Part shown: piece after piece, positions 1 to 64,000 of the stretch
Numbering within the stretch: position 1 is the stretch's first letter
How the letters are laid out: every line of letters starts with the position of its first letter
Source: Mycoplasmatota bacterium WC30
GTDB taxonomy: Bacteria; Bacillota_I; Bacilli_A; Izemoplasmatales; Hujiaoplasmataceae
Direction: 5' to 3'
NCBI GenBank assembly: GCA_046529635.1
Contig: CP134495.1
Span: forward strand, 1,694,556 to 1,758,555
Length of the DNA: 64,000 nucleotides
Made by a program: the position numbers and the translations under genes
Notes under the pieces: generated by a model
Seen by the model: the letters and a program-made list of their open reading frames with translations, nothing else
What the model was told of the DNA's origin: nothing
The model's database searches: none

Positions 1-1
1 A

Positions 2-2359
2 GTGCGAGATTTTGTTAATAAACTATACCACTTGAATGAAAGACAACATGATGGTGAGTTTTTAGTTAATACAAAAAGCAACGAAAAACTTCTTTGGGAT
101 TTTTATTCAACTTACTTAGGTAAAACAAAAGATGGATATAAAATGGCGATGAGCGTTGCGATTGATGTTACTGAAAGACAAAAATTGCTAAATAATTTGA
201 AATATGAACATGATAAATCACAACAGTATTTAGATGTCGCTGGAGTTATGCTCATTGTTCTAGATAATGAAGGAAATATCTCGAATATTAATGAAAAAGG
301 CTGTGAAATTCTTGAAGCAAAGGAAAATGAACTCATAGGAAAAAATTGGTTTGATAACTTTATTTCTGAAGAAATCAGAGACAATATTAAGAAAGTTTTC
401 TCGAATGTATTTAATAAAAGCGAGGACCTAGATTTGCATTTTGAAAATGAAATAATCACAGCTATGGGAAAAAAGAAAATCATAAATTGGTACAACACAG
501 TTATATATGACACAGAAAACAATGTTACTGGGGTTTTATCTTCAGGGGAAGATATTACCGAAAAGAAAGAATATGAAAAAGCTTTATTCGCTAGCAATCA
601 AAGATTTGAAAAGTTATTCGATAAAGCACCATTTGGTTATCAATCTTTAGACATAAATGGTAATTTCATTGAAGTTAATAATACTTGGTTGAATACAATG
701 GGTTATCAAAAAGATGAAGTTATTGGAAAATGGTTTGGTGATTTTTTACCTCAAGCATCTAAAGAGGAGTTCAAAAAAAGATTTAAAATCTTTAAAGAAA
801 AAGGGAAGATTCATTCAACGTTTCAAATGCTTCGTAAAAATGGAGATAAGGTATTAATAGAATTTGAAGGACTTATCGGTTATGATGAAAATCAACAGTT
901 TGCTCAGACATACTGTAATTTGAACGACATCACCAAGCGTAAGGAAATAGAAGAACAATTATTAATGAGTGAGAGTAATCTTAAATTGGCGCAGTCTATT
1001 GCTAAAATTGGTTCATGGGAGATAAATTTGGTTGATGGCTCTATGTGGGCGTCCAAAGAAGCATTTAAAATATATGAAATTGATGAGGAAAGCGGATTTG
1101 TTGATATAACTTCTATTCAAACGATGGTTGATAAGGATGATAGAGAGAAATTAGATATTGCTTTAGAAGAATTAATTAATAACAATAAACCATATGATGT
1201 AGTTTTTAAGCTACACACAAAAGATAGAAATATTAAATATATAAATTCTCGAGCTATTCTATTTACTGACTCAAAAAATAAACCAGTCAAAGTTATTGGT
1301 GTAATTCATGATATTTCAGACTTAAAGTATAAAGAACTTGAATTAGTGCATCTAAGCCAACGAGATTATTTGACAAATTTATATAATAGACGTTACTATT
1401 TTGAACAATTCAAACTGCTGAATAACCCAAGATATTATCCGCTTGGAGTAATGATGTTAGATTTGAATGGACTTAAAATAATTAATGATGCATTTGGTCA
1501 CTCGGCCGGAGATTTTGCATTAAAAACGATAGGAGATGTGTTAAAGGATTCATTTGAAGATAAAGATGTGGTTTCCAGAATTGGTGGAGATGAATTTACA
1601 GTCTTATTACCAAATACCTCATCTGAAAAACTTCAATACTACAAAGAAGAAATTATAAAAATTGTTAAAACAAAGAGTGTTGATAATATTGAATTATCAA
1701 TCGCTATTGGCTATGAATTAAAGAATAACATTAATGAAAAAATTGACGATATTCAAAAGTCAGCTGAAAATCGTATGTATCGACACAAGACAACCGAAGG
1801 ATCAAGTGTACGAAGCAAGGCAATTAATGCTATTTTACATACATTATCTGAGAAATACGAAGCTGAAAGAAGACATTCGAATAAAGTTAGCGAATTATGT
1901 AAAGAAATCGGAATAAAACTTAATTTAAGAGAAGATGAAATTAAAGAACTTGAACAAGCTGGTTTATTTCATGATATCGGAAAGATTTCAATTCCTGATA
2001 GTATTTTGAATAAACCTGGGAAATTGACTTTTGACGAATTTGAAGTTATTAAATCTCATACTGAAGTTGGATACCAAATATTAAGAGCTGCAGATGAGTA
2101 TTCAGATTTAGCTATCCAAGCACTACATCATCATGAAAGATGGGATGGTAAAGGTTATCCAAACGGAATGAAAGGTGAAGAAATCCCACTATTCTCTAGG
2201 ATTATTTGCGTCGTAGATGCCTATGAAGCTATGACAGCTGATAGGCCATATCGAAAAAAATTAAGTAATGAATATGCAAAATCAGAAATCAAAAAATATG
2301 CTGGCACCCAGTTTGATCCGAAGATTTCGAAGATATTCGTTGAACAAGTTCTAGAGTAA
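2..2359 (+). CDS. PAS-GGDEF-HD-GYP multidomain c-di-GMP signalling protein (5' partial; continues upstream of window)
   Basis: The ORF runs to the window edge. It has several PAS-like repeats, a GGDEF motif (RIGGDEF), and an HD-GYP domain (LFHDIGKI ... HHERWDGKGYP). It ends with TAA at 2357-2359. Confidence 0.75.
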   Translation: MRDFVNKLYHLNERQHDGEFLVNTKSNEKLLWDFYSTYLGKTKDGYKMAMSVAIDVTERQKLLNNLKYEHDKSQQYLDVAGVMLIVLDNEGNISNINEKGCEILEAKENELIGKNWFDNFISEEIRDNIKKVFSNVFNKSEDLDLHFENEIITAMGKKKIINWYNTVIYDTENNVTGVLSSGEDITEKKEYEKALFASNQRFEKLFDKAPFGYQSLDINGNFIEVNNTWLNTMGYQKDEVIGKWFGDFLPQASKEEFKKRFKIFKEKGKIHSTFQMLRKNGDKVLIEFEGLIGYDENQQFAQTYCNLNDITKRKEIEEQLLMSESNLKLAQSIAKIGSWEINLVDGSMWASKEAFKIYEIDEESGFVDITSIQTMVDKDDREKLDIALEELINNNKPYDVVFKLHTKDRNIKYINSRAILFTDSKNKPVKVIGVIHDISDLKYKELELVHLSQRDYLTNLYNRRYYFEQFKLLNNPRYYPLGVMMLDLNGLKIINDAFGHSAGDFALKTIGDVLKDSFEDKDVVSRIGGDEFTVLLPNTSSEKLQYYKEEIIKIVKTKSVDNIELSIAIGYELKNNINEKIDDIQKSAENRMYRHKTTEGSSVRSKAINAILHTLSEKYEAERRHSNKVSELCKEIGIKLNLREDEIKELEQAGLFHDIGKISIPDSILNKPGKLTFDEFEVIKSHTEVGYQILRAADEYSDLAIQALHHHERWDGKGYPNGMKGEEIPLFSRIICVVDAYEAMTADRPYRKKLSNEYAKSEIKKYAGTQFDPKISKIFVEQVLE

Positions 2360-2412
2360 GAAATATTTAGTAAAGGATTAAATATTCAGAACACAATAAA
2401 AATGGAGGAATT

Positions 2413-2898
2413 ATGATTATATCAAAACCAACACAAGAAGAGTTTAATGAGTGGTTAGATATTTCTACTAATGTTCAAGCTGATGACCGCGCATTTACTA
2501 ATGATTCAAATCCTGAAACAGAATTAATGAAGCTAAAGCAATTTATACCAATGATACTGCCAGATGGGCAAAATACTTCAGGTCACTATTTTAATATTTT
2601 ATCAACAGACGAAATCCATAATATTGGATTCATATGGTTTGGTTCATTTCCTGGATTAGACGAAGAGACAATCATCCTTTTGGATATTATGTTAAAAGAA
2701 CAATATAGGTCATGTGGATATGGAAGAAAATTATTAAAACAAATGCAAAATGTAATGAGAGAAAAGGGATATAAAAAAATATTTCTATCAGTGCTGAAAA
2801 AGAATTTCGCACTAAAGTTATATGAATCACTAGGATATAAGATAATTAATGAAAAACCTAAATATCAAGAGATGATATTGGATTTGACTGAATTATAG
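2413..2898 (+). CDS. GNAT family N-acetyltransferase
   Basis: 161 aa with an acetyl-CoA binding-like motif (RSCGYGRKLL). An RBS GGAGG sits 7 nt upstream of the ATG. Confidence 0.6.
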   Translation: MIISKPTQEEFNEWLDISTNVQADDRAFTNDSNPETELMKLKQFIPMILPDGQNTSGHYFNILSTDEIHNIGFIWFGSFPGLDEETIILLDIMLKEQYRSCGYGRKLLKQMQNVMREKGYKKIFLSVLKKNFALKLYESLGYKIINEKPKYQEMILDLTEL

Positions 2899-2994
2899 TT
2901 TTATTTAGTTTTAAAATTTAAAAGCAAACTTTTTGTTCTAGATAGTGTTAGATGTTTTGATTATATATATATCATAATAATGGTATATATATTT

Positions 2995-3018
2995 GTTTAG
3001 TTGATTCTATGGTATAAT
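2995..3018 (+). promoter_or_regulatory. Extended -10 promoter (TGgTATAAT) upstream of small ORF 3117..3338
   Basis: TGgTATAAT lies at 3010-3018 in an AT-rich intergenic region. Confidence 0.35.
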
Positions 3019-3116
3019 ACTCTTGTTACATTAATCAATTATTTTTATTTTGCTATTTCCTTATTTATGTTTATTGGTAGAAATAATCATAATAGCATAA
3101 AGAAGGGAGAAGACAG

Positions 3117-3338
3117 ATGGATGTGTATTATATAGTTACTAACGATGGATTTTTAAAACGTTATTATTCAAAACAAGATACATCAGTTGGAGGTAGTAAA
3201 GAAACCACAACTAGGTTCTCAGCTACAATAAGAAACGCCATGGGATTTGACTCGATTGAAGAAGCGAATAATATTATCGTAGAAAAATCAATAGAGTGTA
3301 TAATTATCGATCAAAATGGTATTAAACAAATTTATTAA
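3117..3338 (+). CDS. hypothetical small protein (73 aa)
   Basis: Strong RBS AAGGGAGAAG upstream of the ATG. No recognisable motif. Confidence 0.4.
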   Translation: MDVYYIVTNDGFLKRYYSKQDTSVGGSKETTTRFSATIRNAMGFDSIEEANNIIVEKSIECIIIDQNGIKQIY

Positions 3339-3541
3339 GAATTAGTAGTCAAAAATATTAGAAGTGATTTAATCACTTCTTTTTTGATGACTTAAAAGAA
3401 AAAACAAAGGATTTTTTATAACATTTAATAGGTGATATAATATAACTGTATAAAATGTCACCTAAAACAAACTTAATGTCAACTAGGATTGGTAGTATGA
3501 TAATCTAATATATTGTATTATTTGAGTAGGAGGTAATTATT

Positions 3542-4054
3542 ATGATTCATAAAGTCGGAGAACGAATAAGCGCACATCGTAAAGAGCGTAATATGTCACA
3601 AGAAGAATTAGGGGCATTACTAAATGTAAGTCGTCAAACCATTAGTAAATGGGAGACAAGCGATACTTTACCTGATGTATATAATATTGTAGCACTTGCT
3701 CAATTGTTTCATCTATCTTTAGATGCTTTGGTATTAGGAGCACAAAATAGGTATGGAGGATCCTCTTATATGTCAATACTTAAAGATAAGAGACGTAAAA
3801 CAAATCTTCTTGCTATTATTATTGGTTCCTTTGGTTCGATTATGTTTGTAATCTCAATTGTCCTTTCAGAAGCGCTTGAAGTTCCAAGATCTGATATGGG
3901 AATCATTATGGCAATGGTATTTCCAGCAATGATGATATGTTGGGCATTTGGAATTTGGGGTTTCATTAAAGTAGGTCGTATAAATGATGAAATTAAATAT
4001 CTAGAGAAACTTGAACTAATTAATCTGCAAAACAATAATAATCAAAAAAGCTAG
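3542..4054 (+). CDS. XRE-family HTH transcriptional regulator with C-terminal transmembrane segments
   Basis: N-terminal HTH (LGALLNVSRQTISKWE). Two hydrophobic helices in the C-terminal half. RBS TAGGAGG. Confidence 0.6.
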   Translation: MIHKVGERISAHRKERNMSQEELGALLNVSRQTISKWETSDTLPDVYNIVALAQLFHLSLDALVLGAQNRYGGSSYMSILKDKRRKTNLLAIIIGSFGSIMFVISIVLSEALEVPRSDMGIIMAMVFPAMMICWAFGIWGFIKVGRINDEIKYLEKLELINLQNNNNQKS

Positions 4055-4078
4055 ATTCTAAATTGAATCTAGTTTTTA
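4051..4078 (+). terminator. Rho-independent terminator after the XRE regulator gene
   Basis: 8-bp stem ctagattc / gaatctag with a 6-nt loop, then TTTTT. The stop codon is inside the stem. Confidence 0.6.
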
Positions 4079-4293
4079 TATATATGGTGTGGCCGTCGAC
4101 GAATCATATCTAGAATTATACTCAAGTGATGAGATTTGTTCTTTTCTCGAATAAATACCCATATCAAATCTCGTACATGTTTGCAAAGCACTTGTTAAAC
4201 CGAAACCGCATAAATATGCACATATTTGCAATATATTTTTATAAGTTGTAAAATAAAGTATTAAAATATATTGATTTCAAAAAAGGGGATACA

Positions 4294-4602
4294 ATGAAAA
4301 AAATTCTAGTTTTAGGGATGGTTTTATTCGCAATGTTTGCATTAAATGCATGTGGACCCGGAGAGGTAGTGATACCTGATGACGCTGTTGTAGCAGAATG
4401 TCCCGCAGGGAACATTTACAAGTATATTTATAAAGATGATCTTGTATATGAATTTTATTTTGACGGAGAGTTACAGGATGAAAGCATGTTAGGTGTTGTT
4501 CAGGGAAATGTAGATACCGCAGGAACAGCTAGAGCATTTTTGGATGAAACCTTCGGAGAAGGAGTATGTGCTTTTACAACCTACGGTTCAACTAAAGAAT
4601 AA
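4294..4602 (+). CDS. small lipoprotein (102 aa)
   Basis: Signal peptide with lipobox LNAC. RBS AAGGGGA. Confidence 0.5.
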   Translation: MKKILVLGMVLFAMFALNACGPGEVVIPDDAVVAECPAGNIYKYIYKDDLVYEFYFDGELQDESMLGVVQGNVDTAGTARAFLDETFGEGVCAFTTYGSTKE

Positions 4603-4752
4603 GTTAATAATTTAATTGATTATAAAAAGGGGCGCATATTTATGCGGTCTTTTTATATTTTTTATGGTGGTCTAATTATTAATCCATGATATAATTTTTA
4701 TATGATATAGACATTATTAGAACATCATTGATTACGAAAGGTTGACAAAAAT

Positions 4753-5466
4753 ATGATAAACACAATACTATTCGATTTAGATGGAACATTATTACCGATG
4801 GATTTAAATAAGTTCATGACAATATATTTTAAGCTTCTTGCTAAACATTTGCAGGAATCCATAGATCCAAATAAAATCACAGATATAATGATGGAATGCA
4901 CTACATTAATGGTCAATAATACTGAGCCTATTATAAATCAAGAAGTATTCATGAAAAGGTTTAGTGAATTAGTAGGTGGAGATAGCAATCTTTATTTAGC
5001 TAAATTTCACGAGTTTTATGACAATCAATTTCAAGAGGTACAGAAATCTACTTGGCAAAACGAAGATATCATAAAAAGTGTAAAACTGTTAAAAGAAAAA
5101 GGATACAAGATTGTTTTAGCCACAAATCCATTGTTCCCAATGAGAGCTAATCATCATAGAATTAGATGGGCTGGATTCAAACCAGATGATTTTATTTATA
5201 TTTCATCATTCGAAAAAAATAGTTATTGCAAACCTCACCTAGAGTACTACAAAGAGGTTTTATCTGAAATTAACAAACTTCCAGATGAATGTATGATGGT
5301 AGGGAATGATGCATATGAAGATATGGTTTCAGGAAAACTTGGATTAAAAACTTTTTTAATTACTGATTGTTTAGTAAATAAGCATGATTTAGAAATAAAA
5401 GCTGATAACATTGGAACTTATAAAGAATTTAATGAATTTGCCAAGAACTTGGAAAAAGTTGCTTAA
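4753..5466 (+). CDS. HAD-superfamily hydrolase
   Basis: N-terminal DxD motif (ILFDLDGTLLP). Length 237 aa. Confidence 0.65.
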   Translation: MINTILFDLDGTLLPMDLNKFMTIYFKLLAKHLQESIDPNKITDIMMECTTLMVNNTEPIINQEVFMKRFSELVGGDSNLYLAKFHEFYDNQFQEVQKSTWQNEDIIKSVKLLKEKGYKIVLATNPLFPMRANHHRIRWAGFKPDDFIYISSFEKNSYCKPHLEYYKEVLSEINKLPDECMMVGNDAYEDMVSGKLGLKTFLITDCLVNKHDLEIKADNIGTYKEFNEFAKNLEKVA

Positions 5467-5647
5467 TAGATATTTTATATATAACACTTAAACTGAGAAA
5501 TTAGTAGTATTTTTAATACTATATATTATTTCTCGGTTTTTTATATATTTTATGTAGATGGTATAATTAATTATTAAAATGAAATGATAGCAATATCAGT
5601 CAAGAAATATTTCTTTCATTAAAGTAAAATATTAGGGAGGTGAGATT

Positions 5648-6526
5648 TTGGAAGATAAAATTAAAGCAGTAAGAAAAATTCAAAACTACATTAGCAACAA
5701 AATTAAAGAACCGATAACCCTTTCGGATGTATCAAAAGTAGCGAATTATTCACTTTGGTATACATCTAGGATATTTAAGGAATTAACTGGAAAAACTATA
5801 TTCGAGTATATTAGATCAGTAAGGCTTACAAACGCAGCTAAGACTTTAAGGGATACTGATAAATTGGTAATTGATGTTGCATTTGATTTTGTTTTTGATT
5901 CTCATGAAGGTTTTACTAGAGCTTTTTCAAAAGAATTTAATATTACTCCAAAAACCTACCAAAAATCACCAGTTCCATTACAATACTTTATACCATATCA
6001 AGTAATGGATAAATCTTTGAGAAAGGAAAAGAAAGAGATTATGGAAATTAAATCAGTATTTGTCCAAGTTGTTGAAAGACCAAAAAGAAAAGCAATAATT
6101 AAGAGAGGAGTTAAAGCTACTCATTACTTTGAGTATTGTGAAGAAGTAAATTGCGATATTTGGGGAGTTTTATCAAGTGTTAAAGAAGCGATATCTGAAC
6201 CGGTGGGTATGTGGTTAAGTAAGAAACTACAGAAACCAAATACGTCACTTTATGTTCAAGGTGTAGAGGTGAATGATGATTACAAAGGAAAAATACCTGA
6301 AGGCTGTGAAATTATTGATTTACCAGAAACAAAAATGATGATATTTCAAGGAGAACCATATGACGATGAAAATTTTGAAACGGAAGTATCTCAGGTTATG
6401 AATTATGTTTCAAAGTATAACCCAAAAGTACATGGATATGATTATGATAAAAATGGGTATCGTTTTCAATATGAACCACTTGGTTACAGAGGATACATTG
6501 AGGGAAGAACAGTTATAAAACTTTAA
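5648..6526 (+). CDS. AraC-family transcriptional regulator with GyrI-like effector-binding domain
   Basis: TTG start preceded by RBS AGGGAGGTG. AraC HTH in the N-terminal 100 aa and a GyrI-like C-terminal half. Confidence 0.55.
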   Translation: MEDKIKAVRKIQNYISNKIKEPITLSDVSKVANYSLWYTSRIFKELTGKTIFEYIRSVRLTNAAKTLRDTDKLVIDVAFDFVFDSHEGFTRAFSKEFNITPKTYQKSPVPLQYFIPYQVMDKSLRKEKKEIMEIKSVFVQVVERPKRKAIIKRGVKATHYFEYCEEVNCDIWGVLSSVKEAISEPVGMWLSKKLQKPNTSLYVQGVEVNDDYKGKIPEGCEIIDLPETKMMIFQGEPYDDENFETEVSQVMNYVSKYNPKVHGYDYDKNGYRFQYEPLGYRGYIEGRTVIKL

Positions 6527-6753
6527 AAATACTTTGCCTTAGAAGAAAAACTATTACCTTGAAAAAATATAGAACAGAAACACTTTACAAATCGAAAATT
6601 GTAATCCTAGAGTTCATTCTAATAAGAGTGAACTTTTTGACTTTAATAAACATATAAGGTAGTATATTTCTGTATTTCACAAAATCATCAAATTTAAAAT
6701 GTGATTTCCGTAGTAAAATTAGAGTGACGAAATATTAAAGAGCTGGTGGTTAA

Positions 6754-9687
6754 ATGTTAAAAGTAGGAATAGATATCGGATCAACTACAATAAAATGTGT
6801 AATTCTAAATGAAAATTTAGAATTATGTTACAAAGATTATATGCGCCATAAAAGTAGTATTACAAAATCACTGATAATTTTGCTGAATGGTATTAAAAAT
6901 TACAATGTTAATAGTGAGGAAATGTATTTTAATATTACTGGGAGTGCAGGAATGTTAATAGCCAAGGATATTAATATTCAATTTACTCAAGAAGTTATAA
7001 GCGCAACTAAAGCGATTAAAAAGCAAGAAAAAGCGATTGATTGTTGTATCGAATTAGGTGGAGAAGATGCAAAAATCATTTTTTTTGATGGTAACAATGT
7101 TGAACAAAGAATGAATGGGACCTGTGCTGGTGGTACTGGAGCGTTTATTGATCAAATGGCTACATTATTAGATGTTGATCTAATTCAGTTAAATGAACTA
7201 GCTAAAACCTATGAAAAAATATATCCAATAGCTTCTCGATGTGGAGTGTTCGCAAAAAGTGATATACAACCCTTATTAAATCAAGGTGCGAATCATAATG
7301 ATATTGCTGTAAGTATTTACCAAGCTATTGTAAATCAAACTATAGCGGGTTTAAGTCAAGGACGTAAGATCAAAGGGAACGTAGCTTTTTTAGGTGGACC
7401 TTTAACATTTTCTAGTGAACTGCGTAAAAGATTTATTGAAACTCTAAACCTAGATGATGTATTAATACCAACCAATGGTGAAGTATTTGTAGCTTATGGT
7501 GCAGCTTTAGCGGCCGATGAGACTTTAATTTCTATTGAAGAACTTTTAAATATTGTCACGGATTATGAAAATCGTGAAGATAGAAAAGTAAAAAAAACCT
7601 TAAGCGCTTTGTTTGCTAATAGTCAAGAACTTGAAGAGTTTAAAGAAAGACACTCTGTCGCAAAAATAGATGAAATAAATATTGAAACATATACAGGTAA
7701 TGCTTATTTAGGTATTGATGCAGGGAGCACTACCACAAAATTAGTTCTTTTAAGCGAGGATAACAAAATACTTTATTATTTCTACTCACATAATAAAGGT
7801 AATCCAGTTGATATGGTAAAAACAGCTTTATATGAAATATATAAAGTTAAAAGTGATAAAGTTAACATTGTTTGTTCATATAGTACAGGATATGGTGAAG
7901 AATTAATAAAAAATGCTTTTAATTTAGATGGTAGTGAAGTTGAGACAATCTGTCATTATAAAGCCGCATCTTTCTTTAATAAAGATGTTGATTTTATAAT
8001 AGACATTGGTGGCCAAGATATGAAATGTTTTAAAATAACTAATGGTGTAATCTCATCCATTATCCTCAATGAAGCTTGTAGTAGTGGCTGTGGGAGCTTT
8101 TTAGAAACATTTAGTACTGGACTTGGTTATGACATTAAAGACTTTGCAACCCTAGCTTTAGAATCTCGTGAGCCTGTTGATTTAGGTAGTAGATGTACAG
8201 TTTTTATGAATAGCGGAGTCAAACAGGCACAAGCTGAGGCAGCTAAAACGGAAGACATCAGTGCGGGATTAGCATACAGCGTTGTTAAGAACGCATTATA
8301 TAAAGTAATTAGAACCGTTGATGCCCGTCATGATCTAGGCAATAATATAATTGTTCAAGGTGGTACTTTCTATAACAACGCAGTATTAAGAGCCTTTGAA
8401 AAAGAAATAGGCATGGAAGTCATTAGACCAAATATTGCCGGATTAATGGGAGCTTTTGGCGCGGCTTTAATTGCCAAAGAAAACACAAAAGAAAAATCCT
8501 CTTTGCTTCATATAAAAGAATTGGAAAATTTCACATATACAACCAAAAAAGCAGTATGTCGTAAATGTAGTAATTACTGTGGCTTAACAATCAATATCTT
8601 TAATAATGGGAAGTATATTTCTGGAAATCGTTGTGAAAAAGGTGCAGGTACAAATTCTAAAAAGGATCAAATACCAAACTTATATTTATATAAGTACAAT
8701 AAGATCATGAGTTATAAATCAAGTGAAAACAAAACCTATAGAGCCAAAGTAGGAATCCCCTTAGTAATGAATATGTATGAAAATATTCCATTTTGGTTCA
8801 CTTTCTTTGATTCATTAGGTATGGAAGTGGTATATAGTGATCGTTCAACCAAAACCATCTATGAATTAGGACAAGACAGCATTCCTAGTGACACAGCTTG
8901 TTATCCTGCTAAAATAGCGCATGGACATATTGAAAATCTTATTATAAAGAATGTTGATAAGATATTTTATCCAAATATGCCATTTAATTTTATTGAAAAA
9001 GACTATCGTGACAACGAATATAATTGTCCAGTAGTAGCTTTTTATCCTGAAGTTATTGGCGCAAACATGGAAAATCTTGATTTAAACAACTATCTAAAAC
9101 CATATCTCAGTTTAAATGAAAAAAGATACTTTATGAAAAACCTTTTAGCGTCATTTGAAAACGGACATCGAATACCAATGAGTCGGGCTGCTAAGGCTTA
9201 TGATAAAGCACTGAAAGCATACCATGATTATCGTAAAGATATTTTAGAATATGGTCAATTAGCCTTAAAATATGCCAAAGACAATAACAAAAAGATAATT
9301 TTATTGGCAGGAAGACCATATCATATAGATCCTGAAATTAATCACGGGATTCCAAAATTATTACAAAGTTTAGATGTAGTAGTTTTAAGTGAGGATTCTG
9401 TAAATACACTTGCCGATCAAGATTTGGTTAAAGTATTAAATCAATGGACGTATCATACAAGATTATATGATAGTGCAAAATTTATTAGTACTATTCCAAA
9501 TGCTAATCTAATTCAATTGATTTCCTTTGGATGTGGACTAGACGCAATAACCAGCGATGAAGTAAAAGACATTTTAGAAAATAACGGAAAAATGTATACT
9601 AGTATAAAAATTGATGAAGCAAGTAATTTAGGAACTGCTAATATCCGTATTAGAAGTTTACTTTCAACAATGAAAGGAACAAAATAG
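6754..9687 (+). CDS. BadF/BadG/BcrA/BcrD-type tandem ATPase ('CoA-substrate-specific enzyme activase'-like) fused to a Cys-cluster domain
   Basis: Two ASKHA ATPase N-termini (VGIDIGSTTIKCV and LGIDAGSTTTKLV). A CxxCxxxC...C motif (CRKCSNYCG...RCEKG) lies in the C-terminal third. Total 977 aa. Confidence 0.65.
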   Translation: MLKVGIDIGSTTIKCVILNENLELCYKDYMRHKSSITKSLIILLNGIKNYNVNSEEMYFNITGSAGMLIAKDINIQFTQEVISATKAIKKQEKAIDCCIELGGEDAKIIFFDGNNVEQRMNGTCAGGTGAFIDQMATLLDVDLIQLNELAKTYEKIYPIASRCGVFAKSDIQPLLNQGANHNDIAVSIYQAIVNQTIAGLSQGRKIKGNVAFLGGPLTFSSELRKRFIETLNLDDVLIPTNGEVFVAYGAALAADETLISIEELLNIVTDYENREDRKVKKTLSALFANSQELEEFKERHSVAKIDEINIETYTGNAYLGIDAGSTTTKLVLLSEDNKILYYFYSHNKGNPVDMVKTALYEIYKVKSDKVNIVCSYSTGYGEELIKNAFNLDGSEVETICHYKAASFFNKDVDFIIDIGGQDMKCFKITNGVISSIILNEACSSGCGSFLETFSTGLGYDIKDFATLALESREPVDLGSRCTVFMNSGVKQAQAEAAKTEDISAGLAYSVVKNALYKVIRTVDARHDLGNNIIVQGGTFYNNAVLRAFEKEIGMEVIRPNIAGLMGAFGAALIAKENTKEKSSLLHIKELENFTYTTKKAVCRKCSNYCGLTINIFNNGKYISGNRCEKGAGTNSKKDQIPNLYLYKYNKIMSYKSSENKTYRAKVGIPLVMNMYENIPFWFTFFDSLGMEVVYSDRSTKTIYELGQDSIPSDTACYPAKIAHGHIENLIIKNVDKIFYPNMPFNFIEKDYRDNEYNCPVVAFYPEVIGANMENLDLNNYLKPYLSLNEKRYFMKNLLASFENGHRIPMSRAAKAYDKALKAYHDYRKDILEYGQLALKYAKDNNKKIILLAGRPYHIDPEINHGIPKLLQSLDVVVLSEDSVNTLADQDLVKVLNQWTYHTRLYDSAKFISTIPNANLIQLISFGCGLDAITSDEVKDILENNGKMYTSIKIDEASNLGTANIRIRSLLSTMKGTK

Positions 9688-10950
9688 ATGGCAAAATTAA
9701 TATATGATGAAACCGGGAGATTACTTTTTACAGAAGAAATGCAAAAAGAATATAAAATCTTAATTCCAGCTATGGCTCCTTACCATTTTGAATACTTTGT
9801 CCATATGTTAAAAAGTGAAGGATATGATGCTGAAGTATTGAAAAACACAAGTTTCGATGTGATTCATGAAGGCATGAAATATTCGCATAATGATATTTGT
9901 GTTCCAGCTATGCTTGTGATAGGACAATTCATAGATGCTATTAAGAATGGCGGCTACGACGTTAACAAAGTAGCCTTAATAATAACTCAAACTGGTGGCG
10001 GATGTCGCGCTAGCAACTATTTAGCCCTCATACGCAAGGCATTTAAAGCGGCTGGTTATGATTACATTCCTATAATTAGTGTTAATGCCGTAGGCTTAGA
10101 AAAAAATCCAGGGTTTAAAATCACAAAGAACACTTTGCTGAAACTCATTACCGGGTTAATGATGGGCGATTTGTTAATGCAGTTATATAATGAAGTGGTT
10201 CCATACGAGATAAATAAAGGTGAAACAGAAAAAGTCTATCAAGAAGTAAATAAATATTTGGACGAGTATTTCTATTTACCAATAAAAAAAGTATTTTATC
10301 ATCCCACCAGACTATTTGAGAGAGTAATAAAAAGATTTAGTGAAATTGAAGTGGATAGAACAGTTTTAAAACCCAAAGTAGGAATCGTGGGTGAAATCTA
10401 TGTTAAGTATAGTCCATTAGGCAATAACAATCTTGAAGAAACTTTAAGGAAAGAAGGTTGTGAAGTAATCGTCCCTAATTTACTTGACTTCATTCAATAT
10501 ACGTTTGATTCATCTCGTCATGATATATATAAATATGGAGGTAAAAAAATCGTTGCGGAAATTTATCGTTTTTTAATTTGGTTTATTGAGCATCGTCGTG
10601 ATAAAATAAGAAGGCAATGTAAGAAATATGGTTTTAGAGTTTTTACAAAATACTATGATTTACGCAAAATGGCTAAAAATTATATGCCACACGCAATGCA
10701 TGTGGGTGAAGGTTGGTTGTTGACAGCTGAAATGATTGAATTAATTCACGTTGGAGCACCTAATATTGTTTGTACACAACCATTTGGATGTCTTCCAAAT
10801 CATATTGCTGGAAAAGCAATGATTTCTAAACTTAAACGAAATTACCCAGAAAGTAATATTGTCGCAATCGATTATGATACTAGCGCAACAGAGATTAATC
10901 AGTTAAATCGCATAAAATTAATGATTAGCAATGCGAAAGGCAATATGTAG
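9688..10950 (+). CDS. 2-hydroxyacyl-CoA dehydratase / DCCP-like (HgdB/DUF2229-type) partner subunit
   Basis: Its ATG directly abuts the upstream TAG, so the two genes are translationally coupled. 420 aa with conserved Cys in a GGGCRAS context. Confidence 0.5.
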   Translation: MAKLIYDETGRLLFTEEMQKEYKILIPAMAPYHFEYFVHMLKSEGYDAEVLKNTSFDVIHEGMKYSHNDICVPAMLVIGQFIDAIKNGGYDVNKVALIITQTGGGCRASNYLALIRKAFKAAGYDYIPIISVNAVGLEKNPGFKITKNTLLKLITGLMMGDLLMQLYNEVVPYEINKGETEKVYQEVNKYLDEYFYLPIKKVFYHPTRLFERVIKRFSEIEVDRTVLKPKVGIVGEIYVKYSPLGNNNLEETLRKEGCEVIVPNLLDFIQYTFDSSRHDIYKYGGKKIVAEIYRFLIWFIEHRRDKIRRQCKKYGFRVFTKYYDLRKMAKNYMPHAMHVGEGWLLTAEMIELIHVGAPNIVCTQPFGCLPNHIAGKAMISKLKRNYPESNIVAIDYDTSATEINQLNRIKLMISNAKGNM

Positions 10951-11100
10951 GCTTATTTCTGGGAGGATTCTATTATATTAAATATACAGATATAGCCAAT
11001 ACATATATAAGCTGAGATTCTAAAATTTACCCTCATTTTGGGTTAAAACGTGGAAATCGTGAGAAAAACACATATAATTCACGATATTTAAACAAAACCC

Positions 11101-11128
11101 TTGCATTTATTCAAAAATAGTGTAATAT
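11101..11128 (+). promoter_or_regulatory. Sigma-A type promoter of the cold-shock gene
   Basis: TTGCAT, a 16-nt spacer ending in TG, then TAATAT (extended -10). It is followed by a leader of about 90 nt, typical of csp genes. Confidence 0.6.
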
Positions 11129-11214
11129 TAATATGATATATGAATGTGGTATGAGATTAAGATAACGGAGTTACCTCAATTTTTGTAAAACAATTTGTAA
11201 AATCAAAATAATTT

Positions 11215-11427
11215 ATGGAGGTAACAAACATGACTGGTAAAGTTAAATGGTTCAATTCTGAAAAAGGATTCGGATTCATCACAGCTGAAAACGGAGAAGA
11301 TGTATTCGCTCATTTCTCTCAAATTCAAAAAGATGGATACAAATCTTTAGAAGAAGGAGAAGCTGTAAGTTTCGATGTAGTTGAAGGACAAAAAGGTCCT
11401 CAAGCTTCAAATATCGTAAGTTTATAA
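11215..11427 (+). CDS. cspA: cold-shock protein (CspA family)
   Basis: 70 aa with RNP motifs [12 protein letters not shown] and VFAHFS. RBS GGAGG. Confidence 0.9.
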
Positions 11428-11440
11428 TTTCGAACTAAAA

Positions 11441-11464
11441 GCCGTTATCGGCTTTTTTTTTGCG
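11441..11464 (+). terminator. Rho-independent terminator after csp
   Basis: Stem aaagccg / cggcttt with loop ttat, followed by a T9 run. Confidence 0.75.
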
Positions 11465-11565
11465 CTTTTTTGAATTATAATGCCTACATTTCTTAAAATT
11501 ATAGTAAAGATTTTGAAATATACACTGAAAATTCAAAATTATAATAGATTTGATATATAATATAT

Positions 11566-12354
11566 ATGAAACTAAGTCAACGGAGGCAATTCATGAAGCG
11601 TACATCTATATTCATCTCAATATTACTCACACTATTACTAATATCTTGTTCTAATGGAAGGAAAGTTAAACCTTCAGGGTTTGATATATCAGACTTAGAA
11701 ACTTGTATGATAGAAATAGCAGATGGTGATCAAGCGAATACTTGTTCTTTTGATGATAGAAGGACATATTTAAACCAATATGCAGATTATTTTTTATCTG
11801 ATATAGATCATTCAGGCACAACAATATCTGTAGAACTACAAGATGTTATGTTTTATGGAAAAGAAGATATTCTCCTATTAATTAAATATTCGAATATTCC
11901 AATGGATGAAGCAAATTTTGATTATGATATTTATCAAAAGATATTTGAGGAAATATCATATGATATAAATGAGTTAACAGATGTGTATACATATGTTGAG
12001 TTAGAGTTTGAATTTCAAAATTATCTTACTTTGAAATTTGGTAGTTCAAATAACAATCTTGACAGCGATGATTACCATACCAGAGTCTTTAAATATTATA
12101 CACAAGACCAACTTGTACCCGAATTATTTGAAAGCTATTTTGGTGGATTTACATCGATTTTTACTGATGAAGCATACAGAGAAACAGATTTAATTATTTT
12201 AGCTGATGACTATACAGTTCATGTATCTTTAAACCCAGTTGAAAAGACTTACAATAATTCCATTACATCAAAAACTGAGGATTATTTTATGACCAATGCG
12301 GAAATAGATTTGGAAGTAGAAAACTTTTTGATAGATTTTACTGATTTTGAGTAA
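11566..12354 (+). CDS. lipoprotein, function unknown
   Basis: Signal peptide with lipobox LLISCSNG. Acidic mature protein. Confidence 0.5.
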   Translation: MKLSQRRQFMKRTSIFISILLTLLLISCSNGRKVKPSGFDISDLETCMIEIADGDQANTCSFDDRRTYLNQYADYFLSDIDHSGTTISVELQDVMFYGKEDILLLIKYSNIPMDEANFDYDIYQKIFEEISYDINELTDVYTYVELEFEFQNYLTLKFGSSNNNLDSDDYHTRVFKYYTQDQLVPELFESYFGGFTSIFTDEAYRETDLIILADDYTVHVSLNPVEKTYNNSITSKTEDYFMTNAEIDLEVENFLIDFTDFE

Positions 12355-12388
12355 GAAACAAAACATTTTTATTAAATGGAGGAATCAT

Positions 12389-13318
12389 ATGAGCAAAAGG
12401 AAAATAATTTTAGATTGTGACCCTGGACATGATGATGCAATTGCTATATTGTTAGCTGGAAACAATCCTAAAATAGATTTAATTGGTATCACAGTTGAAT
12501 CTGGGAATCAAACATTAGATAAAACGGGAAAAAACGCTTTAAATCTATGCCAATACTTAAATCTTGATATTCCTGTTTGTTTGGGTGCTCCAAATCCAAT
12601 TATTAAGGAAGTTGAAGTTTGTGAGCTGATACATGGAGAGTCTGGACTAGACGGATTTGAATTTCCGACTTTAACCAAAACCTTTGATAAACTAAATGCA
12701 GTTGAATTTATCATTAAAAGTATATTAGAAAGTAACGATAAAGTTACCATGGTGACAACAGGACCAATGACTAATCTAGCCTTAGCAATTAGGTTGGAAC
12801 CTAAGATTATTCAAAATATTGAAGAAGTTATCCTTATGGGTGGTTCCTACTCAAATGGAAATGTTACTCCGGCTGCTGAATTTAATATCTATTGTGATCC
12901 AGAAGCTGCACACATAGTATTTCAATCAGGCTGTAAAATAACAATGATAGGGTTAGATGTAACAAGAAAAGTTTTAGTTCTACCAGAAATAATGAGTAGA
13001 ATGGAAAAAATTCATAGTAAAGGTTCAGATTTATTCATCAAACTGATGAAGGTGTTTAACGACAATCAGAGTAAAGTGTTTGGCCTAGCGGGCGGACCAT
13101 TGCACGATCCAGTAACTATAGCCTATTTACTTGATTCTTCTGTGTTAAACTTAAAGTATGTTCATTGCGATATCGATATTTCACATGGATCTAGTTATGG
13201 AAGAACAAATTGTGATATATTTGATTATATGCATCTAGAAAAAAACACATATGTAGCGACCGCTATTGATGTTGATAAGTTTTGGAACATAATTGAAACA
13301 AGTTTAAAAAAGTATTAA
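12389..13318 (+). CDS. inosine-uridine preferring nucleoside hydrolase family protein
   Basis: N-terminal DCDPGHDDA aspartate motif. Start taken at the ATG at 12389, which follows RBS GGAGG. The six-frame ORF begins further upstream at 12347. Confidence 0.75.
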   Translation: MSKRKIILDCDPGHDDAIAILLAGNNPKIDLIGITVESGNQTLDKTGKNALNLCQYLNLDIPVCLGAPNPIIKEVEVCELIHGESGLDGFEFPTLTKTFDKLNAVEFIIKSILESNDKVTMVTTGPMTNLALAIRLEPKIIQNIEEVILMGGSYSNGNVTPAAEFNIYCDPEAAHIVFQSGCKITMIGLDVTRKVLVLPEIMSRMEKIHSKGSDLFIKLMKVFNDNQSKVFGLAGGPLHDPVTIAYLLDSSVLNLKYVHCDIDISHGSSYGRTNCDIFDYMHLEKNTYVATAIDVDKFWNIIETSLKKY

Positions 13319-13555
13319 AATATATAAGATTACATATTTAAATACTAATATTATTTATATGCCGAGGTTTTGTAGTAGTTATTTACTGCATTTGAAACCT
13401 CGGTATTTATTTTAAGTAGAAGCTAGTTAAAAACTTAAAATCCATAGTAAAACTAAAAAACTATTGATATTGTAAAAATAGTTCCAATAAAATATTTAGT
13501 TCAATTGTTTACCTTTATAGAAACTAAAATATAAGCTAATTAAGGAGTGTTGAAT

Positions 13556-14941
13556 ATGACAGGTTTTATGAAGAAGTTTATTGTAGGATTTATATTTTTA
13601 AGTATTTTATGTATTACAGGATGTACAGAGAATAGTATCGATCATTTAGATGGTGGCCTATTGGAAGACTTTGGTGGAATGGAATATGTGTCGGTAGAAG
13701 TTGGTTCAGAATCAGCTGAAACCGCCTCTATGACAAGCGGAGATAAAGTATATTCTTCAAGTAGCTCAATTAGTGAAGTAAGCAGTGGGATTATTGGTGA
13801 TATAAGTGAAGAACCAGTACATTCACAAGTGGTGTTACCAGATGCTGGTCAACTGACAGCTAGTGAGTGGAATGATCTGAATAACTACGATTCGTATTTA
13901 TCATTATTTGAAACTGACGAACTTCAAATGGCAGGAATATTTGTGAAATATTACAATAAGGGTTACTTAGATACGTTAAATATGATTAATGTCCATTTTC
14001 ATAATGAAGAAATACTGTTGTTTGGCGGAAAAGTAGAATTATTATCTTTAAATCAGGAGGTAATATATACCACATATACTAATGTGTTTGGGAATGCATA
14101 TTTGTTTCCTAAAACGGATGAATTAGATGAAATATCTAATATAGTAATTACTTATAATGGTGCAATTACAAGTTATGATTATACATACAATCAAGAAGAG
14201 ACTAGTATTGATATAAATGCAGATCTTTCAAACACTCATAAAGATATTATTGAATTAATGTTTGTGATTGATACTACTGGATCAATGGGCGACGAAATTG
14301 CATTCTTGCAAGCTGAATTAGATAATGTAATTAGCGAAGTTAAGAGTTTAAATCCAAATTCAGTAATTAAACTTGCCTTATTGTTTTATCGTGATTTAGA
14401 AGGATCATACCGTGAAATTGAAGACGATTATGTAACGAGGTTTTATGATTTCACAACTAATATTGAAAGTCAGCAAACTAGACTAATTGAACAATATGCA
14501 AATGGTGGAGGAGATTTTCCTGAAGCTGTATCCACTGCCTTATATGAAGCAGTAAATAAGAACTGGACTGATGAAAACTCCACAAAACTTATATTTCACG
14601 TGCTAGATGCACCTCCACATGAAAATCAAGAATCAATGCTTAAATATTGTGATGCTTTAAAAATAGCTAGCGAAAAGGGAATTAGGATTATTCCTATTGC
14701 GTCAAGTGGTATAAATAAATTCACTGAATACTTACTTAGAAACGAAGCTATGTTAACTGGTGGTACATATGTATATTTAACTGATGATTCAGGTATCGGT
14801 AGAAATCATATAGAAGCAAGCGTAGGTGAAGTGAAGGTTGAATTATTAAATGAACTTCTAGTTAGATTAATAATTGAATACCATACAGGCGCTAAACCTA
14901 TTGCTGATTTACTAATTGTAACTGAGGATACACAACAATAA
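13556..14941 (+). CDS. lipoprotein with von Willebrand factor A (vWA) domain
   Basis: Lipobox ITGC. MIDAS-like motif VIDTTGSMGDE. Start taken at the ATG at 13556 after SD AAGGAG. The six-frame ORF starts at GTG 13547. Confidence 0.5.
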   Translation: MTGFMKKFIVGFIFLSILCITGCTENSIDHLDGGLLEDFGGMEYVSVEVGSESAETASMTSGDKVYSSSSSISEVSSGIIGDISEEPVHSQVVLPDAGQLTASEWNDLNNYDSYLSLFETDELQMAGIFVKYYNKGYLDTLNMINVHFHNEEILLFGGKVELLSLNQEVIYTTYTNVFGNAYLFPKTDELDEISNIVITYNGAITSYDYTYNQEETSIDINADLSNTHKDIIELMFVIDTTGSMGDEIAFLQAELDNVISEVKSLNPNSVIKLALLFYRDLEGSYREIEDDYVTRFYDFTTNIESQQTRLIEQYANGGGDFPEAVSTALYEAVNKNWTDENSTKLIFHVLDAPPHENQESMLKYCDALKIASEKGIRIIPIASSGINKFTEYLLRNEAMLTGGTYVYLTDDSGIGRNHIEASVGEVKVELLNELLVRLIIEYHTGAKPIADLLIVTEDTQQ

Positions 14942-15042
14942 CTAAACTAATAGAAATGGATTGTTAATGTAATTAAAGAGACGTGATAGATTTTATCTAC
15001 TACGTCTCTTTTTAAATTTTTATTGTATACTAATTTGCGCGT

Positions 15043-15639
15043 TTAATATATTTTAATTATTTCCTCATTAGTTTTTTTTGAAATATTTGGTAGTTTATAT
15101 GTTTTTGAGCCTTTTCCACATGCGATAAGAAGGTATGGTTTTTCATTTTTAGGACGTTTTAAAATATCCCCTAAAAATTGATTAGGTGAAGGTGTATAAG
15201 TTAATATATCCAATCCATAGTCAGTTAATACGGATATTAGCATTCCAGTTGCTATTCCTATTGATATATCGGGGTAATAAACATTTGTTCGATTACCTTT
15301 TTGATCAAATTGATATGTGTGTTTAAATATTGCAATTAGATATGGAGCTTGCTCAAGAAATGGCTTATTCGTGTTAACACTTAGATGATTCAAATCAGAT
15401 TGCCAAGTTTCAGAAATATTTTCATAAAATTCGCTTTCAATTAGCTCTGATTGTATTCGTATCTGTTTTTTAATTTTAGGGTTCTTTATTATACAAAAAG
15501 TCCAAGGTTGTTTATTGGCGCCATTAGGGGCATGTTTGGCTGCTTCAATTGCGTCAATCAAGAGTTGGATATCAAAAGATTCTGTTTCAAACTCTCTATA
15601 GGAACGGCGTTTTTTTAACTTGTTTACTAAATTAGACAT
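15043..15639 (-). CDS. nitroreductase-family protein
   Basis: 198 aa. N-terminal RRSYREF...APNGANKQPW is typical of the NADH oxidase/nitroreductase fold. Confidence 0.6.
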   Translation of the reverse strand: MSNLVNKLKKRRSYREFETESFDIQLLIDAIEAAKHAPNGANKQPWTFCIIKNPKIKKQIRIQSELIESEFYENISETWQSDLNHLSVNTNKPFLEQAPYLIAIFKHTYQFDQKGNRTNVYYPDISIGIATGMLISVLTDYGLDILTYTPSPNQFLGDILKRPKNEKPYLLIACGKGSKTYKLPNISKKTNEEIIKIY

Positions 15640-15812
15640 AATCTACCTCCGGTTTATGTAATTATATCATATATTAGTATTCTAGTAATAAAACAATTAT
15701 AGATAATAGAGTAACATTTGAATTAGTTTAATACATTGATTAACAGAAAAATTATCGGATTGATGTACTAATGTAAATAGATATTGTATAATATTTTGAA
15801 GGAGATAAAAAT

Positions 15813-16091
15813 ATGGATAAAAAAACCGAAGATAGAATTAAATCTTGTGCTGGAAATGATGGCTGTGCCCCTGACTTAAATGATGGAAAAGCAATCGTTG
15901 ATAAAGTAAGGCAAGTAGCTGTTGGAGCCGGATTATTAGAAACATTACATGTTATTGAATGTGAATGTGGTTTCTCATTTGAAATGCGCCATTTTGAAGA
16001 AAAATGCCCACAGTGTGGAATGGTATATGGAGTGACACCATGTAGCAGTCACGATAAAACCAATATTAAACCAGCAGGAGTGAATTATTAA
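15813..16091 (+). CDS. Cys-rich zinc-ribbon-like small protein
   Basis: 92 aa with CxxxxxxC, CEC and CPQCG pairs. Confidence 0.4.
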   Translation: MDKKTEDRIKSCAGNDGCAPDLNDGKAIVDKVRQVAVGAGLLETLHVIECECGFSFEMRHFEEKCPQCGMVYGVTPCSSHDKTNIKPAGVNY

Positions 16092-16104
16092 AAATTTATA
16101 GAAA

Positions 16105-16140
16105 CTAAAACTACGAAATGAATATTTTGTAGTTTTTTTA
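16105..16140 (+). terminator. probable rho-independent terminator
   Basis: Stem aaactac / gtagttt with a long loop, followed by T7. Confidence 0.4.
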
Positions 16141-16191
16141 ATCCCTTTATTTAGAATTGTTTTTTTGCTATACTAGAGGAGAGGTGATTTG

Positions 16192-17007
16192 ATGTATGAT
16201 AAAGTATTAGAAGCTAAAGAATATATAGAAAGTATTATAAAATTAAAGCCTGAAACAGCCATTATTCTTGGCAGCGGACTAACTAGCATCATAGAAGAAC
16301 TTGAACAAAAAATCGAAATTGAGTATAGAGACATACCGAACTTTAAAATTAGTACAGTAAAAGGACATACGTCAAAGCTAGTAACTGGAATGTTGAACGG
16401 AACTCCGGTAATGCTAATGAGTGGTAGATTTCATTATTATGAAGGGTATTCAATGAAAGATATTACTTTTCCTATTTATGTGTTTAAGTTATTGGGTATC
16501 AAAAATCTAATATTAACAAATTCATGTGGTGGCATAAATTCAGATAAATTAGAACCTGGGACAATAATGGTTGTAAATGATTTTATTAACCTAATGCCTT
16601 CAAATCCTCTAATAGGTGAAAATGATGAAAGATTTGGTCCGCGTTTTCCAGATATGACCGAACCATATGATGTAGACTTAAGAGGTATCGCTAAGAAGAA
16701 AGCGAAGGAATTAAATATTAAATATGTTGAAGGAGTTTATGCTGGATTTATGGGACCATACTATGAAACTAAAGCCGAAATTCGAATGGTAAAAACGATG
16801 GGTAGTGACGCAATTGGAATGAGTACTGTCCCAGAAACAATTATCAGCAATTATTTAGGAATCAAGACTTTAGCATTTGCAACAATAACAAATATGGCTA
16901 CAGGAATTCAAAAGATGAAACACTCTCATGAGAATGTAATTTTAGTTGCTAATAAAGCAAGTATGAAGTTAGCTAGTTGGATTAAAGCAGTAGTAAAAGA
17001 ACTATAA
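16192..17007 (+). CDS. punA: purine nucleoside phosphorylase (PNP family 1)
   Basis: Start taken at ATG 16192, which follows RBS GAGGAGAGGTG. The six-frame ORF opens at TTG 16189. Typical PNP-I motifs GSGL and MSTVPE. About 271 aa. Confidence 0.8.
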   Translation: MYDKVLEAKEYIESIIKLKPETAIILGSGLTSIIEELEQKIEIEYRDIPNFKISTVKGHTSKLVTGMLNGTPVMLMSGRFHYYEGYSMKDITFPIYVFKLLGIKNLILTNSCGGINSDKLEPGTIMVVNDFINLMPSNPLIGENDERFGPRFPDMTEPYDVDLRGIAKKKAKELNIKYVEGVYAGFMGPYYETKAEIRMVKTMGSDAIGMSTVPETIISNYLGIKTLAFATITNMATGIQKMKHSHENVILVANKASMKLASWIKAVVKEL

Positions 17008-17717
17008 ATTTTAATTAAAAATTATTGAAATATATTGATTGAATTTAAGGATTGAAAAACAAGAATTTTTATTAAAAATACACATATATTTTTGAGGTAT
17101 TTTAAGCAGTTAAATATTGCTTAAAATATCTCATATTTTTTTGTGATTTTAGGTATAAAATATTTTGCACTTCAAAGCAACTGAACCCATAGGTGGCATT
17201 AGAATTAAAAAAAACTAAAAAGTTTATCAATATATAACGTTTAATAAAAGAATATATATATCTCTAAATTTTTTATATAAAAATACATATTGAATTTATC
17301 AAAACTCATTAATATCTTAAGATTTTCTATTTGACACATATATAGATAAGCTCTCAAACAGAAATATACTAAAAAAAGGCCTATTATAGAGGGACGGTAG
17401 AATGTAAAAAACTATTCAATGGATAAATCATTTAATATTATTCACCCATAATTATATATATAATTATTATTTTTAAAAATGATTATCTAAAATATTTTTA
17501 GATTTAAAAAATTAACAGTTTAACTTGTAATGGGTATATGTTATAATTGTTGATGGATAATTATTATAAAATATCGATAAATTTGTATCGAATTGACATC
17601 ATATATAAGTCATAGATAAAAGCGCAAAAAAGACACTAAAAATTATTAAGAAAATCCATTGTTATATTTGAAATATTTTAACTAATATTTTTACAAAAAA
17701 AATAATAAATATTTTGC

Positions 17718-17745
17718 TTGAAAAAATAAGACTTAAGAGTATAAT
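17718..17745 (+). promoter_or_regulatory. Predicted sigma-A promoter upstream of cdr
   Basis: TTGAAA, 16 nt, TATAAT, about 40 nt upstream of the RBS AAAGGAG. Confidence 0.45.
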
Positions 17746-17784
17746 GTACAATGGCGTTTTAAATAAAATTAAAGGAGTTTTAAC

Positions 17785-19482
17785 ATGGCAAAGAAAGTAT
17801 TAATAGTTGGTGGAGTTGCAGGCGGGGCTTCTGTAGCAGCTAGAGTTAGAAGACTTGACGAACACGCAGAAGTTACAATGTTTGAAAGAGGACCACACGT
17901 ATCTTTTTCAAATTGTGCACTACCATTCTTTTTAAGCAGAACAGTTGCTGAAAGTGATAATTTAGTTTTAATGTGTCCTGATCAATTTCAAAAACAATAC
18001 AATATTAACGCAAAAGTTAATAGCGAAGTTATTGAAATTAAATCTGCAGAACACAAAGTAGTTGTAAAAGACGTTTTAACAGGAAAAACTTATGAGGAAG
18101 AATATGATAAATTATTCTTATCTCCAGGTGCGAACCCTATCATGCCTCGTTCAATTAAAGGTATTGATGCAAATAATGTTTTCCCAGTTAGAAACGTTCC
18201 TGATATTGTTAAAATCGATAATTACATCAAAGAGAATAACGTAAAAGACATTGCTGTTATTGGTGGAGGATTTATCGGTGTTGAAGTTATGGAAAACCTA
18301 CATATGGCTGGGTTACATGTAACTTTAATTGAAGCAGCTGACCAAATCATGACACCATTTGATAATGATATGGCTCAATTACTTCATAAAGAAATTCTTG
18401 ACAATGGAGTAGACCTAATTGTTAGTGATGGTTTAAAAGAAATCAAAGAAGATAAAGTAGTTACTAATAGTGGTAAAGAAGTTAAAGCACAAGTAGTGAT
18501 TATGGCTATTGGTGTAAAACCAGAAGTTAGTTTAGCAGTAGCTGCTGGAGTTGAATTAGGAGTTACCGGTGGAATTAAAGTAGATGCTAACTATCGTACA
18601 AATGTGAAAGACATTTACGCTGTTGGTGACGCTATTGAAACTTATTGTACACAACTTCAAAAACCTACAAGACTTACTTTGGCTGGACCAGCTCAAAGAC
18701 AAGCAAGAGGTGCTGCTGATGATATGTATGGTAGAACTGTCCAAAACAAAGGTGTTATTGGTTCAAGTTGTGTGAAAGTGTTTGAATTGAATGCTGCTAA
18801 TACTGGATTAAATGAAAAACAATGTCAAACTGGAGAAATTCAATATGACTATGTGTATATAATTCCAAATGATATAGTAGGACTTATTCCTGGCTCAAAT
18901 CAAATTCATGTAAAACTATTATTTGAAGTTCCTACGGGAAGAATCGTTGGATGCCAAGCAATAGGTAAAGGAAACGTAGATAAGAGAATTGATGTAATAG
19001 CTGCTCTAATTACAAAAAGAGGAACATTAGACGACTTAAAAGAATTAGAATTATGTTATTCTCCAATGTTCTCAACAGCAAAAGACCCACTTAATCACGC
19101 CGCTTTAGTTGCTTTAAATGTATTAAACGGCGAATTTAAACAAGTTAAAGTATCAGATGTAAGAGAAATCGTTGAAAACGGTGGTTATATAATTGATGTA
19201 AGAGAACCTCAAGAATGGGAAAACGGACATATCAAAACTGCACATAATATCCCTATGAGTCAATTTAGACAAAGATTAGAAGAGATTCCTCATGACGTAC
19301 CAGTGTACCTACATTGCAGATCTGCTCAAAGATCATATAATGTAACACGTGCATTAGGTCAATTAGGATTTGATAATATTTATAATATTTCAGGTTCGTA
19401 TTTAGGAATTTGCTGTAATCAATATTTTGAAGATGTAACATTAAACAGAGATAAGATTGTAACAAAATACAATTTTATATAA
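17785..19482 (+). CDS. cdr: CoA-disulfide reductase with C-terminal rhodanese domain (CoADR-RHD / NAD(P)H sulfur reductase-like)
   Basis: FAD GxGxxG motif (VGGVAGGAS). Redox-active Cys in SFSNCALPF. C-terminal rhodanese motif LHCRSAQRS. Confidence 0.8.
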   Translation: MAKKVLIVGGVAGGASVAARVRRLDEHAEVTMFERGPHVSFSNCALPFFLSRTVAESDNLVLMCPDQFQKQYNINAKVNSEVIEIKSAEHKVVVKDVLTGKTYEEEYDKLFLSPGANPIMPRSIKGIDANNVFPVRNVPDIVKIDNYIKENNVKDIAVIGGGFIGVEVMENLHMAGLHVTLIEAADQIMTPFDNDMAQLLHKEILDNGVDLIVSDGLKEIKEDKVVTNSGKEVKAQVVIMAIGVKPEVSLAVAAGVELGVTGGIKVDANYRTNVKDIYAVGDAIETYCTQLQKPTRLTLAGPAQRQARGAADDMYGRTVQNKGVIGSSCVKVFELNAANTGLNEKQCQTGEIQYDYVYIIPNDIVGLIPGSNQIHVKLLFEVPTGRIVGCQAIGKGNVDKRIDVIAALITKRGTLDDLKELELCYSPMFSTAKDPLNHAALVALNVLNGEFKQVKVSDVREIVENGGYIIDVREPQEWENGHIKTAHNIPMSQFRQRLEEIPHDVPVYLHCRSAQRSYNVTRALGQLGFDNIYNISGSYLGICCNQYFEDVTLNRDKIVTKYNFI

Positions 19483-19502
19483 AAAAATTTCGTGGAGGAA
19501 AG

Positions 19503-20762
19503 ATGAAAACAATGAGTAAAAGAAGTAAAATTGAAGCAATAATCGGATTTGCTTTAATAGCATTAGTACTTATATTAGGGTTCGCTGGAGCATTTTCAGC
19601 AACTGTATTCGTTAAATGTTTAATCGGGCTTGGATTTGGTTACGCGTTAACAAGAGGAGATTTCGGATTTGCAGGTTTATCAAACAGAGCTTGTAGAACT
19701 GGTTCGACAAAATTAATTAGATCATTAATGATAATGTTCGTAGTATCAGCTATGATCGTTGGAGCATTCATCGTTGGTGGAAGCAATCCTAGTTTATGGG
19801 TTAACCCAATTTCTTGGGGATTATTATTTGGTGGTATCTTATTCGGTATTGGTATGGCATTCTCAAGCTGCTGTGCAACTGGAGTATTACAAGATGTACC
19901 ACTTGGATTTAGCCGTGCATTAATCACTTTAGTATTCTTTGGAATCGGTGTATTCTTAGGATTCCCATTAATGTCTTCTAAATTTGTTAGAAGTGGTGTA
20001 ATCGGTTCAGATTCAGGTGTCTATATGGTTGATTGGTTCAGTGCAAACGGAACTAATTTGGCTGTTGGTGTTGTAGGAGCTTTATTAGTAACTATCTTAC
20101 TAGCTGTTTTAGTTGGTGCATTAGCAAAATGGTACGAAAAGAAAGTTGCTAAAAACTTCCCTAAACAAGAAGCAGTTGTAGCTGAAGAAAAAGAAGTTTC
20201 AGTATGGAACAGATTCTTTGTAAAAAAATGGTCAATGACTCAAACTGCAATAATAATAGCTATATTATTCGGAATGTTATATGCAGTAACAAATACAGGT
20301 TGGGGAGCTTCAACAGTTTATGGAAACTGGTTCGGAACTATTCTTCATAGATGGTTCGGTGTTTCTTTAGATTCATTAGCTAACTTCACAGGATGGACTA
20401 TTGAAAAAGCAACTTCTTCTTTCAATACATCATTATTTAAATCAGCTGGATACATGCAAAACGTTGGTATCATCGTTGGTGCATTTGTAGGATTATTATT
20501 ATCAGGTAAATTTACAACAGCATTTAAAGCTGGATTAAAAATCAAACCTTTAGAAATCTTATTATTCGTTGCAGGTGGTTTATTACTAGGTTTCGGTACT
20601 AGATTATCACTTGGTTGTAACGTTGGAGCATTATATACTCCAATCGCTAACTTCTCATTAGCAGGATGGTTCTATTTCTTCTTCCTATTTGCTGGAGGAT
20701 ATATTGGTAATATGATTAGAAAAGCATTCTACAAAAAAGTTGATTGTACTAAAATTCAATAA
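19503..20762 (+). CDS. YeeE/YedE-family (TsuA-like) sulfur-compound transporter
   Basis: Polytopic membrane protein with two repeats, each carrying a conserved Cys in a Gly-rich loop (NRACRTGSTK and LSLGCNVGALYTP). RBS GGAGGAAAG. Confidence 0.6.
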   Translation: MKTMSKRSKIEAIIGFALIALVLILGFAGAFSATVFVKCLIGLGFGYALTRGDFGFAGLSNRACRTGSTKLIRSLMIMFVVSAMIVGAFIVGGSNPSLWVNPISWGLLFGGILFGIGMAFSSCCATGVLQDVPLGFSRALITLVFFGIGVFLGFPLMSSKFVRSGVIGSDSGVYMVDWFSANGTNLAVGVVGALLVTILLAVLVGALAKWYEKKVAKNFPKQEAVVAEEKEVSVWNRFFVKKWSMTQTAIIIAILFGMLYAVTNTGWGASTVYGNWFGTILHRWFGVSLDSLANFTGWTIEKATSSFNTSLFKSAGYMQNVGIIVGAFVGLLLSGKFTTAFKAGLKIKPLEILLFVAGGLLLGFGTRLSLGCNVGALYTPIANFSLAGWFYFFFLFAGGYIGNMIRKAFYKKVDCTKIQ

Positions 20763-20786
20763 CATTTTGTAAATATAAACAATTAA

Positions 20787-20825
20787 GTAAACCTTCAAAT
20801 TTAGTGTTTGAAGGTTTACTTTCTT
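20787..20825 (+). terminator. Rho-independent terminator after the YeeE gene
   Basis: 13-bp perfect stem gtaaaccttcaaa / tttgaaggtttac with a 7-nt loop, then TTTCTT. Confidence 0.7.
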
Positions 20826-20907
20826 AATTAAAAAGTAATGGTATTTTGCACCATCATAAGTTATAATACTTATCGAGTAATTATTTAGTGATTTAGGAGG
20901 GGATTTA

Positions 20908-21669
20908 ATGAAGTTTAAGAAATTAATAGTTTGGTCAGTAATAGTTTTGCTATGGTTTATTTTAACGATTCCAGCCTTAAACCTTGTTAATCCTATACTA
21001 GTTCCATCGCCATATAAAGTAGTCTTAGCTTTTGGTGATATTATTAAAAACGGATATAATCACATTCCATTCTATGATCATTTAGCCGCAAGTTTCGGTA
21101 GATTATTTTTATCGATTTTTCTTGCTGTTATAATAGCTGTTCCACTTGGCTTAGTTAGTGGATATGTAAAAAAAATTGAAACTGTAGTTTCTACAGTCGT
21201 AGAATTTATTAGGCCATTACCACCACTTGCATATTACATGTTATTAGTACTATGGCTTGGAATTGGTAATACATCGAAAATAGTATTATTATTTATAGCT
21301 GCTTTCGCTCCCGTTTACATTAGTTGCGTTCAAGCGGTGAAATTAGTAAGGGAAGACTATATTTTATCGGTAAAAACTTTAGGAGCTAAAAAGTTTCAAG
21401 TATTCACTCAAGTAGTATTTCCAGCTTCACTTCCCAACATTTTTACTGGAATTAGAACAGCTACAGGAGTAGCATATACAACCTTAGTAAGTGCTGAGAT
21501 GATAGCTGCGGTATCTGGAATAGGTTGGATGATACTTGATGCATCAAATTATTTAAAATCAGATGTCATTTTTGTTGGAATTATCATTATTGGAGTATCT
21601 GCTATACTATTGGATAAGTTACTTCAATTTATTGAAAATAAAGTAGTTTTTTGGAAAGGAAAAGCATAA
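20908..21669 (+). CDS. ABC transporter permease (NitT/TauT family)
   Basis: 253 aa, 6 TM, with EAA-like motif in the NitT/TauT-type permease region. Confidence 0.7.
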   Translation: MKFKKLIVWSVIVLLWFILTIPALNLVNPILVPSPYKVVLAFGDIIKNGYNHIPFYDHLAASFGRLFLSIFLAVIIAVPLGLVSGYVKKIETVVSTVVEFIRPLPPLAYYMLLVLWLGIGNTSKIVLLFIAAFAPVYISCVQAVKLVREDYILSVKTLGAKKFQVFTQVVFPASLPNIFTGIRTATGVAYTTLVSAEMIAAVSGIGWMILDASNYLKSDVIFVGIIIIGVSAILLDKLLQFIENKVVFWKGKA

Positions 21670-22661
21670 TGAAAAAAATACAAATTATATTGTTATTACT
21701 AATTACAGTCATGTTAGTTAGTTGTGGGGGAAATAAAAAAGAAGTGAACTTAGGTCTATTAAGAGTGCCTAATGATGCGATGTTAGCTAAACAAATGGGA
21801 TTATTTGAAGAAAAATTTAATGCATTAGGATATGAAGTAAATTATTTTTATTTTGATTCTGGTGTTGACGCTAACAAAGGAATAGCTTCAGGAGATATTG
21901 ATTTCGCAACCATGGGAAATATCAATGGACTTGTTGCTCTAGGTAGTAACTTAGACGCAGAACTAGTTTGGATTCACGAAACTTTAGGTGCAGTAGAAGC
22001 TCTAGCTGTTAAAGATAGTGCAAATATCACAACTGTCGAAGACTTAGCTGGAAAAACAATAGCCACAACATTTGCTTCAACAGCACATTATGTTTTGCTT
22101 AACGTACTTAAAGAAGCTGGAATTGAAGATGACGTTCAGTTATTAAATATGAAGACTCCAGAATTAGTAGCTGCTTGGAATCGTGGCGATATCGATGCAG
22201 CCTATACTTGGCAACCATCTTTAGGACAATTACTATTAGATGGGACAGTTCTTGTTTCAAGTGAAGATATGATTGAAAAAGGCTATATGACAGCGAACAT
22301 TGAGTTGGCTCGAAAATCTTTTGCTGAAGAAAATCCAGTGTTAGTTCAAACATATGTTGAATGTATGGTAGAGGCTTATGACTACTTTAATTCTAGTAGA
22401 ACTGACGCAATAAATCTGTTATCAATTGAACTAGAATTAACTGTTGAAGAAATTACTGTTCAAGTAGATGGTTCAATTTGGACAAGTTTAACTGAAATGC
22501 AAGATGCAACTTACAACACAGGTTATATTGACACAATGTACTCACAAACCTTCTTTTTAATAGATCAAGATTTCTTAAGTCGTGATATTACTAGAGATGA
22601 AGTAGTTGCGTTTATAAATAATTCATATTCACTGGACGTGGAAAATGAAGAAACTAATTAG
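21669..22661 (+). CDS. ABC transporter substrate-binding lipoprotein (NMT1/SsuA/TauA-like)
   Basis: The ATG overlaps the permease stop (TAATG). Lipobox LVSCGG. Confidence 0.6.
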   Translation: MKKIQIILLLLITVMLVSCGGNKKEVNLGLLRVPNDAMLAKQMGLFEEKFNALGYEVNYFYFDSGVDANKGIASGDIDFATMGNINGLVALGSNLDAELVWIHETLGAVEALAVKDSANITTVEDLAGKTIATTFASTAHYVLLNVLKEAGIEDDVQLLNMKTPELVAAWNRGDIDAAYTWQPSLGQLLLDGTVLVSSEDMIEKGYMTANIELARKSFAEENPVLVQTYVECMVEAYDYFNSSRTDAINLLSIELELTVEEITVQVDGSIWTSLTEMQDATYNTGYIDTMYSQTFFLIDQDFLSRDITRDEVVAFINNSYSLDVENEETN

Positions 22662-23412
22662 AATAGATCATATTAATATTGATTATGATAAAGATGAAGA
22701 AACATTGGCCGCAATCAACGATGTTTCACTAGATATATATGAAAATGAATTTGTTTGTATTCTAGGACCTTCAGGTTGTGGAAAGAGTACTTTATTAAAA
22801 GCTATAGCTGGATTTATTTCTCCAACCCGCGGAAGCATATCGATGAATGGGGAAGAAATATTAGCACCCGACAAAACTCGTGGAGTTGTATTCCAAGAAC
22901 CTAATTTATTTCCTTGGTATACAGTAAAACAAAATGTTTCCATAGGACCTAAACTTGCTAATTTATCATCAGAAGAAATTGATAGTACCTGTGATAAATA
23001 TCTGTCACAAGTTGAACTACTAGATTATAAAGACGCAAAAGTCTTTGAATTATCTGGCGGACAAATGCAAAGAGTTGCTATTGCTAGAACTCTAGCTAAT
23101 CATCCCGAAGTAATTCTTATGGATGAACCTTTCGGAGCGCTTGATAGCTTCACAAGAAAAAAAATGCAAACTATGATTCGAAATCTTTGGAAGAAGAATA
23201 AAACTACTGTCTTCTTTGTAACACACGATATTGAAGAAGCGTTACTATTAGGCACTAAAATCTATGTGATGCGAAGTGGAGAAAAGAATATTATAAAAAG
23301 TTATAATATTGATTATTCAAATAGGTTATATAAAAATCATAAAGAATTAGTAAGTAAAGAAGAAGACTTTATTAAATTGAAAGCAGAAATATTAAGCTTA
23401 TTAGAAGACTAA
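22645..23412 (+). CDS. ABC transporter ATP-binding protein
   Basis: Walker A GPSGCGKST, signature LSGGQMQRV, Walker B ILMDEP. Overlaps the upstream gene. Confidence 0.85.
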   Translation: MKKLIRIDHINIDYDKDEETLAAINDVSLDIYENEFVCILGPSGCGKSTLLKAIAGFISPTRGSISMNGEEILAPDKTRGVVFQEPNLFPWYTVKQNVSIGPKLANLSSEEIDSTCDKYLSQVELLDYKDAKVFELSGGQMQRVAIARTLANHPEVILMDEPFGALDSFTRKKMQTMIRNLWKKNKTTVFFVTHDIEEALLLGTKIYVMRSGEKNIIKSYNIDYSNRLYKNHKELVSKEEDFIKLKAEILSLLED

Positions 23413-23424
23413 ATATAGAGAAAA

Positions 23425-23447
23425 AAGAGACTTCAAGTCTCTTTTTT
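23425..23447. terminator. Bidirectional rho-independent terminator between convergent genes
   Basis: Stem aagagact / agtctctt with loop tca, flanked by an A-run and a T-run. Confidence 0.65.
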
Positions 23448-23463
23448 GTTTGTAAATTTACAT

Positions 23464-25467
23464 TTAAAACTTATTTATTTCCTCATTGAGCCATAAACTC
23501 CTTGTATAAAGGTAATCGTATAATAATTTAACTTGCTCTTCATATGTAACAGCAGCTAAAACTTCAGGACTTGTATACCAATCCTCCCACTTACCAATTA
23601 CATCCCATAGCTGAAAGTTCAAATACCTTGATCTAGCAATTGAATTTGCTACTGGATAAACACTATTTAATAAATCTTGAATTTGGTTGTTATAGATTTC
23701 ATTCCATCTAGTTTTAAGATTTTCTCTAAAACCTTCATATTCCATAAGGTAGTTATACCATAGGTTTTTATAGGGTAAAGAAGTATACCAACCCTCAGGA
23801 CCTCGAAGATCATCAGATAAGTGACCTGGATTACTTGTTGATAAATCAAAATCCCAGATTGGCCCCATTTTGAGTTTTCCACCTTTATCTTTATACATGT
23901 AAACACTTGAGTAACCAGAATCAACATTTTTAAATAATTCTTGGATTATAAACCAATCAATGAACGTTGCTTCATCAATTAATTCTGAATAATCTTGTTT
24001 ATCACGTAATGCAATATGAACCTGGGAAATATAGTCTTTAATATAATTCAATTGGCCTAGAGAATAGTAATAGGCGTCAGTTTTAGGTGATTTAATTTGA
24101 TATGGAATTCCATCAACAATGAAGAAATCTATTCCTTCTACACCTTCATGAACAGGTTCAAACAATCGCTTGTCCATTTCAAGTAGATATCCAGTATCTA
24201 AATCACTTGAATGCTCTTCTATATCCACGCGATCATTTGTAACCTCAATTTGATCGGATAACATATAATTACCTATGTATTCACCATTAAAATATACGTC
24301 AGCGAAAGCAGCTGCTGGGGTGAATGCCATATTCATACTTTCAGATAGACTGTGTGCTAAATAGTTCCTAATTAAGGTTTGGTCTGAATAATTAGCTAAT
24401 AAAACCCAGTCTGATTCTGAGTTATCAAACATTAGTGGTGTTTTAGAACCAAATTTGATTCTAAATGATTGTTTTGGCATATAGAAAGTGGAGTTTCCTC
24501 TTCCTCTGATTTTAATATTTTGATTAGTTAGTATTGGTACTTGATTTAAATCATCATCATAGGAGACAAGTGAGAATGAAGCATTTATATAGACTTCTTT
24601 TGATGTGATAGGTTGATTGTCTTCTGTAACAATATAGATTTCAGATATTCTTGATAAGTTGTTTAAACCTTTCATTTTAATGGTGTAATCTTCAAACCTA
24701 ATTATTCCTTGGTACTCAATTTTGGCAGTTAAAGTAAAATTAGTATCATGGATTGGGAATGGAAAAATAAAATATTTATTGAATATTCTTGATGTGCTGG
24801 TAGAAAAGGTGACTCTTCTTCCGAAATCACTAATCACAGGTAATTTTAAGTCTGATTCAATTACATCTGGGATGGCTTCGTCCAATATTTCAATTATTCC
24901 ATTGAATTCTTGTTCAATTAGATATTGACTATAGAGCAAATCATCTTTGGCACAAAATATTGTGAATTCCATAACCATGCTTAATCCTTGGTAGGTTAAA
25001 GTTACTTTGAGAATGCTATTTGTGCCTAATGAACTAGGTACATATTCAAAGGTATTTGTTTCAAAAAGAACATCATCCTGAAAAAAGAGAAATGTGATAT
25101 TCTCGTTGGTTAGGGTAGGTAAAGTGAAATCTTCACTTATTTCAGTTGGTAGTAATGACTCGAAAGCTGTAAACTCACTAATCATTACAATGTGTCTTTC
25201 ATCAGTTGTTGTCACTATCTCTGTGGTGGATTCAGTAGTAGATTCTGTTGTTGTAACTTCAATTGAAGTATCAACTATGGTATCCACAGTAGTACCAACT
25301 GATGTATTAGTAGTAGTATCAACCAAAGAATTATTTGTAGTGTCAACTGAAGTATTAGTCGTAGTGTCAGTTGAAATCGAGGTAATTAAGGTTGTAATTG
25401 GTTCAAAACTGCAACTAATAAATGTTATGGTAATGATAAGTGATAATAATGCAATTATTTTCTTCAT
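23464..25467 (-). CDS. CotH-like (atypical kinase fold) lipoprotein with Thr-rich linker
   Basis: Lipobox ISCS. A Thr/Asp-rich low-complexity region. The C-terminal half has CotH-like motifs (RGRGNST...KQSFRIKF). Confidence 0.5.
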   Translation of the reverse strand: MKKIIALLSLIITITFISCSFEPITTLITSISTDTTTNTSVDTTNNSLVDTTTNTSVGTTVDTIVDTSIEVTTTESTTESTTEIVTTTDERHIVMISEFTAFESLLPTEISEDFTLPTLTNENITFLFFQDDVLFETNTFEYVPSSLGTNSILKVTLTYQGLSMVMEFTIFCAKDDLLYSQYLIEQEFNGIIEILDEAIPDVIESDLKLPVISDFGRRVTFSTSTSRIFNKYFIFPFPIHDTNFTLTAKIEYQGIIRFEDYTIKMKGLNNLSRISEIYIVTEDNQPITSKEVYINASFSLVSYDDDLNQVPILTNQNIKIRGRGNSTFYMPKQSFRIKFGSKTPLMFDNSESDWVLLANYSDQTLIRNYLAHSLSESMNMAFTPAAAFADVYFNGEYIGNYMLSDQIEVTNDRVDIEEHSSDLDTGYLLEMDKRLFEPVHEGVEGIDFFIVDGIPYQIKSPKTDAYYYSLGQLNYIKDYISQVHIALRDKQDYSELIDEATFIDWFIIQELFKNVDSGYSSVYMYKDKGGKLKMGPIWDFDLSTSNPGHLSDDLRGPEGWYTSLPYKNLWYNYLMEYEGFRENLKTRWNEIYNNQIQDLLNSVYPVANSIARSRYLNFQLWDVIGKWEDWYTSPEVLAAVTYEEQVKLLYDYLYTRSLWLNEEINKF

Positions 25468-25482
25468 GAAGTCTCCTTATGG

Positions 25483-27069
25483 TTAGTAGTATGATATATG
25501 ACCATCACATCTAGTTTCTGTTCCAGCTAAGTAGTGGTCGCCTTTCTTCAAAATTATTTGCCCTCGACCAAACTTGTCACTCCTAGGTTCAAACTTAATG
25601 GCATGGCCTTTTTCTTTTAAAGCATTTAATATATCTTCGTTAAAAGAATTTTCTAAACTAACATCTAAATTTTGATCCCATCGGAATCTTGGTGCATCCA
25701 AAGCGCTTTGAGGATTCATTTTAAAATCAATCAGGTTCATAACAACTTGCAAATGACCCTGTGGCTGCATAAATCCGCCCATGACTCCAAATGGTCCTAT
25801 TGGTTTATTATCCCTCATAATAAAACCTGGGATAATAGTGTGGTAGGTTCTTTTACGAGGTTCGAGTTTATTGTGATGAGTTGGATCTAACTTAAATGTA
25901 TGACCGCGATTTTGCATAGATATACCGGTATCATCGATTACAATTCCACTACCAAAACCCATGTAGTTACTTTGAATCAGAGAAACCATATTTCCTTCTT
26001 TATCAGCAGTTGCTAGATAAACAGTACCGCTTTTTGCATAATCAATTGGTTCATGGAGCAAAGCCCTATCTGTTAAGTTAGGTTTGCGTAATTTAATGTA
26101 TTCGTTACCTAGCAAGAAATTTTTATTCATTTTCATAAATTTTGGATCAGTAACATATTTCAATGTATCGCTAAATGCTATTTTAATGGCTTCAATTTGT
26201 TTGTGGGTTGTTTCAGCCGTACCAAAGGTAAAAGTCTTGTCCTTCAACAAATTTAAGGCCATAAGCGCAGTTATGCCTTGTCCATTGGGTGGTATTTCAT
26301 ATATATCATAGCCTTTATAGTTTACACTTATTGGTTCTACGAACTCACAATTATACTCTGCTAAATCACTATGATCAATATAGCCATTATATTTTTCCAT
26401 AAACTTGACGATACTATCAGCTAGTTCACCTTTATAAAAGCTATCACCATTTGTTTTTCCAATAGCTTCTAAAGTATTAGCTAAATCATCACTTTTGAAT
26501 ATATCTCCTGGTTGATATCTTTTTCCGTTTTTTGTAAAAACTTCAAAAAAGTGTTTGAACTCATCTGTAGTATTATGTTCTTGATAATAGGCAATAGCTT
26601 TATCAAAGTAATGACCAACAGAATTTCCCAAGGCGAAACCATTCCTAGCTAAAGAGATTGCTGGTTTTAATACTTCATATAAACTAAGGTTTCCAAATTT
26701 TTCAATTAACCTTGCCCATCCCTTGGGTGTTCCTGGGACTGTAATTGGAATAACTCCAGCTTTAGGTATTTCTTTATAACCACGAGCTATTAATTTATCT
26801 ATTGATATATTTTTAGAACTATAGCCTGAACTATTCATTCCGTACAATTTATTTTTAAAGTATACAATCGCAAAATTATCACTACCAATGCCGTTACTGC
26901 AAGGTTCAACAACTGTTAAAGCAGCCGCTGTAGCTACAGCGGCATCTATAGCGTTTCCACCTTGCTTAAGGATTTCTAACCCTGCTTGAGCAGCTAATCC
27001 TTCACTTGTAGCGACTACACCATTTTTAGCGTGGACACAATTTTGTTTGCTATAAAAAGGATTACTCAT
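25483..27069 (-). CDS. ggt: gamma-glutamyltransferase family protein (no signal peptide)
   Basis: N-terminal GVVATSEGLAAQAG...GGNAIDAAVA is typical of GGT. Start taken at the second Met (MSNPF...) after RBS AGAAAGAGG. The six-frame ORF is 9 codons longer. Confidence 0.7.
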   Translation of the reverse strand: MSNPFYSKQNCVHAKNGVVATSEGLAAQAGLEILKQGGNAIDAAVATAAALTVVEPCSNGIGSDNFAIVYFKNKLYGMNSSGYSSKNISIDKLIARGYKEIPKAGVIPITVPGTPKGWARLIEKFGNLSLYEVLKPAISLARNGFALGNSVGHYFDKAIAYYQEHNTTDEFKHFFEVFTKNGKRYQPGDIFKSDDLANTLEAIGKTNGDSFYKGELADSIVKFMEKYNGYIDHSDLAEYNCEFVEPISVNYKGYDIYEIPPNGQGITALMALNLLKDKTFTFGTAETTHKQIEAIKIAFSDTLKYVTDPKFMKMNKNFLLGNEYIKLRKPNLTDRALLHEPIDYAKSGTVYLATADKEGNMVSLIQSNYMGFGSGIVIDDTGISMQNRGHTFKLDPTHHNKLEPRKRTYHTIIPGFIMRDNKPIGPFGVMGGFMQPQGHLQVVMNLIDFKMNPQSALDAPRFRWDQNLDVSLENSFNEDILNALKEKGHAIKFEPRSDKFGRGQIILKKGDHYLAGTETRCDGHISYY

Positions 27070-27250
27070 GTAAATACCTCTTTCTTTAATAGTCATATAA
27101 ATATTATATTACAGTTTATTAGAATAATGTATTTAAATACAATTATATTGCGATTTTTTAAATTATTCTATAAAATGATATAATTGAATTAATAATAACA
27201 TACATAAATATCATTACAAAGATCTTTTAAATATATGAGGGAGGGATTAT

Positions 27251-28642
27251 ATGAAGAAGCTGATAATAGGATTGTTTTTATTGATTTTTTTACTTGGATG
27301 CAGTAACGACCCTATATATAGCACAGAGAACAATATCTACATATTGGATATATATTTGGACGCTGAAAGCGATTCTTTAAAAGTGGAAGGTGAACTAGAT
27401 TTTCGAAATGACAATTACGATTTAGATGAATTATATATCACTTTATACCCGAACGCAGACAATCCTAGTACTAGGGACTATAATGTGGATTTTCAGTATT
27501 TAAGAATTGAAGAAATTGATTCAGATTATGAAATCAGAGGCGCTGATAATACACAGATATACATTGAATTAGATGAGACCCTAAAAAAGGGTGAAAGAAT
27601 TAGCATACAATTTGAGTATGAGTTCAACTATTGGGATCACGGTAGATTAGCTGAATATGGAGATTATTATATAACAATGTTTTTTTATCCATTTGTTGCT
27701 ATGTATGATGATGAAGGTTGGAATATAGATCCATTCACATTTAGAGGAGAATCCTATTATAACGAAATTGGAGACTATTATGTTACACTCAATACTCCAA
27801 ACTCCTATGAAGTAGCTACTGGAGCTGAGTTAATCTCTAAAGGGGATGAAGGTAGTCGCCAGATAGCTGAATATGAGATAAAAAACGCAAGGGATTTCTC
27901 TTTTAGTGCTTCACCTAATTATCATATTTATGAACATGAAGTCAGCGGAAGAACATATCAAATATATTCTTTGAATGAACTTACTAGTACGGAATTAATA
28001 GAATCAAAAGAGGCTTTAGCTAACACTTTTGATTTTTTCGAATCACAAATTGGAGATTATCCATATAATCATTTCACATTAGAGTATGGTAATTACTATG
28101 GCATGGAGAGTACTGGAGTAATATATTGTAGTTCTGAGATTAACATAGGCACAGTAGTTCATGAGGTAATTCATCAATGGTTTTATTCGATGGTTGGAAA
28201 TGATCAATCAGATGAATCATTTTTAGATGAGGCAGTTACTACCTATATGGAATCTTTATATTATTATAGTTTATACGGTATGGAAGGTTATAACGGACAA
28301 TTAGATTATCGTAGTAGCTTACAAGAGAGATTTGATGAAAGATACTTAAATTCTCTTGGAGATTCTTTATTACAGAAAGTTGATGAGTTTGGGGAACTAT
28401 ATGCGTACAAGATTTATTATCATGGGCCGTCGATGTTTAGATATTATGTTGAAGAATTTTTAGAGGGTGACAATGAAAAGTTTTATGATATAATAAGCAA
28501 ATATTTCGAAGAATACAAATTTAAAATAGCTACATTAGATAATCTGTTAGATCTCATAGAATCTGAAAGTGGAATTGATAATACAAAAGAATGGTTTATG
28601 ATGCAGATAACAGAGTTTCAAGACTTTGATAATCGACCATAA
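27251..28642 (+). CDS. M1-family (gluzincin) zinc metallopeptidase-like lipoprotein
   Basis: Lipobox LLGCSN. GMEST (GAMEN-like) motif followed by HEVIH-x18-E. Confidence 0.65.
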   Translation: MKKLIIGLFLLIFLLGCSNDPIYSTENNIYILDIYLDAESDSLKVEGELDFRNDNYDLDELYITLYPNADNPSTRDYNVDFQYLRIEEIDSDYEIRGADNTQIYIELDETLKKGERISIQFEYEFNYWDHGRLAEYGDYYITMFFYPFVAMYDDEGWNIDPFTFRGESYYNEIGDYYVTLNTPNSYEVATGAELISKGDEGSRQIAEYEIKNARDFSFSASPNYHIYEHEVSGRTYQIYSLNELTSTELIESKEALANTFDFFESQIGDYPYNHFTLEYGNYYGMESTGVIYCSSEINIGTVVHEVIHQWFYSMVGNDQSDESFLDEAVTTYMESLYYYSLYGMEGYNGQLDYRSSLQERFDERYLNSLGDSLLQKVDEFGELYAYKIYYHGPSMFRYYVEEFLEGDNEKFYDIISKYFEEYKFKIATLDNLLDLIESESGIDNTKEWFMMQITEFQDFDNRP

Positions 28643-28662
28643 AAAATTTGACTGGAGATATT

Positions 28663-29325
28663 ATGCTAGAAAAAGATATGTTTAAGCCAATTAAAGAATA
28701 TCTCAATGGATTAGGTTATGATGTTAAAGCTGAAGTGCTGAATGTTGATATTATGGCTAAAAAGGATGACATTGTTCTGATTGTAGAAATGAAGAAGAGT
28801 TTATCCATGAAATTGTTGTATCAAGGATGTAATCGCCAAAGACTATACGATAATGTATATTTGGCGATTTTTAACCCTGGATACAAAATTATTAGAAGTA
28901 AAAATTTCAGAGAAAAACTCCATTTACTCCATAGACTTCGTTTAGGACTAATAGTTGTTGATGTTGAGAAGAATAAAGTAGAAGTGTTACTTGACCCTAA
29001 GGAATATGCTTTCAGACAAAACAGTAAGAAAAAAAAGCTATTAATGAAAGAATTTGATGAAAGAAAAACATCTGTGAATATTGGTGGTAGTACAGGTGTT
29101 AAAATCATTACTGTGTATAGAGAACAAGCCATAGAAATAGCAATGACTTTAAAATCTGGTCCATTATCTACTAAAGAAATAATCGAACTAACAAACAATA
29201 AAAAAGCAACACATATACTGTACAAGAATTTCTATCATTGGTTTGAGAAAATTGATAGAGGCATTTACAAATTAACGGAGCTGGGTTTTGAAGAATTAAA
29301 AGTGTTTGAACTACTTATAAAATAG
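28663..29325 (+). CDS. hypothetical protein with PD-(D/E)xK nuclease-like core and C-terminal wHTH-like region
   Basis: Contains VDIMAKK...IVLIVEMKK (D...ExK). Start uncertain: candidates are ATG 28663 and TTG 28648. Confidence 0.35.
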   Translation: MLEKDMFKPIKEYLNGLGYDVKAEVLNVDIMAKKDDIVLIVEMKKSLSMKLLYQGCNRQRLYDNVYLAIFNPGYKIIRSKNFREKLHLLHRLRLGLIVVDVEKNKVEVLLDPKEYAFRQNSKKKKLLMKEFDERKTSVNIGGSTGVKIITVYREQAIEIAMTLKSGPLSTKEIIELTNNKKATHILYKNFYHWFEKIDRGIYKLTELGFEELKVFELLIK

Positions 29326-29384
29326 TATTATAAATCCAACCAGAAAGTGATATAATATTTCTTGATATATTAGGAGGTTTTAAT

Positions 29385-29666
29385 ATGAGCATATTTGAAA
29401 TAGGGATGTTGTTATGTTTTGGTTTTGCCTGGCCAATGTCTATCTATAAAAGCGTAAAAAGCAAAAGTATAGAAGGTAAAAGTTTAGTGTTTATGTATGT
29501 TGTAGTACTTGGCTATACTTTTGGAATTATTCATAAATTTATGTACAATCAAGATTTTGTTATTGCATTATATATGTTAAATGCTGTAATGGTTTCTGTA
29601 GATATTGGGTTGTACTATAGAAACAAGAAATTATCTCTAAGTGTTAAGGAAAATTCAGATGGTTGA
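29385..29666 (+). CDS. SemiSWEET / PQ-loop (lipid A biosynthesis N-terminal domain-like) small membrane protein
   Basis: 93 aa with 3 TM. Its pattern WPMSIYKSVKSKSIEGKS ... YYRNKK resembles the SemiSWEET LPQ..R....TK..DIS ... YYK pattern. Confidence 0.45.
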   Translation: MSIFEIGMLLCFGFAWPMSIYKSVKSKSIEGKSLVFMYVVVLGYTFGIIHKFMYNQDFVIALYMLNAVMVSVDIGLYYRNKKLSLSVKENSDG

Positions 29667-30453
29667 AAAATTAATAAAAGAATTAGCTTCTTTAGATGAA
29701 GTTGAAGCAGTTTTATTAGGCGGTTCCAGAGCAACTGGGACCTATGATGATAAATCTGATTATGATTATTATGTATATTTAAATAAACCTCTATCAGAGA
29801 ATAAACGCAGAAATATTTTGAATAAGTATTGTTCATATATGGAATACTCAAATAAATTTTGGGAATTAGAGGATGATGGTAAATTAAATAATGGCTTAGA
29901 AATCGAATTGATATATCGTGAGATTGATAGTATTGATGAAATGCTTGATGGACTTGTAAACAAAGGCTATGTGTCACATGGCTATACTACTTGTTATTTA
30001 GACAATGTTTTGAATTCAAAGATTATTGTGGACAAAAATGATATTGTAGCTAATTTAAAAGAAAAATACAAACATGGTCTATCAAATGAGTTGATTAAAA
30101 AAATTATTGATTATAATTACCCTATAATTTACGAGCAAATGCCTGCATTATATAAGCAAGTTAAAAAAGCGGTCGAAAGAAATGATTTACATTCAATTAA
30201 TCATCGAGTAACCGCGTATTTTGAAATGTATTATGATATTGTCTTTGCTCTAAACAATAAGACTCATCCTGGAGAAAAAAGGTTATTGGAATTAACACTA
30301 AAATTAGATAAAAAACCAGAAAAGATGGAAGAACTGATCAATCAAATATTTCTAAATATATTTCATGATAATGATAAAATGTTATTAGCTTTAAAAGTTT
30401 TGTCTTTAAACCTAAAAAAATTACTTGAAAACGAGAAATTGATTGAAAGATAG
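29659..30453 (+). CDS. Pol-beta superfamily nucleotidyltransferase, ANT(6)/AadK-like
   Basis: GSR...DYD motif (LLGGSRATGTYDDKSDYDYYVYL). The ATG at 29659 overlaps the end of the preceding gene by 8 nt. Confidence 0.5.
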   Translation: MVEKLIKELASLDEVEAVLLGGSRATGTYDDKSDYDYYVYLNKPLSENKRRNILNKYCSYMEYSNKFWELEDDGKLNNGLEIELIYREIDSIDEMLDGLVNKGYVSHGYTTCYLDNVLNSKIIVDKNDIVANLKEKYKHGLSNELIKKIIDYNYPIIYEQMPALYKQVKKAVERNDLHSINHRVTAYFEMYYDIVFALNNKTHPGEKRLLELTLKLDKKPEKMEELINQIFLNIFHDNDKMLLALKVLSLNLKKLLENEKLIER

Positions 30454-30610
30454 TTTCAAGAATTTAATTTTGATGATGTAAATGAAACATATAAATGGAG
30501 CATAAATATATTTGTGATTTTTAAGTAAATATTTAGTGACTTTTATATGTTTTTCTTTATTTATGTGATAGAATATATAACAGAGACTTTAATTTAGAGG
30601 GGGTAAATTT

Positions 30611-31264
30611 ATGTGGTGGGATAACCTATCAAATCTTCAACAAGTATCTTTTATTATAGCTATATCAGCTACAATAATTATGGTTATATTTATCATCTTG
30701 ATGTTAATTGGTATGGATGGTGCAGAATCATTTGATGGTGACGTAGATATTGATATCGATTTTGATGGAGATATGGATTTCGAAGGAGACATGGATTTTG
30801 ATGATGTTGATGGTGCAAGCGGTGTTGATGCATACAATCATGATTCAATTTTATCAATCAGTGGATTAAGGATTTTGACAATCAGAGGTGTCCTAGCTTT
30901 TTTTAGTATCGGTGGCTGGACCGTGTATTTACTAGCGGATAACGTTAAGACTTGGTTAGCTGTTTTTATAGGAGTTGTTGCAGGTGCAATAGCAAGTGTT
31001 TTATTAGCTATGGCTATGAAGGCTATCATGAAACTTGAATCATCTGGTAATTTAGATTATAAAGGTGCAATTGGTAAGATTGCCGTGGTATATATTAGAA
31101 TACCTAAAAATGCTTTAGGTAAAGGAAAAATTATATTTAATCATCAAGGTAAAATGTTAGAAGTTGATGCTATAACTAAAGGAAATGAAGATATTATTGC
31201 AAAGAAAGAAGTAAAAATTATTGGTTTAGAGAACGAAACAACTTTGGTTGTTGAAAAATTATAG
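30611..31264 (+). CDS. NfeD-family membrane protein (YuaF-like) with acidic D-rich insert
   Basis: TM helices plus a C-terminal beta-rich OB-like domain, immediately upstream of flotillin. DGDVDIDIDFDGDMDFEGDMDFDDVDG stretch. RBS GAGGGGGT. Confidence 0.6.
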   Translation: MWWDNLSNLQQVSFIIAISATIIMVIFIILMLIGMDGAESFDGDVDIDIDFDGDMDFEGDMDFDDVDGASGVDAYNHDSILSISGLRILTIRGVLAFFSIGGWTVYLLADNVKTWLAVFIGVVAGAIASVLLAMAMKAIMKLESSGNLDYKGAIGKIAVVYIRIPKNALGKGKIIFNHQGKMLEVDAITKGNEDIIAKKEVKIIGLENETTLVVEKL

Positions 31265-31277
31265 AAGGAGATAAAAT

Positions 31278-32723
31278 ATGTTAAGATTTTTAGCGACAGG
31301 TGATGCGATAGGATTAATCGTTGCAATTGTAGTAATTGTATTTATGGTTTTAGTCTTTATTGTTTCAAGAATTAGAAAATGTCCATCGGACAAAATTTTA
31401 GTAGTTTATGGTAAAGTAGGAAATAATGCTGATGGTTCAAGTAAATCAGCGGCTTGTGTTCATGGGGGAGCGAAATTTGTTTATCCATTTATTCAAGCAT
31501 ATCAATACTTAGATTTGACTCCACTTTCAATTAGTGTTGACTTAACTCAAGCTTTATCACGTCAAAATATTCGTATTGATGTACCTTCAAGATTTACAGT
31601 TGGTATTTCTACAGAACCGACAGTAATGCAAAATGCAGCAGAACGTTTACTAGGGTTACAATTACCTGAAATCCAAGAGCTTGCAAAAGACATAATCTTT
31701 GGGCAATTACGTTTAGTAATTGCGACAATGGATATTGAAGAGATTAACACTAGTAGAGACATATTTTTAGAAGCAGTATCTGATAACGTAGAAACAGAAT
31801 TAAAGAAAATTGGACTTCGTTTAATCAATGTTAATGTTACTGATATCACAGATGAATCAGGATATATTGATGCATTAGGTAAAGAAGCTGCATCTAAAGC
31901 GATAAATGATGCGAAAAAATCTGTTGCCGAAAAGAATCGTGATGGATCTATTGGTCAAGCTGAAGCCGTGAGAGACCAAAGAATTAAAGTGGCTACAGCA
32001 GATGCTTTAGCAATTGAAGGAGAAAATAAATCTTTAGGAGATATATCTCAATCAAATGCAACTCGTAGAGAAATTGAAGCTGAATCTTTAAGAAGAGCTA
32101 CTGCAGCAGAAAAAATTGCAGCTGCAAATGCCTTAAAAGAATCATATGTAGCAGAAAAAGAAGCTGAACTTGCAAGAGCAAGCAGAGAAAAAGCATCTTT
32201 AGAAGCAGATGTTATTATCAAATCTGAAATCGAAAAACAAAAGAAAGTAATCGAAGCAGAAGCTATAGCTGAAGAAACAAGAAGAAAAGCTAAAGGGGAA
32301 GCGGATGGAATTTATTCTAAAATGGAAGCTGAAGCACGCGGAACATTTGACATTCTTTCTAAACAAGCTGCAGGATTTATGGAACTTGTTAAAGCGGCTA
32401 ATAATGATTCAGCATCAGCTATTCAATATTTAATCGCAGACAAACTGGAAACATTAGTTAGTATTCAAGTTGAAGCTATTAAGAACTTGAAATTTGATAA
32501 GGTTACTGTTTGGGATGGCGGAAAAGCTGAAGATGGAAAAACTCAAACTGCAAACTTTGCATCAGGATTAATGAAATCTATACCTCCAATGAGTGATTTA
32601 TTTAAAATGACTGGTATGGAGTTACCTAGTTTTTTAGGAAAAGAAATAAAACCTGAAGAGCCAAAAAAAGTAGTTAAGAAAATAGTTGAAGAACCAAAAA
32701 AAACAGAAAAGAAAACTAAATAA
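31278..32723 (+). CDS. floT: flotillin (SPFH/band-7 domain, FloT/YuaG-like)
   Basis: N-terminal TM, SPFH domain, and a long Ala/Glu-rich coiled-coil (EA-repeat) region. 13 nt after the NfeD gene. Confidence 0.8.
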   Translation: MLRFLATGDAIGLIVAIVVIVFMVLVFIVSRIRKCPSDKILVVYGKVGNNADGSSKSAACVHGGAKFVYPFIQAYQYLDLTPLSISVDLTQALSRQNIRIDVPSRFTVGISTEPTVMQNAAERLLGLQLPEIQELAKDIIFGQLRLVIATMDIEEINTSRDIFLEAVSDNVETELKKIGLRLINVNVTDITDESGYIDALGKEAASKAINDAKKSVAEKNRDGSIGQAEAVRDQRIKVATADALAIEGENKSLGDISQSNATRREIEAESLRRATAAEKIAAANALKESYVAEKEAELARASREKASLEADVIIKSEIEKQKKVIEAEAIAEETRRKAKGEADGIYSKMEAEARGTFDILSKQAAGFMELVKAANNDSASAIQYLIADKLETLVSIQVEAIKNLKFDKVTVWDGGKAEDGKTQTANFASGLMKSIPPMSDLFKMTGMELPSFLGKEIKPEEPKKVVKKIVEEPKKTEKKTK

Positions 32724-32730
32724 CAAATTA

Positions 32731-32759
32731 AACTGACATCAAAAATGTCAGTTTTTTTT
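32731..32759 (+). terminator. Rho-independent terminator after floT
   Basis: Stem aactgacat / atgtcagtt followed by T8. Confidence 0.7.
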
Positions 32760-32837
32760 ATTATGTATAAAATTATGCTAATGAAAACACAAATAAGAAA
32801 TTTTATGATATAATTTACTGAAAAGGGGGGAGATTAC

Positions 32838-33644
32838 ATGATTGAATTTTTTGAGAGCATAAATCCCATTGTGGCTGCATTAATTGGGACTGGATTTACT
32901 TACTTCATGACTGTTGCAGGAGCTGGACTTGTATTTCCATTCGCGAAAATTAATATAAATATTCTTAATGGTATGTTAGGCTTTAGTGCTGGAGTGATGA
33001 TTGCTGCCTCATTTTGGAGTTTATTAAATCCAGGAATATTATTAGCTGAAGAATTAGGTATGATTCCTTGGGTACCTGCAGTTATAGGGTTCTTAGCTGG
33101 TGGAGCTTTCTTGATGTTCGTAGATAGAGTATTACCACATTTACACCAGGAATCAAATCACAAAGAAGGTGTAAAAAGTTCTTGGCAAAGATCTACATTG
33201 TTAGTATTGGCAATAACGCTTCATAATATACCCGAAGGATTAGCTGTTGGGGTTGCATTTGGTGCTGCTGCAGCTGGATTACCAGGAGCTTCAGTAGGAG
33301 CTGCTGTTGCATTAGCAATCGGGATTGGGATTCAAAACTTCCCTGAAGGAGCTGCTGTGAGTATACCTTTAAGAAGAGAAGGAATGCCTAGAGGAAAAGC
33401 CTTTATGATTGGACAATACAGCGGTATTGTCGAACCAATTTCCGGAGTATTAGGCGCTATATTAGCAGTTACAATGAGAAATTTTTTACCATATGCATTA
33501 GCTTTCGCAGCTGGGGCTATGATTTATGTTGTTATTGAAGAATTAATTCCTGAATCACAAATGTTGAAAACCTCAAAGGTAGCGACAGTTGGAGCGATGC
33601 TTGGATTCGCTGTAATGATGCTTCTAGATGTTGCTTTAGGATAA
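32838..33644 (+). CDS. zupT: ZIP-family zinc transporter
   Basis: ZupT signature HNIPEGLAVGVAF. 268 aa. RBS AAAGGGGGGAG. Confidence 0.8.
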   Translation: MIEFFESINPIVAALIGTGFTYFMTVAGAGLVFPFAKININILNGMLGFSAGVMIAASFWSLLNPGILLAEELGMIPWVPAVIGFLAGGAFLMFVDRVLPHLHQESNHKEGVKSSWQRSTLLVLAITLHNIPEGLAVGVAFGAAAAGLPGASVGAAVALAIGIGIQNFPEGAAVSIPLRREGMPRGKAFMIGQYSGIVEPISGVLGAILAVTMRNFLPYALAFAAGAMIYVVIEELIPESQMLKTSKVATVGAMLGFAVMMLLDVALG

Positions 33645-33672
33645 AAAAGAACTTTAAAAAGTTCTTTTTTTA
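33645..33672 (+). terminator. Rho-independent terminator after zupT
   Basis: Stem aagaacttt / aagttcttt followed by T8. Confidence 0.65.
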
Positions 33673-33796
33673 ATTATTAAATTTTTCTTGTAGATAGTTT
33701 TTCTAAAAAAATATATATGATATAATTATTTAAACAAAAACTAATATACCTGATGACTATTCTTAAAATTTTGATAAGTTTTTATATGGAGGTCTT

Positions 33797-35641
33797 ATGA
33801 AAAAGGTTATTGAAAAAATTAAATACAAGTTTGATCAGTTTTTATCATTAGGAACAGTCGCTCTAGTTCTATCACTTTTTTTAGTAATGTTTATAATTGT
33901 ATTATTAGTGGGATTCATTATTTTTGTATTTAACCCAGAATTCAACTTAGGAAGTTTGATTTGGATTAGTTTCATGCAGACATTAGATCCAGGTAATTTG
34001 AGTGGCGAACAAGGATCTGGTCTTTATATGGTTCTAATGACATTAGCTACTATTGTCGGTATTTTTATTACTAGTTTATTCATTAGTTTTATTTTAAATG
34101 GGTTTCAAAACAGACTAGAAAAACTTAGTAGAGGAAGATCCAAAGTAATTGAGAAAAATCATACATTAATTCTTGGCTGGAACAATAATATATACGTTTT
34201 AATAAATGAATTGATTGAGGCAAACAGAAGTATTCGTAAAGGGATAATTGTGATTCTTAGCGATATGGATTCTGTAGAAATGAATAGGAATATTAAGGAT
34301 AATATCCTCAAGACATATAATACAAAGATTATTTGTAGGAATGGCTCTATATATAAGAGTTCTGATTTAGCAATGTGTAATATTGTTAAAGCAAAATCAA
34401 TTATTATTAACCAAAAAGATATGAATACTATAAAGTCATTGTTGGCGATAGTAAACTCCGAGTTTTACACTAATGGTCAAGGGCATATTTGTGCATTAAT
34501 GTATGATAATCTAAATATATCAGTAGCCAAAACAATCGGAAAAGACAAACTTGAAATCGTGTATTTAAAAAGTGCGATAACAAGAATTATAGCTCAAACT
34601 GCCTTACAACCAGGATTATCATATGTGTATAGTGAGTTGTTGGAGTTTAAGGGAGACGAAATATACTTTTATGATACTGAAGAGATGATTGGCAGTACAT
34701 TCTATGATGTAATATTTAAGTTTGAACAAGCGATTGTCATTGGAATTATGAAAGATAAAACGTCGATAATAAAACCTAGTTTTGACACAATAATTGAAAA
34801 AGGAGATAGGTTAATTCTAATTTGTGAAGATGAGGATACAGCCATTGTTGATGAAGAGAAACATTTATTGGATGAATCTATTATAAAAAATGCTAAACGG
34901 AAATCTAGCTTAAAAAAAGAAGTGGTATTTGTAATCGGATTTAATAGAAAGACAAAATCAGTTATTTGTGAATTTAATAACTATTTGATAAAGGGATCGG
35001 TTATAAAGGTTTTAGTCAATTCTGAAGAATATATTCAAGAACTTAATGCTCTAAACTCAGAACTTGATAACATTGAAATACAAACTTTTGTAGGTGAAAC
35101 ATTTTCAAGAGAAGTATTAAACACATATTTAACTAAACTTTGTGAATCAGTAATTATCTTTGCTAATGAGAATGTTGAAGGTGAAGAAAAAGACTCTCAA
35201 ACACTGCTAACCCTTCTCCATTTAAGAGATATTGAGGAGATCAAGCAGACTAAATTTGATATAATTGCTGAAATTGCAGATGTCAGAAATTCAGAAATAG
35301 TTGATCTAGCTAAAGTGGATGATTTTATAATAAGTGAGTTAATGGCAAATAAAATGCTAGCTCAAATATCAGAAAACCGATTCTTAAAAGACATATTTGA
35401 TCATCTTTTATCCGATGAAGGCTCAGAAATCTACCTTAAGCCAATAGAACTCTACGTTGATATTACGAATCCAGTAGATTTTTATACAATAACTGAGTCA
35501 GCCATAAAAAAAGATGAAATACCGATTGGATACAGAATTTTAGAAACTGGTTCAGTTCCATTAATCAAACTGAATCCAACTAAATCCAACAGAATTCAAT
35601 TTCAAAAAGGAGACTCCTTAATCGTAATATCTGAGGACTAA
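33797..35641 (+). CDS. membrane protein with two TM helices and tandem RCK/TrkA-N-like domains (CASTOR/POLLUX-like architecture)
   Basis: N-terminal hydrophobic helices. Two Rossmann-like segments (HTLILGWNNN and VVFVIGFNRK). Confidence 0.4.
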   Translation: MKKVIEKIKYKFDQFLSLGTVALVLSLFLVMFIIVLLVGFIIFVFNPEFNLGSLIWISFMQTLDPGNLSGEQGSGLYMVLMTLATIVGIFITSLFISFILNGFQNRLEKLSRGRSKVIEKNHTLILGWNNNIYVLINELIEANRSIRKGIIVILSDMDSVEMNRNIKDNILKTYNTKIICRNGSIYKSSDLAMCNIVKAKSIIINQKDMNTIKSLLAIVNSEFYTNGQGHICALMYDNLNISVAKTIGKDKLEIVYLKSAITRIIAQTALQPGLSYVYSELLEFKGDEIYFYDTEEMIGSTFYDVIFKFEQAIVIGIMKDKTSIIKPSFDTIIEKGDRLILICEDEDTAIVDEEKHLLDESIIKNAKRKSSLKKEVVFVIGFNRKTKSVICEFNNYLIKGSVIKVLVNSEEYIQELNALNSELDNIEIQTFVGETFSREVLNTYLTKLCESVIIFANENVEGEEKDSQTLLTLLHLRDIEEIKQTKFDIIAEIADVRNSEIVDLAKVDDFIISELMANKMLAQISENRFLKDIFDHLLSDEGSEIYLKPIELYVDITNPVDFYTITESAIKKDEIPIGYRILETGSVPLIKLNPTKSNRIQFQKGDSLIVISED

Positions 35642-35795
35642 AAAAGCTTAACATTTAAGTTAAGCTTTTCTATGACTATATATGTGCTATATTGTTCTCA
35701 AACCATTGACCTAACAACTAAATTATTATAAAATACATTAGAGGTTAAGTTGGAATGAAATAAAATGTGAAATACATATAACAAAGCATCAGAAA

Positions 35796-36011
35796 TCAAT
35801 GCTTTGTTATAGTCGGGTCTGTTGGAGCCTCAAAAAGTTCTTCCAATGTTACATTTAGAACTTTTGATAGCCTAAATGCTAGTTCCAAGCTTGGAGAATA
35901 TTTATTTTTTTCGATTGAGTTAATTGTTTGTCTAGTGCATCCTGTTAGATCTGCTAGGGTTTCTTGGGTTATGTTCTCAATGCTTCTATATACTTTGATT
36001 TTATTTTTCAT
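35796..36011 (-). CDS. XRE-family HTH transcriptional regulator (71 aa)
   Basis: HTH QETLADLTGCTRQTINSIE. Confidence 0.7.
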   Translation of the reverse strand: MKNKIKVYRSIENITQETLADLTGCTRQTINSIEKNKYSPSLELAFRLSKVLNVTLEELFEAPTDPTITKH

Positions 36012-36016
36012 ATCTG

Positions 36017-36439
36017 TTACTCTCTGTTATAATTAATGATAACAACTAGACTAGTAATAGCGTATGCAAAAGCAAAGGTAGAATAACCGATGAACCAAAG
36101 CCAAGTGACTGGAACGGTTCCAGCATCTCTATTGATTATAAAAACGATTATACATAGCAAGAAAACATACATGAGCGATAATATCATACCAGTACCATAG
36201 GATTTCTTTTGAACATAATAATCTCGTTCATCAACAACATTTTCTTTATTTTGAGTTAGTATCATTGTAATAGCGAAACCCAACATTGAAATTGCTAAAA
36301 CAATTGAATTAATTAAAAAATGTATTTTGTTAGAAAGATATTCTGTTGGTCCAACAATTATGAAGTATACTGACATAAAAACAAATAAAGTCCCAAACAT
36401 AGAACTTACAATCACAGCTCTTTTATAAGATGTATTCAT
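36017..36439 (-). CDS. small membrane protein co-transcribed with XRE regulator
   Basis: 140 aa with 4 predicted TM. Lies 5 nt upstream of the regulator on the same strand. Confidence 0.5.
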   Translation of the reverse strand: MNTSYKRAVIVSSMFGTLFVFMSVYFIIVGPTEYLSNKIHFLINSIVLAISMLGFAITMILTQNKENVVDERDYYVQKKSYGTGMILSLMYVFLLCIIVFIINRDAGTVPVTWLWFIGYSTFAFAYAITSLVVIINYNRE

Positions 36440-36537
36440 AGTATCACCTCTTATTTAAATAGTATAACATCTTTTACAAAATGTCAAGAACCTTTTACTT
36501 TTATATTAAAAATTAAATCAAATCTAAGGAGCTAAAA

Positions 36538-37353
36538 ATGTATAAAATTGAAAAGAAAGAAATCCTAAATGTTGATGTTGAACTAATGATTGTCAACGCA
36601 CCTCTAGTAGCTAAAAATACTCGACCAGGAAACTTCCTGATTATTAGAGTCGATAAATTTGGTGAAAGAATTCCATTGACTATAGTAGAAACAAACAAAG
36701 ATAGTGTAACAATAATTTATCAGAAACTAGGCTATTCAACTACCTTATTAAGTAAAATGAAGGTAGGAGATAGCTTATTTGATGTGGTAGGACCTCTGGG
36801 ACAACCCACTCACATAAAAGAAGTAAAAACAGTATTGGGTATTGCTGGAGGAGTTGGATCAGCACCATTATTTCCTCAACTTAAAGAATATGCAAGACTA
36901 GGCGCTAAAGTTGATTTAATCATTGGAGGTAGGACAAAAGAACATTTAATTTTAATAGATAAATACAAACAATTTTGTGAAAACATCTATTATGCAACTG
37001 ATGATGGTTCTTTTGGTACAAAAGGTTTTGTAACCCAAGTTGCTGAAGAGATTTATCAAACAAAAAAATATGATTTATCAATCGCAATAGGTCCGCTTAT
37101 AATGATGAAAAATACTGTAGCTTTAAATAAGAAATACAATATTGAAACAGAGGTTTCTTTAAATCCAATCATGATTGATGGGACTGGAATGTGTGGGAAC
37201 TGCCGTGTAACAATAAATGGAAAAACAAGGTTTGCTTGTGTAGATGGACCAGATTTTCCCGCAGAAGGCATCGATTTTGATGAACTGATGGCAAGACAAA
37301 ACTATTACAAAGAAGAAGAAAAACATATATGTAAATTGAAGTTGGGTAAATAA
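36538..37353 (+). CDS. nfnA: NADH-dependent reduced ferredoxin:NADP+ oxidoreductase small subunit (NfnA / SudB, PyrK-like)
   Basis: FAD/NAD-binding PyrK-like fold. C-terminal Cys cluster CGNCRV...C. Confidence 0.65.
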   Translation: MYKIEKKEILNVDVELMIVNAPLVAKNTRPGNFLIIRVDKFGERIPLTIVETNKDSVTIIYQKLGYSTTLLSKMKVGDSLFDVVGPLGQPTHIKEVKTVLGIAGGVGSAPLFPQLKEYARLGAKVDLIIGGRTKEHLILIDKYKQFCENIYYATDDGSFGTKGFVTQVAEEIYQTKKYDLSIAIGPLIMMKNTVALNKKYNIETEVSLNPIMIDGTGMCGNCRVTINGKTRFACVDGPDFPAEGIDFDELMARQNYYKEEEKHICKLKLGK

Positions 37354-37354
37354 T

Positions 37355-38731
37355 ATGAAGATAGACAGAACAATAATGCCAGTTCAAAATCCTGAAGATA
37401 GAAGTGTTAATTTTTGTGAAGTTGCTTTAGGTTTTGACTTTGAGTTAGCTAAAATAGAAGCGAGTAGATGTCTCCAATGTAAAAATCCAAGATGTGTAAA
37501 AGCTTGTCCAGTAAATATTGATATTCCTAAATTTATAAAACAAATTAATGAGGAAGAATTAAGTGAAGCGTATTTCACTATCTATAAGTCTAATATTTTA
37601 CCATCTGTATGTGGCAGGGTATGCCCACAAGAAAAACAATGCGAAGGAGCTTGTATTCTAACATTTAAAGATAAAAGTGTTTCTATCGGAGCTTTAGAAA
37701 GATTTCTAGGTGATTACGCATTAGAAAACGATTTAAAAATTGATGAATGTATTATAGAAAATAACATAAAAGTAGCTATCGTTGGTAGTGGACCTGCGGG
37801 ACTAAGTGCCGCAGCTAGTCTAAGAAGGATGGGATATACTGTAGATGTCTACGAAGCGCTTCATGAATTTGGTGGGGTTCTAAAATATGGAATACCAGAT
37901 TTTAGATTACCAAAGGACATCGTGGATAAAGAAATTAGTAAAGCCAAAGATTTAGGTGTAAATTTTTATAAAAACGTTATTATTGGCAAATCAATAACAA
38001 TAGATCAATTATTAAACGAGTATAAATATAAATCAGTCTTTTTAGGAAATGGAGCTGGATTGCCCAAATCTTTAGGTGTAGAAGGCGAAAACTTAACCGG
38101 AATTTATTTTGCAAACGAGTTTCTAACTAGAGTTAACCTAATGAAGGCAAACAGATTCCCAGAAGCACCTACTCCAGTCAGAATTGGACAAAATGTCGCT
38201 GTGGTCGGCGGTGGGAATGTAGCTATGGATGCTGCTAGAACTGCTAAAAGACTAGGTGCTAAAAATGTATTTGTTTTATATAGAAGAGACATGAATGCTC
38301 TTCCTGCAAGGTTAGAAGAAGTTCATCATGCGATTGAAGAAAATATAGATTTTAGACTGTTATTAAATCCAGTTCAATATATAGGTGAGAATTACCGAGT
38401 TAAACAAGTAAAATGTGAAATAATGGAGTTGGGTGAAGAAGATGCATCTGGTAGAAGAAGACCAATGCCGACAAATAGATTTAAAACATTTGATATAGAT
38501 TCAAGTATAATTTCTATTGGGCAAAGTCCAAATCCAATTATAAAAAATGCTACTCCGAATCTTGATACAGATTCTCGAGGTAGAATAGTAGTTAATGAAT
38601 ATCAAACATCAGTACCCGGAGTATTTGCCGGAGGAGATGTGGTTAGTGGAGCAGCAACTGTAATTCTAGCTATGGGTGCAGGAAAAGAAGCAGCTGTTGA
38701 AATGGATAAATATATTAGAAATTTAAAGTAA
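37355..38731 (+). CDS. nfnB: NfnB / SudA (glutamate synthase small-chain-like, GltD family)
   Basis: Two N-terminal [4Fe-4S] Cys motifs. Two Rossmann GxGxxG motifs (VGSGPAGL and VVGGGNVAMD). Starts 1 nt after the nfnA stop. Confidence 0.7.
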   Translation: MKIDRTIMPVQNPEDRSVNFCEVALGFDFELAKIEASRCLQCKNPRCVKACPVNIDIPKFIKQINEEELSEAYFTIYKSNILPSVCGRVCPQEKQCEGACILTFKDKSVSIGALERFLGDYALENDLKIDECIIENNIKVAIVGSGPAGLSAAASLRRMGYTVDVYEALHEFGGVLKYGIPDFRLPKDIVDKEISKAKDLGVNFYKNVIIGKSITIDQLLNEYKYKSVFLGNGAGLPKSLGVEGENLTGIYFANEFLTRVNLMKANRFPEAPTPVRIGQNVAVVGGGNVAMDAARTAKRLGAKNVFVLYRRDMNALPARLEEVHHAIEENIDFRLLLNPVQYIGENYRVKQVKCEIMELGEEDASGRRRPMPTNRFKTFDIDSSIISIGQSPNPIIKNATPNLDTDSRGRIVVNEYQTSVPGVFAGGDVVSGAATVILAMGAGKEAAVEMDKYIRNLK

Positions 38732-38760
38732 ATAAATCAATTACAGATAAGAGGATATAC

Positions 38761-39192
38761 ATGGAAAAAAAACAAAACCCGGAATTAACAAAAAGAGATA
38801 ATTGGATTCATATAATTAAATTCACACTATTTTCAGCTTCTGCTGGAGCTATTCAAGCTTTATCATTTACATTACTATTTGAAGTTCTAGCTATGAAGGA
38901 AAGTATAGCCTATTTTATAGCTCTAGTATTATCGGTGTTATGGAATTTCACTTTAAATCGTAAATTCACTTTCAAATCAGCAGCTAATGTTCCGAAAGCA
39001 ATGTTTAAAGTCGCTTGTTATTACGCTGTATTCACTCCTTTATCAACTTGGTGGTTTGATGCTTTAGCAAATATCGGTTGGAATGAATACGTAATTTTAG
39101 GAGGAACAATGCTAATTAATTTTGTTAGTGAATTCCTATTTACAAGGTTTGTTGTTTATCACAACGACATAAATACTGCTATCAAAAAATAG
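38761..39192 (+). CDS. GtrA-family membrane protein
   Basis: 143 aa with 4 TM. GtrA-like topology and size. Confidence 0.4.
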   Translation: MEKKQNPELTKRDNWIHIIKFTLFSASAGAIQALSFTLLFEVLAMKESIAYFIALVLSVLWNFTLNRKFTFKSAANVPKAMFKVACYYAVFTPLSTWWFDALANIGWNEYVILGGTMLINFVSEFLFTRFVVYHNDINTAIKK

Positions 39193-39199
39193 TTTTTCA

Positions 39200-39231
39200 T
39201 AAAAAAAAACCTTAGAAATTAAGGTTTTTTA
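39200..39231. terminator. Bidirectional terminator between convergent genes
   Basis: A9, stem aacctta / taaggtt with loop gaaat, then T6. Confidence 0.65.
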
Positions 39232-39245
39232 TTTTGTTAATTATT

Positions 39246-39749
39246 TTATACGGCTGTACCAATAGGTACAAATACTCTAGTAGCTAGTTCTTTGTCTAAC
39301 ATATATAAACCAGCACCTTTAACTATTTTAACTTTTTCAATTAGTTTAGAAAAATTGTCTTCCTCTTCAACTTGTTCGTCGATATACCAATTTAAAAGAC
39401 TTACACTTGCATAATCACTTTCTTCAATCGCCAATTTCATTAGATTATTAATTCTTCTAGTAACTTCTTTTTCATGATTAAGTGAAGCTTCTAAAACCTC
39501 TAATACTGACCCAAATTCGTTTTTAGGTGTTTCGAAACCTCTGATTTCTACACGACCACCACGTTCATTAACAAAGTTCATAAACTTTTGAGCGTGTGCC
39601 ATTTCTTCTTGAAATTGCACGTCAAACCAATTTACAAACCCTTCTAAAGATAGGCTTTCCAAATAGTTTTTCATTGCTAAGTATACAAATGCAGATTCTA
39701 TTTCAAAGTTAAGTTGAGTATTTATTGCTTGTTCTAATTTTTTATTCAT
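39246..39749 (-). CDS. ftnA: non-haem ferritin
   Basis: Ferroxidase-centre residues in the ferritin-like four-helix bundle (E...EEMAHAQ). Start taken at MNKK after SD AAGGAG. The six-frame ORF begins 3 codons earlier at a GTG. Confidence 0.8.
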   Translation of the reverse strand: MNKKLEQAINTQLNFEIESAFVYLAMKNYLESLSLEGFVNWFDVQFQEEMAHAQKFMNFVNERGGRVEIRGFETPKNEFGSVLEVLEASLNHEKEVTRRINNLMKLAIEESDYASVSLLNWYIDEQVEEEDNFSKLIEKVKIVKGAGLYMLDKELATRVFVPIGTAV

Positions 39750-39812
39750 TATTATCACTCCTTATCAACTTAATTATATAACATAATATAACAATAAACA
39801 ATTGTATTGCGC

Positions 39813-40316
39813 TTATTTTTTAAAAGAACTATAAAAATCTTCAAGTTCTTTATAATTATTAATTCTAATGACTTTTACGTTACTATTTTTGATAATGATT
39901 TCTATTCTTGGTTTAACATTTATCGCAAATTTTTTTACATATTCTATAAATTCGAGATCCATAATGCTATTGTCAAAACCAGGAACAATATCGTCTCTAG
40001 GTTCGTTGTTTTTTATTCTCTCTATTACATTGTTTAGACAAATTTCTGAATCAATATCTAAATATATGAGTGTGTCAGCTGATTCTAATCTTAATTCCAG
40101 AGTACCTGTGTAATTACCATCTATTATGTATTTTTCGTTTTGGTTTTGAAATTGTAGAATCTTGTTTTTTAATTCTTCTCTAGTAATTTGATGATAGTTA
40201 TCTATATGAAAAATCCTATCCAAATGTAATATAGGATAGTTCAGCAACTTACTGAGTATTTTTGAACAAGTAGATTTACCGCTACCTGGGCAGCCAATTA
40301 TAAGAATTTTTTCCAT
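39813..40316 (-). CDS. P-loop NTPase / adenylate-kinase-like (topology modulation protein FlaR-like)
   Basis: Walker A GCPGSGKST at the N-terminus. 167 aa. Confidence 0.6.
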   Translation of the reverse strand: MEKILIIGCPGSGKSTCSKILSKLLNYPILHLDRIFHIDNYHQITREELKNKILQFQNQNEKYIIDGNYTGTLELRLESADTLIYLDIDSEICLNNVIERIKNNEPRDDIVPGFDNSIMDLEFIEYVKKFAINVKPRIEIIIKNSNVKVIRINNYKELEDFYSSFKK

Positions 40317-40367
40317 GGTTACTCCTTTAATAAATAATCAAAAAGGCTATTTCTAGCCTTTTATTAA

Positions 40368-42059
40368 CTAAAGTTTTAAGTCTTCTACACTATCTAAATA
40401 TTCTTTGATAGGTGTAACAACTTTTTTAATTGTTCCATCTTTGAAAGGATTATCTAAACCCGCACTTTCAACTAAACCAGTGAATGGTTTTGACCCACCT
40501 AATTTACATAAAGCTAAATAACTAGCAAAAGCAGATTCGTGATTTTCACGAGATTTAATAAAATATTGGAAAGCACAAACTTGAGCTAATGTATAATCTA
40601 TATAGTAGAATGGTGAAGAGAATATATGCCCCTGTTTAAACCAATAAGTTCCTTTTTCCATGAAAGAGTCATCGCCATAGTCCTTGTATGGTAAATATTT
40701 CTTTTCAAGACTTCTCCAGGTAGATTTTCTTTCATCTGGAGTCATTTCAGGTTTTTCATATACTATATGTTGAAACTCATCTACTAAAACGCCATATGGC
40801 AAAAACGTTAAAGAAGAAGAAAGGTGTTGAAATTTAAACTTTTCTGTATCTTGAATAAAGAAGTTTTTCATCCATGGCCAAGTTATAAATTCCATACTCA
40901 TAGAGTGAATTTCACAAGCTTCAAGTGTTGGCCAACGGTAACTAGGAATTAAATCTTTTGATTGATAAACTTGAAAAGCATGCCCAGCTTCATGAGTTAA
41001 AACTGTTACATCGTGAGCTGTACCATTAAAATTAGCAAATATGTATGGTGTAGCGTATTTTGGTATAAATGTACACCAACCACCACCTGATTTTCCAGGT
41101 TTGGCATCTAATTCTAAAACATTCATATCTACCATTCTATGGAAAAACTTACCTGTTTCAGGTGACAACTCATCATACATTTTAATAGCTCTTTCGACTT
41201 GCCAAGCTCTATCACCTTGTGGCTTTGGATTACCTGATTTGAAAGATAAGGCTAAATCATATGATTTGTAATCAGCTATACCAATTCTTTTTGCTTTTCT
41301 ATCTGCTAAATCTTTAGCTAATGGAACTATGTGTTCATATACTTGGTCGCGATACTGTTTTACATCAGCTGCGTCGTAGTCTGTTCTACCTAGACGATCA
41401 TAGCCTAATTGTAAATAGTTTTTGTACCCTAATTTATGGGCTATTTCAGTTCTGATTTTTACCATTTCGTCATAGATTCTATCGATAGTTGTTTCATTTT
41501 CAGACATAAATCCTGAAACAGCTAATTGTGCTCTATGTCTTGTGTCTCTTTCGGGTTTTTGTAAAAACGGCCCCATTTGACTTAAATTATAGACTCCACC
41601 ATCAAATTCAATTTTTGCACTGGCTAATAATTTTGAATATTCAGTAGATAACTGATTTTCCTTTTGAAGGTCAGGGATTATTTCTGGCTTAAAAGTTTTC
41701 TGAGATAATTCAGTTTGTTTAAAAATTAGTTTTCCTAATTTTTTTTCTAAACCAACACGATTTTTAGATACTAAAAGTTTCTTATTAAATGCTTGGTAAG
41801 ATTCCTGAAGATTTGGTGAATTTAAATCAAAAAAATCTTGCTCTGATTCATAGAATTTATCAGTCGTATCGATTGCGTTTCTTATACTCGCAAGGTTTTC
41901 TAAAGTGTCAATTTCGTCCATCAAATCAAATACTTTTTGTATTGCTAATAGTTCTGTCTCTAAAGATTCAGATTCACCAATTAATGCAGTTAAATCTGCT
42001 AAATCCTTTTGAGTTTTTTCAATATCAGGTCTCTGATATTTAAAATCATTAAATTTCAT
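40368..42059 (-). CDS. pepF: oligoendopeptidase F (M3B family)
   Basis: HEAGHAFQ zinc motif. 563 aa. Confidence 0.8.
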   Translation of the reverse strand: MKFNDFKYQRPDIEKTQKDLADLTALIGESESLETELLAIQKVFDLMDEIDTLENLASIRNAIDTTDKFYESEQDFFDLNSPNLQESYQAFNKKLLVSKNRVGLEKKLGKLIFKQTELSQKTFKPEIIPDLQKENQLSTEYSKLLASAKIEFDGGVYNLSQMGPFLQKPERDTRHRAQLAVSGFMSENETTIDRIYDEMVKIRTEIAHKLGYKNYLQLGYDRLGRTDYDAADVKQYRDQVYEHIVPLAKDLADRKAKRIGIADYKSYDLALSFKSGNPKPQGDRAWQVERAIKMYDELSPETGKFFHRMVDMNVLELDAKPGKSGGGWCTFIPKYATPYIFANFNGTAHDVTVLTHEAGHAFQVYQSKDLIPSYRWPTLEACEIHSMSMEFITWPWMKNFFIQDTEKFKFQHLSSSLTFLPYGVLVDEFQHIVYEKPEMTPDERKSTWRSLEKKYLPYKDYGDDSFMEKGTYWFKQGHIFSSPFYYIDYTLAQVCAFQYFIKSRENHESAFASYLALCKLGGSKPFTGLVESAGLDNPFKDGTIKKVVTPIKEYLDSVEDLKL

Positions 42060-42178
42060 AATATACCTCTCTATCTTAACATTATTATTAGTCTATCATA
42101 ATTTCACTTAATACGCTAGCCCTCTACCTTAATATCTGATATAATATTATAAGATATTATATTTGATGGGGTGACAGT

Positions 42179-43000
42179 ATGGATAAGAAATTAATAGATA
42201 TTATGAAATACGAACAAAAGAACAAATATATGTTTGAGGGTGTAGACAAACTAGAACTGGTATATAAATTAATTGAATACATTGGTGATATGAATTCAGA
42301 AATTCGCGACTCTTTACTATACCCAAATATTGCTCATTTGTTACATGACAAGCATTTAACTAAAGAAGAACTTATTCAGATTACTGAGTTGTTAATTGGT
42401 GATGAATATTTAACTTATGATATGGAGAATAAAGAAAAGTATTCTGTATTAAAAAGGTCATTTACTACTCTTCAGTTAGTTATTCTTGTTTTTGTACATA
42501 ATCGAGATGATTTATATACATCTGAAATGCTTAATAGGATATTAAATACGTTTATTAACTACTACAAAAATGAAGCAATATTGATTGGATACAAAGAAGA
42601 AGTAGGGTGGCTACATTCAATAGCTCATGGGGCTGATTTCTTTGCTCAAATAGTGAAGTGGAAAGAAATTAGTGAGACGAGTTTGAGAACGATTTTTGAA
42701 GTCATTAGAGATAAATTCCTAATAGATTCATATAATTTTGTGTCTGACGAAGATGAAAGAACGGTTACCGCAATTGTCAATGCAATGAATAGAGAGATTT
42801 TGAAAGAAGAATTTTGGACCGATTGGGTAAAAGGATTTGATAATTATAAAAAACCAGAGACTTACCCTGAAATATATATCTATAAGAACAACAAGAAGAA
42901 TCTATTGAGGTCTTTATATTTTAGAATACTCAACGAGGAGAAAAATCAAGATTTAGTCAAATTATTAGAAGAAAAAATTAAAGAAATGGAGAAAAGATAA
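42179..43000 (+). CDS. hypothetical protein
   Basis: 273 aa with no transmembrane segments and no recognisable motif. Confidence 0.4.
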   Translation: MDKKLIDIMKYEQKNKYMFEGVDKLELVYKLIEYIGDMNSEIRDSLLYPNIAHLLHDKHLTKEELIQITELLIGDEYLTYDMENKEKYSVLKRSFTTLQLVILVFVHNRDDLYTSEMLNRILNTFINYYKNEAILIGYKEEVGWLHSIAHGADFFAQIVKWKEISETSLRTIFEVIRDKFLIDSYNFVSDEDERTVTAIVNAMNREILKEEFWTDWVKGFDNYKKPETYPEIYIYKNNKKNLLRSLYFRILNEEKNQDLVKLLEEKIKEMEKR

Positions 43001-43005
43001 AGCTT

Positions 43006-43569
43006 ATGAAAATTAAACTCGATTCTCCTTTTCCTTTAATTCATCCAAACCCAGTAGTGATTATTGGAACTAAATATAATGATAATGTTAATTTTACTAC
43101 GATAGGTGATGTGGCTGTTGCGGGGCTAAAGCCAGCTCTAGTAATGATTAGTTTACATGAAAATTATCTAAGTACATCTTATATAAAGAAAACAAATAAA
43201 TTTTCTATTAATATAGCCACTAAGGAAATATTACCATTCGTAGATTTCTGTGGAGTTGTATCTGGTAAGAACAGAGATAAATCTTTAGAAGTGAACTATA
43301 CACTTATTAATGATTTGCCTATAATAGATGACTCACCGATTAGTCTACTTGTTTGTGTGGAACATTCATACAAATATGAGCAAAGAGTTATAATGGTCTG
43401 TAGAGTTTTAGAAACTTATGTGGCCGAGGAGCTTATCAAAATGAACAAATTTGATTTATCATCCATTAACTCAGTTGTATATGGTTTGGACAATAAGTAC
43501 TATACTACAAATGATATAATTGGCGAAGGGTATTTCGAATATAAAAAACATAAAAAAAAGTGTGATTAA
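43006..43569 (+). CDS. flavin reductase-like domain protein
   Basis: NPVVIIGT motif near the N-terminus. 187 aa. Confidence 0.55.
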   Translation: MKIKLDSPFPLIHPNPVVIIGTKYNDNVNFTTIGDVAVAGLKPALVMISLHENYLSTSYIKKTNKFSINIATKEILPFVDFCGVVSGKNRDKSLEVNYTLINDLPIIDDSPISLLVCVEHSYKYEQRVIMVCRVLETYVAEELIKMNKFDLSSINSVVYGLDNKYYTTNDIIGEGYFEYKKHKKKCD

Positions 43570-43638
43570 GTTCACACTTTTCTTATACTTTATTAATAGT
43601 TAAAACTCTATTTATAAATATTTTTTAGTTTATAAAGA

Positions 43639-45675
43639 TTATACTAATCCAGACCCAAACAATGTAGCACAAACTAAACTAATTGTTGTCATTAATTTGA
43701 TCAAGATATCAATAGCTGGTCCAGCTGTATCTTTTAATGGATCACCTACGGTATCACCAGTAATACCTGCTTGATGAGCTAAACTTCCACGTCCTCCATT
43801 ATGTCCGGATTCAATATATTTTTTAGCATTATCCCAAGCACCACCAGCATTAGCCATAAATATAGCTAACATAATACCACTAATCAGTGTACCAGCTAGC
43901 ATTCCACCAAGAGCTTCAGCTCCAAATACGAATCCAACAACTAATGGAGTTCCGATAGCCAATAAAGCTGGGAATATCATTTCTTTTAGAGCTGCATCAG
44001 TTGAAATCTTAACGCATTCTGCGTAATCAGGTTTACCTGTTCCTTCTAGGATACCAGGTATATCTCTGAATTGCCTTCTAACTTCATCAATCATCTTATT
44101 AGCTGCTCTACCAACACTCTTAATAGTAAGTGAACTAAATAGGAAGGCCAACATACCGCCAATCATTAATCCAGCAATTACATTTGGTTTAGTGATATCA
44201 ATACCGGTTAAACCAGCCGCTTGAGTAAATGCACTGAATAATGCTAAAGCAGTTAATGCAGCACTACCAATTGCGAAACCTTTTGCGATAGCAGCAGTAG
44301 TATTACCAACGCTATCTAATTTATCAGTAATTTCTCTAACTTCTTTATCCATATTAGCCATTTGAGCAATACCACCAGCATTATCTGCAATTGGTCCATA
44401 AGCATCTACTGATACTGTCATACCAGCCGTTCCTAACATTCCAACAGCTGCTAAACCAATTCCATATAGTCCTCCGAAGTAGAAAGCAAAAACAGTTCCT
44501 ACAGCAATCATAATAACTGGAAAAGCAGTACTCTGCATTCCTGTTGCAATACCACTAATAATATTAGTTGCATGTCCAGTTTCTGATTGTTTAGCTATTT
44601 CTTTAACAAAACGATATTCAGAAGCAGTGTAATATTCACTAACAAAAGCAATAAATAATCCAACAGCTAAACCAATTATAACTGAAATAAATGGTCCATA
44701 TAAATAATCTAAATGAGAAGTATTAAATATACCTTTTGAAACAAAATACCAGTTAAGTATCAATACAATTAAAACGAATAATCCAGCACTGGTATAGGTC
44801 CCTAGTTTTAATGCTTTGTGTGGATTTGAACCTTTTTTCCCTTTAACAAATAGAGTACCAATAATTGATGATAAAATACCAAATCCGGCAACGATCAAAA
44901 CAAAGATAACACCTTCAACGTTAAACCATAAAGCACCAATTGTTGCTGCACCAATTATGGAACTAACATATGACTCTAAAAGGTCACTACCCATACCGGC
45001 TACATCACCAACATTATCACCAACATTATCAGCAATAACTGCTGGATTTCTTGCATCATCTTCAGGAATCCCTGCCTCAATTTTCCCTACTAAATCTGCA
45101 CCAACGTCAGCGGCTTTAGTAAAAATTCCACCACCAACTCGACTAAATAACGCAATACTAGAAGCACCTAAACTATAACCAGCAGCAATTTCAACTGCGT
45201 GGTAAGCCTCGATATCTAAACCTTGGTTTGCGATTGTAAATACGATTATTACTCCTAACAATCCAAAACCAACAACACACATTCCCATTACAGCTCCGCC
45301 TTTAAAGGCAACACCTAATGCTCTTTGCATTCCGTGATGTTGTGCTGCAGTGGCAGTTCTTGAATTTGATTCAGTTGCACTTTTCATACCGATTAATCCG
45401 GCTGAAGCACTGAATACTGCCCCTAGAACGAAAGCTAAAGCGCTTTGTAGCCCTAAAGGTGAAATCCAAATTACAAAAAACGCAATAAATACAAAAATTA
45501 TGATAATCAAGTATTCACGTCTGATAAAGGCATTTGCGCCTTCTTTAATATAGCCAGAAATTCTAACTACATCTTCATCTCCTGTTGGAGATTGTAAAAC
45601 TTTACGGTAAAGAAAAAATGCATAAATGATAGCTAGTAAGCTTAAACCAAATGCAATGTAAATTAAATATGTCAT
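43639..45675 (-). CDS. hppA: membrane-bound proton-translocating inorganic pyrophosphatase
   Basis: 678 aa polytopic protein with H+-PPase motifs GGIFTKAADVGADLVGK and DNVGDNVGD. Confidence 0.9.
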   Translation of the reverse strand: MTYLIYIAFGLSLLAIIYAFFLYRKVLQSPTGDEDVVRISGYIKEGANAFIRREYLIIIIFVFIAFFVIWISPLGLQSALAFVLGAVFSASAGLIGMKSATESNSRTATAAQHHGMQRALGVAFKGGAVMGMCVVGFGLLGVIIVFTIANQGLDIEAYHAVEIAAGYSLGASSIALFSRVGGGIFTKAADVGADLVGKIEAGIPEDDARNPAVIADNVGDNVGDVAGMGSDLLESYVSSIIGAATIGALWFNVEGVIFVLIVAGFGILSSIIGTLFVKGKKGSNPHKALKLGTYTSAGLFVLIVLILNWYFVSKGIFNTSHLDYLYGPFISVIIGLAVGLFIAFVSEYYTASEYRFVKEIAKQSETGHATNIISGIATGMQSTAFPVIMIAVGTVFAFYFGGLYGIGLAAVGMLGTAGMTVSVDAYGPIADNAGGIAQMANMDKEVREITDKLDSVGNTTAAIAKGFAIGSAALTALALFSAFTQAAGLTGIDITKPNVIAGLMIGGMLAFLFSSLTIKSVGRAANKMIDEVRRQFRDIPGILEGTGKPDYAECVKISTDAALKEMIFPALLAIGTPLVVGFVFGAEALGGMLAGTLISGIMLAIFMANAGGAWDNAKKYIESGHNGGRGSLAHQAGITGDTVGDPLKDTAGPAIDILIKLMTTISLVCATLFGSGLV

Positions 45676-45818
45676 GTTCTCCCCCTAAACAATTTAATTA
45701 TTTTACATATTGTAACAAAATGAAGCATCTATTTCAATAGGTTTATCAAAAAAATATGAATATTTGTTCATATTTGTATTTTGATATGAAAAAAGCGATA
45801 AAAAATCTATCGTTTTTT

Positions 45819-46235
45819 TCAATCCCCTATTATTTTTATTAAAACTCTTTTATTTCTTAAACCGTCAAATTCTCCATAAAATATTTGTTCCCACGGCCCA
45901 AAATCAAGTTCGCCATTAGTTATTGCACAAACTACTTCCCTACCGAAAAGCTGTCTTTTTATATGTGCATCTGCGTTGTCTTCATAGCCGTTATGAAGGT
46001 ATTGACTGTGCGGCTTTTCAGGAGCAATGCTTTCTAAAAATTTGTCAAAATCTTGATGCAAACCTTTCTCATCATCGTTAATAAAAACTGAAGCAGTAAT
46101 ATGCATCGCATTAACTAAAACAAACCCTTCTGAGATGGCGCTTTCATTGATAGCTTCCTCAACCAATGGAGTGATGTTTATGAATTCTCTTCTTTTTGTT
46201 GTTTTGAACCATAATTCTTTACGATAAGATTTCAT
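45819..46235 (-). CDS. yjbQ: YjbQ-family (secondary thiamine-phosphate synthase-like) protein
   Basis: 138 aa with the UPF0047 pattern (HITASV...). Confidence 0.6.
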
Positions 46236-46911
46236 TAGACTCTCCTTTTTTTGATTTGATTTTTGATAGAGTAAGGATTAATCCTAGTGCAATTGAAAGA
46301 AAACCAGCCATTAAGACTCGGTAGTTTTCTGGTAACATAAATGTGATTGTATGAGCTGGAATCCAAAATAATGGAATCGTTTTAAATATGACAAATCCAA
46401 AAAAGGGCTTCCATTCAATATTATCGATTATTTCATTAACTGAAATCTTAGCTTTTTTCTTGATTTTTAAATCTATAAAAGTATCAGTAATTCTATGCAA
46501 GATCATAAAAGTAGGTGCAAAAATGATATTCAGTATCAGACTAATCAAAAAAGCCCTATATAGGTTACTTATAAATCCTGTGCCGGAAACATTAGGAAGA
46601 AGATTTGAATTCATTGCTTCAGTAACTCCCGAAGCAAAAACTTTAAACATTAAAACAAATCCCATACCAAGAATTCCCCAAATAAAGAATCTAGGAAGTA
46701 TACCTTTTCTAGAAAGATATTTGCCAGATGATATTCTATTGGCTAGCATTTCTCCCATTGAAGCCAAAATTGATGTCTTCAAGAAACCCATCAAATAAGG
46801 AAAACTTTCAGTTAGGGATTCGAATCCTTCTCTAGTAAACGGAATAATAAAAATACTAATAATTAATAAAAAAATTGATATAAAAATCAAATCAGATTTT
46901 TTCATAAGCAC
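46219..46911 (-). CDS. hypothetical membrane protein
   Basis: 230 aa with about 6 TM. Overlaps the yjbQ start by 17 nt. Confidence 0.45.
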
Positions 46912-47011
46912 CTCCGTCTGTTTAAAATATTATATCATGAAATCTCAGAAAACAAGCGAATACTAAAAAACATTTGAATTTGTTTTTAGATATTGTATAA
47001 TTTTATTATAT

Positions 47012-47740
47012 ATGGAGGACGTAATGGAAAAGTTAAAGAAATTTTTAGAAAACAACCCGCAAGCAAAAATTTTAGATGTCGGTACGGGTAGAGGAAATTT
47101 TATTGGATTGATTGATCACTTGTACAAAGATTATGAAAAAATAGTTGGTATTGATATTCTAGGCAAAGCAGTTGAGATGGCAAGTAAATATTTTGAAGAT
47201 AACGGGAAAATTGAAATTATCGAAAAAGATATTATAAATACCGGATTTCCAAAAGAACATTTTGATATTGTTTGTTTATCTAATTCCCTTCATCATTTAG
47301 ATGATATTTTAGGAAGATTTAAATCAATGGAAACTTTGGTTAAACCTGGAGGGTATTTATTATTTAATGAAATGATGAAAGACAACCTAAACAAAAAACA
47401 GATCAGTCATAAGCTTATACATCATTTTAGTGCTAAACTTGATCGAGAAATGGGAATGACTCACAATGATACTTATAACAGACAAGAAATCATTGACGTT
47501 ATTAAAGCAAACTCAAAATTTGATTTTGTGGATGCTTGGGACATGGAGGTTCCAACAGAGGATGCCTCAAAGGCTGAAATTGAAGGAATGATCAAAACCG
47601 TCGATATGTTACTCAGTCGTTTAAACGATGAAAAGTTGATAATGACTCATACTGCAGAGGCAGAAGAAATAAAACAATATATTAAGGAAAACGGGATTCA
47701 AGCTTGTACTCAACTTTTAGTAGTACTTAAAAAAGCATAA
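47012..47740 (+). CDS. class I SAM-dependent methyltransferase
   Basis: Motif I ILDVGTGRGNF. Confidence 0.65.
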   Translation: MEDVMEKLKKFLENNPQAKILDVGTGRGNFIGLIDHLYKDYEKIVGIDILGKAVEMASKYFEDNGKIEIIEKDIINTGFPKEHFDIVCLSNSLHHLDDILGRFKSMETLVKPGGYLLFNEMMKDNLNKKQISHKLIHHFSAKLDREMGMTHNDTYNRQEIIDVIKANSKFDFVDAWDMEVPTEDASKAEIEGMIKTVDMLLSRLNDEKLIMTHTAEAEEIKQYIKENGIQACTQLLVVLKKA

Positions 47741-47777
47741 AAATATAAGTCATTTCGATTGAAATGACTTATTATAT

Positions 47778-48656
47778 TTATTTGATGGTTTCATACATAT
47801 TTTCAGCTATGTTAACAATTGAAACTATATATTCCTTTAAACTCTCAAAATCACTTTTAGTTAATTTCTTGATTTTCCTAAATTTATGATAACCATGTAA
47901 AGCAACATGAACATCACCACCTATACCTGATAAGAAAACTGGCATCTTACTAGTGTGTAGTTTTTTATATAAGGTATAGTATTTTTTCGGGATATCTTTA
48001 GTTTGACCTTCTTCAACATATTCTTTGATATCACTATCAAAATTGACTTTGACCATCTTTCTATTTTTTAACCTAGGTCTACCCTTAGATCTTAATTGGA
48101 AAGTATTATCAGGCCTAATACCTAAGATAAAATACAAACCATCGATGTGAATAATAGTTGACTTGTTAACTTGAGTATAAATATACGTATCATAGATGGT
48201 AGTATTGTAGCCACCTTTACTTGTAAAGTTTAGTTTATATCTTAAATATCTACCGTTACCCAAAGGAAATAATCCTCCCTCTACAATAAACTCTTTATCT
48301 TTAAGAAAAGCTTTAATTGAAATATTTGTATTTTGATTTAGATTTATGTCTTCGACAGCTTTTTTATATAGAAAATTAAACAGAGGTTTGTTACTGTGAA
48401 ATACAAAATTCAATATTACTAGGGTTATAATTAATAATCCTGTGATTCCTGAAAGAATATAAAAAGCAATTATAATTCCATTATTGGACAAGTTTGTACC
48501 TAACAAAAAAGCGATAACAGAAACAACTAGAAATGAAACAGTTATAATTGTCATAATTTTCATAGTTTTTTTCTTTTCAATTATTTGTAATTCTTCGTAG
48601 TCGTTTAATATATAATTAAAACCTGTATCATTATAATTTTCCATAATAACCTCCAA
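47778..48656 (-). CDS. hypothetical membrane-anchored protein
   Basis: Two N-terminal TM helices followed by a soluble 200-aa domain. Confidence 0.45.
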   Translation of the reverse strand: MEVIMENYNDTGFNYILNDYEELQIIEKKKTMKIMTIITVSFLVVSVIAFLLGTNLSNNGIIIAFYILSGITGLLIITLVILNFVFHSNKPLFNFLYKKAVEDINLNQNTNISIKAFLKDKEFIVEGGLFPLGNGRYLRYKLNFTSKGGYNTTIYDTYIYTQVNKSTIIHIDGLYFILGIRPDNTFQLRSKGRPRLKNRKMVKVNFDSDIKEYVEEGQTKDIPKKYYTLYKKLHTSKMPVFLSGIGGDVHVALHGYHKFRKIKKLTKSDFESLKEYIVSIVNIAENMYETIK

Positions 48657-49252
48657 TTACATTTATAGTATATCACATGATATTTTATAAACACGGTATC
48701 AATTTTTTTTAAAATTACAATATGTGTAAAAACACAAATACATTTTGTGCTTATATTTTTATATTATCAGAGTTAATATTGATTTAAATCAGTATAACTA
48801 TAATTTCCTACAGAATTATTAAATTTTTTAGTGTATAAATATTTGCTAAACATATGTAAATAAAGTGATATTTTTAAATTATGAATCTGTGTTGTGTTTT
48901 AGAGATCAATACGATATAATAATTAAAAAATAAAAATTTAAATAAAATTGCTGTATTACTTGGATGAAAAGAAAAAAAGCAGATTTTTTGCCTTCTTTAA
49001 AAGTAGATTTAAGCTAATGTTGTTTAAACATAGAAAAAGACAAATTAAAAAATTAATTTATCTTTTACATTTCATTATTTTTTTAGGGTGTTACCTTACT
49101 GAATAATCAATTCAACAATATGAACTTGACTTCATCTGATTGAATTATTACCTAATTGGCAAAATATTTCAAAGTTCAAATTTTAATATGGAAGTGTAGA
49201 TTTATTGTTTTATGATATAATTAATGATATATGTTCTATAATAAAACTATAA

Positions 49253-49603
49253 TTAAAGGATTTCATTTTGAATAAATTCAGGTTCGCCAGAATCTTCAAA
49301 ATCGAAATGTTTATGAATCATAGGTATTCTTGAACGAAGAAGCAAAATATATTCAGGTTCACCAGAGTCTTCAAAATCTAATAATAATATATATTCAGGT
49401 TCGCCAGAGTCTTCAAAATCTAATAATAAAATATATTCAGGTTCGCCAGAATCTTCAAAATCTAATAATAATATATACTCAGGTTCGCCAGAGTCTTCAA
49501 AATCTAAAAGAGCAGTTGTGTTCACTTCGTTAATATCTTGTGCATTAACTGTGAAAAATCCAATTCCAAATAACATAACAAATAATAATATAATTTTTTT
49601 CAT
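49253..49603 (-). CDS. small secreted tandem-repeat protein (4 copies of LLDFEDSGEPEYIL plus one degenerate copy)
   Basis: Signal peptide MKKIILLFVMLFGIGFFTVNA. The 14-aa repeats are encoded by 42-bp tandem repeats. Divergent from the Rgg-like regulator gene. Confidence 0.6.
   Translation of the reverse strand: MKKIILLFVMLFGIGFFTVNAQDINEVNTTALLDFEDSGEPEYILLLDFEDSGEPEYILLLDFEDSGEPEYILLLDFEDSGEPEYILLLRSRIPMIHKHFDFEDSGEPEFIQNEIL
49349..49516. repeat. 42-bp in-frame tandem repeat, 4 near-identical units (plus a degenerate copy at about 49274-49306)
   Basis: Unit atattcaggttcgccagagtcttcaaaatctaataataa(a/t)at recurs with period 42 at 49349, 49391, 49433 and 49475. Confidence 0.9.
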
Positions 49604-49682
49604 TTAATTCACCTCACATATATAATACTTTTTTTGATTTAAGTTATACAGCGCATATATGTCACACTTAAAGGAAAACACT

Positions 49683-50615
49683 ATGAATTCAATGGAGCTT
49701 TGCAACTACCTTGAAAAAATTAGATATGGAAGAAACGTTTCCCAAGAAGAATTTGTTTCTGGGATTGTTTCAATTCGACAATATCAAAGGTATAAAATTG
49801 GAGAAAGTGTTATCCCTTATGACAAAATTGAACAATTTGCTGAAAAACTTGGGTTGAATTCAAAAAAATTATTATCAGAATTTGAAAAAGAGAAAAGTTT
49901 ACAATATACAAAGATTAATGCATTTTACAATGCGGTAGCAAATAATGATTATAAAAATGCAATTCAGCTTAAAGAAAAATTAGACCAGGATCTTATTATT
50001 TCTTCTGAAGGTAAAAAATATTACGAGCATGCAAATATAGTCTACAAGTATTATTCAAGAAAATATACACTAAATGAAGTAATTAATAAAGTTACTGAAC
50101 TAATTAATTATCCCGAAATATTAAAACAACAATATTTTACAGATGTTGAAGTATTGATTTTAAGTTTCTTGCTAAGTGTTTTTATTGGTAAGCAACAAGA
50201 AATGTTACTTAATCGACTAAATTCCATATTTGATTGTTCTGATAATATTATGTCAGGAGATAGTGATTATATATATACATTGATTTTGGTTCGTATTGCG
50301 AAAGTTTTTGGAATCAAGAAAAACTTCCCAAAAGTAATCTATTATTGTGAAATTGGATTAGAAAGAGGAATAGCTCATAAACAATATTATTTGTGGGAAT
50401 ATTTCTTTTATTATAAAGCTTTAGCACATCATGCTTTAGGTCAAAGCGAATTGTTTGACGATGCTCTTCTTAGATGTTTTAACGTGCTTACTATGGAAGG
50501 GAACCATTCTAAAATGGTAAAATTTACTTCATTAATTGAAAAAGATTTTAAAATAAATTTCAGACAACATGTTGTTAATCTAATTATATCACCTGATAAA
50601 AACAAACTTGAATAA
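49683..50615 (+). CDS. RNPP/Rgg-like transcriptional regulator (N-terminal XRE HTH plus C-terminal TPR-like helical domain)
   Basis: HTH in the first 60 aa. Helical repeat domain about 250 aa. Start taken at ATG 49683 after AAAGGA. The six-frame ORF starts at 49659. Confidence 0.55.
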   Translation: MNSMELCNYLEKIRYGRNVSQEEFVSGIVSIRQYQRYKIGESVIPYDKIEQFAEKLGLNSKKLLSEFEKEKSLQYTKINAFYNAVANNDYKNAIQLKEKLDQDLIISSEGKKYYEHANIVYKYYSRKYTLNEVINKVTELINYPEILKQQYFTDVEVLILSFLLSVFIGKQQEMLLNRLNSIFDCSDNIMSGDSDYIYTLILVRIAKVFGIKKNFPKVIYYCEIGLERGIAHKQYYLWEYFFYYKALAHHALGQSELFDDALLRCFNVLTMEGNHSKMVKFTSLIEKDFKINFRQHVVNLIISPDKNKLE

Positions 50616-51087
50616 ATTTTTTTGCTCAAAAGGTTTCCATATCATATGGTTAATTATCTAGGCGATTTGTGAGCTGTATCGATTAATGTCATTTTTTTGG
50701 TATTGGTTTTTTTGCGAATTTATGATAAAATTAAAGGGCATTAAACCCGACTTTGAATAATTTTACAATAATTAGCTTCTAGTTTTACTCGAAATTTAAT
50801 TTAAGGTTAATTTATTTTTTTATCTGTTGGGATACTTATTATACTTATGATATAGAATATTTCTGTAATATTAATGTTATATTTTCGCGGTTTAACGTAA
50901 TTAACTGTCTATTTATACAATATTATAGTCTTTCCATATATTATGAAAAGCTATGATATCGTTTTCATTCTTTTTTTTTATATACCCATTGATTTTGAGG
51001 AATGAATTTTATATAATTAGCTACAAAATTCGTAGCTTTTATACATTTTTTATACATATGTGTTAAGGCACAAGAATAGGAGATTAC

Positions 51088-53367
51088 ATGAAAAATATTT
51101 ACAAACTAATTTTAATGAGCTTTTTGATTTTTGGATTCTTAGGTTGTGGCGAAGAGGTATCAACCACTACAGCAACGACTGCAGTAACAACTGAAGTAAC
51201 AAGTGCAGTTACAACCGTAGCTATTACGACCACTGAAGCGATAACCGAAACGACAGTAGTTACTACAGTTGATCTTGATCCTGTATTTGATGGTGTTCAA
51301 GATGTTTCAGTACTAAAAGGAGATTCTGATTTTGAACTCTTAAGTGGAATCACTGTTACTGACAATGAAGATGGTAATCTGTTTTCAAGTATTAACGTTG
51401 ACGGAGCCGTAAGCATTGATGTTGCTGGGGAGTATCCTATTACTCTAACAGTTACTGATTCAGCCGGCAATGAAGTTACTGTATCTTTTACAGTTACAGT
51501 AGAACTTAGCGAAGACGAAGCAAATGCATTATTAGATGCAGAAGCCATAGTTCTTGACGTTAATGACCTTGTTTTACCAAGTGTTGGTGAAAACGGATCT
51601 AGATTTTATTGGATTACAGACCGTCCAGATGTTATAACTAAAAAAGGTTATATCATTCCACCTGGAATTGGGAGCGGCCCAGTTACAGTTACACTAACTA
51701 CAAAAGTTATTAATGGTTCATTTTCTCAATATTTTGATTTTGAATTAATTGTTCAACCAAATGAAGAACTCACGGGAGAAATCTCTATGAGATCAGTTCC
51801 ATTTGAAGGTACAAGCGAAGAATATGTTGTCGCAGACCAAACTGACGTGCCATTGTATTTTGTAGACAATGGAAATGTACCTTATATTGATGTAGAAACA
51901 TTTTTATATTTAATTGAAGGGGCTATTGAACCAACTATGATTTCATTTACACCAGTAGGTACTGATGGTCTTTTATTGGAATATAGTGTTGATTATGAAG
52001 ATTTTGATGGAAGCACAGTTACAGAAACTTATTCTGGGTATTTAGATTTTACACTAAATACATTTACAGTAAATACATTTAGTTTCTTCGGATCTTACAT
52101 TGCATCAACAACCTCAGATTATGGAGAAGGTTTAAATTATGTAGATGCTGATTATGGTGAACCAAATGAAGTAACTATACCATTAGGTTTTTATAATATT
52201 GATTTATTAATGTATGATGACGGTGCAAATATGAATTATTTAATGCCTTTCCATGTAGCAGATTTACTTTTCGCAGGTGATGTATATTATGATGTATATT
52301 ACAATGGAGATAAATTATGGGGTATTGACACATTTGGACTAAGCGGTGGTGAACCTGAAGATTTAGCTCTTCAAGATCAAATCAGAGTAAGTTCTTATAA
52401 TTCTGAAGACATCCCAGAAGACCTTAGATGGGCAACATATAACTTCTTAGGACTAGCAATGGATTATTTTTATGGATTAAGAGAAACTTATGAAGTAGAT
52501 ACATATTTTGAAATTCTATCTGCACAAGCTGAACTTATGATAGAACCTATGAATGATGTTGATTTCTATTCTGAAGTATTTTATACAGCTTACAATTTAG
52601 ACGATTTACATACATCACACATCTTTACAGGATACTACGAAGAACCTTATAACATGCAAGTTTACTTGAATGACTTAGGATCTAAGACAGTATCATTCTA
52701 TGAAGGATTGTGGGCAATGCAAGACTTACTAGACTTAAAATATGGTTCATATGAAAATCTACCTGATGATACTCTATTAGATGGCGGAAAAACAGCAGTA
52801 TTCTATATAACTGGATTTGATATTGATTCACCAGATAGATTTAAAGAATTTCTTCAAACACTACCAGCTCATACTGAAAATGTTGTTATAGATTTATCAT
52901 ATAATACCGGAGGAAATGTTGGAGCTGTATTAAGAATGTTTGGTTACATGACTGAAGAAACTATTATGTATCATTCTTATAATCCAGCAGATGGATCAAC
53001 AAGCACTTACTATATTGAAAGCGACTATGTTGCTTACGATTTTGATTATTATATTGTTTCTTCAAGTGTTTCATTTAGCGCTGCCAACCTTATGATTTCA
53101 ATGGCTAAAGAACAAGGTATTGCTACTATATTAGGAAAAGACTCTAGTGGTGGAGCATCTTCAATTGGAGTAATCCTTACACCAGACGGATCTGCCTTAA
53201 TGATTAGTACTAATAACGTTCTAGCTACGAGAGTTGGGGATGAAATTAGTGGTTATGAATATTTAAGCGTAGAAGATGGAATAGAAGTTGATTATTTTAT
53301 GTACAATGTTACCAGTGATGATTTGATTGTTTCGTTAATAGAAACTGCCAAAGCAGAGGCTGAATAA
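51088..53367 (+). CDS. lipoprotein with Thr-rich linker, Ig-like domain and C-terminal S41-like peptidase domain
   Basis: Lipobox FLGCG. TTTATTAVTTEVT linker. S41-like motifs VVIDLSYNTGGNV and SSVSFSAAN. Confidence 0.5.
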   Translation: MKNIYKLILMSFLIFGFLGCGEEVSTTTATTAVTTEVTSAVTTVAITTTEAITETTVVTTVDLDPVFDGVQDVSVLKGDSDFELLSGITVTDNEDGNLFSSINVDGAVSIDVAGEYPITLTVTDSAGNEVTVSFTVTVELSEDEANALLDAEAIVLDVNDLVLPSVGENGSRFYWITDRPDVITKKGYIIPPGIGSGPVTVTLTTKVINGSFSQYFDFELIVQPNEELTGEISMRSVPFEGTSEEYVVADQTDVPLYFVDNGNVPYIDVETFLYLIEGAIEPTMISFTPVGTDGLLLEYSVDYEDFDGSTVTETYSGYLDFTLNTFTVNTFSFFGSYIASTTSDYGEGLNYVDADYGEPNEVTIPLGFYNIDLLMYDDGANMNYLMPFHVADLLFAGDVYYDVYYNGDKLWGIDTFGLSGGEPEDLALQDQIRVSSYNSEDIPEDLRWATYNFLGLAMDYFYGLRETYEVDTYFEILSAQAELMIEPMNDVDFYSEVFYTAYNLDDLHTSHIFTGYYEEPYNMQVYLNDLGSKTVSFYEGLWAMQDLLDLKYGSYENLPDDTLLDGGKTAVFYITGFDIDSPDRFKEFLQTLPAHTENVVIDLSYNTGGNVGAVLRMFGYMTEETIMYHSYNPADGSTSTYYIESDYVAYDFDYYIVSSSVSFSAANLMISMAKEQGIATILGKDSSGGASSIGVILTPDGSALMISTNNVLATRVGDEISGYEYLSVEDGIEVDYFMYNVTSDDLIVSLIETAKAEAE

Positions 53368-53571
53368 GGTACAATAAAAATTTTCAAGTAAATTGATAAT
53401 AAAGTGATTTTATAAGTTACGATTTTCTTCACACATTTGCATAATTGTCATAATATACTATTATTGTATATACATCATTTATTTACATAAATTATTTACC
53501 TGATGTCTATTGTATTTTGCGCCAAAATGTGTTAGAAAAGAGTGGTATGCTTTATTAAATAAGGAGTTTGA

Positions 53572-54039
53572 ATGAAAAAAAGATTATATGATTTTACAAC
53601 TAGCAACGCGGTGATTTTTATTTTAGCGTATGCAATGTTACTAACACTTAATATATTTTCTGTTTCTCGAAACAATTGGGAAAATTTATCTGGCATACTG
53701 TTTCTAATATTTCTGTTGGTTAGTTTAGTAGCAATAATTACATATTTCGTTTTTATGGCTATCTCAATCGATGAAACGGCGATTAAACACCGAAGAAAAC
53801 AGATTCTGAAAAAGGATTTAGATGTTTATGTTAGGCCAAATTACAGATTAAAATATAATGAAATCATATTTAGAGATAAAAATATTGATTACGAAATATT
53901 AAGTAAAAAACAAATTAGAAAAAACGAGATTGCAATTCAGTATTTTGATAAGTATGAATTTTATTTATTATCATATTTGGATATTGAAGAACTTAAACAA
54001 TGGAGTAATGAATATGAGTCAAAAGAAAGAAAAAAATAG
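53572..54039 (+). CDS. hypothetical membrane protein
   Basis: 155 aa with 2 TM. Overlaps the next gene. Confidence 0.4.
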   Translation: MKKRLYDFTTSNAVIFILAYAMLLTLNIFSVSRNNWENLSGILFLIFLLVSLVAIITYFVFMAISIDETAIKHRRKQILKKDLDVYVRPNYRLKYNEIIFRDKNIDYEILSKKQIRKNEIAIQYFDKYEFYLLSYLDIEELKQWSNEYESKERKK

Positions 54040-54328
54040 GATTAAAGAAGAAAGATTAAACGATTTCCTCGCCGAAGTAAGCAGTAAAGGCGAGGAACGC
54101 GTTTTAAATGAACAGAATAAACCATTAGAGCAAAAAAATGAGTTTGCTAAATTGGCATACCAATGCCCGAGTTGTCATAAGTTGATATCTAGCCGAAAAC
54201 ATCCATGTAAACATTGTGGATACAGTGGTTATATACCAATTAGTGATGAACAAACAAAAAAAATTCGTATGGTTTTATTCATAGTTATTCTTGTAGCTGC
54301 AATTGTGGTATATATTGTAACTAGATAA
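54014..54328 (+). CDS. zinc-ribbon protein with C-terminal TM anchor
   Basis: CPSCH...CKHCG followed by a C-terminal hydrophobic helix. RBS GGAG 8 nt upstream of ATG 54014. Confidence 0.4.
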   Translation: MSQKKEKNRIKEERLNDFLAEVSSKGEERVLNEQNKPLEQKNEFAKLAYQCPSCHKLISSRKHPCKHCGYSGYIPISDEQTKKIRMVLFIVILVAAIVVYIVTR

Positions 54329-54613
54329 TAGAATTTGCTGAATTTTATATGGTTTTTTTGTAAAAACCGCGATTATTTGAAGAAATTATGTAATAAATTT
54401 TACGTACATTTTTTTAAAAACAGTTGCTTTTTATCGCTAAAAATCATATAATATATAAATAAAATGGGCATTATGGAGAAATTCACAAATATGTGTAAAA
54501 AATGTCTGAAATACAAATTTCTCAAATTCACGAAAACACATTAGTTAGTTGCTATAACTAGTTGTTTTCTATAATAAAATGTTAATAATAACAGAGATGG
54601 GTGCGTTTAAACA

Positions 54614-56521
54614 ATGATTTTTAAGAAATTTAAGTTTGTCAAGAGTATTATGTTACTCTTAATGGCTATTATGGTAATTACCTTAACAGCTTGTAATGGA
54701 GATGATGATGTCGTAGAAGAAGTTAATTATACTGTTATCTACGATGGCAATGGTGGTTATCTAGGAAATAAAACTTACAGCATAAGAAAATTACAAGTTG
54801 CTGAAAACAGTAAGTTACCAAAGTATTTATCTGAGTATACTCAAGATCCATATGTTGTATCAAGCTTAGGACTAGCGAATAGAATAGGTTATACATTAAT
54901 TGGTTGGTATCTTGAAGAAAATGCTACTTATCAAGCAGATGTGCTTGGTTCATACATATACTTAGATACTGATGATGGTAACGGAGCATATCGAATTAAT
55001 GAATTAGGTGAATATGTTTATGGATATATCCAAGATGACGCAGGAACACTTATTTATGTAAATGTTCAACCTCTTGGAGAAGATGACGATGAAGAAACCA
55101 CTCAATATATATATTTCAATGGTGGTGACGGTTATGGTTTCTATATATATGATGAAGGTAATGCGAATCACGTTTCAATTTTAGAAGCTTCTGGAAGTTA
55201 TCTTCTAGATGACCTTGATACATATGGTATTTCATATATGATTTACGATGAATTATCAGTTGATGAGCAAGATTTGTTTGCAGATATACCAAAATACTCG
55301 CAAGCATATTATGAATACACTGAAGCTGATGAGGGATTAACTAGATTTACATTTGACAGTGCATATGTTAATTTCCATTCAATAATGGTACTCGATCCAG
55401 AAGGTTTATATGTACTTGATGGAAGCGAATATTTTCTATTTGATGAAGAAAACGATGATCACTTAGAACTTCACCGTTATAGTGTGGACGAAAGATACAT
55501 ATTTACAGCTACAGACACAATTGTTTCACCTTCACAAATGGATAAATACAGTGCAACATTTGTTTATTGGGATTTTGAAAATCAAAGAGTAACTGAAGAC
55601 ATGGTGTTATTTGCACATTGGGAGAAAAAGTTAACTGTAGAATACATTCAAAAATCAGGCCAAACAACTTATCTTACTCAAAAACTTTTAGAAGATAATG
55701 TTACAACAGTTGATTTCGCAGTAGGAGAACCAATAGGGAAAGTTGAAACAATCCCAACATATACTGATCCTTCTAACGTAGAATATACTTTCGTTGGTTG
55801 GAGTTTATCAGAAACAGAGTATATACCTTGGGATTTTGATAATGATGTTTTCCCACCAGGGATTATCACATTAACTTTATATGCTTATATGATTGAAGGA
55901 GAATATACTAGGATTACAAGTGCAACACGTTTAGCAGAAGTTGCTAATGATCCAGATGGAAAATATTTACTTGTTAATGATATTGATTTAGAAGGACAAG
56001 AGTTCCTCAATGAATCACCTTTAGGTTTTACAGTCAGAGCAACCGCTTCTGCCGTAGCCGTACCATTTACCGGAGAATTTATTTCAATGGGATATAAAAT
56101 TTCAAACTATACTATAGTTGTTCAAAACACACAGAAACTTCTTAATTCATTAAATGGGGTTATAGTTGTTATGGGATTATTCCCATATGTACAAGATGCC
56201 GTAATTGATGGAGTTATTTTAGAAAATGTTTCGATTACATTAGAAACAGTTGGTAGAGCTGCTAGTGTTGTCTGTGATTTAGGTGGTGCTGGATTAATAG
56301 GTACTGCATTAGACGGGAACACTGTGGTATCAAACGTAACTGTTGATGTTACAATAACAGCTACAGGTTCAAATCCAATTGATTTTCCTGTATATATAGG
56401 TGATATTATCGCAAAAGATGTTGATAATGTTACAATTTCCAATTCTACATCAACAATTGATTATTCTACTATTACAGCAGAAATAACAACAAGCACTTTA
56501 GAAGTGCACACATTAGATTAG
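54614..56521 (+). CDS. lipoprotein with Listeria-Bacteroides repeat (InlB B-repeat/Flg_new-like) domains
   Basis: Lipobox LTACNG. Repeated GYT(L/F)xGW motifs (GYTLIGWYLEEN and YTFVGWSLSE). Confidence 0.5.
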   Translation: MIFKKFKFVKSIMLLLMAIMVITLTACNGDDDVVEEVNYTVIYDGNGGYLGNKTYSIRKLQVAENSKLPKYLSEYTQDPYVVSSLGLANRIGYTLIGWYLEENATYQADVLGSYIYLDTDDGNGAYRINELGEYVYGYIQDDAGTLIYVNVQPLGEDDDEETTQYIYFNGGDGYGFYIYDEGNANHVSILEASGSYLLDDLDTYGISYMIYDELSVDEQDLFADIPKYSQAYYEYTEADEGLTRFTFDSAYVNFHSIMVLDPEGLYVLDGSEYFLFDEENDDHLELHRYSVDERYIFTATDTIVSPSQMDKYSATFVYWDFENQRVTEDMVLFAHWEKKLTVEYIQKSGQTTYLTQKLLEDNVTTVDFAVGEPIGKVETIPTYTDPSNVEYTFVGWSLSETEYIPWDFDNDVFPPGIITLTLYAYMIEGEYTRITSATRLAEVANDPDGKYLLVNDIDLEGQEFLNESPLGFTVRATASAVAVPFTGEFISMGYKISNYTIVVQNTQKLLNSLNGVIVVMGLFPYVQDAVIDGVILENVSITLETVGRAASVVCDLGGAGLIGTALDGNTVVSNVTVDVTITATGSNPIDFPVYIGDIIAKDVDNVTISNSTSTIDYSTITAEITTSTLEVHTLD

Positions 56522-56570
56522 GTTTCACTGAAGTTCAAATATATAAAAAATTTAAAAATGGAGGAAAAAA

Positions 56571-59216
56571 ATGAAAAAAGTTTATTTGTTTCTTGTTACA
56601 CTAGTTTTTGCATTAGCTCTCGTTGCTTGCGGCGGAACTGATACAACAGCTGCAACAACAGCAGCAACAACAGCTGCAACAACAGCAGCAACAACAGCTG
56701 CAACAACAGCTGCAACAACAGCTGTAGTAACTACTACTGAAGCGGCAACAACAACAGCTCAAGAAGTTACTTACGCAACAACTGAAACTACTACTGTATT
56801 AACACCTGTTTATGAAACAAGGGTTGTTAATGACGATTACACATTATTGCTTCAATCGTCAACTATGGATGGAGTATTTAACCCGTTCTTCTCTTCATCT
56901 TCTTATGATAATGATGTTATTGGACTTGTAAATGTAGGTTTAATGACTGTAGATGAAACTGGTGCAGTAGTTGCATCTGATTACTATCCTACAGTTGCAC
57001 AAAGCTATTCAATCTTCTACACAGACGACTTATCAACATATGCTTCAAAAGATTCATATGAAGAAGGCGATTATGTAGTTTATGAAATGGTTATCAAAAA
57101 TGACGCAAAATTTAGTGATGGAACTGCAATCGATGTTGAAGACGTTCTATTTAACTATTATGTATATTTAGATCCTTCTTATAATGGATCATCAACTTTA
57201 TATACTTTACCTATTCTTGGTTTAGCTGATTTTAGATCTCAAGTTCCTGATTCTATCGTATTATCTGCAAAAGTAGATGCTATGTTAGAAGATGATGGAA
57301 GACTTACTGGATATGTTGCAAATGACGTATATACAGAAGCTGAATTTGATGATTTCTGGGCTTATTTCGATGTAAGAGGTGTTGAATTCGCTCAAGAGAT
57401 TGCAGATTATGTTCAAAACGGTTATCTTAACGAAACTTACGTTGTATACTCTGCTTTAGATGCTGGATTTACTGTTGCTGAAATAGCTGCAGATCCTGGA
57501 TTACTTATTGCATTTGGTATGGACATGTGGGGATACGCTGCATCTTTCAATGTAGACTTTACTGAATTAACTGGTTGGTCAGGTATTGTATACACAGTTG
57601 CTGATTTAACTGCTGCAGATTACTGGGCTGAAATTTTAGCTGCTAACACTGTTGACGATAAAATCGACTTTGGTGGAGGTTACCAAGGACTTTCTGATTA
57701 TGAAAGTGCTGGATCTGACTTTGTTGGATTATCAAGAGGAGATTTCCTTTCTGACTACGGCGAAATCGGTAGTGTTCCAACTATTGCTGGTTTAGTAGCA
57801 GGTACAACAACTATAGGTGATGAAGAATTTGAAACACTTAAAGTTATCTTAACTCAACAAAATCCTAAAGCTGTTCTTTCACTTGGAGTAACAGTAGCAC
57901 CAGAACATTATTACAACGCTGGATATTTCCCAACATTTGGTTCTATCGTAAACTACGGTGTTGAATTTGACAATCCTGATTATATGGCTCACTTAGCTTC
58001 TTCAAACGCTGCTCCTATGGGCGCTGGTACTCATGTATTTATGGGAACTGACCCTGGTGATGGCACTGTTTATTTCGAAAGAAATGAATATTTTGAATCA
58101 ATGGGTGGAGTAAATGTTTATAATTCAAATATTAATAACATAGCTCTTAAAATTATTTCTCTTGATGCAGAATATGGTGCATTAGAGGCTGGAGACGTTC
58201 ATTACGCAACAGTTAGTGCTACATCTGACGTTATGGAAGATGTTGCATTAGATGATGATTTAGTAGCTGTATTAGTAGATAACCTAGGTTATGGTTATAT
58301 CTGTATTAACCCACAAGTATATCCTAACTTAAGCGAACGTATTGCATTAACAACTGTATTTGATATGACAAAAGTATTAGATTATTATCCAAATGGATTA
58401 GCTGATTTGATTACTCGTTCAATGTCTCAAGTTTCTTGGGCATATCCTGAAGGTGCAGATTATATTTATCCATTCGACGAAACATTAGCTACCACTATTC
58501 AATACTTTATTGATGCTGGTTATACATTTGATGATCAATTAGGAACTATTGGTGAATTTACTGATACTCCTACATATGACTTTACATTACCTTCTGGGGC
58601 AGCAGCACATCCAGCTGGTGGAGTTTATCTTAGAGCTCAAGAGTTATTAGCTACAATTGGTGTTACAGTAAATATCGTTACAGATACTGATCTTATCGCT
58701 AATATTAAAACTGATCCTGTTGGTGTATATGCATTAGCATGGGGATCAACTCAAGACCCTGACATGTACCAAGTTAACCATTACGAATCTCAAGCAACTT
58801 CTGTAATTTCTAATGGTATCAAATGGTTACATGAAAATGGAAATGATGACGATCTAGGTACTATAGACGTTGTTAAACTTGATGGATCTACAGTAACAAT
58901 GAATCAAACAGCAGCACTTGAATATTTAGGAGAATTAATCGTTCTAGGTACACAATACATGTTGGCTGAAGAAAGAGCTCCAATCTATGCGAAAGCATTA
59001 GAAGTACTTGCTCAATTGAACCTTGAAATTCCAACATACCAAAGAAAGAACTTATTTATCTATAATGGTAGCACTATTGACCAAACAACAATTTCAACAA
59101 TCGTTACTCCTTATTGGGGACCTTTAGCTGAAATATGGAAATTAAGTTTTACTGATTCTGTTGAAGGCAATGAAGACGTAGAAGTAATGGTCGGATATGC
59201 TGAAGACATGAACTAA
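56571..59216 (+). CDS. oppA: oversized oligopeptide-type ABC substrate-binding lipoprotein (SBP family 5)
   Basis: Lipobox LVACGG. A (TTAA)n linker. 881 aa. Immediately upstream of oppBCDF. Confidence 0.65.
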   Translation: MKKVYLFLVTLVFALALVACGGTDTTAATTAATTAATTAATTAATTAATTAVVTTTEAATTTAQEVTYATTETTTVLTPVYETRVVNDDYTLLLQSSTMDGVFNPFFSSSSYDNDVIGLVNVGLMTVDETGAVVASDYYPTVAQSYSIFYTDDLSTYASKDSYEEGDYVVYEMVIKNDAKFSDGTAIDVEDVLFNYYVYLDPSYNGSSTLYTLPILGLADFRSQVPDSIVLSAKVDAMLEDDGRLTGYVANDVYTEAEFDDFWAYFDVRGVEFAQEIADYVQNGYLNETYVVYSALDAGFTVAEIAADPGLLIAFGMDMWGYAASFNVDFTELTGWSGIVYTVADLTAADYWAEILAANTVDDKIDFGGGYQGLSDYESAGSDFVGLSRGDFLSDYGEIGSVPTIAGLVAGTTTIGDEEFETLKVILTQQNPKAVLSLGVTVAPEHYYNAGYFPTFGSIVNYGVEFDNPDYMAHLASSNAAPMGAGTHVFMGTDPGDGTVYFERNEYFESMGGVNVYNSNINNIALKIISLDAEYGALEAGDVHYATVSATSDVMEDVALDDDLVAVLVDNLGYGYICINPQVYPNLSERIALTTVFDMTKVLDYYPNGLADLITRSMSQVSWAYPEGADYIYPFDETLATTIQYFIDAGYTFDDQLGTIGEFTDTPTYDFTLPSGAAAHPAGGVYLRAQELLATIGVTVNIVTDTDLIANIKTDPVGVYALAWGSTQDPDMYQVNHYESQATSVISNGIKWLHENGNDDDLGTIDVVKLDGSTVTMNQTAALEYLGELIVLGTQYMLAEERAPIYAKALEVLAQLNLEIPTYQRKNLFIYNGSTIDQTTISTIVTPYWGPLAEIWKLSFTDSVEGNEDVEVMVGYAEDMN
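56643..56726. repeat. 12-nt tandem repeat (acaacagc[a/t]gca, about 7 copies) encoding the (TTAA)n linker
   Basis: Perfect repeats visible directly in the sequence. Confidence 0.85.
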
Positions 59217-59310
59217 TTTATAACTAAATAATTGAATGATTAAGTTTTACAAATAATAAACAAGGAGTTATAGGGCTCAGTCAATTTGATTGGGCCTTAT
59301 TATTGTTAAA

Positions 59311-60393
59311 ATGATAAAATATGTAATAAAAAGATTTGCACTATCTATACTAATTCTTTTTGGGGTCTCAATGATAATATATGGATTAGTTAGAATTAAA
59401 CCAGGGTTGGATTTTGTACAAGCAAAATTCGCTGTTCAAGAATCATTAGACGATACTGGAGATGTAGCTATAATGATTGAGGAACAAAGAGCAATCTATG
59501 GGCTTACAGAGCCTGTTTTTCAAGGTTACTTGATCTGGTTAAACAATATTTTAAATGGGAACTGGGGAGATTCTTTTATTTTCTCTGTTACTACTGGTGA
59601 ACTAGAATATCTTGAGGATTCGAATGGTGAACCACTTCTGGATGAAGCTGGCGACCAACTTACAAGGCCGGTTGCAAGTTCAAATGTCCTCGATATCATT
59701 GCAGATAAGAGTAGAATATCATTTATTCTTGCATTGATTGCAACAGTTTTACAGTTTCTAATCGCTATTCCACTTGGTATTACATCCGCAACAAAACAAT
59801 ATGGTTTTGTTGATTACTCAGTTACGGTGCTGGCCATGATGGGGATTTCTTTGCCTTCGTTCTTTTTCGGGGCATTGCTATTAAAAATATTTTCGATTCA
59901 GTTAGGTTGGTTCCCGTATGCGGGACTGGTCGACCCGAACTCGAATCTACCCGTGCTTTTAGATAATTTACATCATTTAATCTTGCCTATTAGTGTTTTA
60001 GTTATCCTTTCTATTGGTGGACTAATGCGATATACTCGTACTAATATGCTTGAAGTATTAAATGCAGATTACATTCGTACAGCTCGTGCGAAAGGTTTAA
60101 GTGAACATAAAGTAATTTACAAACATGCTTTTAGAAATACTCTGATTCCACTTGTTACTATTTTCGCTGGGATACTACCAGGATTATTTGGTGGAGCATT
60201 GATTACTGAAACGATTTTTAGTATTGATGGTATTGGACAAGCAGCTTATAGGGCTGTTACTCAAGGAGATATTCCTTTTGTAATGGCATATAATTTATTC
60301 TTGTCATTATTGACTGTCATTGGTACTTTATTATCCGACTTGATGTACGCGGTTGTTGATCCTCGAGTTAGTTTAGTGAGAGGTACAAGATAA
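59311..60393 (+). CDS. oppB: oligopeptide ABC transporter permease
   Basis: N-terminal MIKYVIKRF as in OppB/DppB. 6 TM. The six-frame ORF starts upstream at TTG 59290. Confidence 0.7.
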   Translation: MIKYVIKRFALSILILFGVSMIIYGLVRIKPGLDFVQAKFAVQESLDDTGDVAIMIEEQRAIYGLTEPVFQGYLIWLNNILNGNWGDSFIFSVTTGELEYLEDSNGEPLLDEAGDQLTRPVASSNVLDIIADKSRISFILALIATVLQFLIAIPLGITSATKQYGFVDYSVTVLAMMGISLPSFFFGALLLKIFSIQLGWFPYAGLVDPNSNLPVLLDNLHHLILPISVLVILSIGGLMRYTRTNMLEVLNADYIRTARAKGLSEHKVIYKHAFRNTLIPLVTIFAGILPGLFGGALITETIFSIDGIGQAAYRAVTQGDIPFVMAYNLFLSLLTVIGTLLSDLMYAVVDPRVSLVRGTR

Positions 60394-61502
60394 TGAGTGA
60401 ATTTAAAAATATGAAAGAAAAAGAGAATTTAAATGACATTGATCAAAATGAAAATGTAATTGAATCTTCTGTCAAAGAATTAGCTATAGTCAGTACTGCA
60501 AAAGTAATCAGTCCTGGCAAAATGGTTCTTAGAAGATTTTTCAAAAGCAAATTGTCTTTGATCGGATTAGTAACATTACTATTGTTATTTATATTTTCAT
60601 TTATTGGACCACTAGTATCACCTTATGGTGAAGTAGAAATTACTGGTGATTATAAATGGGTAGTATCAGTACTGCCTCACAAAATTGTTGTTTCTGAAAT
60701 TAATGATGAAACAGGATTAGAAGAAGATGTCGTATATGATTTTTTTGAAGTAAGTGAACCTTACAAAGTATATACAAAAACGTTACCCTCTTGGGAACAC
60801 ATTTTTGGAACCGACCAATACGGTTATGATGTATTTACTAGATTAATGTATGGTGGTCGGGTATCGCTGCTCTTAGGGTTTATTGTTATTTTCTCAGAAG
60901 TTGTAGTAGGCGTATTTTTTGGATCGCTAGCTGGATATTTTGGTCGCTGGGTAGATCAATTAATAATGCGTATTGTTGACGTATTTAACTGTTTACCAGG
61001 ATTACCAATCTTAATGTTAGCATCTGCTTTAATCGATAGTTGGGGGGTACCGGCAAGACTCCGGATTTACTACCTCATGGGGATTCTGACCTTCTTTGGC
61101 TGGGCAGGATTTGCTAGACTATCCCGTGGCCAAATTCTAGGTATACGTGAATTAGAATATATGTTGGCTGCCGAAGCCACAGGTCTTAGTACAAGACGTA
61201 AAATATTTAAACACATTTTGCCAAATATTATGCCACAAATTATAGTTTCAGCTACTTTGGGACTTGGTGGTATTATTCTGACTGAATCTACATTATCATT
61301 TTTAGGTTTAGGTGTTCCTTTCCCATATGCCGCCTGGGGAACTATGATTAGTTCTACTAGTGGTGGTGCAGGTAGAGATATCCTTCAAAACTATCCTGGT
61401 ATTTGGGTTCCTGCGGGTATCTGTATCGTGTTAGCTGTTTTGGCTTTCAATTTTGTTGGCGATGGGCTACGTGATGCTTTTGACCCTAAGATGAAGAGAT
61501 AG
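60393..61502 (+). CDS. oppC: oligopeptide ABC transporter permease
   Basis: Its ATG overlaps the oppB stop. OppC-like topology. Confidence 0.7.
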   Translation: MSEFKNMKEKENLNDIDQNENVIESSVKELAIVSTAKVISPGKMVLRRFFKSKLSLIGLVTLLLLFIFSFIGPLVSPYGEVEITGDYKWVVSVLPHKIVVSEINDETGLEEDVVYDFFEVSEPYKVYTKTLPSWEHIFGTDQYGYDVFTRLMYGGRVSLLLGFIVIFSEVVVGVFFGSLAGYFGRWVDQLIMRIVDVFNCLPGLPILMLASALIDSWGVPARLRIYYLMGILTFFGWAGFARLSRGQILGIRELEYMLAAEATGLSTRRKIFKHILPNIMPQIIVSATLGLGGIILTESTLSFLGLGVPFPYAAWGTMISSTSGGAGRDILQNYPGIWVPAGICIVLAVLAFNFVGDGLRDAFDPKMKR

Positions 61503-61511
61503 GTGAATAAT

Positions 61512-62732
61512 ATGACTAAAATTAAAGAAAGACTTGGAAAAAGCAAACAAAGAAAAAAAGAACTAAATAAACATTATATTAGTTCTAGTGATATTAAAAA
61601 AACTGCAAAAGAAAATCACAAGATTATTCGTGCAATGGAAAAGAAAAACAATCGAAGAAATGTTCCTGAAGAGGAATATCTTACTACTATGAGAGATCCA
61701 AATAACATTGTTGAATTTGATGACCTTCATGCTTTCTTCTATACAGATTCAGGTGTTGTAAAAGCAGTTGATGGTGTATCTTTTGATATACCTAAAAGAT
61801 GTATAGTTGGTGTAGTAGGTGAAAGTGGTTGTGGTAAAAGTGTAACTAGTTTATCATTAATGAAGCTTCTACAAAGCCCTCAAGGGCAAATACACAGTGG
61901 CTCAATTCGTTACGCAGCTAAAGATGGAAAGTGCTATGATATAGCTAATGTTCCAAAAGTCGATATGAATAAGATTCGTGGAAAAGAAATGAGTATGATC
62001 TTCCAAGAACCAATGACCAGCTTAAACCCTGTATTTAGAATTGGTGATCAATTGGATGAAATTTTATTCTTGCATTTCCCAGGAATCACAAAAGAAGAAG
62101 CAAAACAAAAATCTATCGATATGTTAAAACTTGTTAATATAGCAATGCCAGATAAAATCTATAGAGCATATCCACATGAATTATCAGGAGGAATGCGTCA
62201 AAGAGTTGTTATTGCTATGGCATTATCTTGTGATCCTAATTTAATTATCGCAGATGAACCTACAACAGCATTAGATGTTACAATTCAAGCACAAATTCTT
62301 GATTTACTTCGTGACATTAAACTTAAAATTGATGGATCAATTATGTTGATTACACATGATTTAGGTGTTATTGCTGAAATGGCTGACTATGTGGTTGTTA
62401 TGTACGCAGGAAGAATTATAGAAAAAGGAACTGTAAAGGAAATATTTAAAAAACCTATGCATCCTTATACTGTTGGGCTACAAAAGAGTATTCCAGCGTT
62501 GAACCTTAATGCTGAAACGCTTTATACTATTCCAGGTAATGTTCCAAACCCAATTAATTTACCAGATTTTTGTTACTTCCGAGATCGTTGTAATAAAAAA
62601 TTTGATAAATGTGATGGACCATATCCAAAACTAAGTAATATTTCAGGATCTCATAAAGTTGCATGTCATTTATTTACTGAAATGGCTGCAGAATATGAAA
62701 ATAGTAAAGTGGGTGGAAAAAATGGCAAGTAA
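61512..62732 (+). CDS. oppD: oligopeptide ABC transporter ATP-binding protein with 80-aa N-terminal extension
   Basis: Walker A GESGCGKS, signature LSGGMRQRV, and a C-terminal oligopeptide-transporter Cys motif. RBS AGGTG. Confidence 0.8.
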   Translation: MTKIKERLGKSKQRKKELNKHYISSSDIKKTAKENHKIIRAMEKKNNRRNVPEEEYLTTMRDPNNIVEFDDLHAFFYTDSGVVKAVDGVSFDIPKRCIVGVVGESGCGKSVTSLSLMKLLQSPQGQIHSGSIRYAAKDGKCYDIANVPKVDMNKIRGKEMSMIFQEPMTSLNPVFRIGDQLDEILFLHFPGITKEEAKQKSIDMLKLVNIAMPDKIYRAYPHELSGGMRQRVVIAMALSCDPNLIIADEPTTALDVTIQAQILDLLRDIKLKIDGSIMLITHDLGVIAEMADYVVVMYAGRIIEKGTVKEIFKKPMHPYTVGLQKSIPALNLNAETLYTIPGNVPNPINLPDFCYFRDRCNKKFDKCDGPYPKLSNISGSHKVACHLFTEMAAEYENSKVGGKNGK

Positions 62733-63792
62733 TCAAAAAATAGAAAAAGAAAAAACGCCTACTAAAAGCAGTACTGCACAAAAAAATCAACCAAAAGAAC
62801 GTACAAGCAAAGAAGGCTCTGAAAGAGAGATATTAGTTGTAAAAGACTTAAAAAAATATTTTCCTATTGGATCTAGTTGGATTGAAAAAAATAAAAGCTA
62901 TGTTAAGGCAGTAGATGGGGTAAGTTTTTCCATTAAAGAAGGACGAACTCTTGGTGTTGTAGGCGAAAGTGGTTGTGGTAAAACTACACTTGGACGAACA
63001 ATATTAAGACTGTATAACATAACAGGTGGATCTGTAATCTATAATGATATAGACATTCGTAAAATATCAAGAAAAGAATTAACTAGACTTAGACCAAAAA
63101 TCCAAATTATATTTCAAGATCCATATTCAAGTTTGAGCCCTCGTATGACAATTGGGGAAATTATTGGTGAGGCAGTTAGAGAACACAAAATTGTACCACC
63201 ATCAGAATTCCGTGATTATATTTCTGGTGTAATGGAATCTTGTGGGTTACCACCGTATTATTACAGCCGTTACCCTCATGAATTCTCAGGCGGACAAAGA
63301 CAAAGAATATGTATTGCAAGGGCGTTAGCTCTAAAACCGGACCTAATTGTTTGTGACGAACCAGTAAGTGCTCTTGATGTTTCTATTCAAGCACAAATTA
63401 TCAATTTACTAGTAGAGTTACAGAAAAAGTTTGGGATTACATATATATTTATCTCACATGATTTATCAGTTGTTGAATACATTTCAGATGAAATTATGGT
63501 TATGTATTTAGGTAGTGTAGTGGAACAAGGAAATAGAGAACAAATTTTTGAAAATCCAATGCACCCATATACAAACGCTCTTTTGTCAGCTATACCAATT
63601 CCTGACCCTGAAGCGAAAACAACCCGTATAATTTTAGAAGGAGATATTCCAAGTCCTGCAAATCCACCAAAAGGTTGTAAATTCCATACTAGATGTTCAA
63701 AATGTATGGAGATATGTAAGACAGTTGATCCGAAATTAAAAGAATATGAGAGTGGACATCAAGTAGCGTGTCATTTGTTTTCTCAAGAATAG
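62722..63792 (+). CDS. oppF: oligopeptide ABC transporter ATP-binding protein
   Basis: Walker [10 protein letters not shown], signature [12 protein letters not shown] 62722 follows GGGTGG and overlaps the oppD end. Confidence 0.8.
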
Positions 63793-63803
63793 AGATGTGA
63801 AAG

Positions 63804-64000
63804 ATGTTGAATAAAAAAGAGAAAAAAGTAGATGTCATAGATGACGGACGAACCATTTCAGACATGAATGTTGATGGGTTTTCTTGGTATCAAAGCAAGA
63901 AAACAATGAAAAAGAAGCGAAAACTTATGGATCTTAATTTGTTGCCAAAAGAGAGATGGGCTATCATTAAAGGAGCATACTTAGCTTACCTGCCAGTATT
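63804..64000 (+). CDS. hypothetical protein (3' partial, continues beyond window)
   Basis: The ORF MLNKKEKKVDVIDDGRT... runs off the window end. Confidence 0.3.
   Translation, partial: MLNKKEKKVDVIDDGRTISDMNVDGFSWYQSKKTMKKKRKLMDLNLLPKERWAIIKGAYLAYLPV

What the first reader, a model, noticed from the sequence alone, without database searches (positions are those of the whole stretch)
6754..10950. Translationally coupled tandem-ATPase 'activase' plus HgdB/DCCP-like partner of unknown substrate
The first protein carries two BadF/BcrA/HgdC-type ATPase domains and a C-terminal Cys cluster. The second resembles the non-ATPase subunit of 2-hydroxyacyl-CoA dehydratase / double-cubane cluster proteins. 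In the established systems (HgdCAB, benzoyl-CoA reductase, DCCP/DCCP-R) such ATPases inject low-potential electrons into an Fe-S partner for difficult reductions. No acyl-CoA pathway genes flank the locus here, so its role is open. The neighbours are an AraC/GyrI regulator and a cold-shock gene.
Basis: partly seen in the sequence, partly recalled or inferred. Interest (0 to 1): 0.6.

Follow-up and report, generated by a model that had tools for sequence, protein, structure and literature searches.

The report
Split anaerobic plasmalogen synthase (PlsA–PlsR)
These two abutting genes are the split form of a known oxygen-independent enzyme, PlsA–PlsR, which turns ordinary membrane phospholipids into ether lipids (plasmalogens), here in a wall-less marine Izemoplasma-like bacterium; it is an ordinary member of a known family that public databases mislabel as an acyl-CoA dehydratase.

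Summary
ORF1 (6754-9687, 977 aa) has two BcrAD_BadFG ATPase domains, a four-Cys motif and a DUF2229 domain. ORF2 (9688-10950, 420 aa) starts directly after ORF1's stop codon.

Models of ORF2 and of the ORF1 C-terminal part match the non-ATPase subunits of 2-hydroxyacyl-CoA dehydratase, benzoyl-CoA reductase and DCCP, at 8-16% identity.

The 'unknown substrate' part is out of date. This architecture is the anaerobic plasmalogen synthase plsA-plsR of Clostridium perfringens (Jackson 2021). I retrieved a Clostridium plsA-plsR locus using the published C. perfringens cloning primer. It has the same layout (975 + 420 aa). It is 55% and 48% identical to ORF1 and ORF2 over essentially full length, with the same Pfam pattern. 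ORF1 joined to ORF2 aligns end to end with single 1,409-1,437-aa proteins, the fused form reported for E. faecalis and L. cremoris.

All predicted Fe-S cysteines are conserved. The substrate would be membrane phospholipid, which explains the missing acyl-CoA genes.

Not resolved: vinyl-ether versus saturated alkyl-ether (Ger-type) product.

Verdict: new member of a known kind, low interest. Side value: an annotation fix and a prediction of ether lipids in Izemoplasmatales.

The parts
6754..9687 (+). plsA-type gene (977 aa): ATPase 1 + ATPase 2 + four-Cys motif + DUF2229/HAD-like domain ('Act1-Act2-Red1')
   Evidence: ORF listed. Pfam and NCBIfam domains. 55% identity over 977 aa to the first gene of the Clostridium plsA-plsR locus L002. 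76-87% identity to Izemoplasmatales proteins.
6760..7515 (+). ATPase domain 1 (about residues 3-254), with cluster-ligand Cys C124 and C163
   Evidence: First of two BcrAD_BadFG / TIGR00241 stretches. Invariant GxDxGSTTxK (residues 5-14), ELGGED (100-105), C124 and C163 in 18 sequences including Clostridium.
7708..8478 (+). ATPase domain 2 (residues 319-575), with cluster-ligand Cys C442 and C481
   Evidence: Pfam BcrAD_BadFG 319-574. Alignment to the HadI activator 4eht_A places C442 and C481 on HadI's conserved Cys in NDKCAAGTG and STCTVF. These are the HgdC-type cluster ligands from my own knowledge of HgdC. Both are invariant.
8557..8634 (+). Four-Cys motif CX2CX3C-X17-C (C602, C605, C609, C627); extra metal or Fe-S site, type undetermined
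   Evidence: All four Cys are invariant in 18 sequences including Clostridium. The region is modelled as a small three-stranded beta unit with modest confidence.
8746..9684 (+). DUF2229 / HAD-like reductase domain 'Red1' (residues 665-977), with invariant C716, C758 and C927
   Evidence: Pfam DUF2229 at 665-883, E 1e-76. The AF2 model of residues 590-977 best matches HadC 3o3m_B (E 1.5e-5) and 9g87_B of the MbdON module (E 1.9e-4). Cys invariance.
9673..9678 (+). Shine-Dalgarno-like AAAGGA for ORF2, inside the end of ORF1
   Evidence: Read directly from the sequence. It lies 9 nt before the ATG at 9688. The stop TAG at 9685-9687 abuts the start codon.
9688..10950 (+). plsR-type gene (420 aa): second HAD-like subunit 'Red2', with invariant C71, C106 and C368
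6609..6665 (+). Terminator-like hairpin (6609-6636) after the regulator gene, then a promoter-like site (TTGACT-17-TAGTAT, 6637-6665) ahead of plsA
   Evidence: Consensus scan only. It suggests plsA-plsR is its own transcription unit. Not evidence of function.
5648..6526 (+). AraC/Rob-like regulator (292 aa); possible but unproven regulator of the operon
   Evidence: HTH_18 and HTH_AraC. N-terminal similarity to Rob 1d5y, which has the same overall length. A 291-292-aa AraC gene also lies upstream of the pair in Xianfuyuplasma and Izimaplasma HR1, but is only 29% identical. It is absent in an Acholeplasmatales MAG.

Best explanation
ORF1 and ORF2 are the two subunits of an anaerobic plasmalogen synthase of the PlsA-PlsR type. 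ORF1 is PlsA and ORF2 is PlsR. The enzyme would convert the sn-1 acyl ester of an already made membrane glycerophospholipid (PE or PG type) into a 1-alk-1'-enyl (vinyl) ether without oxygen.

Proposed mechanism.
- The two ATPase domains of ORF1 form an intramolecular pseudo-dimer. It holds one bridging [4Fe-4S] cluster on C124, C163, C442 and C481.
- A low-potential donor, probably ferredoxin or flavodoxin, reduces this cluster.
- ATP hydrolysis drives the electron into the Fe-S centres of a HadB/HadC-like heterodimer. That heterodimer is made of the ORF1 C-terminal domain (C716, C758, C927) and ORF2 (C71, C106, C368).
- There the ester carbonyl receives two successive electrons and protons, and water is eliminated to give the vinyl ether.

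Shown here: the domain content, the fold, the conserved cysteines, the tight gene pairing, the existence of fused forms, and full-length homology to a Clostridium plsA-plsR locus.

Inferred: the cluster types, the electron donor, the ATP stoichiometry, the lipid substrate and the vinyl-ether product.
For: 1. Literature. plsA-plsR (CPE1194/1195) of C. perfringens and the single-gene plsA of E. faecalis, L. cremoris and B. longum each make E. coli produce plasmalogens. [quoted passage not shown] The proposed chemistry is two sequential one-electron reductions, protonation and dehydration (PMC8788747).

2. Reference locus. The published C. perfringens forward cloning primer found Clostridium locus L002. 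From the primer's TTG, L002 encodes 975 aa plus 420 aa in 4,199 bp. That equals the fragment size reported for CPE1194/1195. The reverse primer aligns to the 3' end of the second L002 gene with 4 mismatches.

3. Homology. ORF1 is 55% identical to the L002 first gene over 977 aa. ORF2 is 48% identical to the second gene over 407 aa, E 2e-135. The Pfam pattern is the same in both pairs.

4. Fusion evidence. ORF1 joined to ORF2 (1,397 aa) aligns in one HSP with single proteins of 1,409-1,437 aa at 46-50% identity.

5. Conserved pairing. The pair is adjacent, abutting or overlapping, in Xianfuyuplasma, Izimaplasma HR1 and an Acholeplasmatales MAG, whatever the flanking genes.

6. Conserved residues. 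All predicted cluster Cys and ATPase motifs are invariant.

7. Fold. ORF2 matches the HAD, BCR and DCCP non-ATPase subunits. The ORF1 C-terminal part matches HadC and a chain of the BCR MbdON module.

8. Context. No acyl-CoA pathway genes flank the pair, as expected for a lipid-modifying enzyme.
Against: - No lipid data exist for this organism. In the held literature no paper links Izemoplasmatales with plasmalogens. A lipid study of Hujiaoplasma reports PE, PG, PC and PS and mentions no plasmalogens, aldehydes or dimethyl acetals.
- The reference locus L002 is a close relative of C. perfringens, not the tested strain. I could not align directly to Q8XL48/Q8XL47 or Q835P9.
- Homologues of the same family (Ger of T. 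maritima and D. alkenivorans) make saturated alkyl ethers. No sequence rule separating the two products is established, so the product assignment rests on closer similarity and taxonomy.
- 48-55% identity does not guarantee identical substrate specificity.
Confidence: 0.75

Rival explanations
1. It is a glycerol ester reductase of the Ger type. The machinery is the same, but the final product is a saturated sn-1 alkyl ether (1-O-alkyl glycerolipid), possibly via a plasmalogen intermediate, as shown for T. maritima Tmari_0479 and D. alkenivorans SHJ90043.
For: Ger and PlsA/PlsR are homologous and share the BBD core (two BcrAD_BadFG domains plus DUF2229) (PMC13159169). No residue-level discriminator is published. 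I could not fetch Ger sequences to compare. ORF2 has a faint HGD-D hit (14.5 bits), a domain listed in Ger architectures.
Against: The split 975-977 + 420 aa layout and the Pfam pattern (BBD plus a weak DUF2229 hit) match the Clostridium plsA-plsR locus. They do not match the fused BBDHDDH/BBDHDHDH architectures described for Ger. The HGD-D hit is far below threshold. Confirmed Ger hosts named in the papers read here are a Thermotoga and a sulfate reducer. Plasmalogen producers include many Firmicutes, among them Erysipelotrichales and lactic acid bacteria. [quoted passage not shown]
Confidence: 0.13
2. It is what public annotation says: a 2-hydroxyacyl-CoA dehydratase (for example phenyllactate dehydratase) or benzoyl-CoA-reductase-like enzyme with a fused activator, acting on a CoA thioester in amino-acid or aromatic fermentation.
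For: Source names of close homologues include 'R-phenyllactate dehydratase activator', 'acyl-CoA dehydratase activase' and '2-hydroxyacyl-CoA dehydratase'. The fold and the ATPase domains belong to that superfamily.
Against: The HGD-D (PF06050) domain that defines HgdA/B-type subunits is not met: 14.5 bits against a threshold of 28.4. Identity to the HAD and BCR subunits is 8-16%. No CoA-transferase, 2-hydroxyacid dehydrogenase or acyl-CoA genes are nearby in any of four genomes. The benzoyl-CoA reductase equivalog models of NCBIfam score far below their cut-offs. Homology to the plasmalogen synthase locus is much stronger.
Confidence: 0.03
3. It is a DCCP-like ATP-dependent reductase of small molecules (acetylene, azide, hydrazine type) with a double-cubane [8Fe-9S] cluster, as the first reader suggested testing.
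For: DCCP (7yyl, 6eno) is among the best structural matches of ORF2. DCCP-R matches the ATPase domain by sequence (7yyl_E).
Against: Each HAD-like module here has only three invariant Cys. That is the pattern of one [4Fe-4S] per HadB/HadC subunit, whereas DCCP uses six Cys ligands in one subunit (the DCCP ligand count is my own knowledge). Identity to DCCP is 10-13%. HadC and a BzdNO chain score as well or better. The two-module heterodimer plus fused tandem ATPase is the PlsA/PlsR architecture.
Confidence: 0.03

Closest known systems
Anaerobic plasmalogen synthase PlsA-PlsR of Clostridium perfringens (CPE1194/CPE1195; UniProt Q8XL48/Q8XL47; Jackson et al. 2021)
   Same: Two adjacent genes in the same order. 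Sizes are 977 + 420 aa here and 975 + 420 aa in the Clostridium relative L002. The Pfam pattern is the same. Identity is 55% and 48% over essentially full length. The conserved Cys set is the same. No pathway genes are attached.
   Different: The host is a wall-less Izemoplasmatales bacterium. Here the genes abut (TAG then ATG), while L002 has an 8-nt gap. An AraC/Rob-like regulator lies upstream. Downstream, L002 has a response regulator and histidine kinase, while this window has a cold-shock gene. Activity has not been tested for this lineage.
Single-polypeptide PlsA of facultative anaerobes (E. faecalis EF1327/Q835P9, L. cremoris, B. longum; PMC12838417)
   Same: The same four modules (Act1, Act2, Red1, Red2) in the same order. 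ORF1 joined to ORF2 aligns end to end with fused proteins of 1,409-1,437 aa at 46-50% identity.
   Different: Those are one gene of 4.2-4.9 kb, and this is two. The fused representatives I retrieved are unnamed, and their termini did not match the E. faecalis or L. cremoris primers. A TetR/AcrR regulator is reported upstream in facultative anaerobes, not an AraC type.
Glycerol ester reductase Ger ('modified PlsA'; T. maritima Tmari_0479/AGL49404, D. alkenivorans SHJ90043; PMC13159169)
   Same: The BBD core and an anaerobic reduction of the sn-1 ester of a glycerolipid.
   Different: Ger gives saturated alkyl ethers. It is described as a fused protein with BBDHDDH or BBDHDHDH Pfam architecture. 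Here HGD-D is not detected above threshold and the second module is a separate gene.
2-Hydroxyacyl-CoA dehydratases with activator (HgdCAB, HadI/HadBC) and class I benzoyl-CoA reductases (Bcr/Bzd/Mbd)
   Different: The substrate is a membrane ester lipid, not a CoA thioester. The ATPase is a tandem fusion joined to one of the Fe-S subunits. Identity is 8-16%. An extra four-Cys motif is present.
Double-cubane cluster protein DCCP with DCCP-R (PDB 6eno, 7yyl)
   Different: DCCP is a single type of subunit with six Cys for one [8Fe-9S] cluster (own knowledge). Here there are two different modules with three invariant Cys each.

Membership tests
PlsA-PlsR anaerobic plasmalogen synthase | Two tandem BcrAD_BadFG (HgdC-type) ATPase 'activation' domains with intact nucleotide motifs and cluster-ligand cysteines | tested here: met
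   Two stretches in Pfam and TIGR00241. Invariant GxDxGSTTxK and (E/D)xGG(E/Q)D motifs and C124, C163, C442, C481.
PlsA-PlsR anaerobic plasmalogen synthase | First reduction/dehydration module: a DUF2229 (PF09989) domain fused behind the ATPases (BBD architecture) | tested here: met
   PF09989 E 1e-76 at residues 665-883. HadC-like fold. The Clostridium plsA homologue has the same architecture.
PlsA-PlsR anaerobic plasmalogen synthase | Second reduction module (PlsR), encoded directly downstream or fused to the C-terminus | tested here: met
   ORF2 abuts ORF1. It is 48% identical to the second gene of L002. It is colinear with the C-terminal ~400 aa of fused proteins.
PlsA-PlsR anaerobic plasmalogen synthase | Full-length homology to an experimentally validated enzyme (Q8XL48/Q8XL47, Q835P9) | tested here: inconclusive
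   Tested only through a proxy. L002 was fetched with the C. perfringens plsA primer and has the same 4,199-bp span. Its 3' end differs from the C. perfringens reverse primer at 4 of 22 bases. The validated sequences themselves were not available to the tools.
PlsA-PlsR anaerobic plasmalogen synthase | Confers vinyl-ether (plasmalogen) formation from diacyl phospholipids under anoxic conditions | not testable with these tools
   Needs heterologous expression and lipid analysis.
Ger (glycerol ester reductase, saturated alkyl ethers) | BBD core followed by alternating short DUF2229 and HGD-D (PF06050) hits in one polypeptide (BBDHDDH or BBDHDHDH) | tested here: not met
   ORF2 shows only a sub-threshold DUF2229 hit (27 bits) and a faint HGD-D hit (14.5 bits against a threshold of 28.4), and it is a separate gene. 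The criterion is weak: the authors report many variations in architecture after the BBD core among alkyl-ether producers and say more study is needed to find which domains are required.
2-Hydroxyacyl-CoA dehydratase (HgdAB/HadBC/FldBC) with activator | HGD-D (PF06050) domain in both dehydratase subunits, a separate ~260-aa homodimeric activator, and CoA-transferase or 2-hydroxyacid dehydrogenase genes in the cluster | tested here: not met
   PF06050 is below threshold. The activator is a tandem fusion within ORF1. No such neighbours are present in the window or in three related genomes.
Class I benzoyl-CoA reductase | Four separate subunits (BcrA/D ATPases plus BcrB/C), matching the equivalog models | tested here: not met
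   TIGR02259, TIGR02261 and TIGR03192 score 48-125 bits against cut-offs of 313-578. Similarity is at fold level only.
DCCP / DCCP-R | One ~420-aa subunit type with six conserved Cys for an [8Fe-9S] double cubane, and a separate ATPase | tested here: not met
   ORF2 has three invariant Cys. A fourth, C362, is kept in 67 of 108 representatives. Identity to DCCP is 10-13%. The six-Cys criterion is from my own knowledge of Jeoung & Dobbek 2018.

The most novel reading that the evidence does not exclude
In this wall-less lineage the membrane is the only envelope. There the PlsA/PlsR-type enzyme might not make classical plasmalogens. It might act on a different ester lipid (for example glycolipids or lyso-lipids) or give saturated ether lipids, as a membrane-stabilising adaptation to pressure, salinity or lack of a wall. 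The nearby Rob-like AraC regulator would make it inducible by an environmental or membrane cue. Nothing here excludes this, because product and substrate were inferred only from 48-55% identity.
Probability: 0.12. Interest if true: 0.4.

Novelty: new member of a known kind. Interest (0 to 1): 0.18.

Why it matters
The scientific gain is small but has practical uses.

1. Annotation. Public records name these genes in Izimaplasma, Xianfuyuplasma and Acholeplasmatales genomes 'R-phenyllactate dehydratase activator', 'acyl-CoA dehydratase activase' or '2-hydroxyacyl-CoA dehydratase'. That would wrongly suggest amino-acid fermentation via 2-hydroxyacyl-CoA. NCBIfam has no specific model for the family.

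2. A testable prediction. Free-living wall-less Izemoplasmatales of marine sediments should make ether lipids, most likely plasmalogens, when anoxic. This bears on how a wall-less cell stabilises its membrane. It also bears on the sources of ether-lipid and dimethyl-acetal biomarkers in sediments.

3. A fusion/fission example. The split, fused and intermediate gene forms document that the four modules act as one enzyme.

It does not open a new class of chemistry.

Tried and rejected
- The Jackson 2021 paper (PMC7812594) is not held. I relied on later papers that cite it.
- The supplements of PMC13159169 are not held. I therefore had no table of Ger architectures or sequences.
- The single genome-contig scan went on the C. 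perfringens forward primer. It returned two Clostridium loci but not C. perfringens itself. L001 is cut inside the operon.
- The C. perfringens reverse primer does not match L002 within 3 mismatches. By eye it aligns to the 3' end of the second gene with 4 mismatches.
- The afdb50 fold library was not available. I could not look for Q8XL47, Q8XL48 or the T. maritima Ger by accession.
- A PDB sequence search with ORF2 found nothing meaningful. NCBIfam has no model for ORF2.
- An hhalign comparison of ORF1 and ORF2 profiles, meant to show internal Red1/Red2 homology, was not significant (E 0.056, probability about 1%). It does align C716 with C71. The structure models were used for this question.
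- I compared the termini of the fused representatives P0245, P0248 and P0259 with the E. faecalis and L. cremoris primer-encoded ends.
- No held paper links Izemoplasmatales with plasmalogens. A search on Anaeroplasma/Acholeplasma with plasmalogen gave nothing useful. The Hujiaoplasma lipid data mention no plasmalogen markers.
- I tested whether the AraC regulator is a conserved partner. A gene of the same type and size is upstream in two relatives, but at only 29% identity, and it is absent in a third. I left this as a possibility only.
- Rfam and tRNA scans of the window found nothing. There is therefore no known riboswitch in the 227-nt leader.

Full report
**What is in the sequence**

- Two ORFs occupy the stated coordinates on the + strand: 6754..9687 (977 aa) and 9688..10950 (420 aa).
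- The TAG stop of the first (9685-9687) is followed at once by the ATG of the second. An AAAGGA motif lies 9 nt upstream of that ATG.
- A terminator-like hairpin (6609-6636) follows the upstream AraC-type gene. A promoter-like site (6637-6665) lies ahead of ORF1. These are consensus matches only.
- The window has about 30% G+C.
- The closest homologues are from Candidatus Izimaplasma, Izemoplasma and Xianfuyuplasma, at 76-90% identity. The host is therefore an Izemoplasmatales-like, wall-less anaerobe.

**ORF1**

- Pfam finds BcrAD_BadFG in two stretches (E 4e-60) and DUF2229 at residues 665-883 (E 1e-76). TIGR00241 'acyl-CoA dehydratase activase' also matches twice.
- PDB sequence hits are the activators of 2-hydroxyisocaproyl-CoA and 2-hydroxyglutaryl-CoA dehydratase, MbdQ/MbdP of 3-methylbenzoyl-CoA reductase, and DCCP-R.
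- In an alignment of 18 homologues including a Clostridium protein, these features are invariant:
  - the ASKHA phosphate motifs of both ATPase halves;
  - four Cys at the HgdC-type cluster positions (C124 and C163 in half 1, C442 and C481 in half 2);
  - a CX2CX3C-X17-C motif (C602, C605, C609, C627);
  - three Cys in the C-terminal domain (C716, C758, C927).
- An AlphaFold2 model of residues 590-977 (pLDDT 76) best matches HadC (3o3m_B, E 1.5e-5) and 9g87_B of the MbdON module of 3-methylbenzoyl-CoA reductase (E 1.9e-4). ORF1 therefore carries its own HAD/BCR-like Fe-S module.

**ORF2**

- Sequence methods say little. There is a sub-threshold DUF2229 hit (27 bits against 29.4), a faint HGD-D hit (14.5 against 28.4), no NCBIfam hit and no meaningful PDB hit.
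- The AlphaFold2 model is confident (pLDDT 87, pTM 0.89).
- Three Cys are invariant in 64 close homologues: C71, C106 and C368. Across 108 full-coverage cluster representatives at 30-53% identity they are kept in 108, 107 and 106.

**What it is**

- A literature search for DUF2229 led to the anaerobic ether-lipid enzymes.
- The plsA-plsR operon of C. perfringens (CPE1194/1195) is the oxygen-independent plasmalogen synthase. It is a BCR/HAD-family enzyme with two activation and two reduction/dehydration domains. It makes E. coli produce plasmalogens.
- In E. faecalis, L. cremoris and B. longum the same enzyme is one gene of 4.2-4.9 kb.
- I took the gene-specific part of the published C. perfringens forward cloning primer and scanned the genome collection with it. 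This gave Clostridium sp. LIBA-8841 locus L002.
- From the primer's TTG, L002 encodes 975 aa, then 420 aa after an 8-nt gap. The span is 4,199 bp, the fragment size reported for CPE1194/1195.
- The reverse primer aligns to the 3' end of the second gene with 4 of 22 mismatches. L002 is therefore a close relative of C. perfringens, not the tested strain.
- ORF1 is 55% identical to the first L002 protein over 977 aa. ORF2 is 48% identical to the second over 407 aa, E 2e-135. The Pfam patterns are the same, including the weak DUF2229 hit at residues 33-84/86 of the small protein.

**Fusion evidence**

- A search of 1.84 billion cluster representatives with ORF2 found 3,489 related clusters.
- In many of them the match is the C-terminal ~400 residues of a 1,400-1,480-aa protein.
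- ORF1 joined to ORF2 (1,397 aa) aligns in a single end-to-end HSP with five such proteins, at 36-50% identity.
- The junction (…IRIRSLLSTMKGTK* / MAKLIYDETGRLLFTEEM…) corresponds to a short linker in the fused forms.
- Among the 108 full-coverage representatives, 51 are stand-alone, 22 are fused and 35 are of intermediate length.
- In Xianfuyuplasma, Izimaplasma HR1 and an Acholeplasmatales MAG the two genes are always adjacent and overlap by 1-8 nt.

**Mechanism (inferred)**

- By analogy with HgdC and HadI, the two ATPase halves form a pseudo-dimer. It holds one [4Fe-4S] cluster on C124, C163, C442 and C481.
- After reduction by a low-potential donor, ATP hydrolysis pushes the electron to the clusters of the Red1 (ORF1 C-terminal) and Red2 (ORF2) modules. 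Each has three Cys ligands, as in HadB/HadC.
- The published proposal for PlsA/PlsR is two sequential one-electron reductions of the sn-1 ester, protonation and dehydration to the vinyl ether.
- The reaction is a net two-electron reduction. ATP use should therefore be stoichiometric, as in benzoyl-CoA reductase, rather than catalytic as in the dehydratases. This point is my inference.
- The role of the four-Cys motif is open: an extra cluster or a structural metal site.

**Context**

- No acyl-CoA genes flank the pair, here or in relatives. This fits a lipid substrate.
- In the three relatives the pair sits just upstream of tgt-ftsZ-sepF-ileS. In this window it is followed by a cold-shock gene, so the surroundings are rearranged.
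- A Rob-like AraC regulator lies upstream here and in two relatives. Those are only 29% identical to it, and it is missing in the third relative. A regulatory link is possible but unproven.
- For comparison, a TetR/AcrR regulator is reported upstream of pls in facultative anaerobes.

**What remains uncertain**

- Homologues called Ger (T. maritima, D. alkenivorans) make saturated alkyl ethers. No sequence rule separates the two products, and I could not obtain Ger sequences.
- The split layout, the Pfam pattern and the Firmicutes-derived placement of the host favour the plasmalogen type. I give about 0.75 to PlsA/PlsR and 0.13 to Ger.
- No held paper reports plasmalogens in Izemoplasmatales. 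A lipid study of Hujiaoplasma lists PE, PG, PC and PS without looking for vinyl ethers.
- From my own knowledge, plasmalogens were described long ago in the anaerobic mollicute Anaeroplasma. I could not confirm this in the library.

**Verdict**

This is a split PlsA-PlsR-type anaerobic ether-lipid (most likely plasmalogen) synthase.
- It is a new member of a known kind, mislabelled in public annotation. Interest is low.

Noticed in passing
homologues of window 6754-10950 in public records: Sources name the close homologues 'R-phenyllactate dehydratase activator', 'acyl-CoA dehydratase activase', '2-hydroxyglutaryl-CoA dehydratase, D-component' or 'sugar kinase/HSP70/actin superfamily'. None says plasmalogen synthase. 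NCBIfam release 20 has no specific model for either protein.
   Followed up: partly
L003 5068-9263, L005 3063-7269, L006 3071-7263 compared with window 6754-11427: In Xianfuyuplasma, Izimaplasma HR1 and an Acholeplasmatales MAG the pair lies directly upstream of tgt-ftsZ-ylmE-sepF-ylmG-ylmH-ileS. queA is upstream in two of the three. In this window a cold-shock gene, a gene with no Pfam match and a nucleoside hydrolase follow instead, so the locus has been rearranged.
   Followed up: partly
cluster representatives P0247, P0254, P0258, P0264 and others: 35 of 108 full-coverage relatives of ORF2 are 520-1,250 aa long, with the PlsR-like part at the C-terminus. Some may be Red1+Red2 fusions with a separate ATPase gene, which would be a third way of splitting the enzyme. 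Others may be fragments.
   Followed up: no
window 2-2359 (+): Large signalling protein with several PAS domains, a GGDEF domain and an HD-GYP-type HD_5 domain (cyclic-di-GMP turnover). It probably runs off the left end of the window.
   Followed up: no
window 12347-13318 (+) and 16189-17007 (+): Inosine-uridine nucleoside hydrolase and a purine/uridine phosphorylase-family gene lie close together. This fits the nucleic-acid-scavenging lifestyle described for Izemoplasmatales.
   Followed up: no
window 17785-19482 (+) and 19503-20762 (+): Pyridine-nucleotide disulfide oxidoreductase with a C-terminal rhodanese domain (CoA-disulfide or persulfide reductase type), followed by a Sulf_transp (YeeE/YedE-like) membrane protein. 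This looks like a sulfur-handling pair.
   Followed up: no
window 36538-37353 (+) and 37355-38731 (+): Abutting genes with DHODB_Fe-S_bind and with Fer4_20 + Pyr_redox_2 domains. The layout is that of NfnAB/SudAB-type ferredoxin-linked NAD(P) oxidoreductases. It hints at a low-potential ferredoxin pool that could feed PlsA.
   Followed up: no
window 23464-25467 (-): A 667-aa protein with a CotH kinase domain (spore-coat kinase family) in what appears to be a wall-less lineage. From general knowledge I expect such a lineage to be non-sporulating; the tools did not test this.
   Followed up: no
window 43639-45675 (-): Membrane-bound proton- or sodium-pumping pyrophosphatase (H_PPase, E 5e-269).
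   Followed up: no
window 48001-50000 and 38000-46000: G+C drops to 0.248 at 48-50 kb. GC skew changes sign between about 38 and 46 kb, where several genes are on the minus strand.
   Followed up: no
window 15813-16091 (+): Small 92-aa ORF with paired Cys motifs (CECG…CPQCG), zinc-ribbon-like. No family search was run on it.
   Followed up: no

Follow-up and report, generated by a model that had tools for sequence, protein, structure and literature searches.

The divergent gene pair at positions 49253–50615 of the window (the whole 64-kb stretch of Mycoplasmatota bacterium WC30 DNA that was analysed) very probably forms a peptide quorum-sensing module of the RRNPPA type (PlcR/ComR-like) in a wall-less marine member of the Izemoplasmatales. 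This reading draws on the observed sequences of the two genes, the fold of the regulator, the synteny of the pair, the selection pattern within the repeats, and the geometry of a conserved DNA box relative to its promoters. The original prediction that a multi-copy pheromone precursor accompanies the regulator is likewise supported: the pair is conserved among relatives, the precursor occurs in both single-copy and array forms, and every copy is under purifying selection, with release of the peptides, their re-import, and their binding by the receptor as the presumed further steps.

The propeptide gene (49253–49603, − strand) encodes a 116-aa precursor composed of a signal peptide, a short pro-region, four identical 14-aa units, a basic linker, one variant unit, and a 5-aa tail, its ORF translation reading MKKIILLFVMLFGIGFFTVNA|QDINEVNTTA-(LLDFEDSGEPEYIL)x4-LLRSRIPMIHKH-FDFEDSGEPEFI-QNEIL. 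The signal peptide, the four perfect copies, and the fifth variant had all been predicted for this gene, and translation together with Tandem Repeats Finder confirmed them. The signal peptide is of the Sec type (codons 1–21; 49541–49603, − strand), with an initial MKK, a 16-residue hydrophobic core, and a VNA|Q junction, and is predicted by the −3/−1 rule to be cleaved after VNA; it contains no Cys, and the precursor is thus not a lipoprotein. The tandem array of 4 x LLDFEDSGEPEYIL (codons 32–87; 49343–49510, − strand) has a 42-bp DNA period and was delimited by Tandem Repeats Finder to 49347–49507 (period 42 bp, 3.8 copies, 94% matches, score 294). Six codons vary among the four units, in all six cases synonymously. 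The terminal variant unit FDFEDSGEPEFI (codons 100–111; 49271–49306, − strand) follows the array after an intervening linker, LLRSRIPMIHKH, and a terminal ...DFEDSGEPEF... copy persists even where relatives have altered array units (DFADSGEPEY in locus L007, DFDDCGEPEY in locus L013). A ribosome-binding site, GAGGTG (49610–49615, − strand), can be read 6 nt ahead of the ATG, and CCTC/CTCC is kept at this position in the aligned intergenic regions. The LLDFEDSGEPEYIL motif has no further occurrence in any frame of the window, profile searches placed the precursor in no Pfam or NCBIfam family, and a PHROGs search with the repeat unit gave one weak, unexplained match to phrog_16550. A RiPP or bacteriocin precursor was also considered and rejected, given the Sec leader, the lack of a modifying enzyme or dedicated exporter nearby, and units mostly devoid of Cys.

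The search of related genomes proposed in the original prediction recovered 60 genome loci. The divergent regulator/precursor pair, with 1–11 repeat copies, recurs in approximately 45 loci of Izemoplasmatales, Mariniplasma, Acholeplasmataceae, and Liberiplasma, including the isolate genomes of Liberiplasma polymorphum, Izemoplasma sp. B36, and strains zrk2 and zrk7. A divergent small signal-peptide gene adjoins the regulator in essentially all loci with enough upstream sequence, the exceptions being the regulator homologues L038 and L057, beside which no recognisable partner gene was found; conservation of an adjacent secreted-propeptide gene with its receptor is a defining trait of RRNPPA systems. 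Since the same arrangement recurs in approximately 45 independent loci, a chance arrangement is excluded. The remote member L068 has a divergent gene for a 44-aa secreted peptide containing DFPPELP. From the peptide side, both homologues checked (n = 2) adjoin a regulator gene or fragment: one stands next to a regulator homologue (42% identity), and the second lies beside a divergent gene that is truncated and has a p91 homologue (see below) behind it; repeat proteins lacking such a neighbour, named beforehand as counter-evidence, were not encountered.

A signal-peptide-like N-terminus was recognized in 41 of 42 orthologues by a simple test that looked for a hydrophobic core after a charged N-terminus. 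Fourteen loci encode single-motif precursors of 41–59 aa with the motif at the C-terminus (e.g., ...LVDFEDSGEPEYIAR), and 28 loci encode arrays of 2–11 directly abutting units; the closest relatives of the window's array have 3 and 5 copies. In MAGs built from short reads, arrays may have been collapsed to fewer copies, and runs of N interrupt the array in several assemblies. Across 25 arrays, 192 synonymous and 29 non-synonymous codon variants were counted, showing that purifying selection acts on every repeat copy. The unit motif retains F...PE[YFW][VI], and its centre (SGE, PEDL, EETL, LED, EDDW, RDE, NSGT, or DDL) diverges along with the regulator. Recent horizontal transfer was considered, as the window's regulator is 96% identical to that of locus L006 whereas the neighbouring genes are 59–83% identical, and was rejected: DNA identity is no more than 87%, and the 96 synonymous and 13 non-synonymous codon differences indicate strong purifying selection. 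A scan of viral contigs gave no relative of the family and hence no sign of a phage-borne module.

The regulator (49683–50615, + strand) is a 310-aa protein of RRNPPA-type fold, with an XRE-type helix-turn-helix (HTH) at approximately residues 1–70 and TPR-like helical repeats at approximately residues 75–305. A length of 311 aa had been proposed; the most likely start, judged from approximately 100 homologues that are 302–318 aa long and mostly begin with MNSMEL, is the ATG at 49683 (MNSMELCNY...), and the earliest in-frame ATG (49659, 318-aa product) falls within the conserved DNA box described below. With this start, the divergent intergenic region measures 79 bp and not, as first stated, 55 bp. 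The AF2 model has a five-helix N-terminal domain, which together with the profiles identifies the XRE-type HTH, and a C-terminal TPR-like superhelical domain of the PlcR/ComR/Rgg/PrgX type; the fold whose absence would have spoken against the prediction is therefore present. The proposed likeness to Rgg/PlcR/PrgX-type regulators thus holds for the fold and for HTH profiles, and fails for TPR and Rgg profiles. HTH_19 matches the window's regulator with an E-value of 4.6e-4, many homologues carry a precomputed PF12844 annotation, and the family profile, searched against PDB sequences, matches the HTH of ComR, Rgg2, and PrgX (E 0.0015–0.02). No significant TPR or Rgg profile was found in Pfam or NCBIfam (no Rgg-type match at E up to 1), so that likeness to known RRNPPA proteins at the sequence level is confined to the HTH. 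Searches of Pfam, NCBIfam, PHROGs, and PADLOC returned only sub-threshold HTH and RapH_N matches, the latter (E 1.2e-3) lying under the cut-off and covering 29 residues. Within the family, conservation amounts to 0.72 for the HTH versus 0.57 for the TPR part.

Between the two genes lies a conserved 20-bp box, tACAGCGCATATATGTCACA (49647–49666, + strand; family consensus AACAGCGCRNATATGTCGTA), a candidate operator that spans approximately −32 to −51 of the propeptide promoter, with 16 nt separating it from the regulator's start codon. Conservation of the box extends to 38–42 loci, and eight of its positions are invariant across 38 aligned loci whose regulators are 27–96% identical. A pattern search of the 64-kb window gave 1 match against 0.16 expected; the box has a PWM score of 28.9 bits, nothing else in the window exceeds 12, and the scan thus yielded no target besides the precursor promoter. 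The sequence is asymmetric, with no clear palindrome; RRNPPA regulators usually bind DNA as dimers. The propeptide promoter has a −10 hexamer, TATTAT (49622–49627, − strand), and no usable −35, and a consensus scan found no complete sigma-70 promoter on the − strand at this gene. In 41 of 42 loci, the distance between the box and a TAnnAT is constant (T1 41, A2 42, A5 35, T6 41), and the mean −10 match at this offset is 4.64/6 as against at most 3.24 at other offsets. A TATAAT on the + strand (49621–49626) is displaced by one nucleotide (mean 4.17 versus 4.64), and the box may accordingly belong to the leader of the regulator gene itself, either in addition or as an alternative. A general promoter/terminator scan of the window performed at chance level (24 found versus 23.1 expected, with zero terminators), and Rfam and tRNA scans found no RNA genes in it.

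In most relatives the pair is flanked by further genes: a gene for a small protein resembling the N-domain of SpbK (p91) comes after the precursor, and behind the regulator gene an inverted second box precedes a gene of the c-di-GMP phosphodiesterase type (EAL or HD-GYP). This second box scores 20–38 bits in 43 related loci. Box orientation relative to the −10 is identical in both arms, and the spacing between them is constant at 18 nt, counted from the 22-mer, except for 19 nt in seven of the right-arm loci. For p91, Foldseek gave no significant fold match, the link to SpbK coming from sequence methods only. Both genes are missing in the window's lineage, which would have lost them, and its output genes may consequently lie elsewhere. 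Apart from a possible decayed relic of the inverted box, ATACAGCTCACAAATCGCCTAG (50658–50679, − strand), a weak site that could also be due to chance (6.0 bits, the best PWM score in 50616–51087) but coincides with the place of the inverted box in the 43 related loci, no further boxes, paralogues, or p91 remnants were found in the window.

From these observations, an autoinduction cycle can be proposed. The Sec machinery would export the 116-aa precursor, the signal peptide would be removed after VNA, and extracellular proteases would cut at the hydrophobic unit junctions, so that each translation product could yield as many as four identical acidic peptides sharing the core DFEDSGEPEY(I), along with one variant, DFEDSGEPEF. 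The peptides would then re-enter the cell, most likely through an Opp-type oligopeptide ABC importer encoded 6 kb away (56571–63792, + strand). This complete oppABCDF-like operon (an OppA-like protein of 881 aa, OppB, OppC, OppD, and OppF, with Pfam matches to SBP_bac_5, BPD_transp_1 twice, OppC_N, and ABC_tran plus oligo_HPY twice) supplies the permease expected of an RRNPPA system, and by analogy with the RRNPPA paradigm it is the candidate re-entry route (PMC11343458). Once imported, the peptides may bind the TPR-like domain of the HTH regulator, and the loaded regulator may bind the box at the precursor promoter, where a −10 is present and a −35 is lacking, switching on precursor transcription in a positive feedback loop. 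For most members of the family, the regulator would also drive the SpbK-N-domain-like gene, co-transcribed with the precursor, and the c-di-GMP phosphodiesterase-type enzyme.

The regulator could instead sense another ligand or none, the repeat peptide being merely a regulated product (an exported signal, a chelator, or a nutrient-related peptide) outside any feedback. The box geometry by itself shows only that some factor probably controls the precursor promoter, the D/E-rich acidic units could bind cations, and the window contains no visible output genes. We nevertheless consider this improbable, as the regulator has the fold of peptide-binding RRNPPA receptors, its partner is laid out like RRNPPA propeptides down to the single-copy C-terminal forms, the centre of the motif varies in step with the TPR part, the less conserved portion of the regulator, and strict one-to-one adjacency, seen here in approximately 45 loci, is a hallmark of cognate receptor-pheromone pairs (PMC10075063). 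A structural role, in which the partner would work as an intact acidic repeat polypeptide, surface-associated or Ca-binding, had been offered as the alternative in the original prediction; it would account for a repetitive, D- and E-rich protein of 116 aa and for arrays of up to 11 units, but we regard it as unsupported and highly improbable. The 14 short orthologues have just one C-terminal motif, the units abut without spacers, and 1–11 copies among close relatives are hard to square with a folded structural unit, while the window's precursor itself has no anchor motif, lipobox, transmembrane tail, or Cys, and the hosts are wall-less Mollicutes, so that the clear cell-wall anchoring named beforehand as counter-evidence is not seen.

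A rather unlikely variant concerns the sign of regulation: like PrgX or AimR, the regulator would be a repressor that the peptide frees from DNA, and the box mainly an operator in the regulator's own promoter or leader. The + strand TATAAT would indeed put the box at approximately +14 to +33 of the regulator transcript, and loci L008–L014 carry an extra palindrome, CGACATAATATGTCG, just past the right-arm −10, a repressor-like position. Against this, box orientation and the 18-nt distance to a −10 that faces outward are the same in the two arms, and no regulator gene lies behind the right one. A −35 is lacking in both promoters, and such geometry is typical of class-II-type activation. Activator and repressor modes are not mutually exclusive.

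Returning to the peptide-activated module, a broader joint reading is put forward tentatively and appears doubtful as a whole. It would make this the first peptide quorum sensing in the class Mollicutes and the family a distinct RRNPPA subfamily in which tandem pheromone amplification (1–11 copies) is normal. The design would comprise two signals: the conserved terminal variant may be a second signal with an affinity other than that of the array peptides, or an antagonist, and this two-tier combination of array and variant would have arisen on separate occasions in Mariniplasma and in the clade of the window. The ancestral outputs would be c-di-GMP breakdown (the EAL or HD-GYP gene with its second box) and a free-standing homologue of the N-domain with which the defence protein SpbK senses phage portals, an arrangement that would couple c-di-GMP signalling, and possibly phage defence, to cell density, and the window's lineage would be a reduced version with the autoinduction loop only.

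As RRNPPA systems with multi-copy propeptides have been described before, the window's pair is a variant of a known system type, and the family represents a large, apparently undescribed branch. No quorum-sensing system of wall-less Mycoplasmatota was found described in the literature searched; if confirmed, the range of RRNPPA peptide signalling would widen to Mycoplasmatota without a wall that live in marine sediments and anaerobic digesters. Surveys that rely on profiles probably overlook this branch: its receptor has no match among TPR profiles, and numerous precursors are longer than the 100 aa allowed by RRNPP_detector (PMC10075063). The number of pheromone copies in a precursor forms a natural series from 1 to 11 across the family, frequently together with a single conserved deviant copy, and the presence of this series in isolate genomes makes the purpose of pheromone duplication, an open question (PMC11343458), directly testable. 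The flanking-box architecture further predicts a simple regulon linking peptide sensing to c-di-GMP turnover.

Compared to PlcR-PapR of the Bacillus cereus group, the regulator shows no detectable similarity beyond the HTH, and a search of PDB sequences with the family profile gave no match to PlcR at E up to 1. The PlcR and PapR genes stand in tandem, whereas the window's pair is divergent, and the asymmetric family box is unlike the palindromic PlcR box (TATGNAN4TNCATA); neither the TPR-level homology nor the palindromic box that would define the PlcR/PapR subfamily is therefore present. The family is further set apart by a very acidic unit of 12–14 aa, by tandem arrays as the majority state, and by its wall-less, Mollicutes-class host. 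Its 14 single-copy precursors have the classic propeptide layout of PapR, NprX, and Phr. The Rgg C-terminal signature and the hydrophobic peptide lacking a Sec signal that characterize the Rgg/SHP subfamily were not found either: ComS and SHP are short, hydrophobic, PptAB-exported peptides without a Sec signal peptide, in contrast to the acidic, Sec-type precursor of the window, and duplications are seen in 0 of 394 ComR-ComS and 0 of 658 Rgg-SHP propeptides (PMC9765709). Rap proteins have no HTH and bind response regulators through an N-terminal 3-helix bundle, whereas the regulator of the present family has an HTH and does not conform to the Rap/Phr type.

The closest parallel lies in the tandem propeptides of Rap-Phr, NprR-NprX, and AimR-AimP (e.g., Phr3T and Phr105), which contain up to six pheromone copies and are processed by extracellular proteolysis (PMC9765709; PMC11343458). 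The initial view that RNPP partners are single short peptide genes is thus out of date, as up to six identical copies, sometimes with a deviant, occur in Rap, NprR, PlcR, and AimR systems (PMC9765709; PMC11343458). The precursors described here likewise combine several near-identical copies (at least two) with an optional deviant, namely 4 + 1 in the window and 2–11 in 28 loci. In the Rap, NprR, and AimR families, however, duplication is the exception (6.7% of atypically large propeptides), with copies embedded in spacer sequence (PMC9765709), whereas in the present family arrays occur in 28 of 42 loci, the units abut directly, and the copies number up to 11. The pheromones described so far are 5–10 residues long (PMC11343458); the conserved unit of this family, with 12–14 strongly acidic residues, is both longer and unlike them.

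The divergent gene pair is present exactly as first described, both in its open reading frames and in translation. The precursor gene (49253-49603, minus strand) encodes 116 aa with a Sec-type signal peptide at the N-terminus (MKK, a 16-residue hydrophobic core, and VNA followed by Q). After VNA come a 10-residue pro-region, four identical LLDFEDSGEPEYIL units, the basic linker LLRSRIPMIHKH, the variant unit FDFEDSGEPEFI and five terminal residues. The array has a period of 42 bp at 49347-49507 (3.8 copies, 94% matches; Tandem Repeats Finder), and the six codons that vary among the four DNA copies differ only synonymously, indicating that unit identity is kept by selection and not merely by recent duplication. 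The motif does not recur within the 64-kb window. One repeat unit (precursor residues 44-57) weakly matches phrog_16550, a PHROG family of unknown function with a 59-aa profile (E 1.6e-6, no stretch passing alone); the viral contigs scanned contained no relative of the regulator.

The regulator frame on the plus strand has its formal start at 49659 (318 aa). Roughly 100 homologues measure 302-318 aa and most begin with MNSMEL; judging from these lengths and this common N-terminus, the true start is almost certainly the ATG at 49683, which yields 310 aa and has AGGAAA just upstream. The divergent intergenic region therefore spans 79 bp, and the shared promoter region had been put too short, at 55 bp.

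By sequence profiles, the regulator is nearly silent: HTH_19 (E 4.6e-4) and RapH_N (E 1.2e-3) fall below the cut-offs, and no Rgg, PlcR or TPR family is matched. A profile of 42 homologues matches, among PDB sequences, only the HTH of ComR (E 0.0015), Rgg2 (0.002) and PrgX (0.022); at sequence level, the resemblance to known RRNPPA proteins is confined to this domain. The AlphaFold model built on the homologue alignment is confident (pLDDT 89.6, pTM 0.79) and all-helical, with a five-helix HTH ahead of about twelve repeat helices. Among the Foldseek PDB matches listed, 50 of 50 are RRNPPA-type regulators (cytoplasmic peptide-pheromone receptors) or close structural relatives, including PlcR, ComR, PrgX, Rgg2/3, one NrpR entry and Lmo0325. 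Thus, the modelled regulator has the RRNPPA receptor fold, as the original prediction held, while its sequence places it outside every named subfamily.

Codon differences from the closest relative (96 synonymous versus 13 non-synonymous) point to strong purifying selection on the regulator. Mean major-residue frequency is 0.72 in the HTH versus 0.57 in the repeat domain, as would be expected if DNA recognition were fixed and ligand specificity diversifying. An exhaustive profile search recovered 137 clusters (formed at 50% identity) at E up to 1e-30 and 324 at E up to 1e-10. Family members that carry a name are all from Izemoplasmatales, an order in class Mollicutes in the NCBI taxonomy, or from 'Tenericutes', Mariniplasma, Acholeplasmataceae or Liberiplasma.

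A scan with one genome per species gave 60 loci. Essentially all of those with sufficient upstream sequence carry a small gene that diverges from the regulator, 76-150 bp away, and whose product begins like a signal peptide; by a simple test, 41 of 42 partners have a charged N-terminus with a hydrophobic core after it. The decisive point for reading the partner as a propeptide comes from 14 loci whose precursors, of 41-59 aa, bear a single motif at the extreme C-terminus (for example ...LVDFEDSGEPEYIAR, ...VDFDNSGDPEYVAR and ...MDFDNSGEPEWITR), as is classic for PapR, NprX, Phr or AimP propeptides. The 28 other loci have 2-11 directly abutting copies, mostly with a period of 13-14 aa. The pair is conserved in related genomes with a copy number of 1 to 11 across 42 loci, and the single-copy orthologues, together with selection on each unit, support a polyprotein-style pheromone precursor at this locus. 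Searching from the peptide side, both of the two homologues checked adjoin a regulator gene or its fragment, and a remote family member (E 3e-30) faces a divergent 44-aa secreted peptide ending ...NDFPPELPIPPQN.

Arrays occur in isolate or complete genomes (Izemoplasma sp. B36, 6+1 copies; zrk7, 6; zrk2, 4; Liberiplasma polymorphum, 4) and are therefore not metagenome artefacts. Copy numbers from short-read MAGs are unreliable, given the runs of N inside the arrays of L012, L014, L015, L041, L043 and L045 and a difference of 1 versus 4 copies between very close relatives (P0114 and P0105). In the closest relatives of the window, whose regulators are 96% identical to its own, the array holds 3 or 5 copies versus 4. 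Between the units of 25 arrays, 192 codon variants are synonymous and 29 non-synonymous. Units share the constant part [LVMG][DG]F...PE[YFW][VI] around lineage-specific centres (SGE, PEDL, EETL, LED, KEE, EDDW, RDE, NSGT, DDL). In the window's clade, the last copy (...DFEDSGEPEF...) is always set apart by an irregular basic linker, and it persists in relatives with altered array units (DFADSGEPEY in L007 and P0106; DFDDCGEPEY in B36). The Mariniplasma clade follows the same two-tier plan in other sequences (array LDFANSGTPEx, terminal GFHNSDLPxHVE). Among RRNPPA systems, a set of identical copies joined by one deviant is a known pattern (PMC9765709). At L052, two tandem single-copy propeptide genes (336-461 and 194-319, both minus strand), each ending ...YVDFDDIDLPEVVVV, take the place of an internal array; here, duplication of the whole gene offers another way to raise pheromone dosage.

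The aligned divergent intergenic regions share a box, AACAGCGCRNATATGTCGTA; eight of its positions do not vary across 38 loci, even though identity among their regulators is just 27-96%. By this alignment, the window copy, tACAGCGCATATATGTCACA, lies at 49647-49666; the pattern is found once in 64 kb versus 0.16 expected, and the site scores 28.9 bits with the position weight matrix, with nothing else in the window above 12. A TAnnAT hexamer stands at a fixed offset on the precursor strand in 41 of 42 loci (here TATTAT, 49622-49627, minus strand), while the box is a variable 25-72 nt from the regulator ATG and the -10 a variable 18-45 nt from the precursor ATG. Given a transcription start about 7 nt downstream of the hexamer, the box would cover about -32 to -51 of the precursor promoter, where a -35 is missing, an arrangement that matches class-II-type activator sites.

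The plus strand also reads as a -10 shifted by one nucleotide (TATAAT, 49621-49626), and the box could instead sit within the regulator's own leader; against this stands a second arm found in relatives. A matrix scan of all loci revealed an inverted second box 40-110 nt 3' of the regulator stop codon in 43 loci (L005, L008-L040, L046, L050, L052, L054-L058, L060-L065; for example L025:4974-4995 and L013:5019-5040, both minus strand). It is followed by a near-consensus TATAAT facing away from the regulator, at the 18-nt spacing of the left arm (19 nt in seven loci) and with a mean match of 4.70 versus at most 3.63 at other offsets. In these relatives, the regulator gene thus appears to be flanked by two outward-facing, box-dependent promoters, and the same orientation of the box relative to the outward -10 in both arms favours activation of the precursor promoter; relief of repression there is the less favoured reading. 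Two regulator homologues have no recognisable partner propeptide gene: that of L057 (4001-4912) keeps both boxes, and that of L038 (3986-4933) lacks the box and lies directly 3' of genes for an Opp-type ATPase and a small membrane protein.

In 32 loci, the gene 3' of the second box codes for a (PAS-)GGDEF-EAL or EAL-only protein; in zrk2, its product is of HD-GYP type. Three domain solutions for c-di-GMP hydrolysis at one regulatory position argue for c-di-GMP turnover as the conserved output of the family. In L008-L014, an additional near-perfect palindrome, CGACATAATATGTCG, comes immediately 3' of the right-arm -10 (e.g., L009:1905-1925), around the predicted GGDEF-EAL transcription start; built from the ATATGTCG half of the box, it may serve as another site, of repressor type. 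On the left arm, 25 loci carry a 91-aa-type gene (89-94 aa; for example L025:3427-3702, minus strand) 25-40 nt 3' of the precursor and on the same strand, probably co-transcribed with it. [quoted passage not shown]

The window and its two nearest relatives (L006 and L007) have the first box and the precursor, with no 91-aa gene and no second box (at most, 50658-50679 holds a 6-bit relic); in the Mariniplasma clade and zrk7, too, the first box stands alone. Because both elements are absent, the window version appears to be a reduced form, an autoinduction loop with no further targets visible in 64 kb. Compared with L006 and L007, the window has an insertion between the methyltransferase and propeptide genes, made up of the gene for a 292-aa two-TM protein of unassigned family (47778-48656, minus strand) and about 600 bp of non-coding DNA (48657-49252). 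In L057 and L058 (zrk2), weak homologues of this protein are encoded a few kb away from the regulator. At the EAL gene's place, 472 bp 3' of the regulator, stands a 759-aa lipoprotein (51088-53367, plus strand; lipobox FLGC, Ig-like domains, Peptidase_S41), whose synteny is limited to the window's clade (L001-L007); this is conceivably a propeptide-processing protease, though one with no tie to the box. A PAS-PAS-GGDEF-HD-GYP protein at the window edge (2-2359, plus strand), with no box at its gene, indicates that the organism has c-di-GMP signalling. A complete oppABCDF-like operon (56571-63792) could serve as a re-import route; its OppA-like binding protein (56571-59216, plus strand) is unusually long at 881 aa, with the SBP_bac_5 match confined to residues 422-739, and is preceded by the gene for a 635-aa protein with a Listeria-Bacteroides repeat.

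Following the RRNPPA paradigm (PMC11343458), the precursor would be exported by Sec and cut by signal peptidase after VNA, and extracellular cleavage at the hydrophobic unit junctions (...EYIL/LLDF...) would release four identical peptides and one variant per precursor. Imported by Opp, the peptide would bind the regulator's repeat domain, and the regulator would activate at the box in positive feedback. We consider it likely that the pair is a cognate receptor-pheromone module, and hold activation, as opposed to relief of repression, and the release of every unit with somewhat less confidence.

Structurally, the modelled regulator is closest to PlcR and ComR, and the precursor architecture is closest to the tandemly duplicated propeptides of Rap, NprR, PlcR and AimR, which carry up to six identical copies and at times one deviant; maturation has been dissected for two duplicated Phr propeptides (PMC9765709; PMC11343458). 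The feature is real and was correctly interpreted, and the concept of a polyprotein-style precursor is already established and not new in principle. The large RRNPP(A) surveys consulted do not mention Tenericutes, Mollicutes, Acholeplasma or Izemoplasma, and literature on RRNPP or quorum sensing with Izemoplasma yielded nothing relevant, within an incomplete coverage that leaves room for an earlier description elsewhere. New relative to the known systems are a receptor branch that current sequence profiles cannot detect, an acidic unit of 12-14 residues, arrays as the majority state with up to 11 copies and no spacers, a distinctive asymmetric box in inverted copies on either side of the receptor gene, predicted outputs in c-di-GMP turnover and an SpbK-N-like protein, and a host among wall-less Mollicutes-class bacteria. 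The value of the system lies in this unexplored host group, in its extreme and systematic pheromone amplification, and in a clean, testable regulon model derived from comparative analysis.
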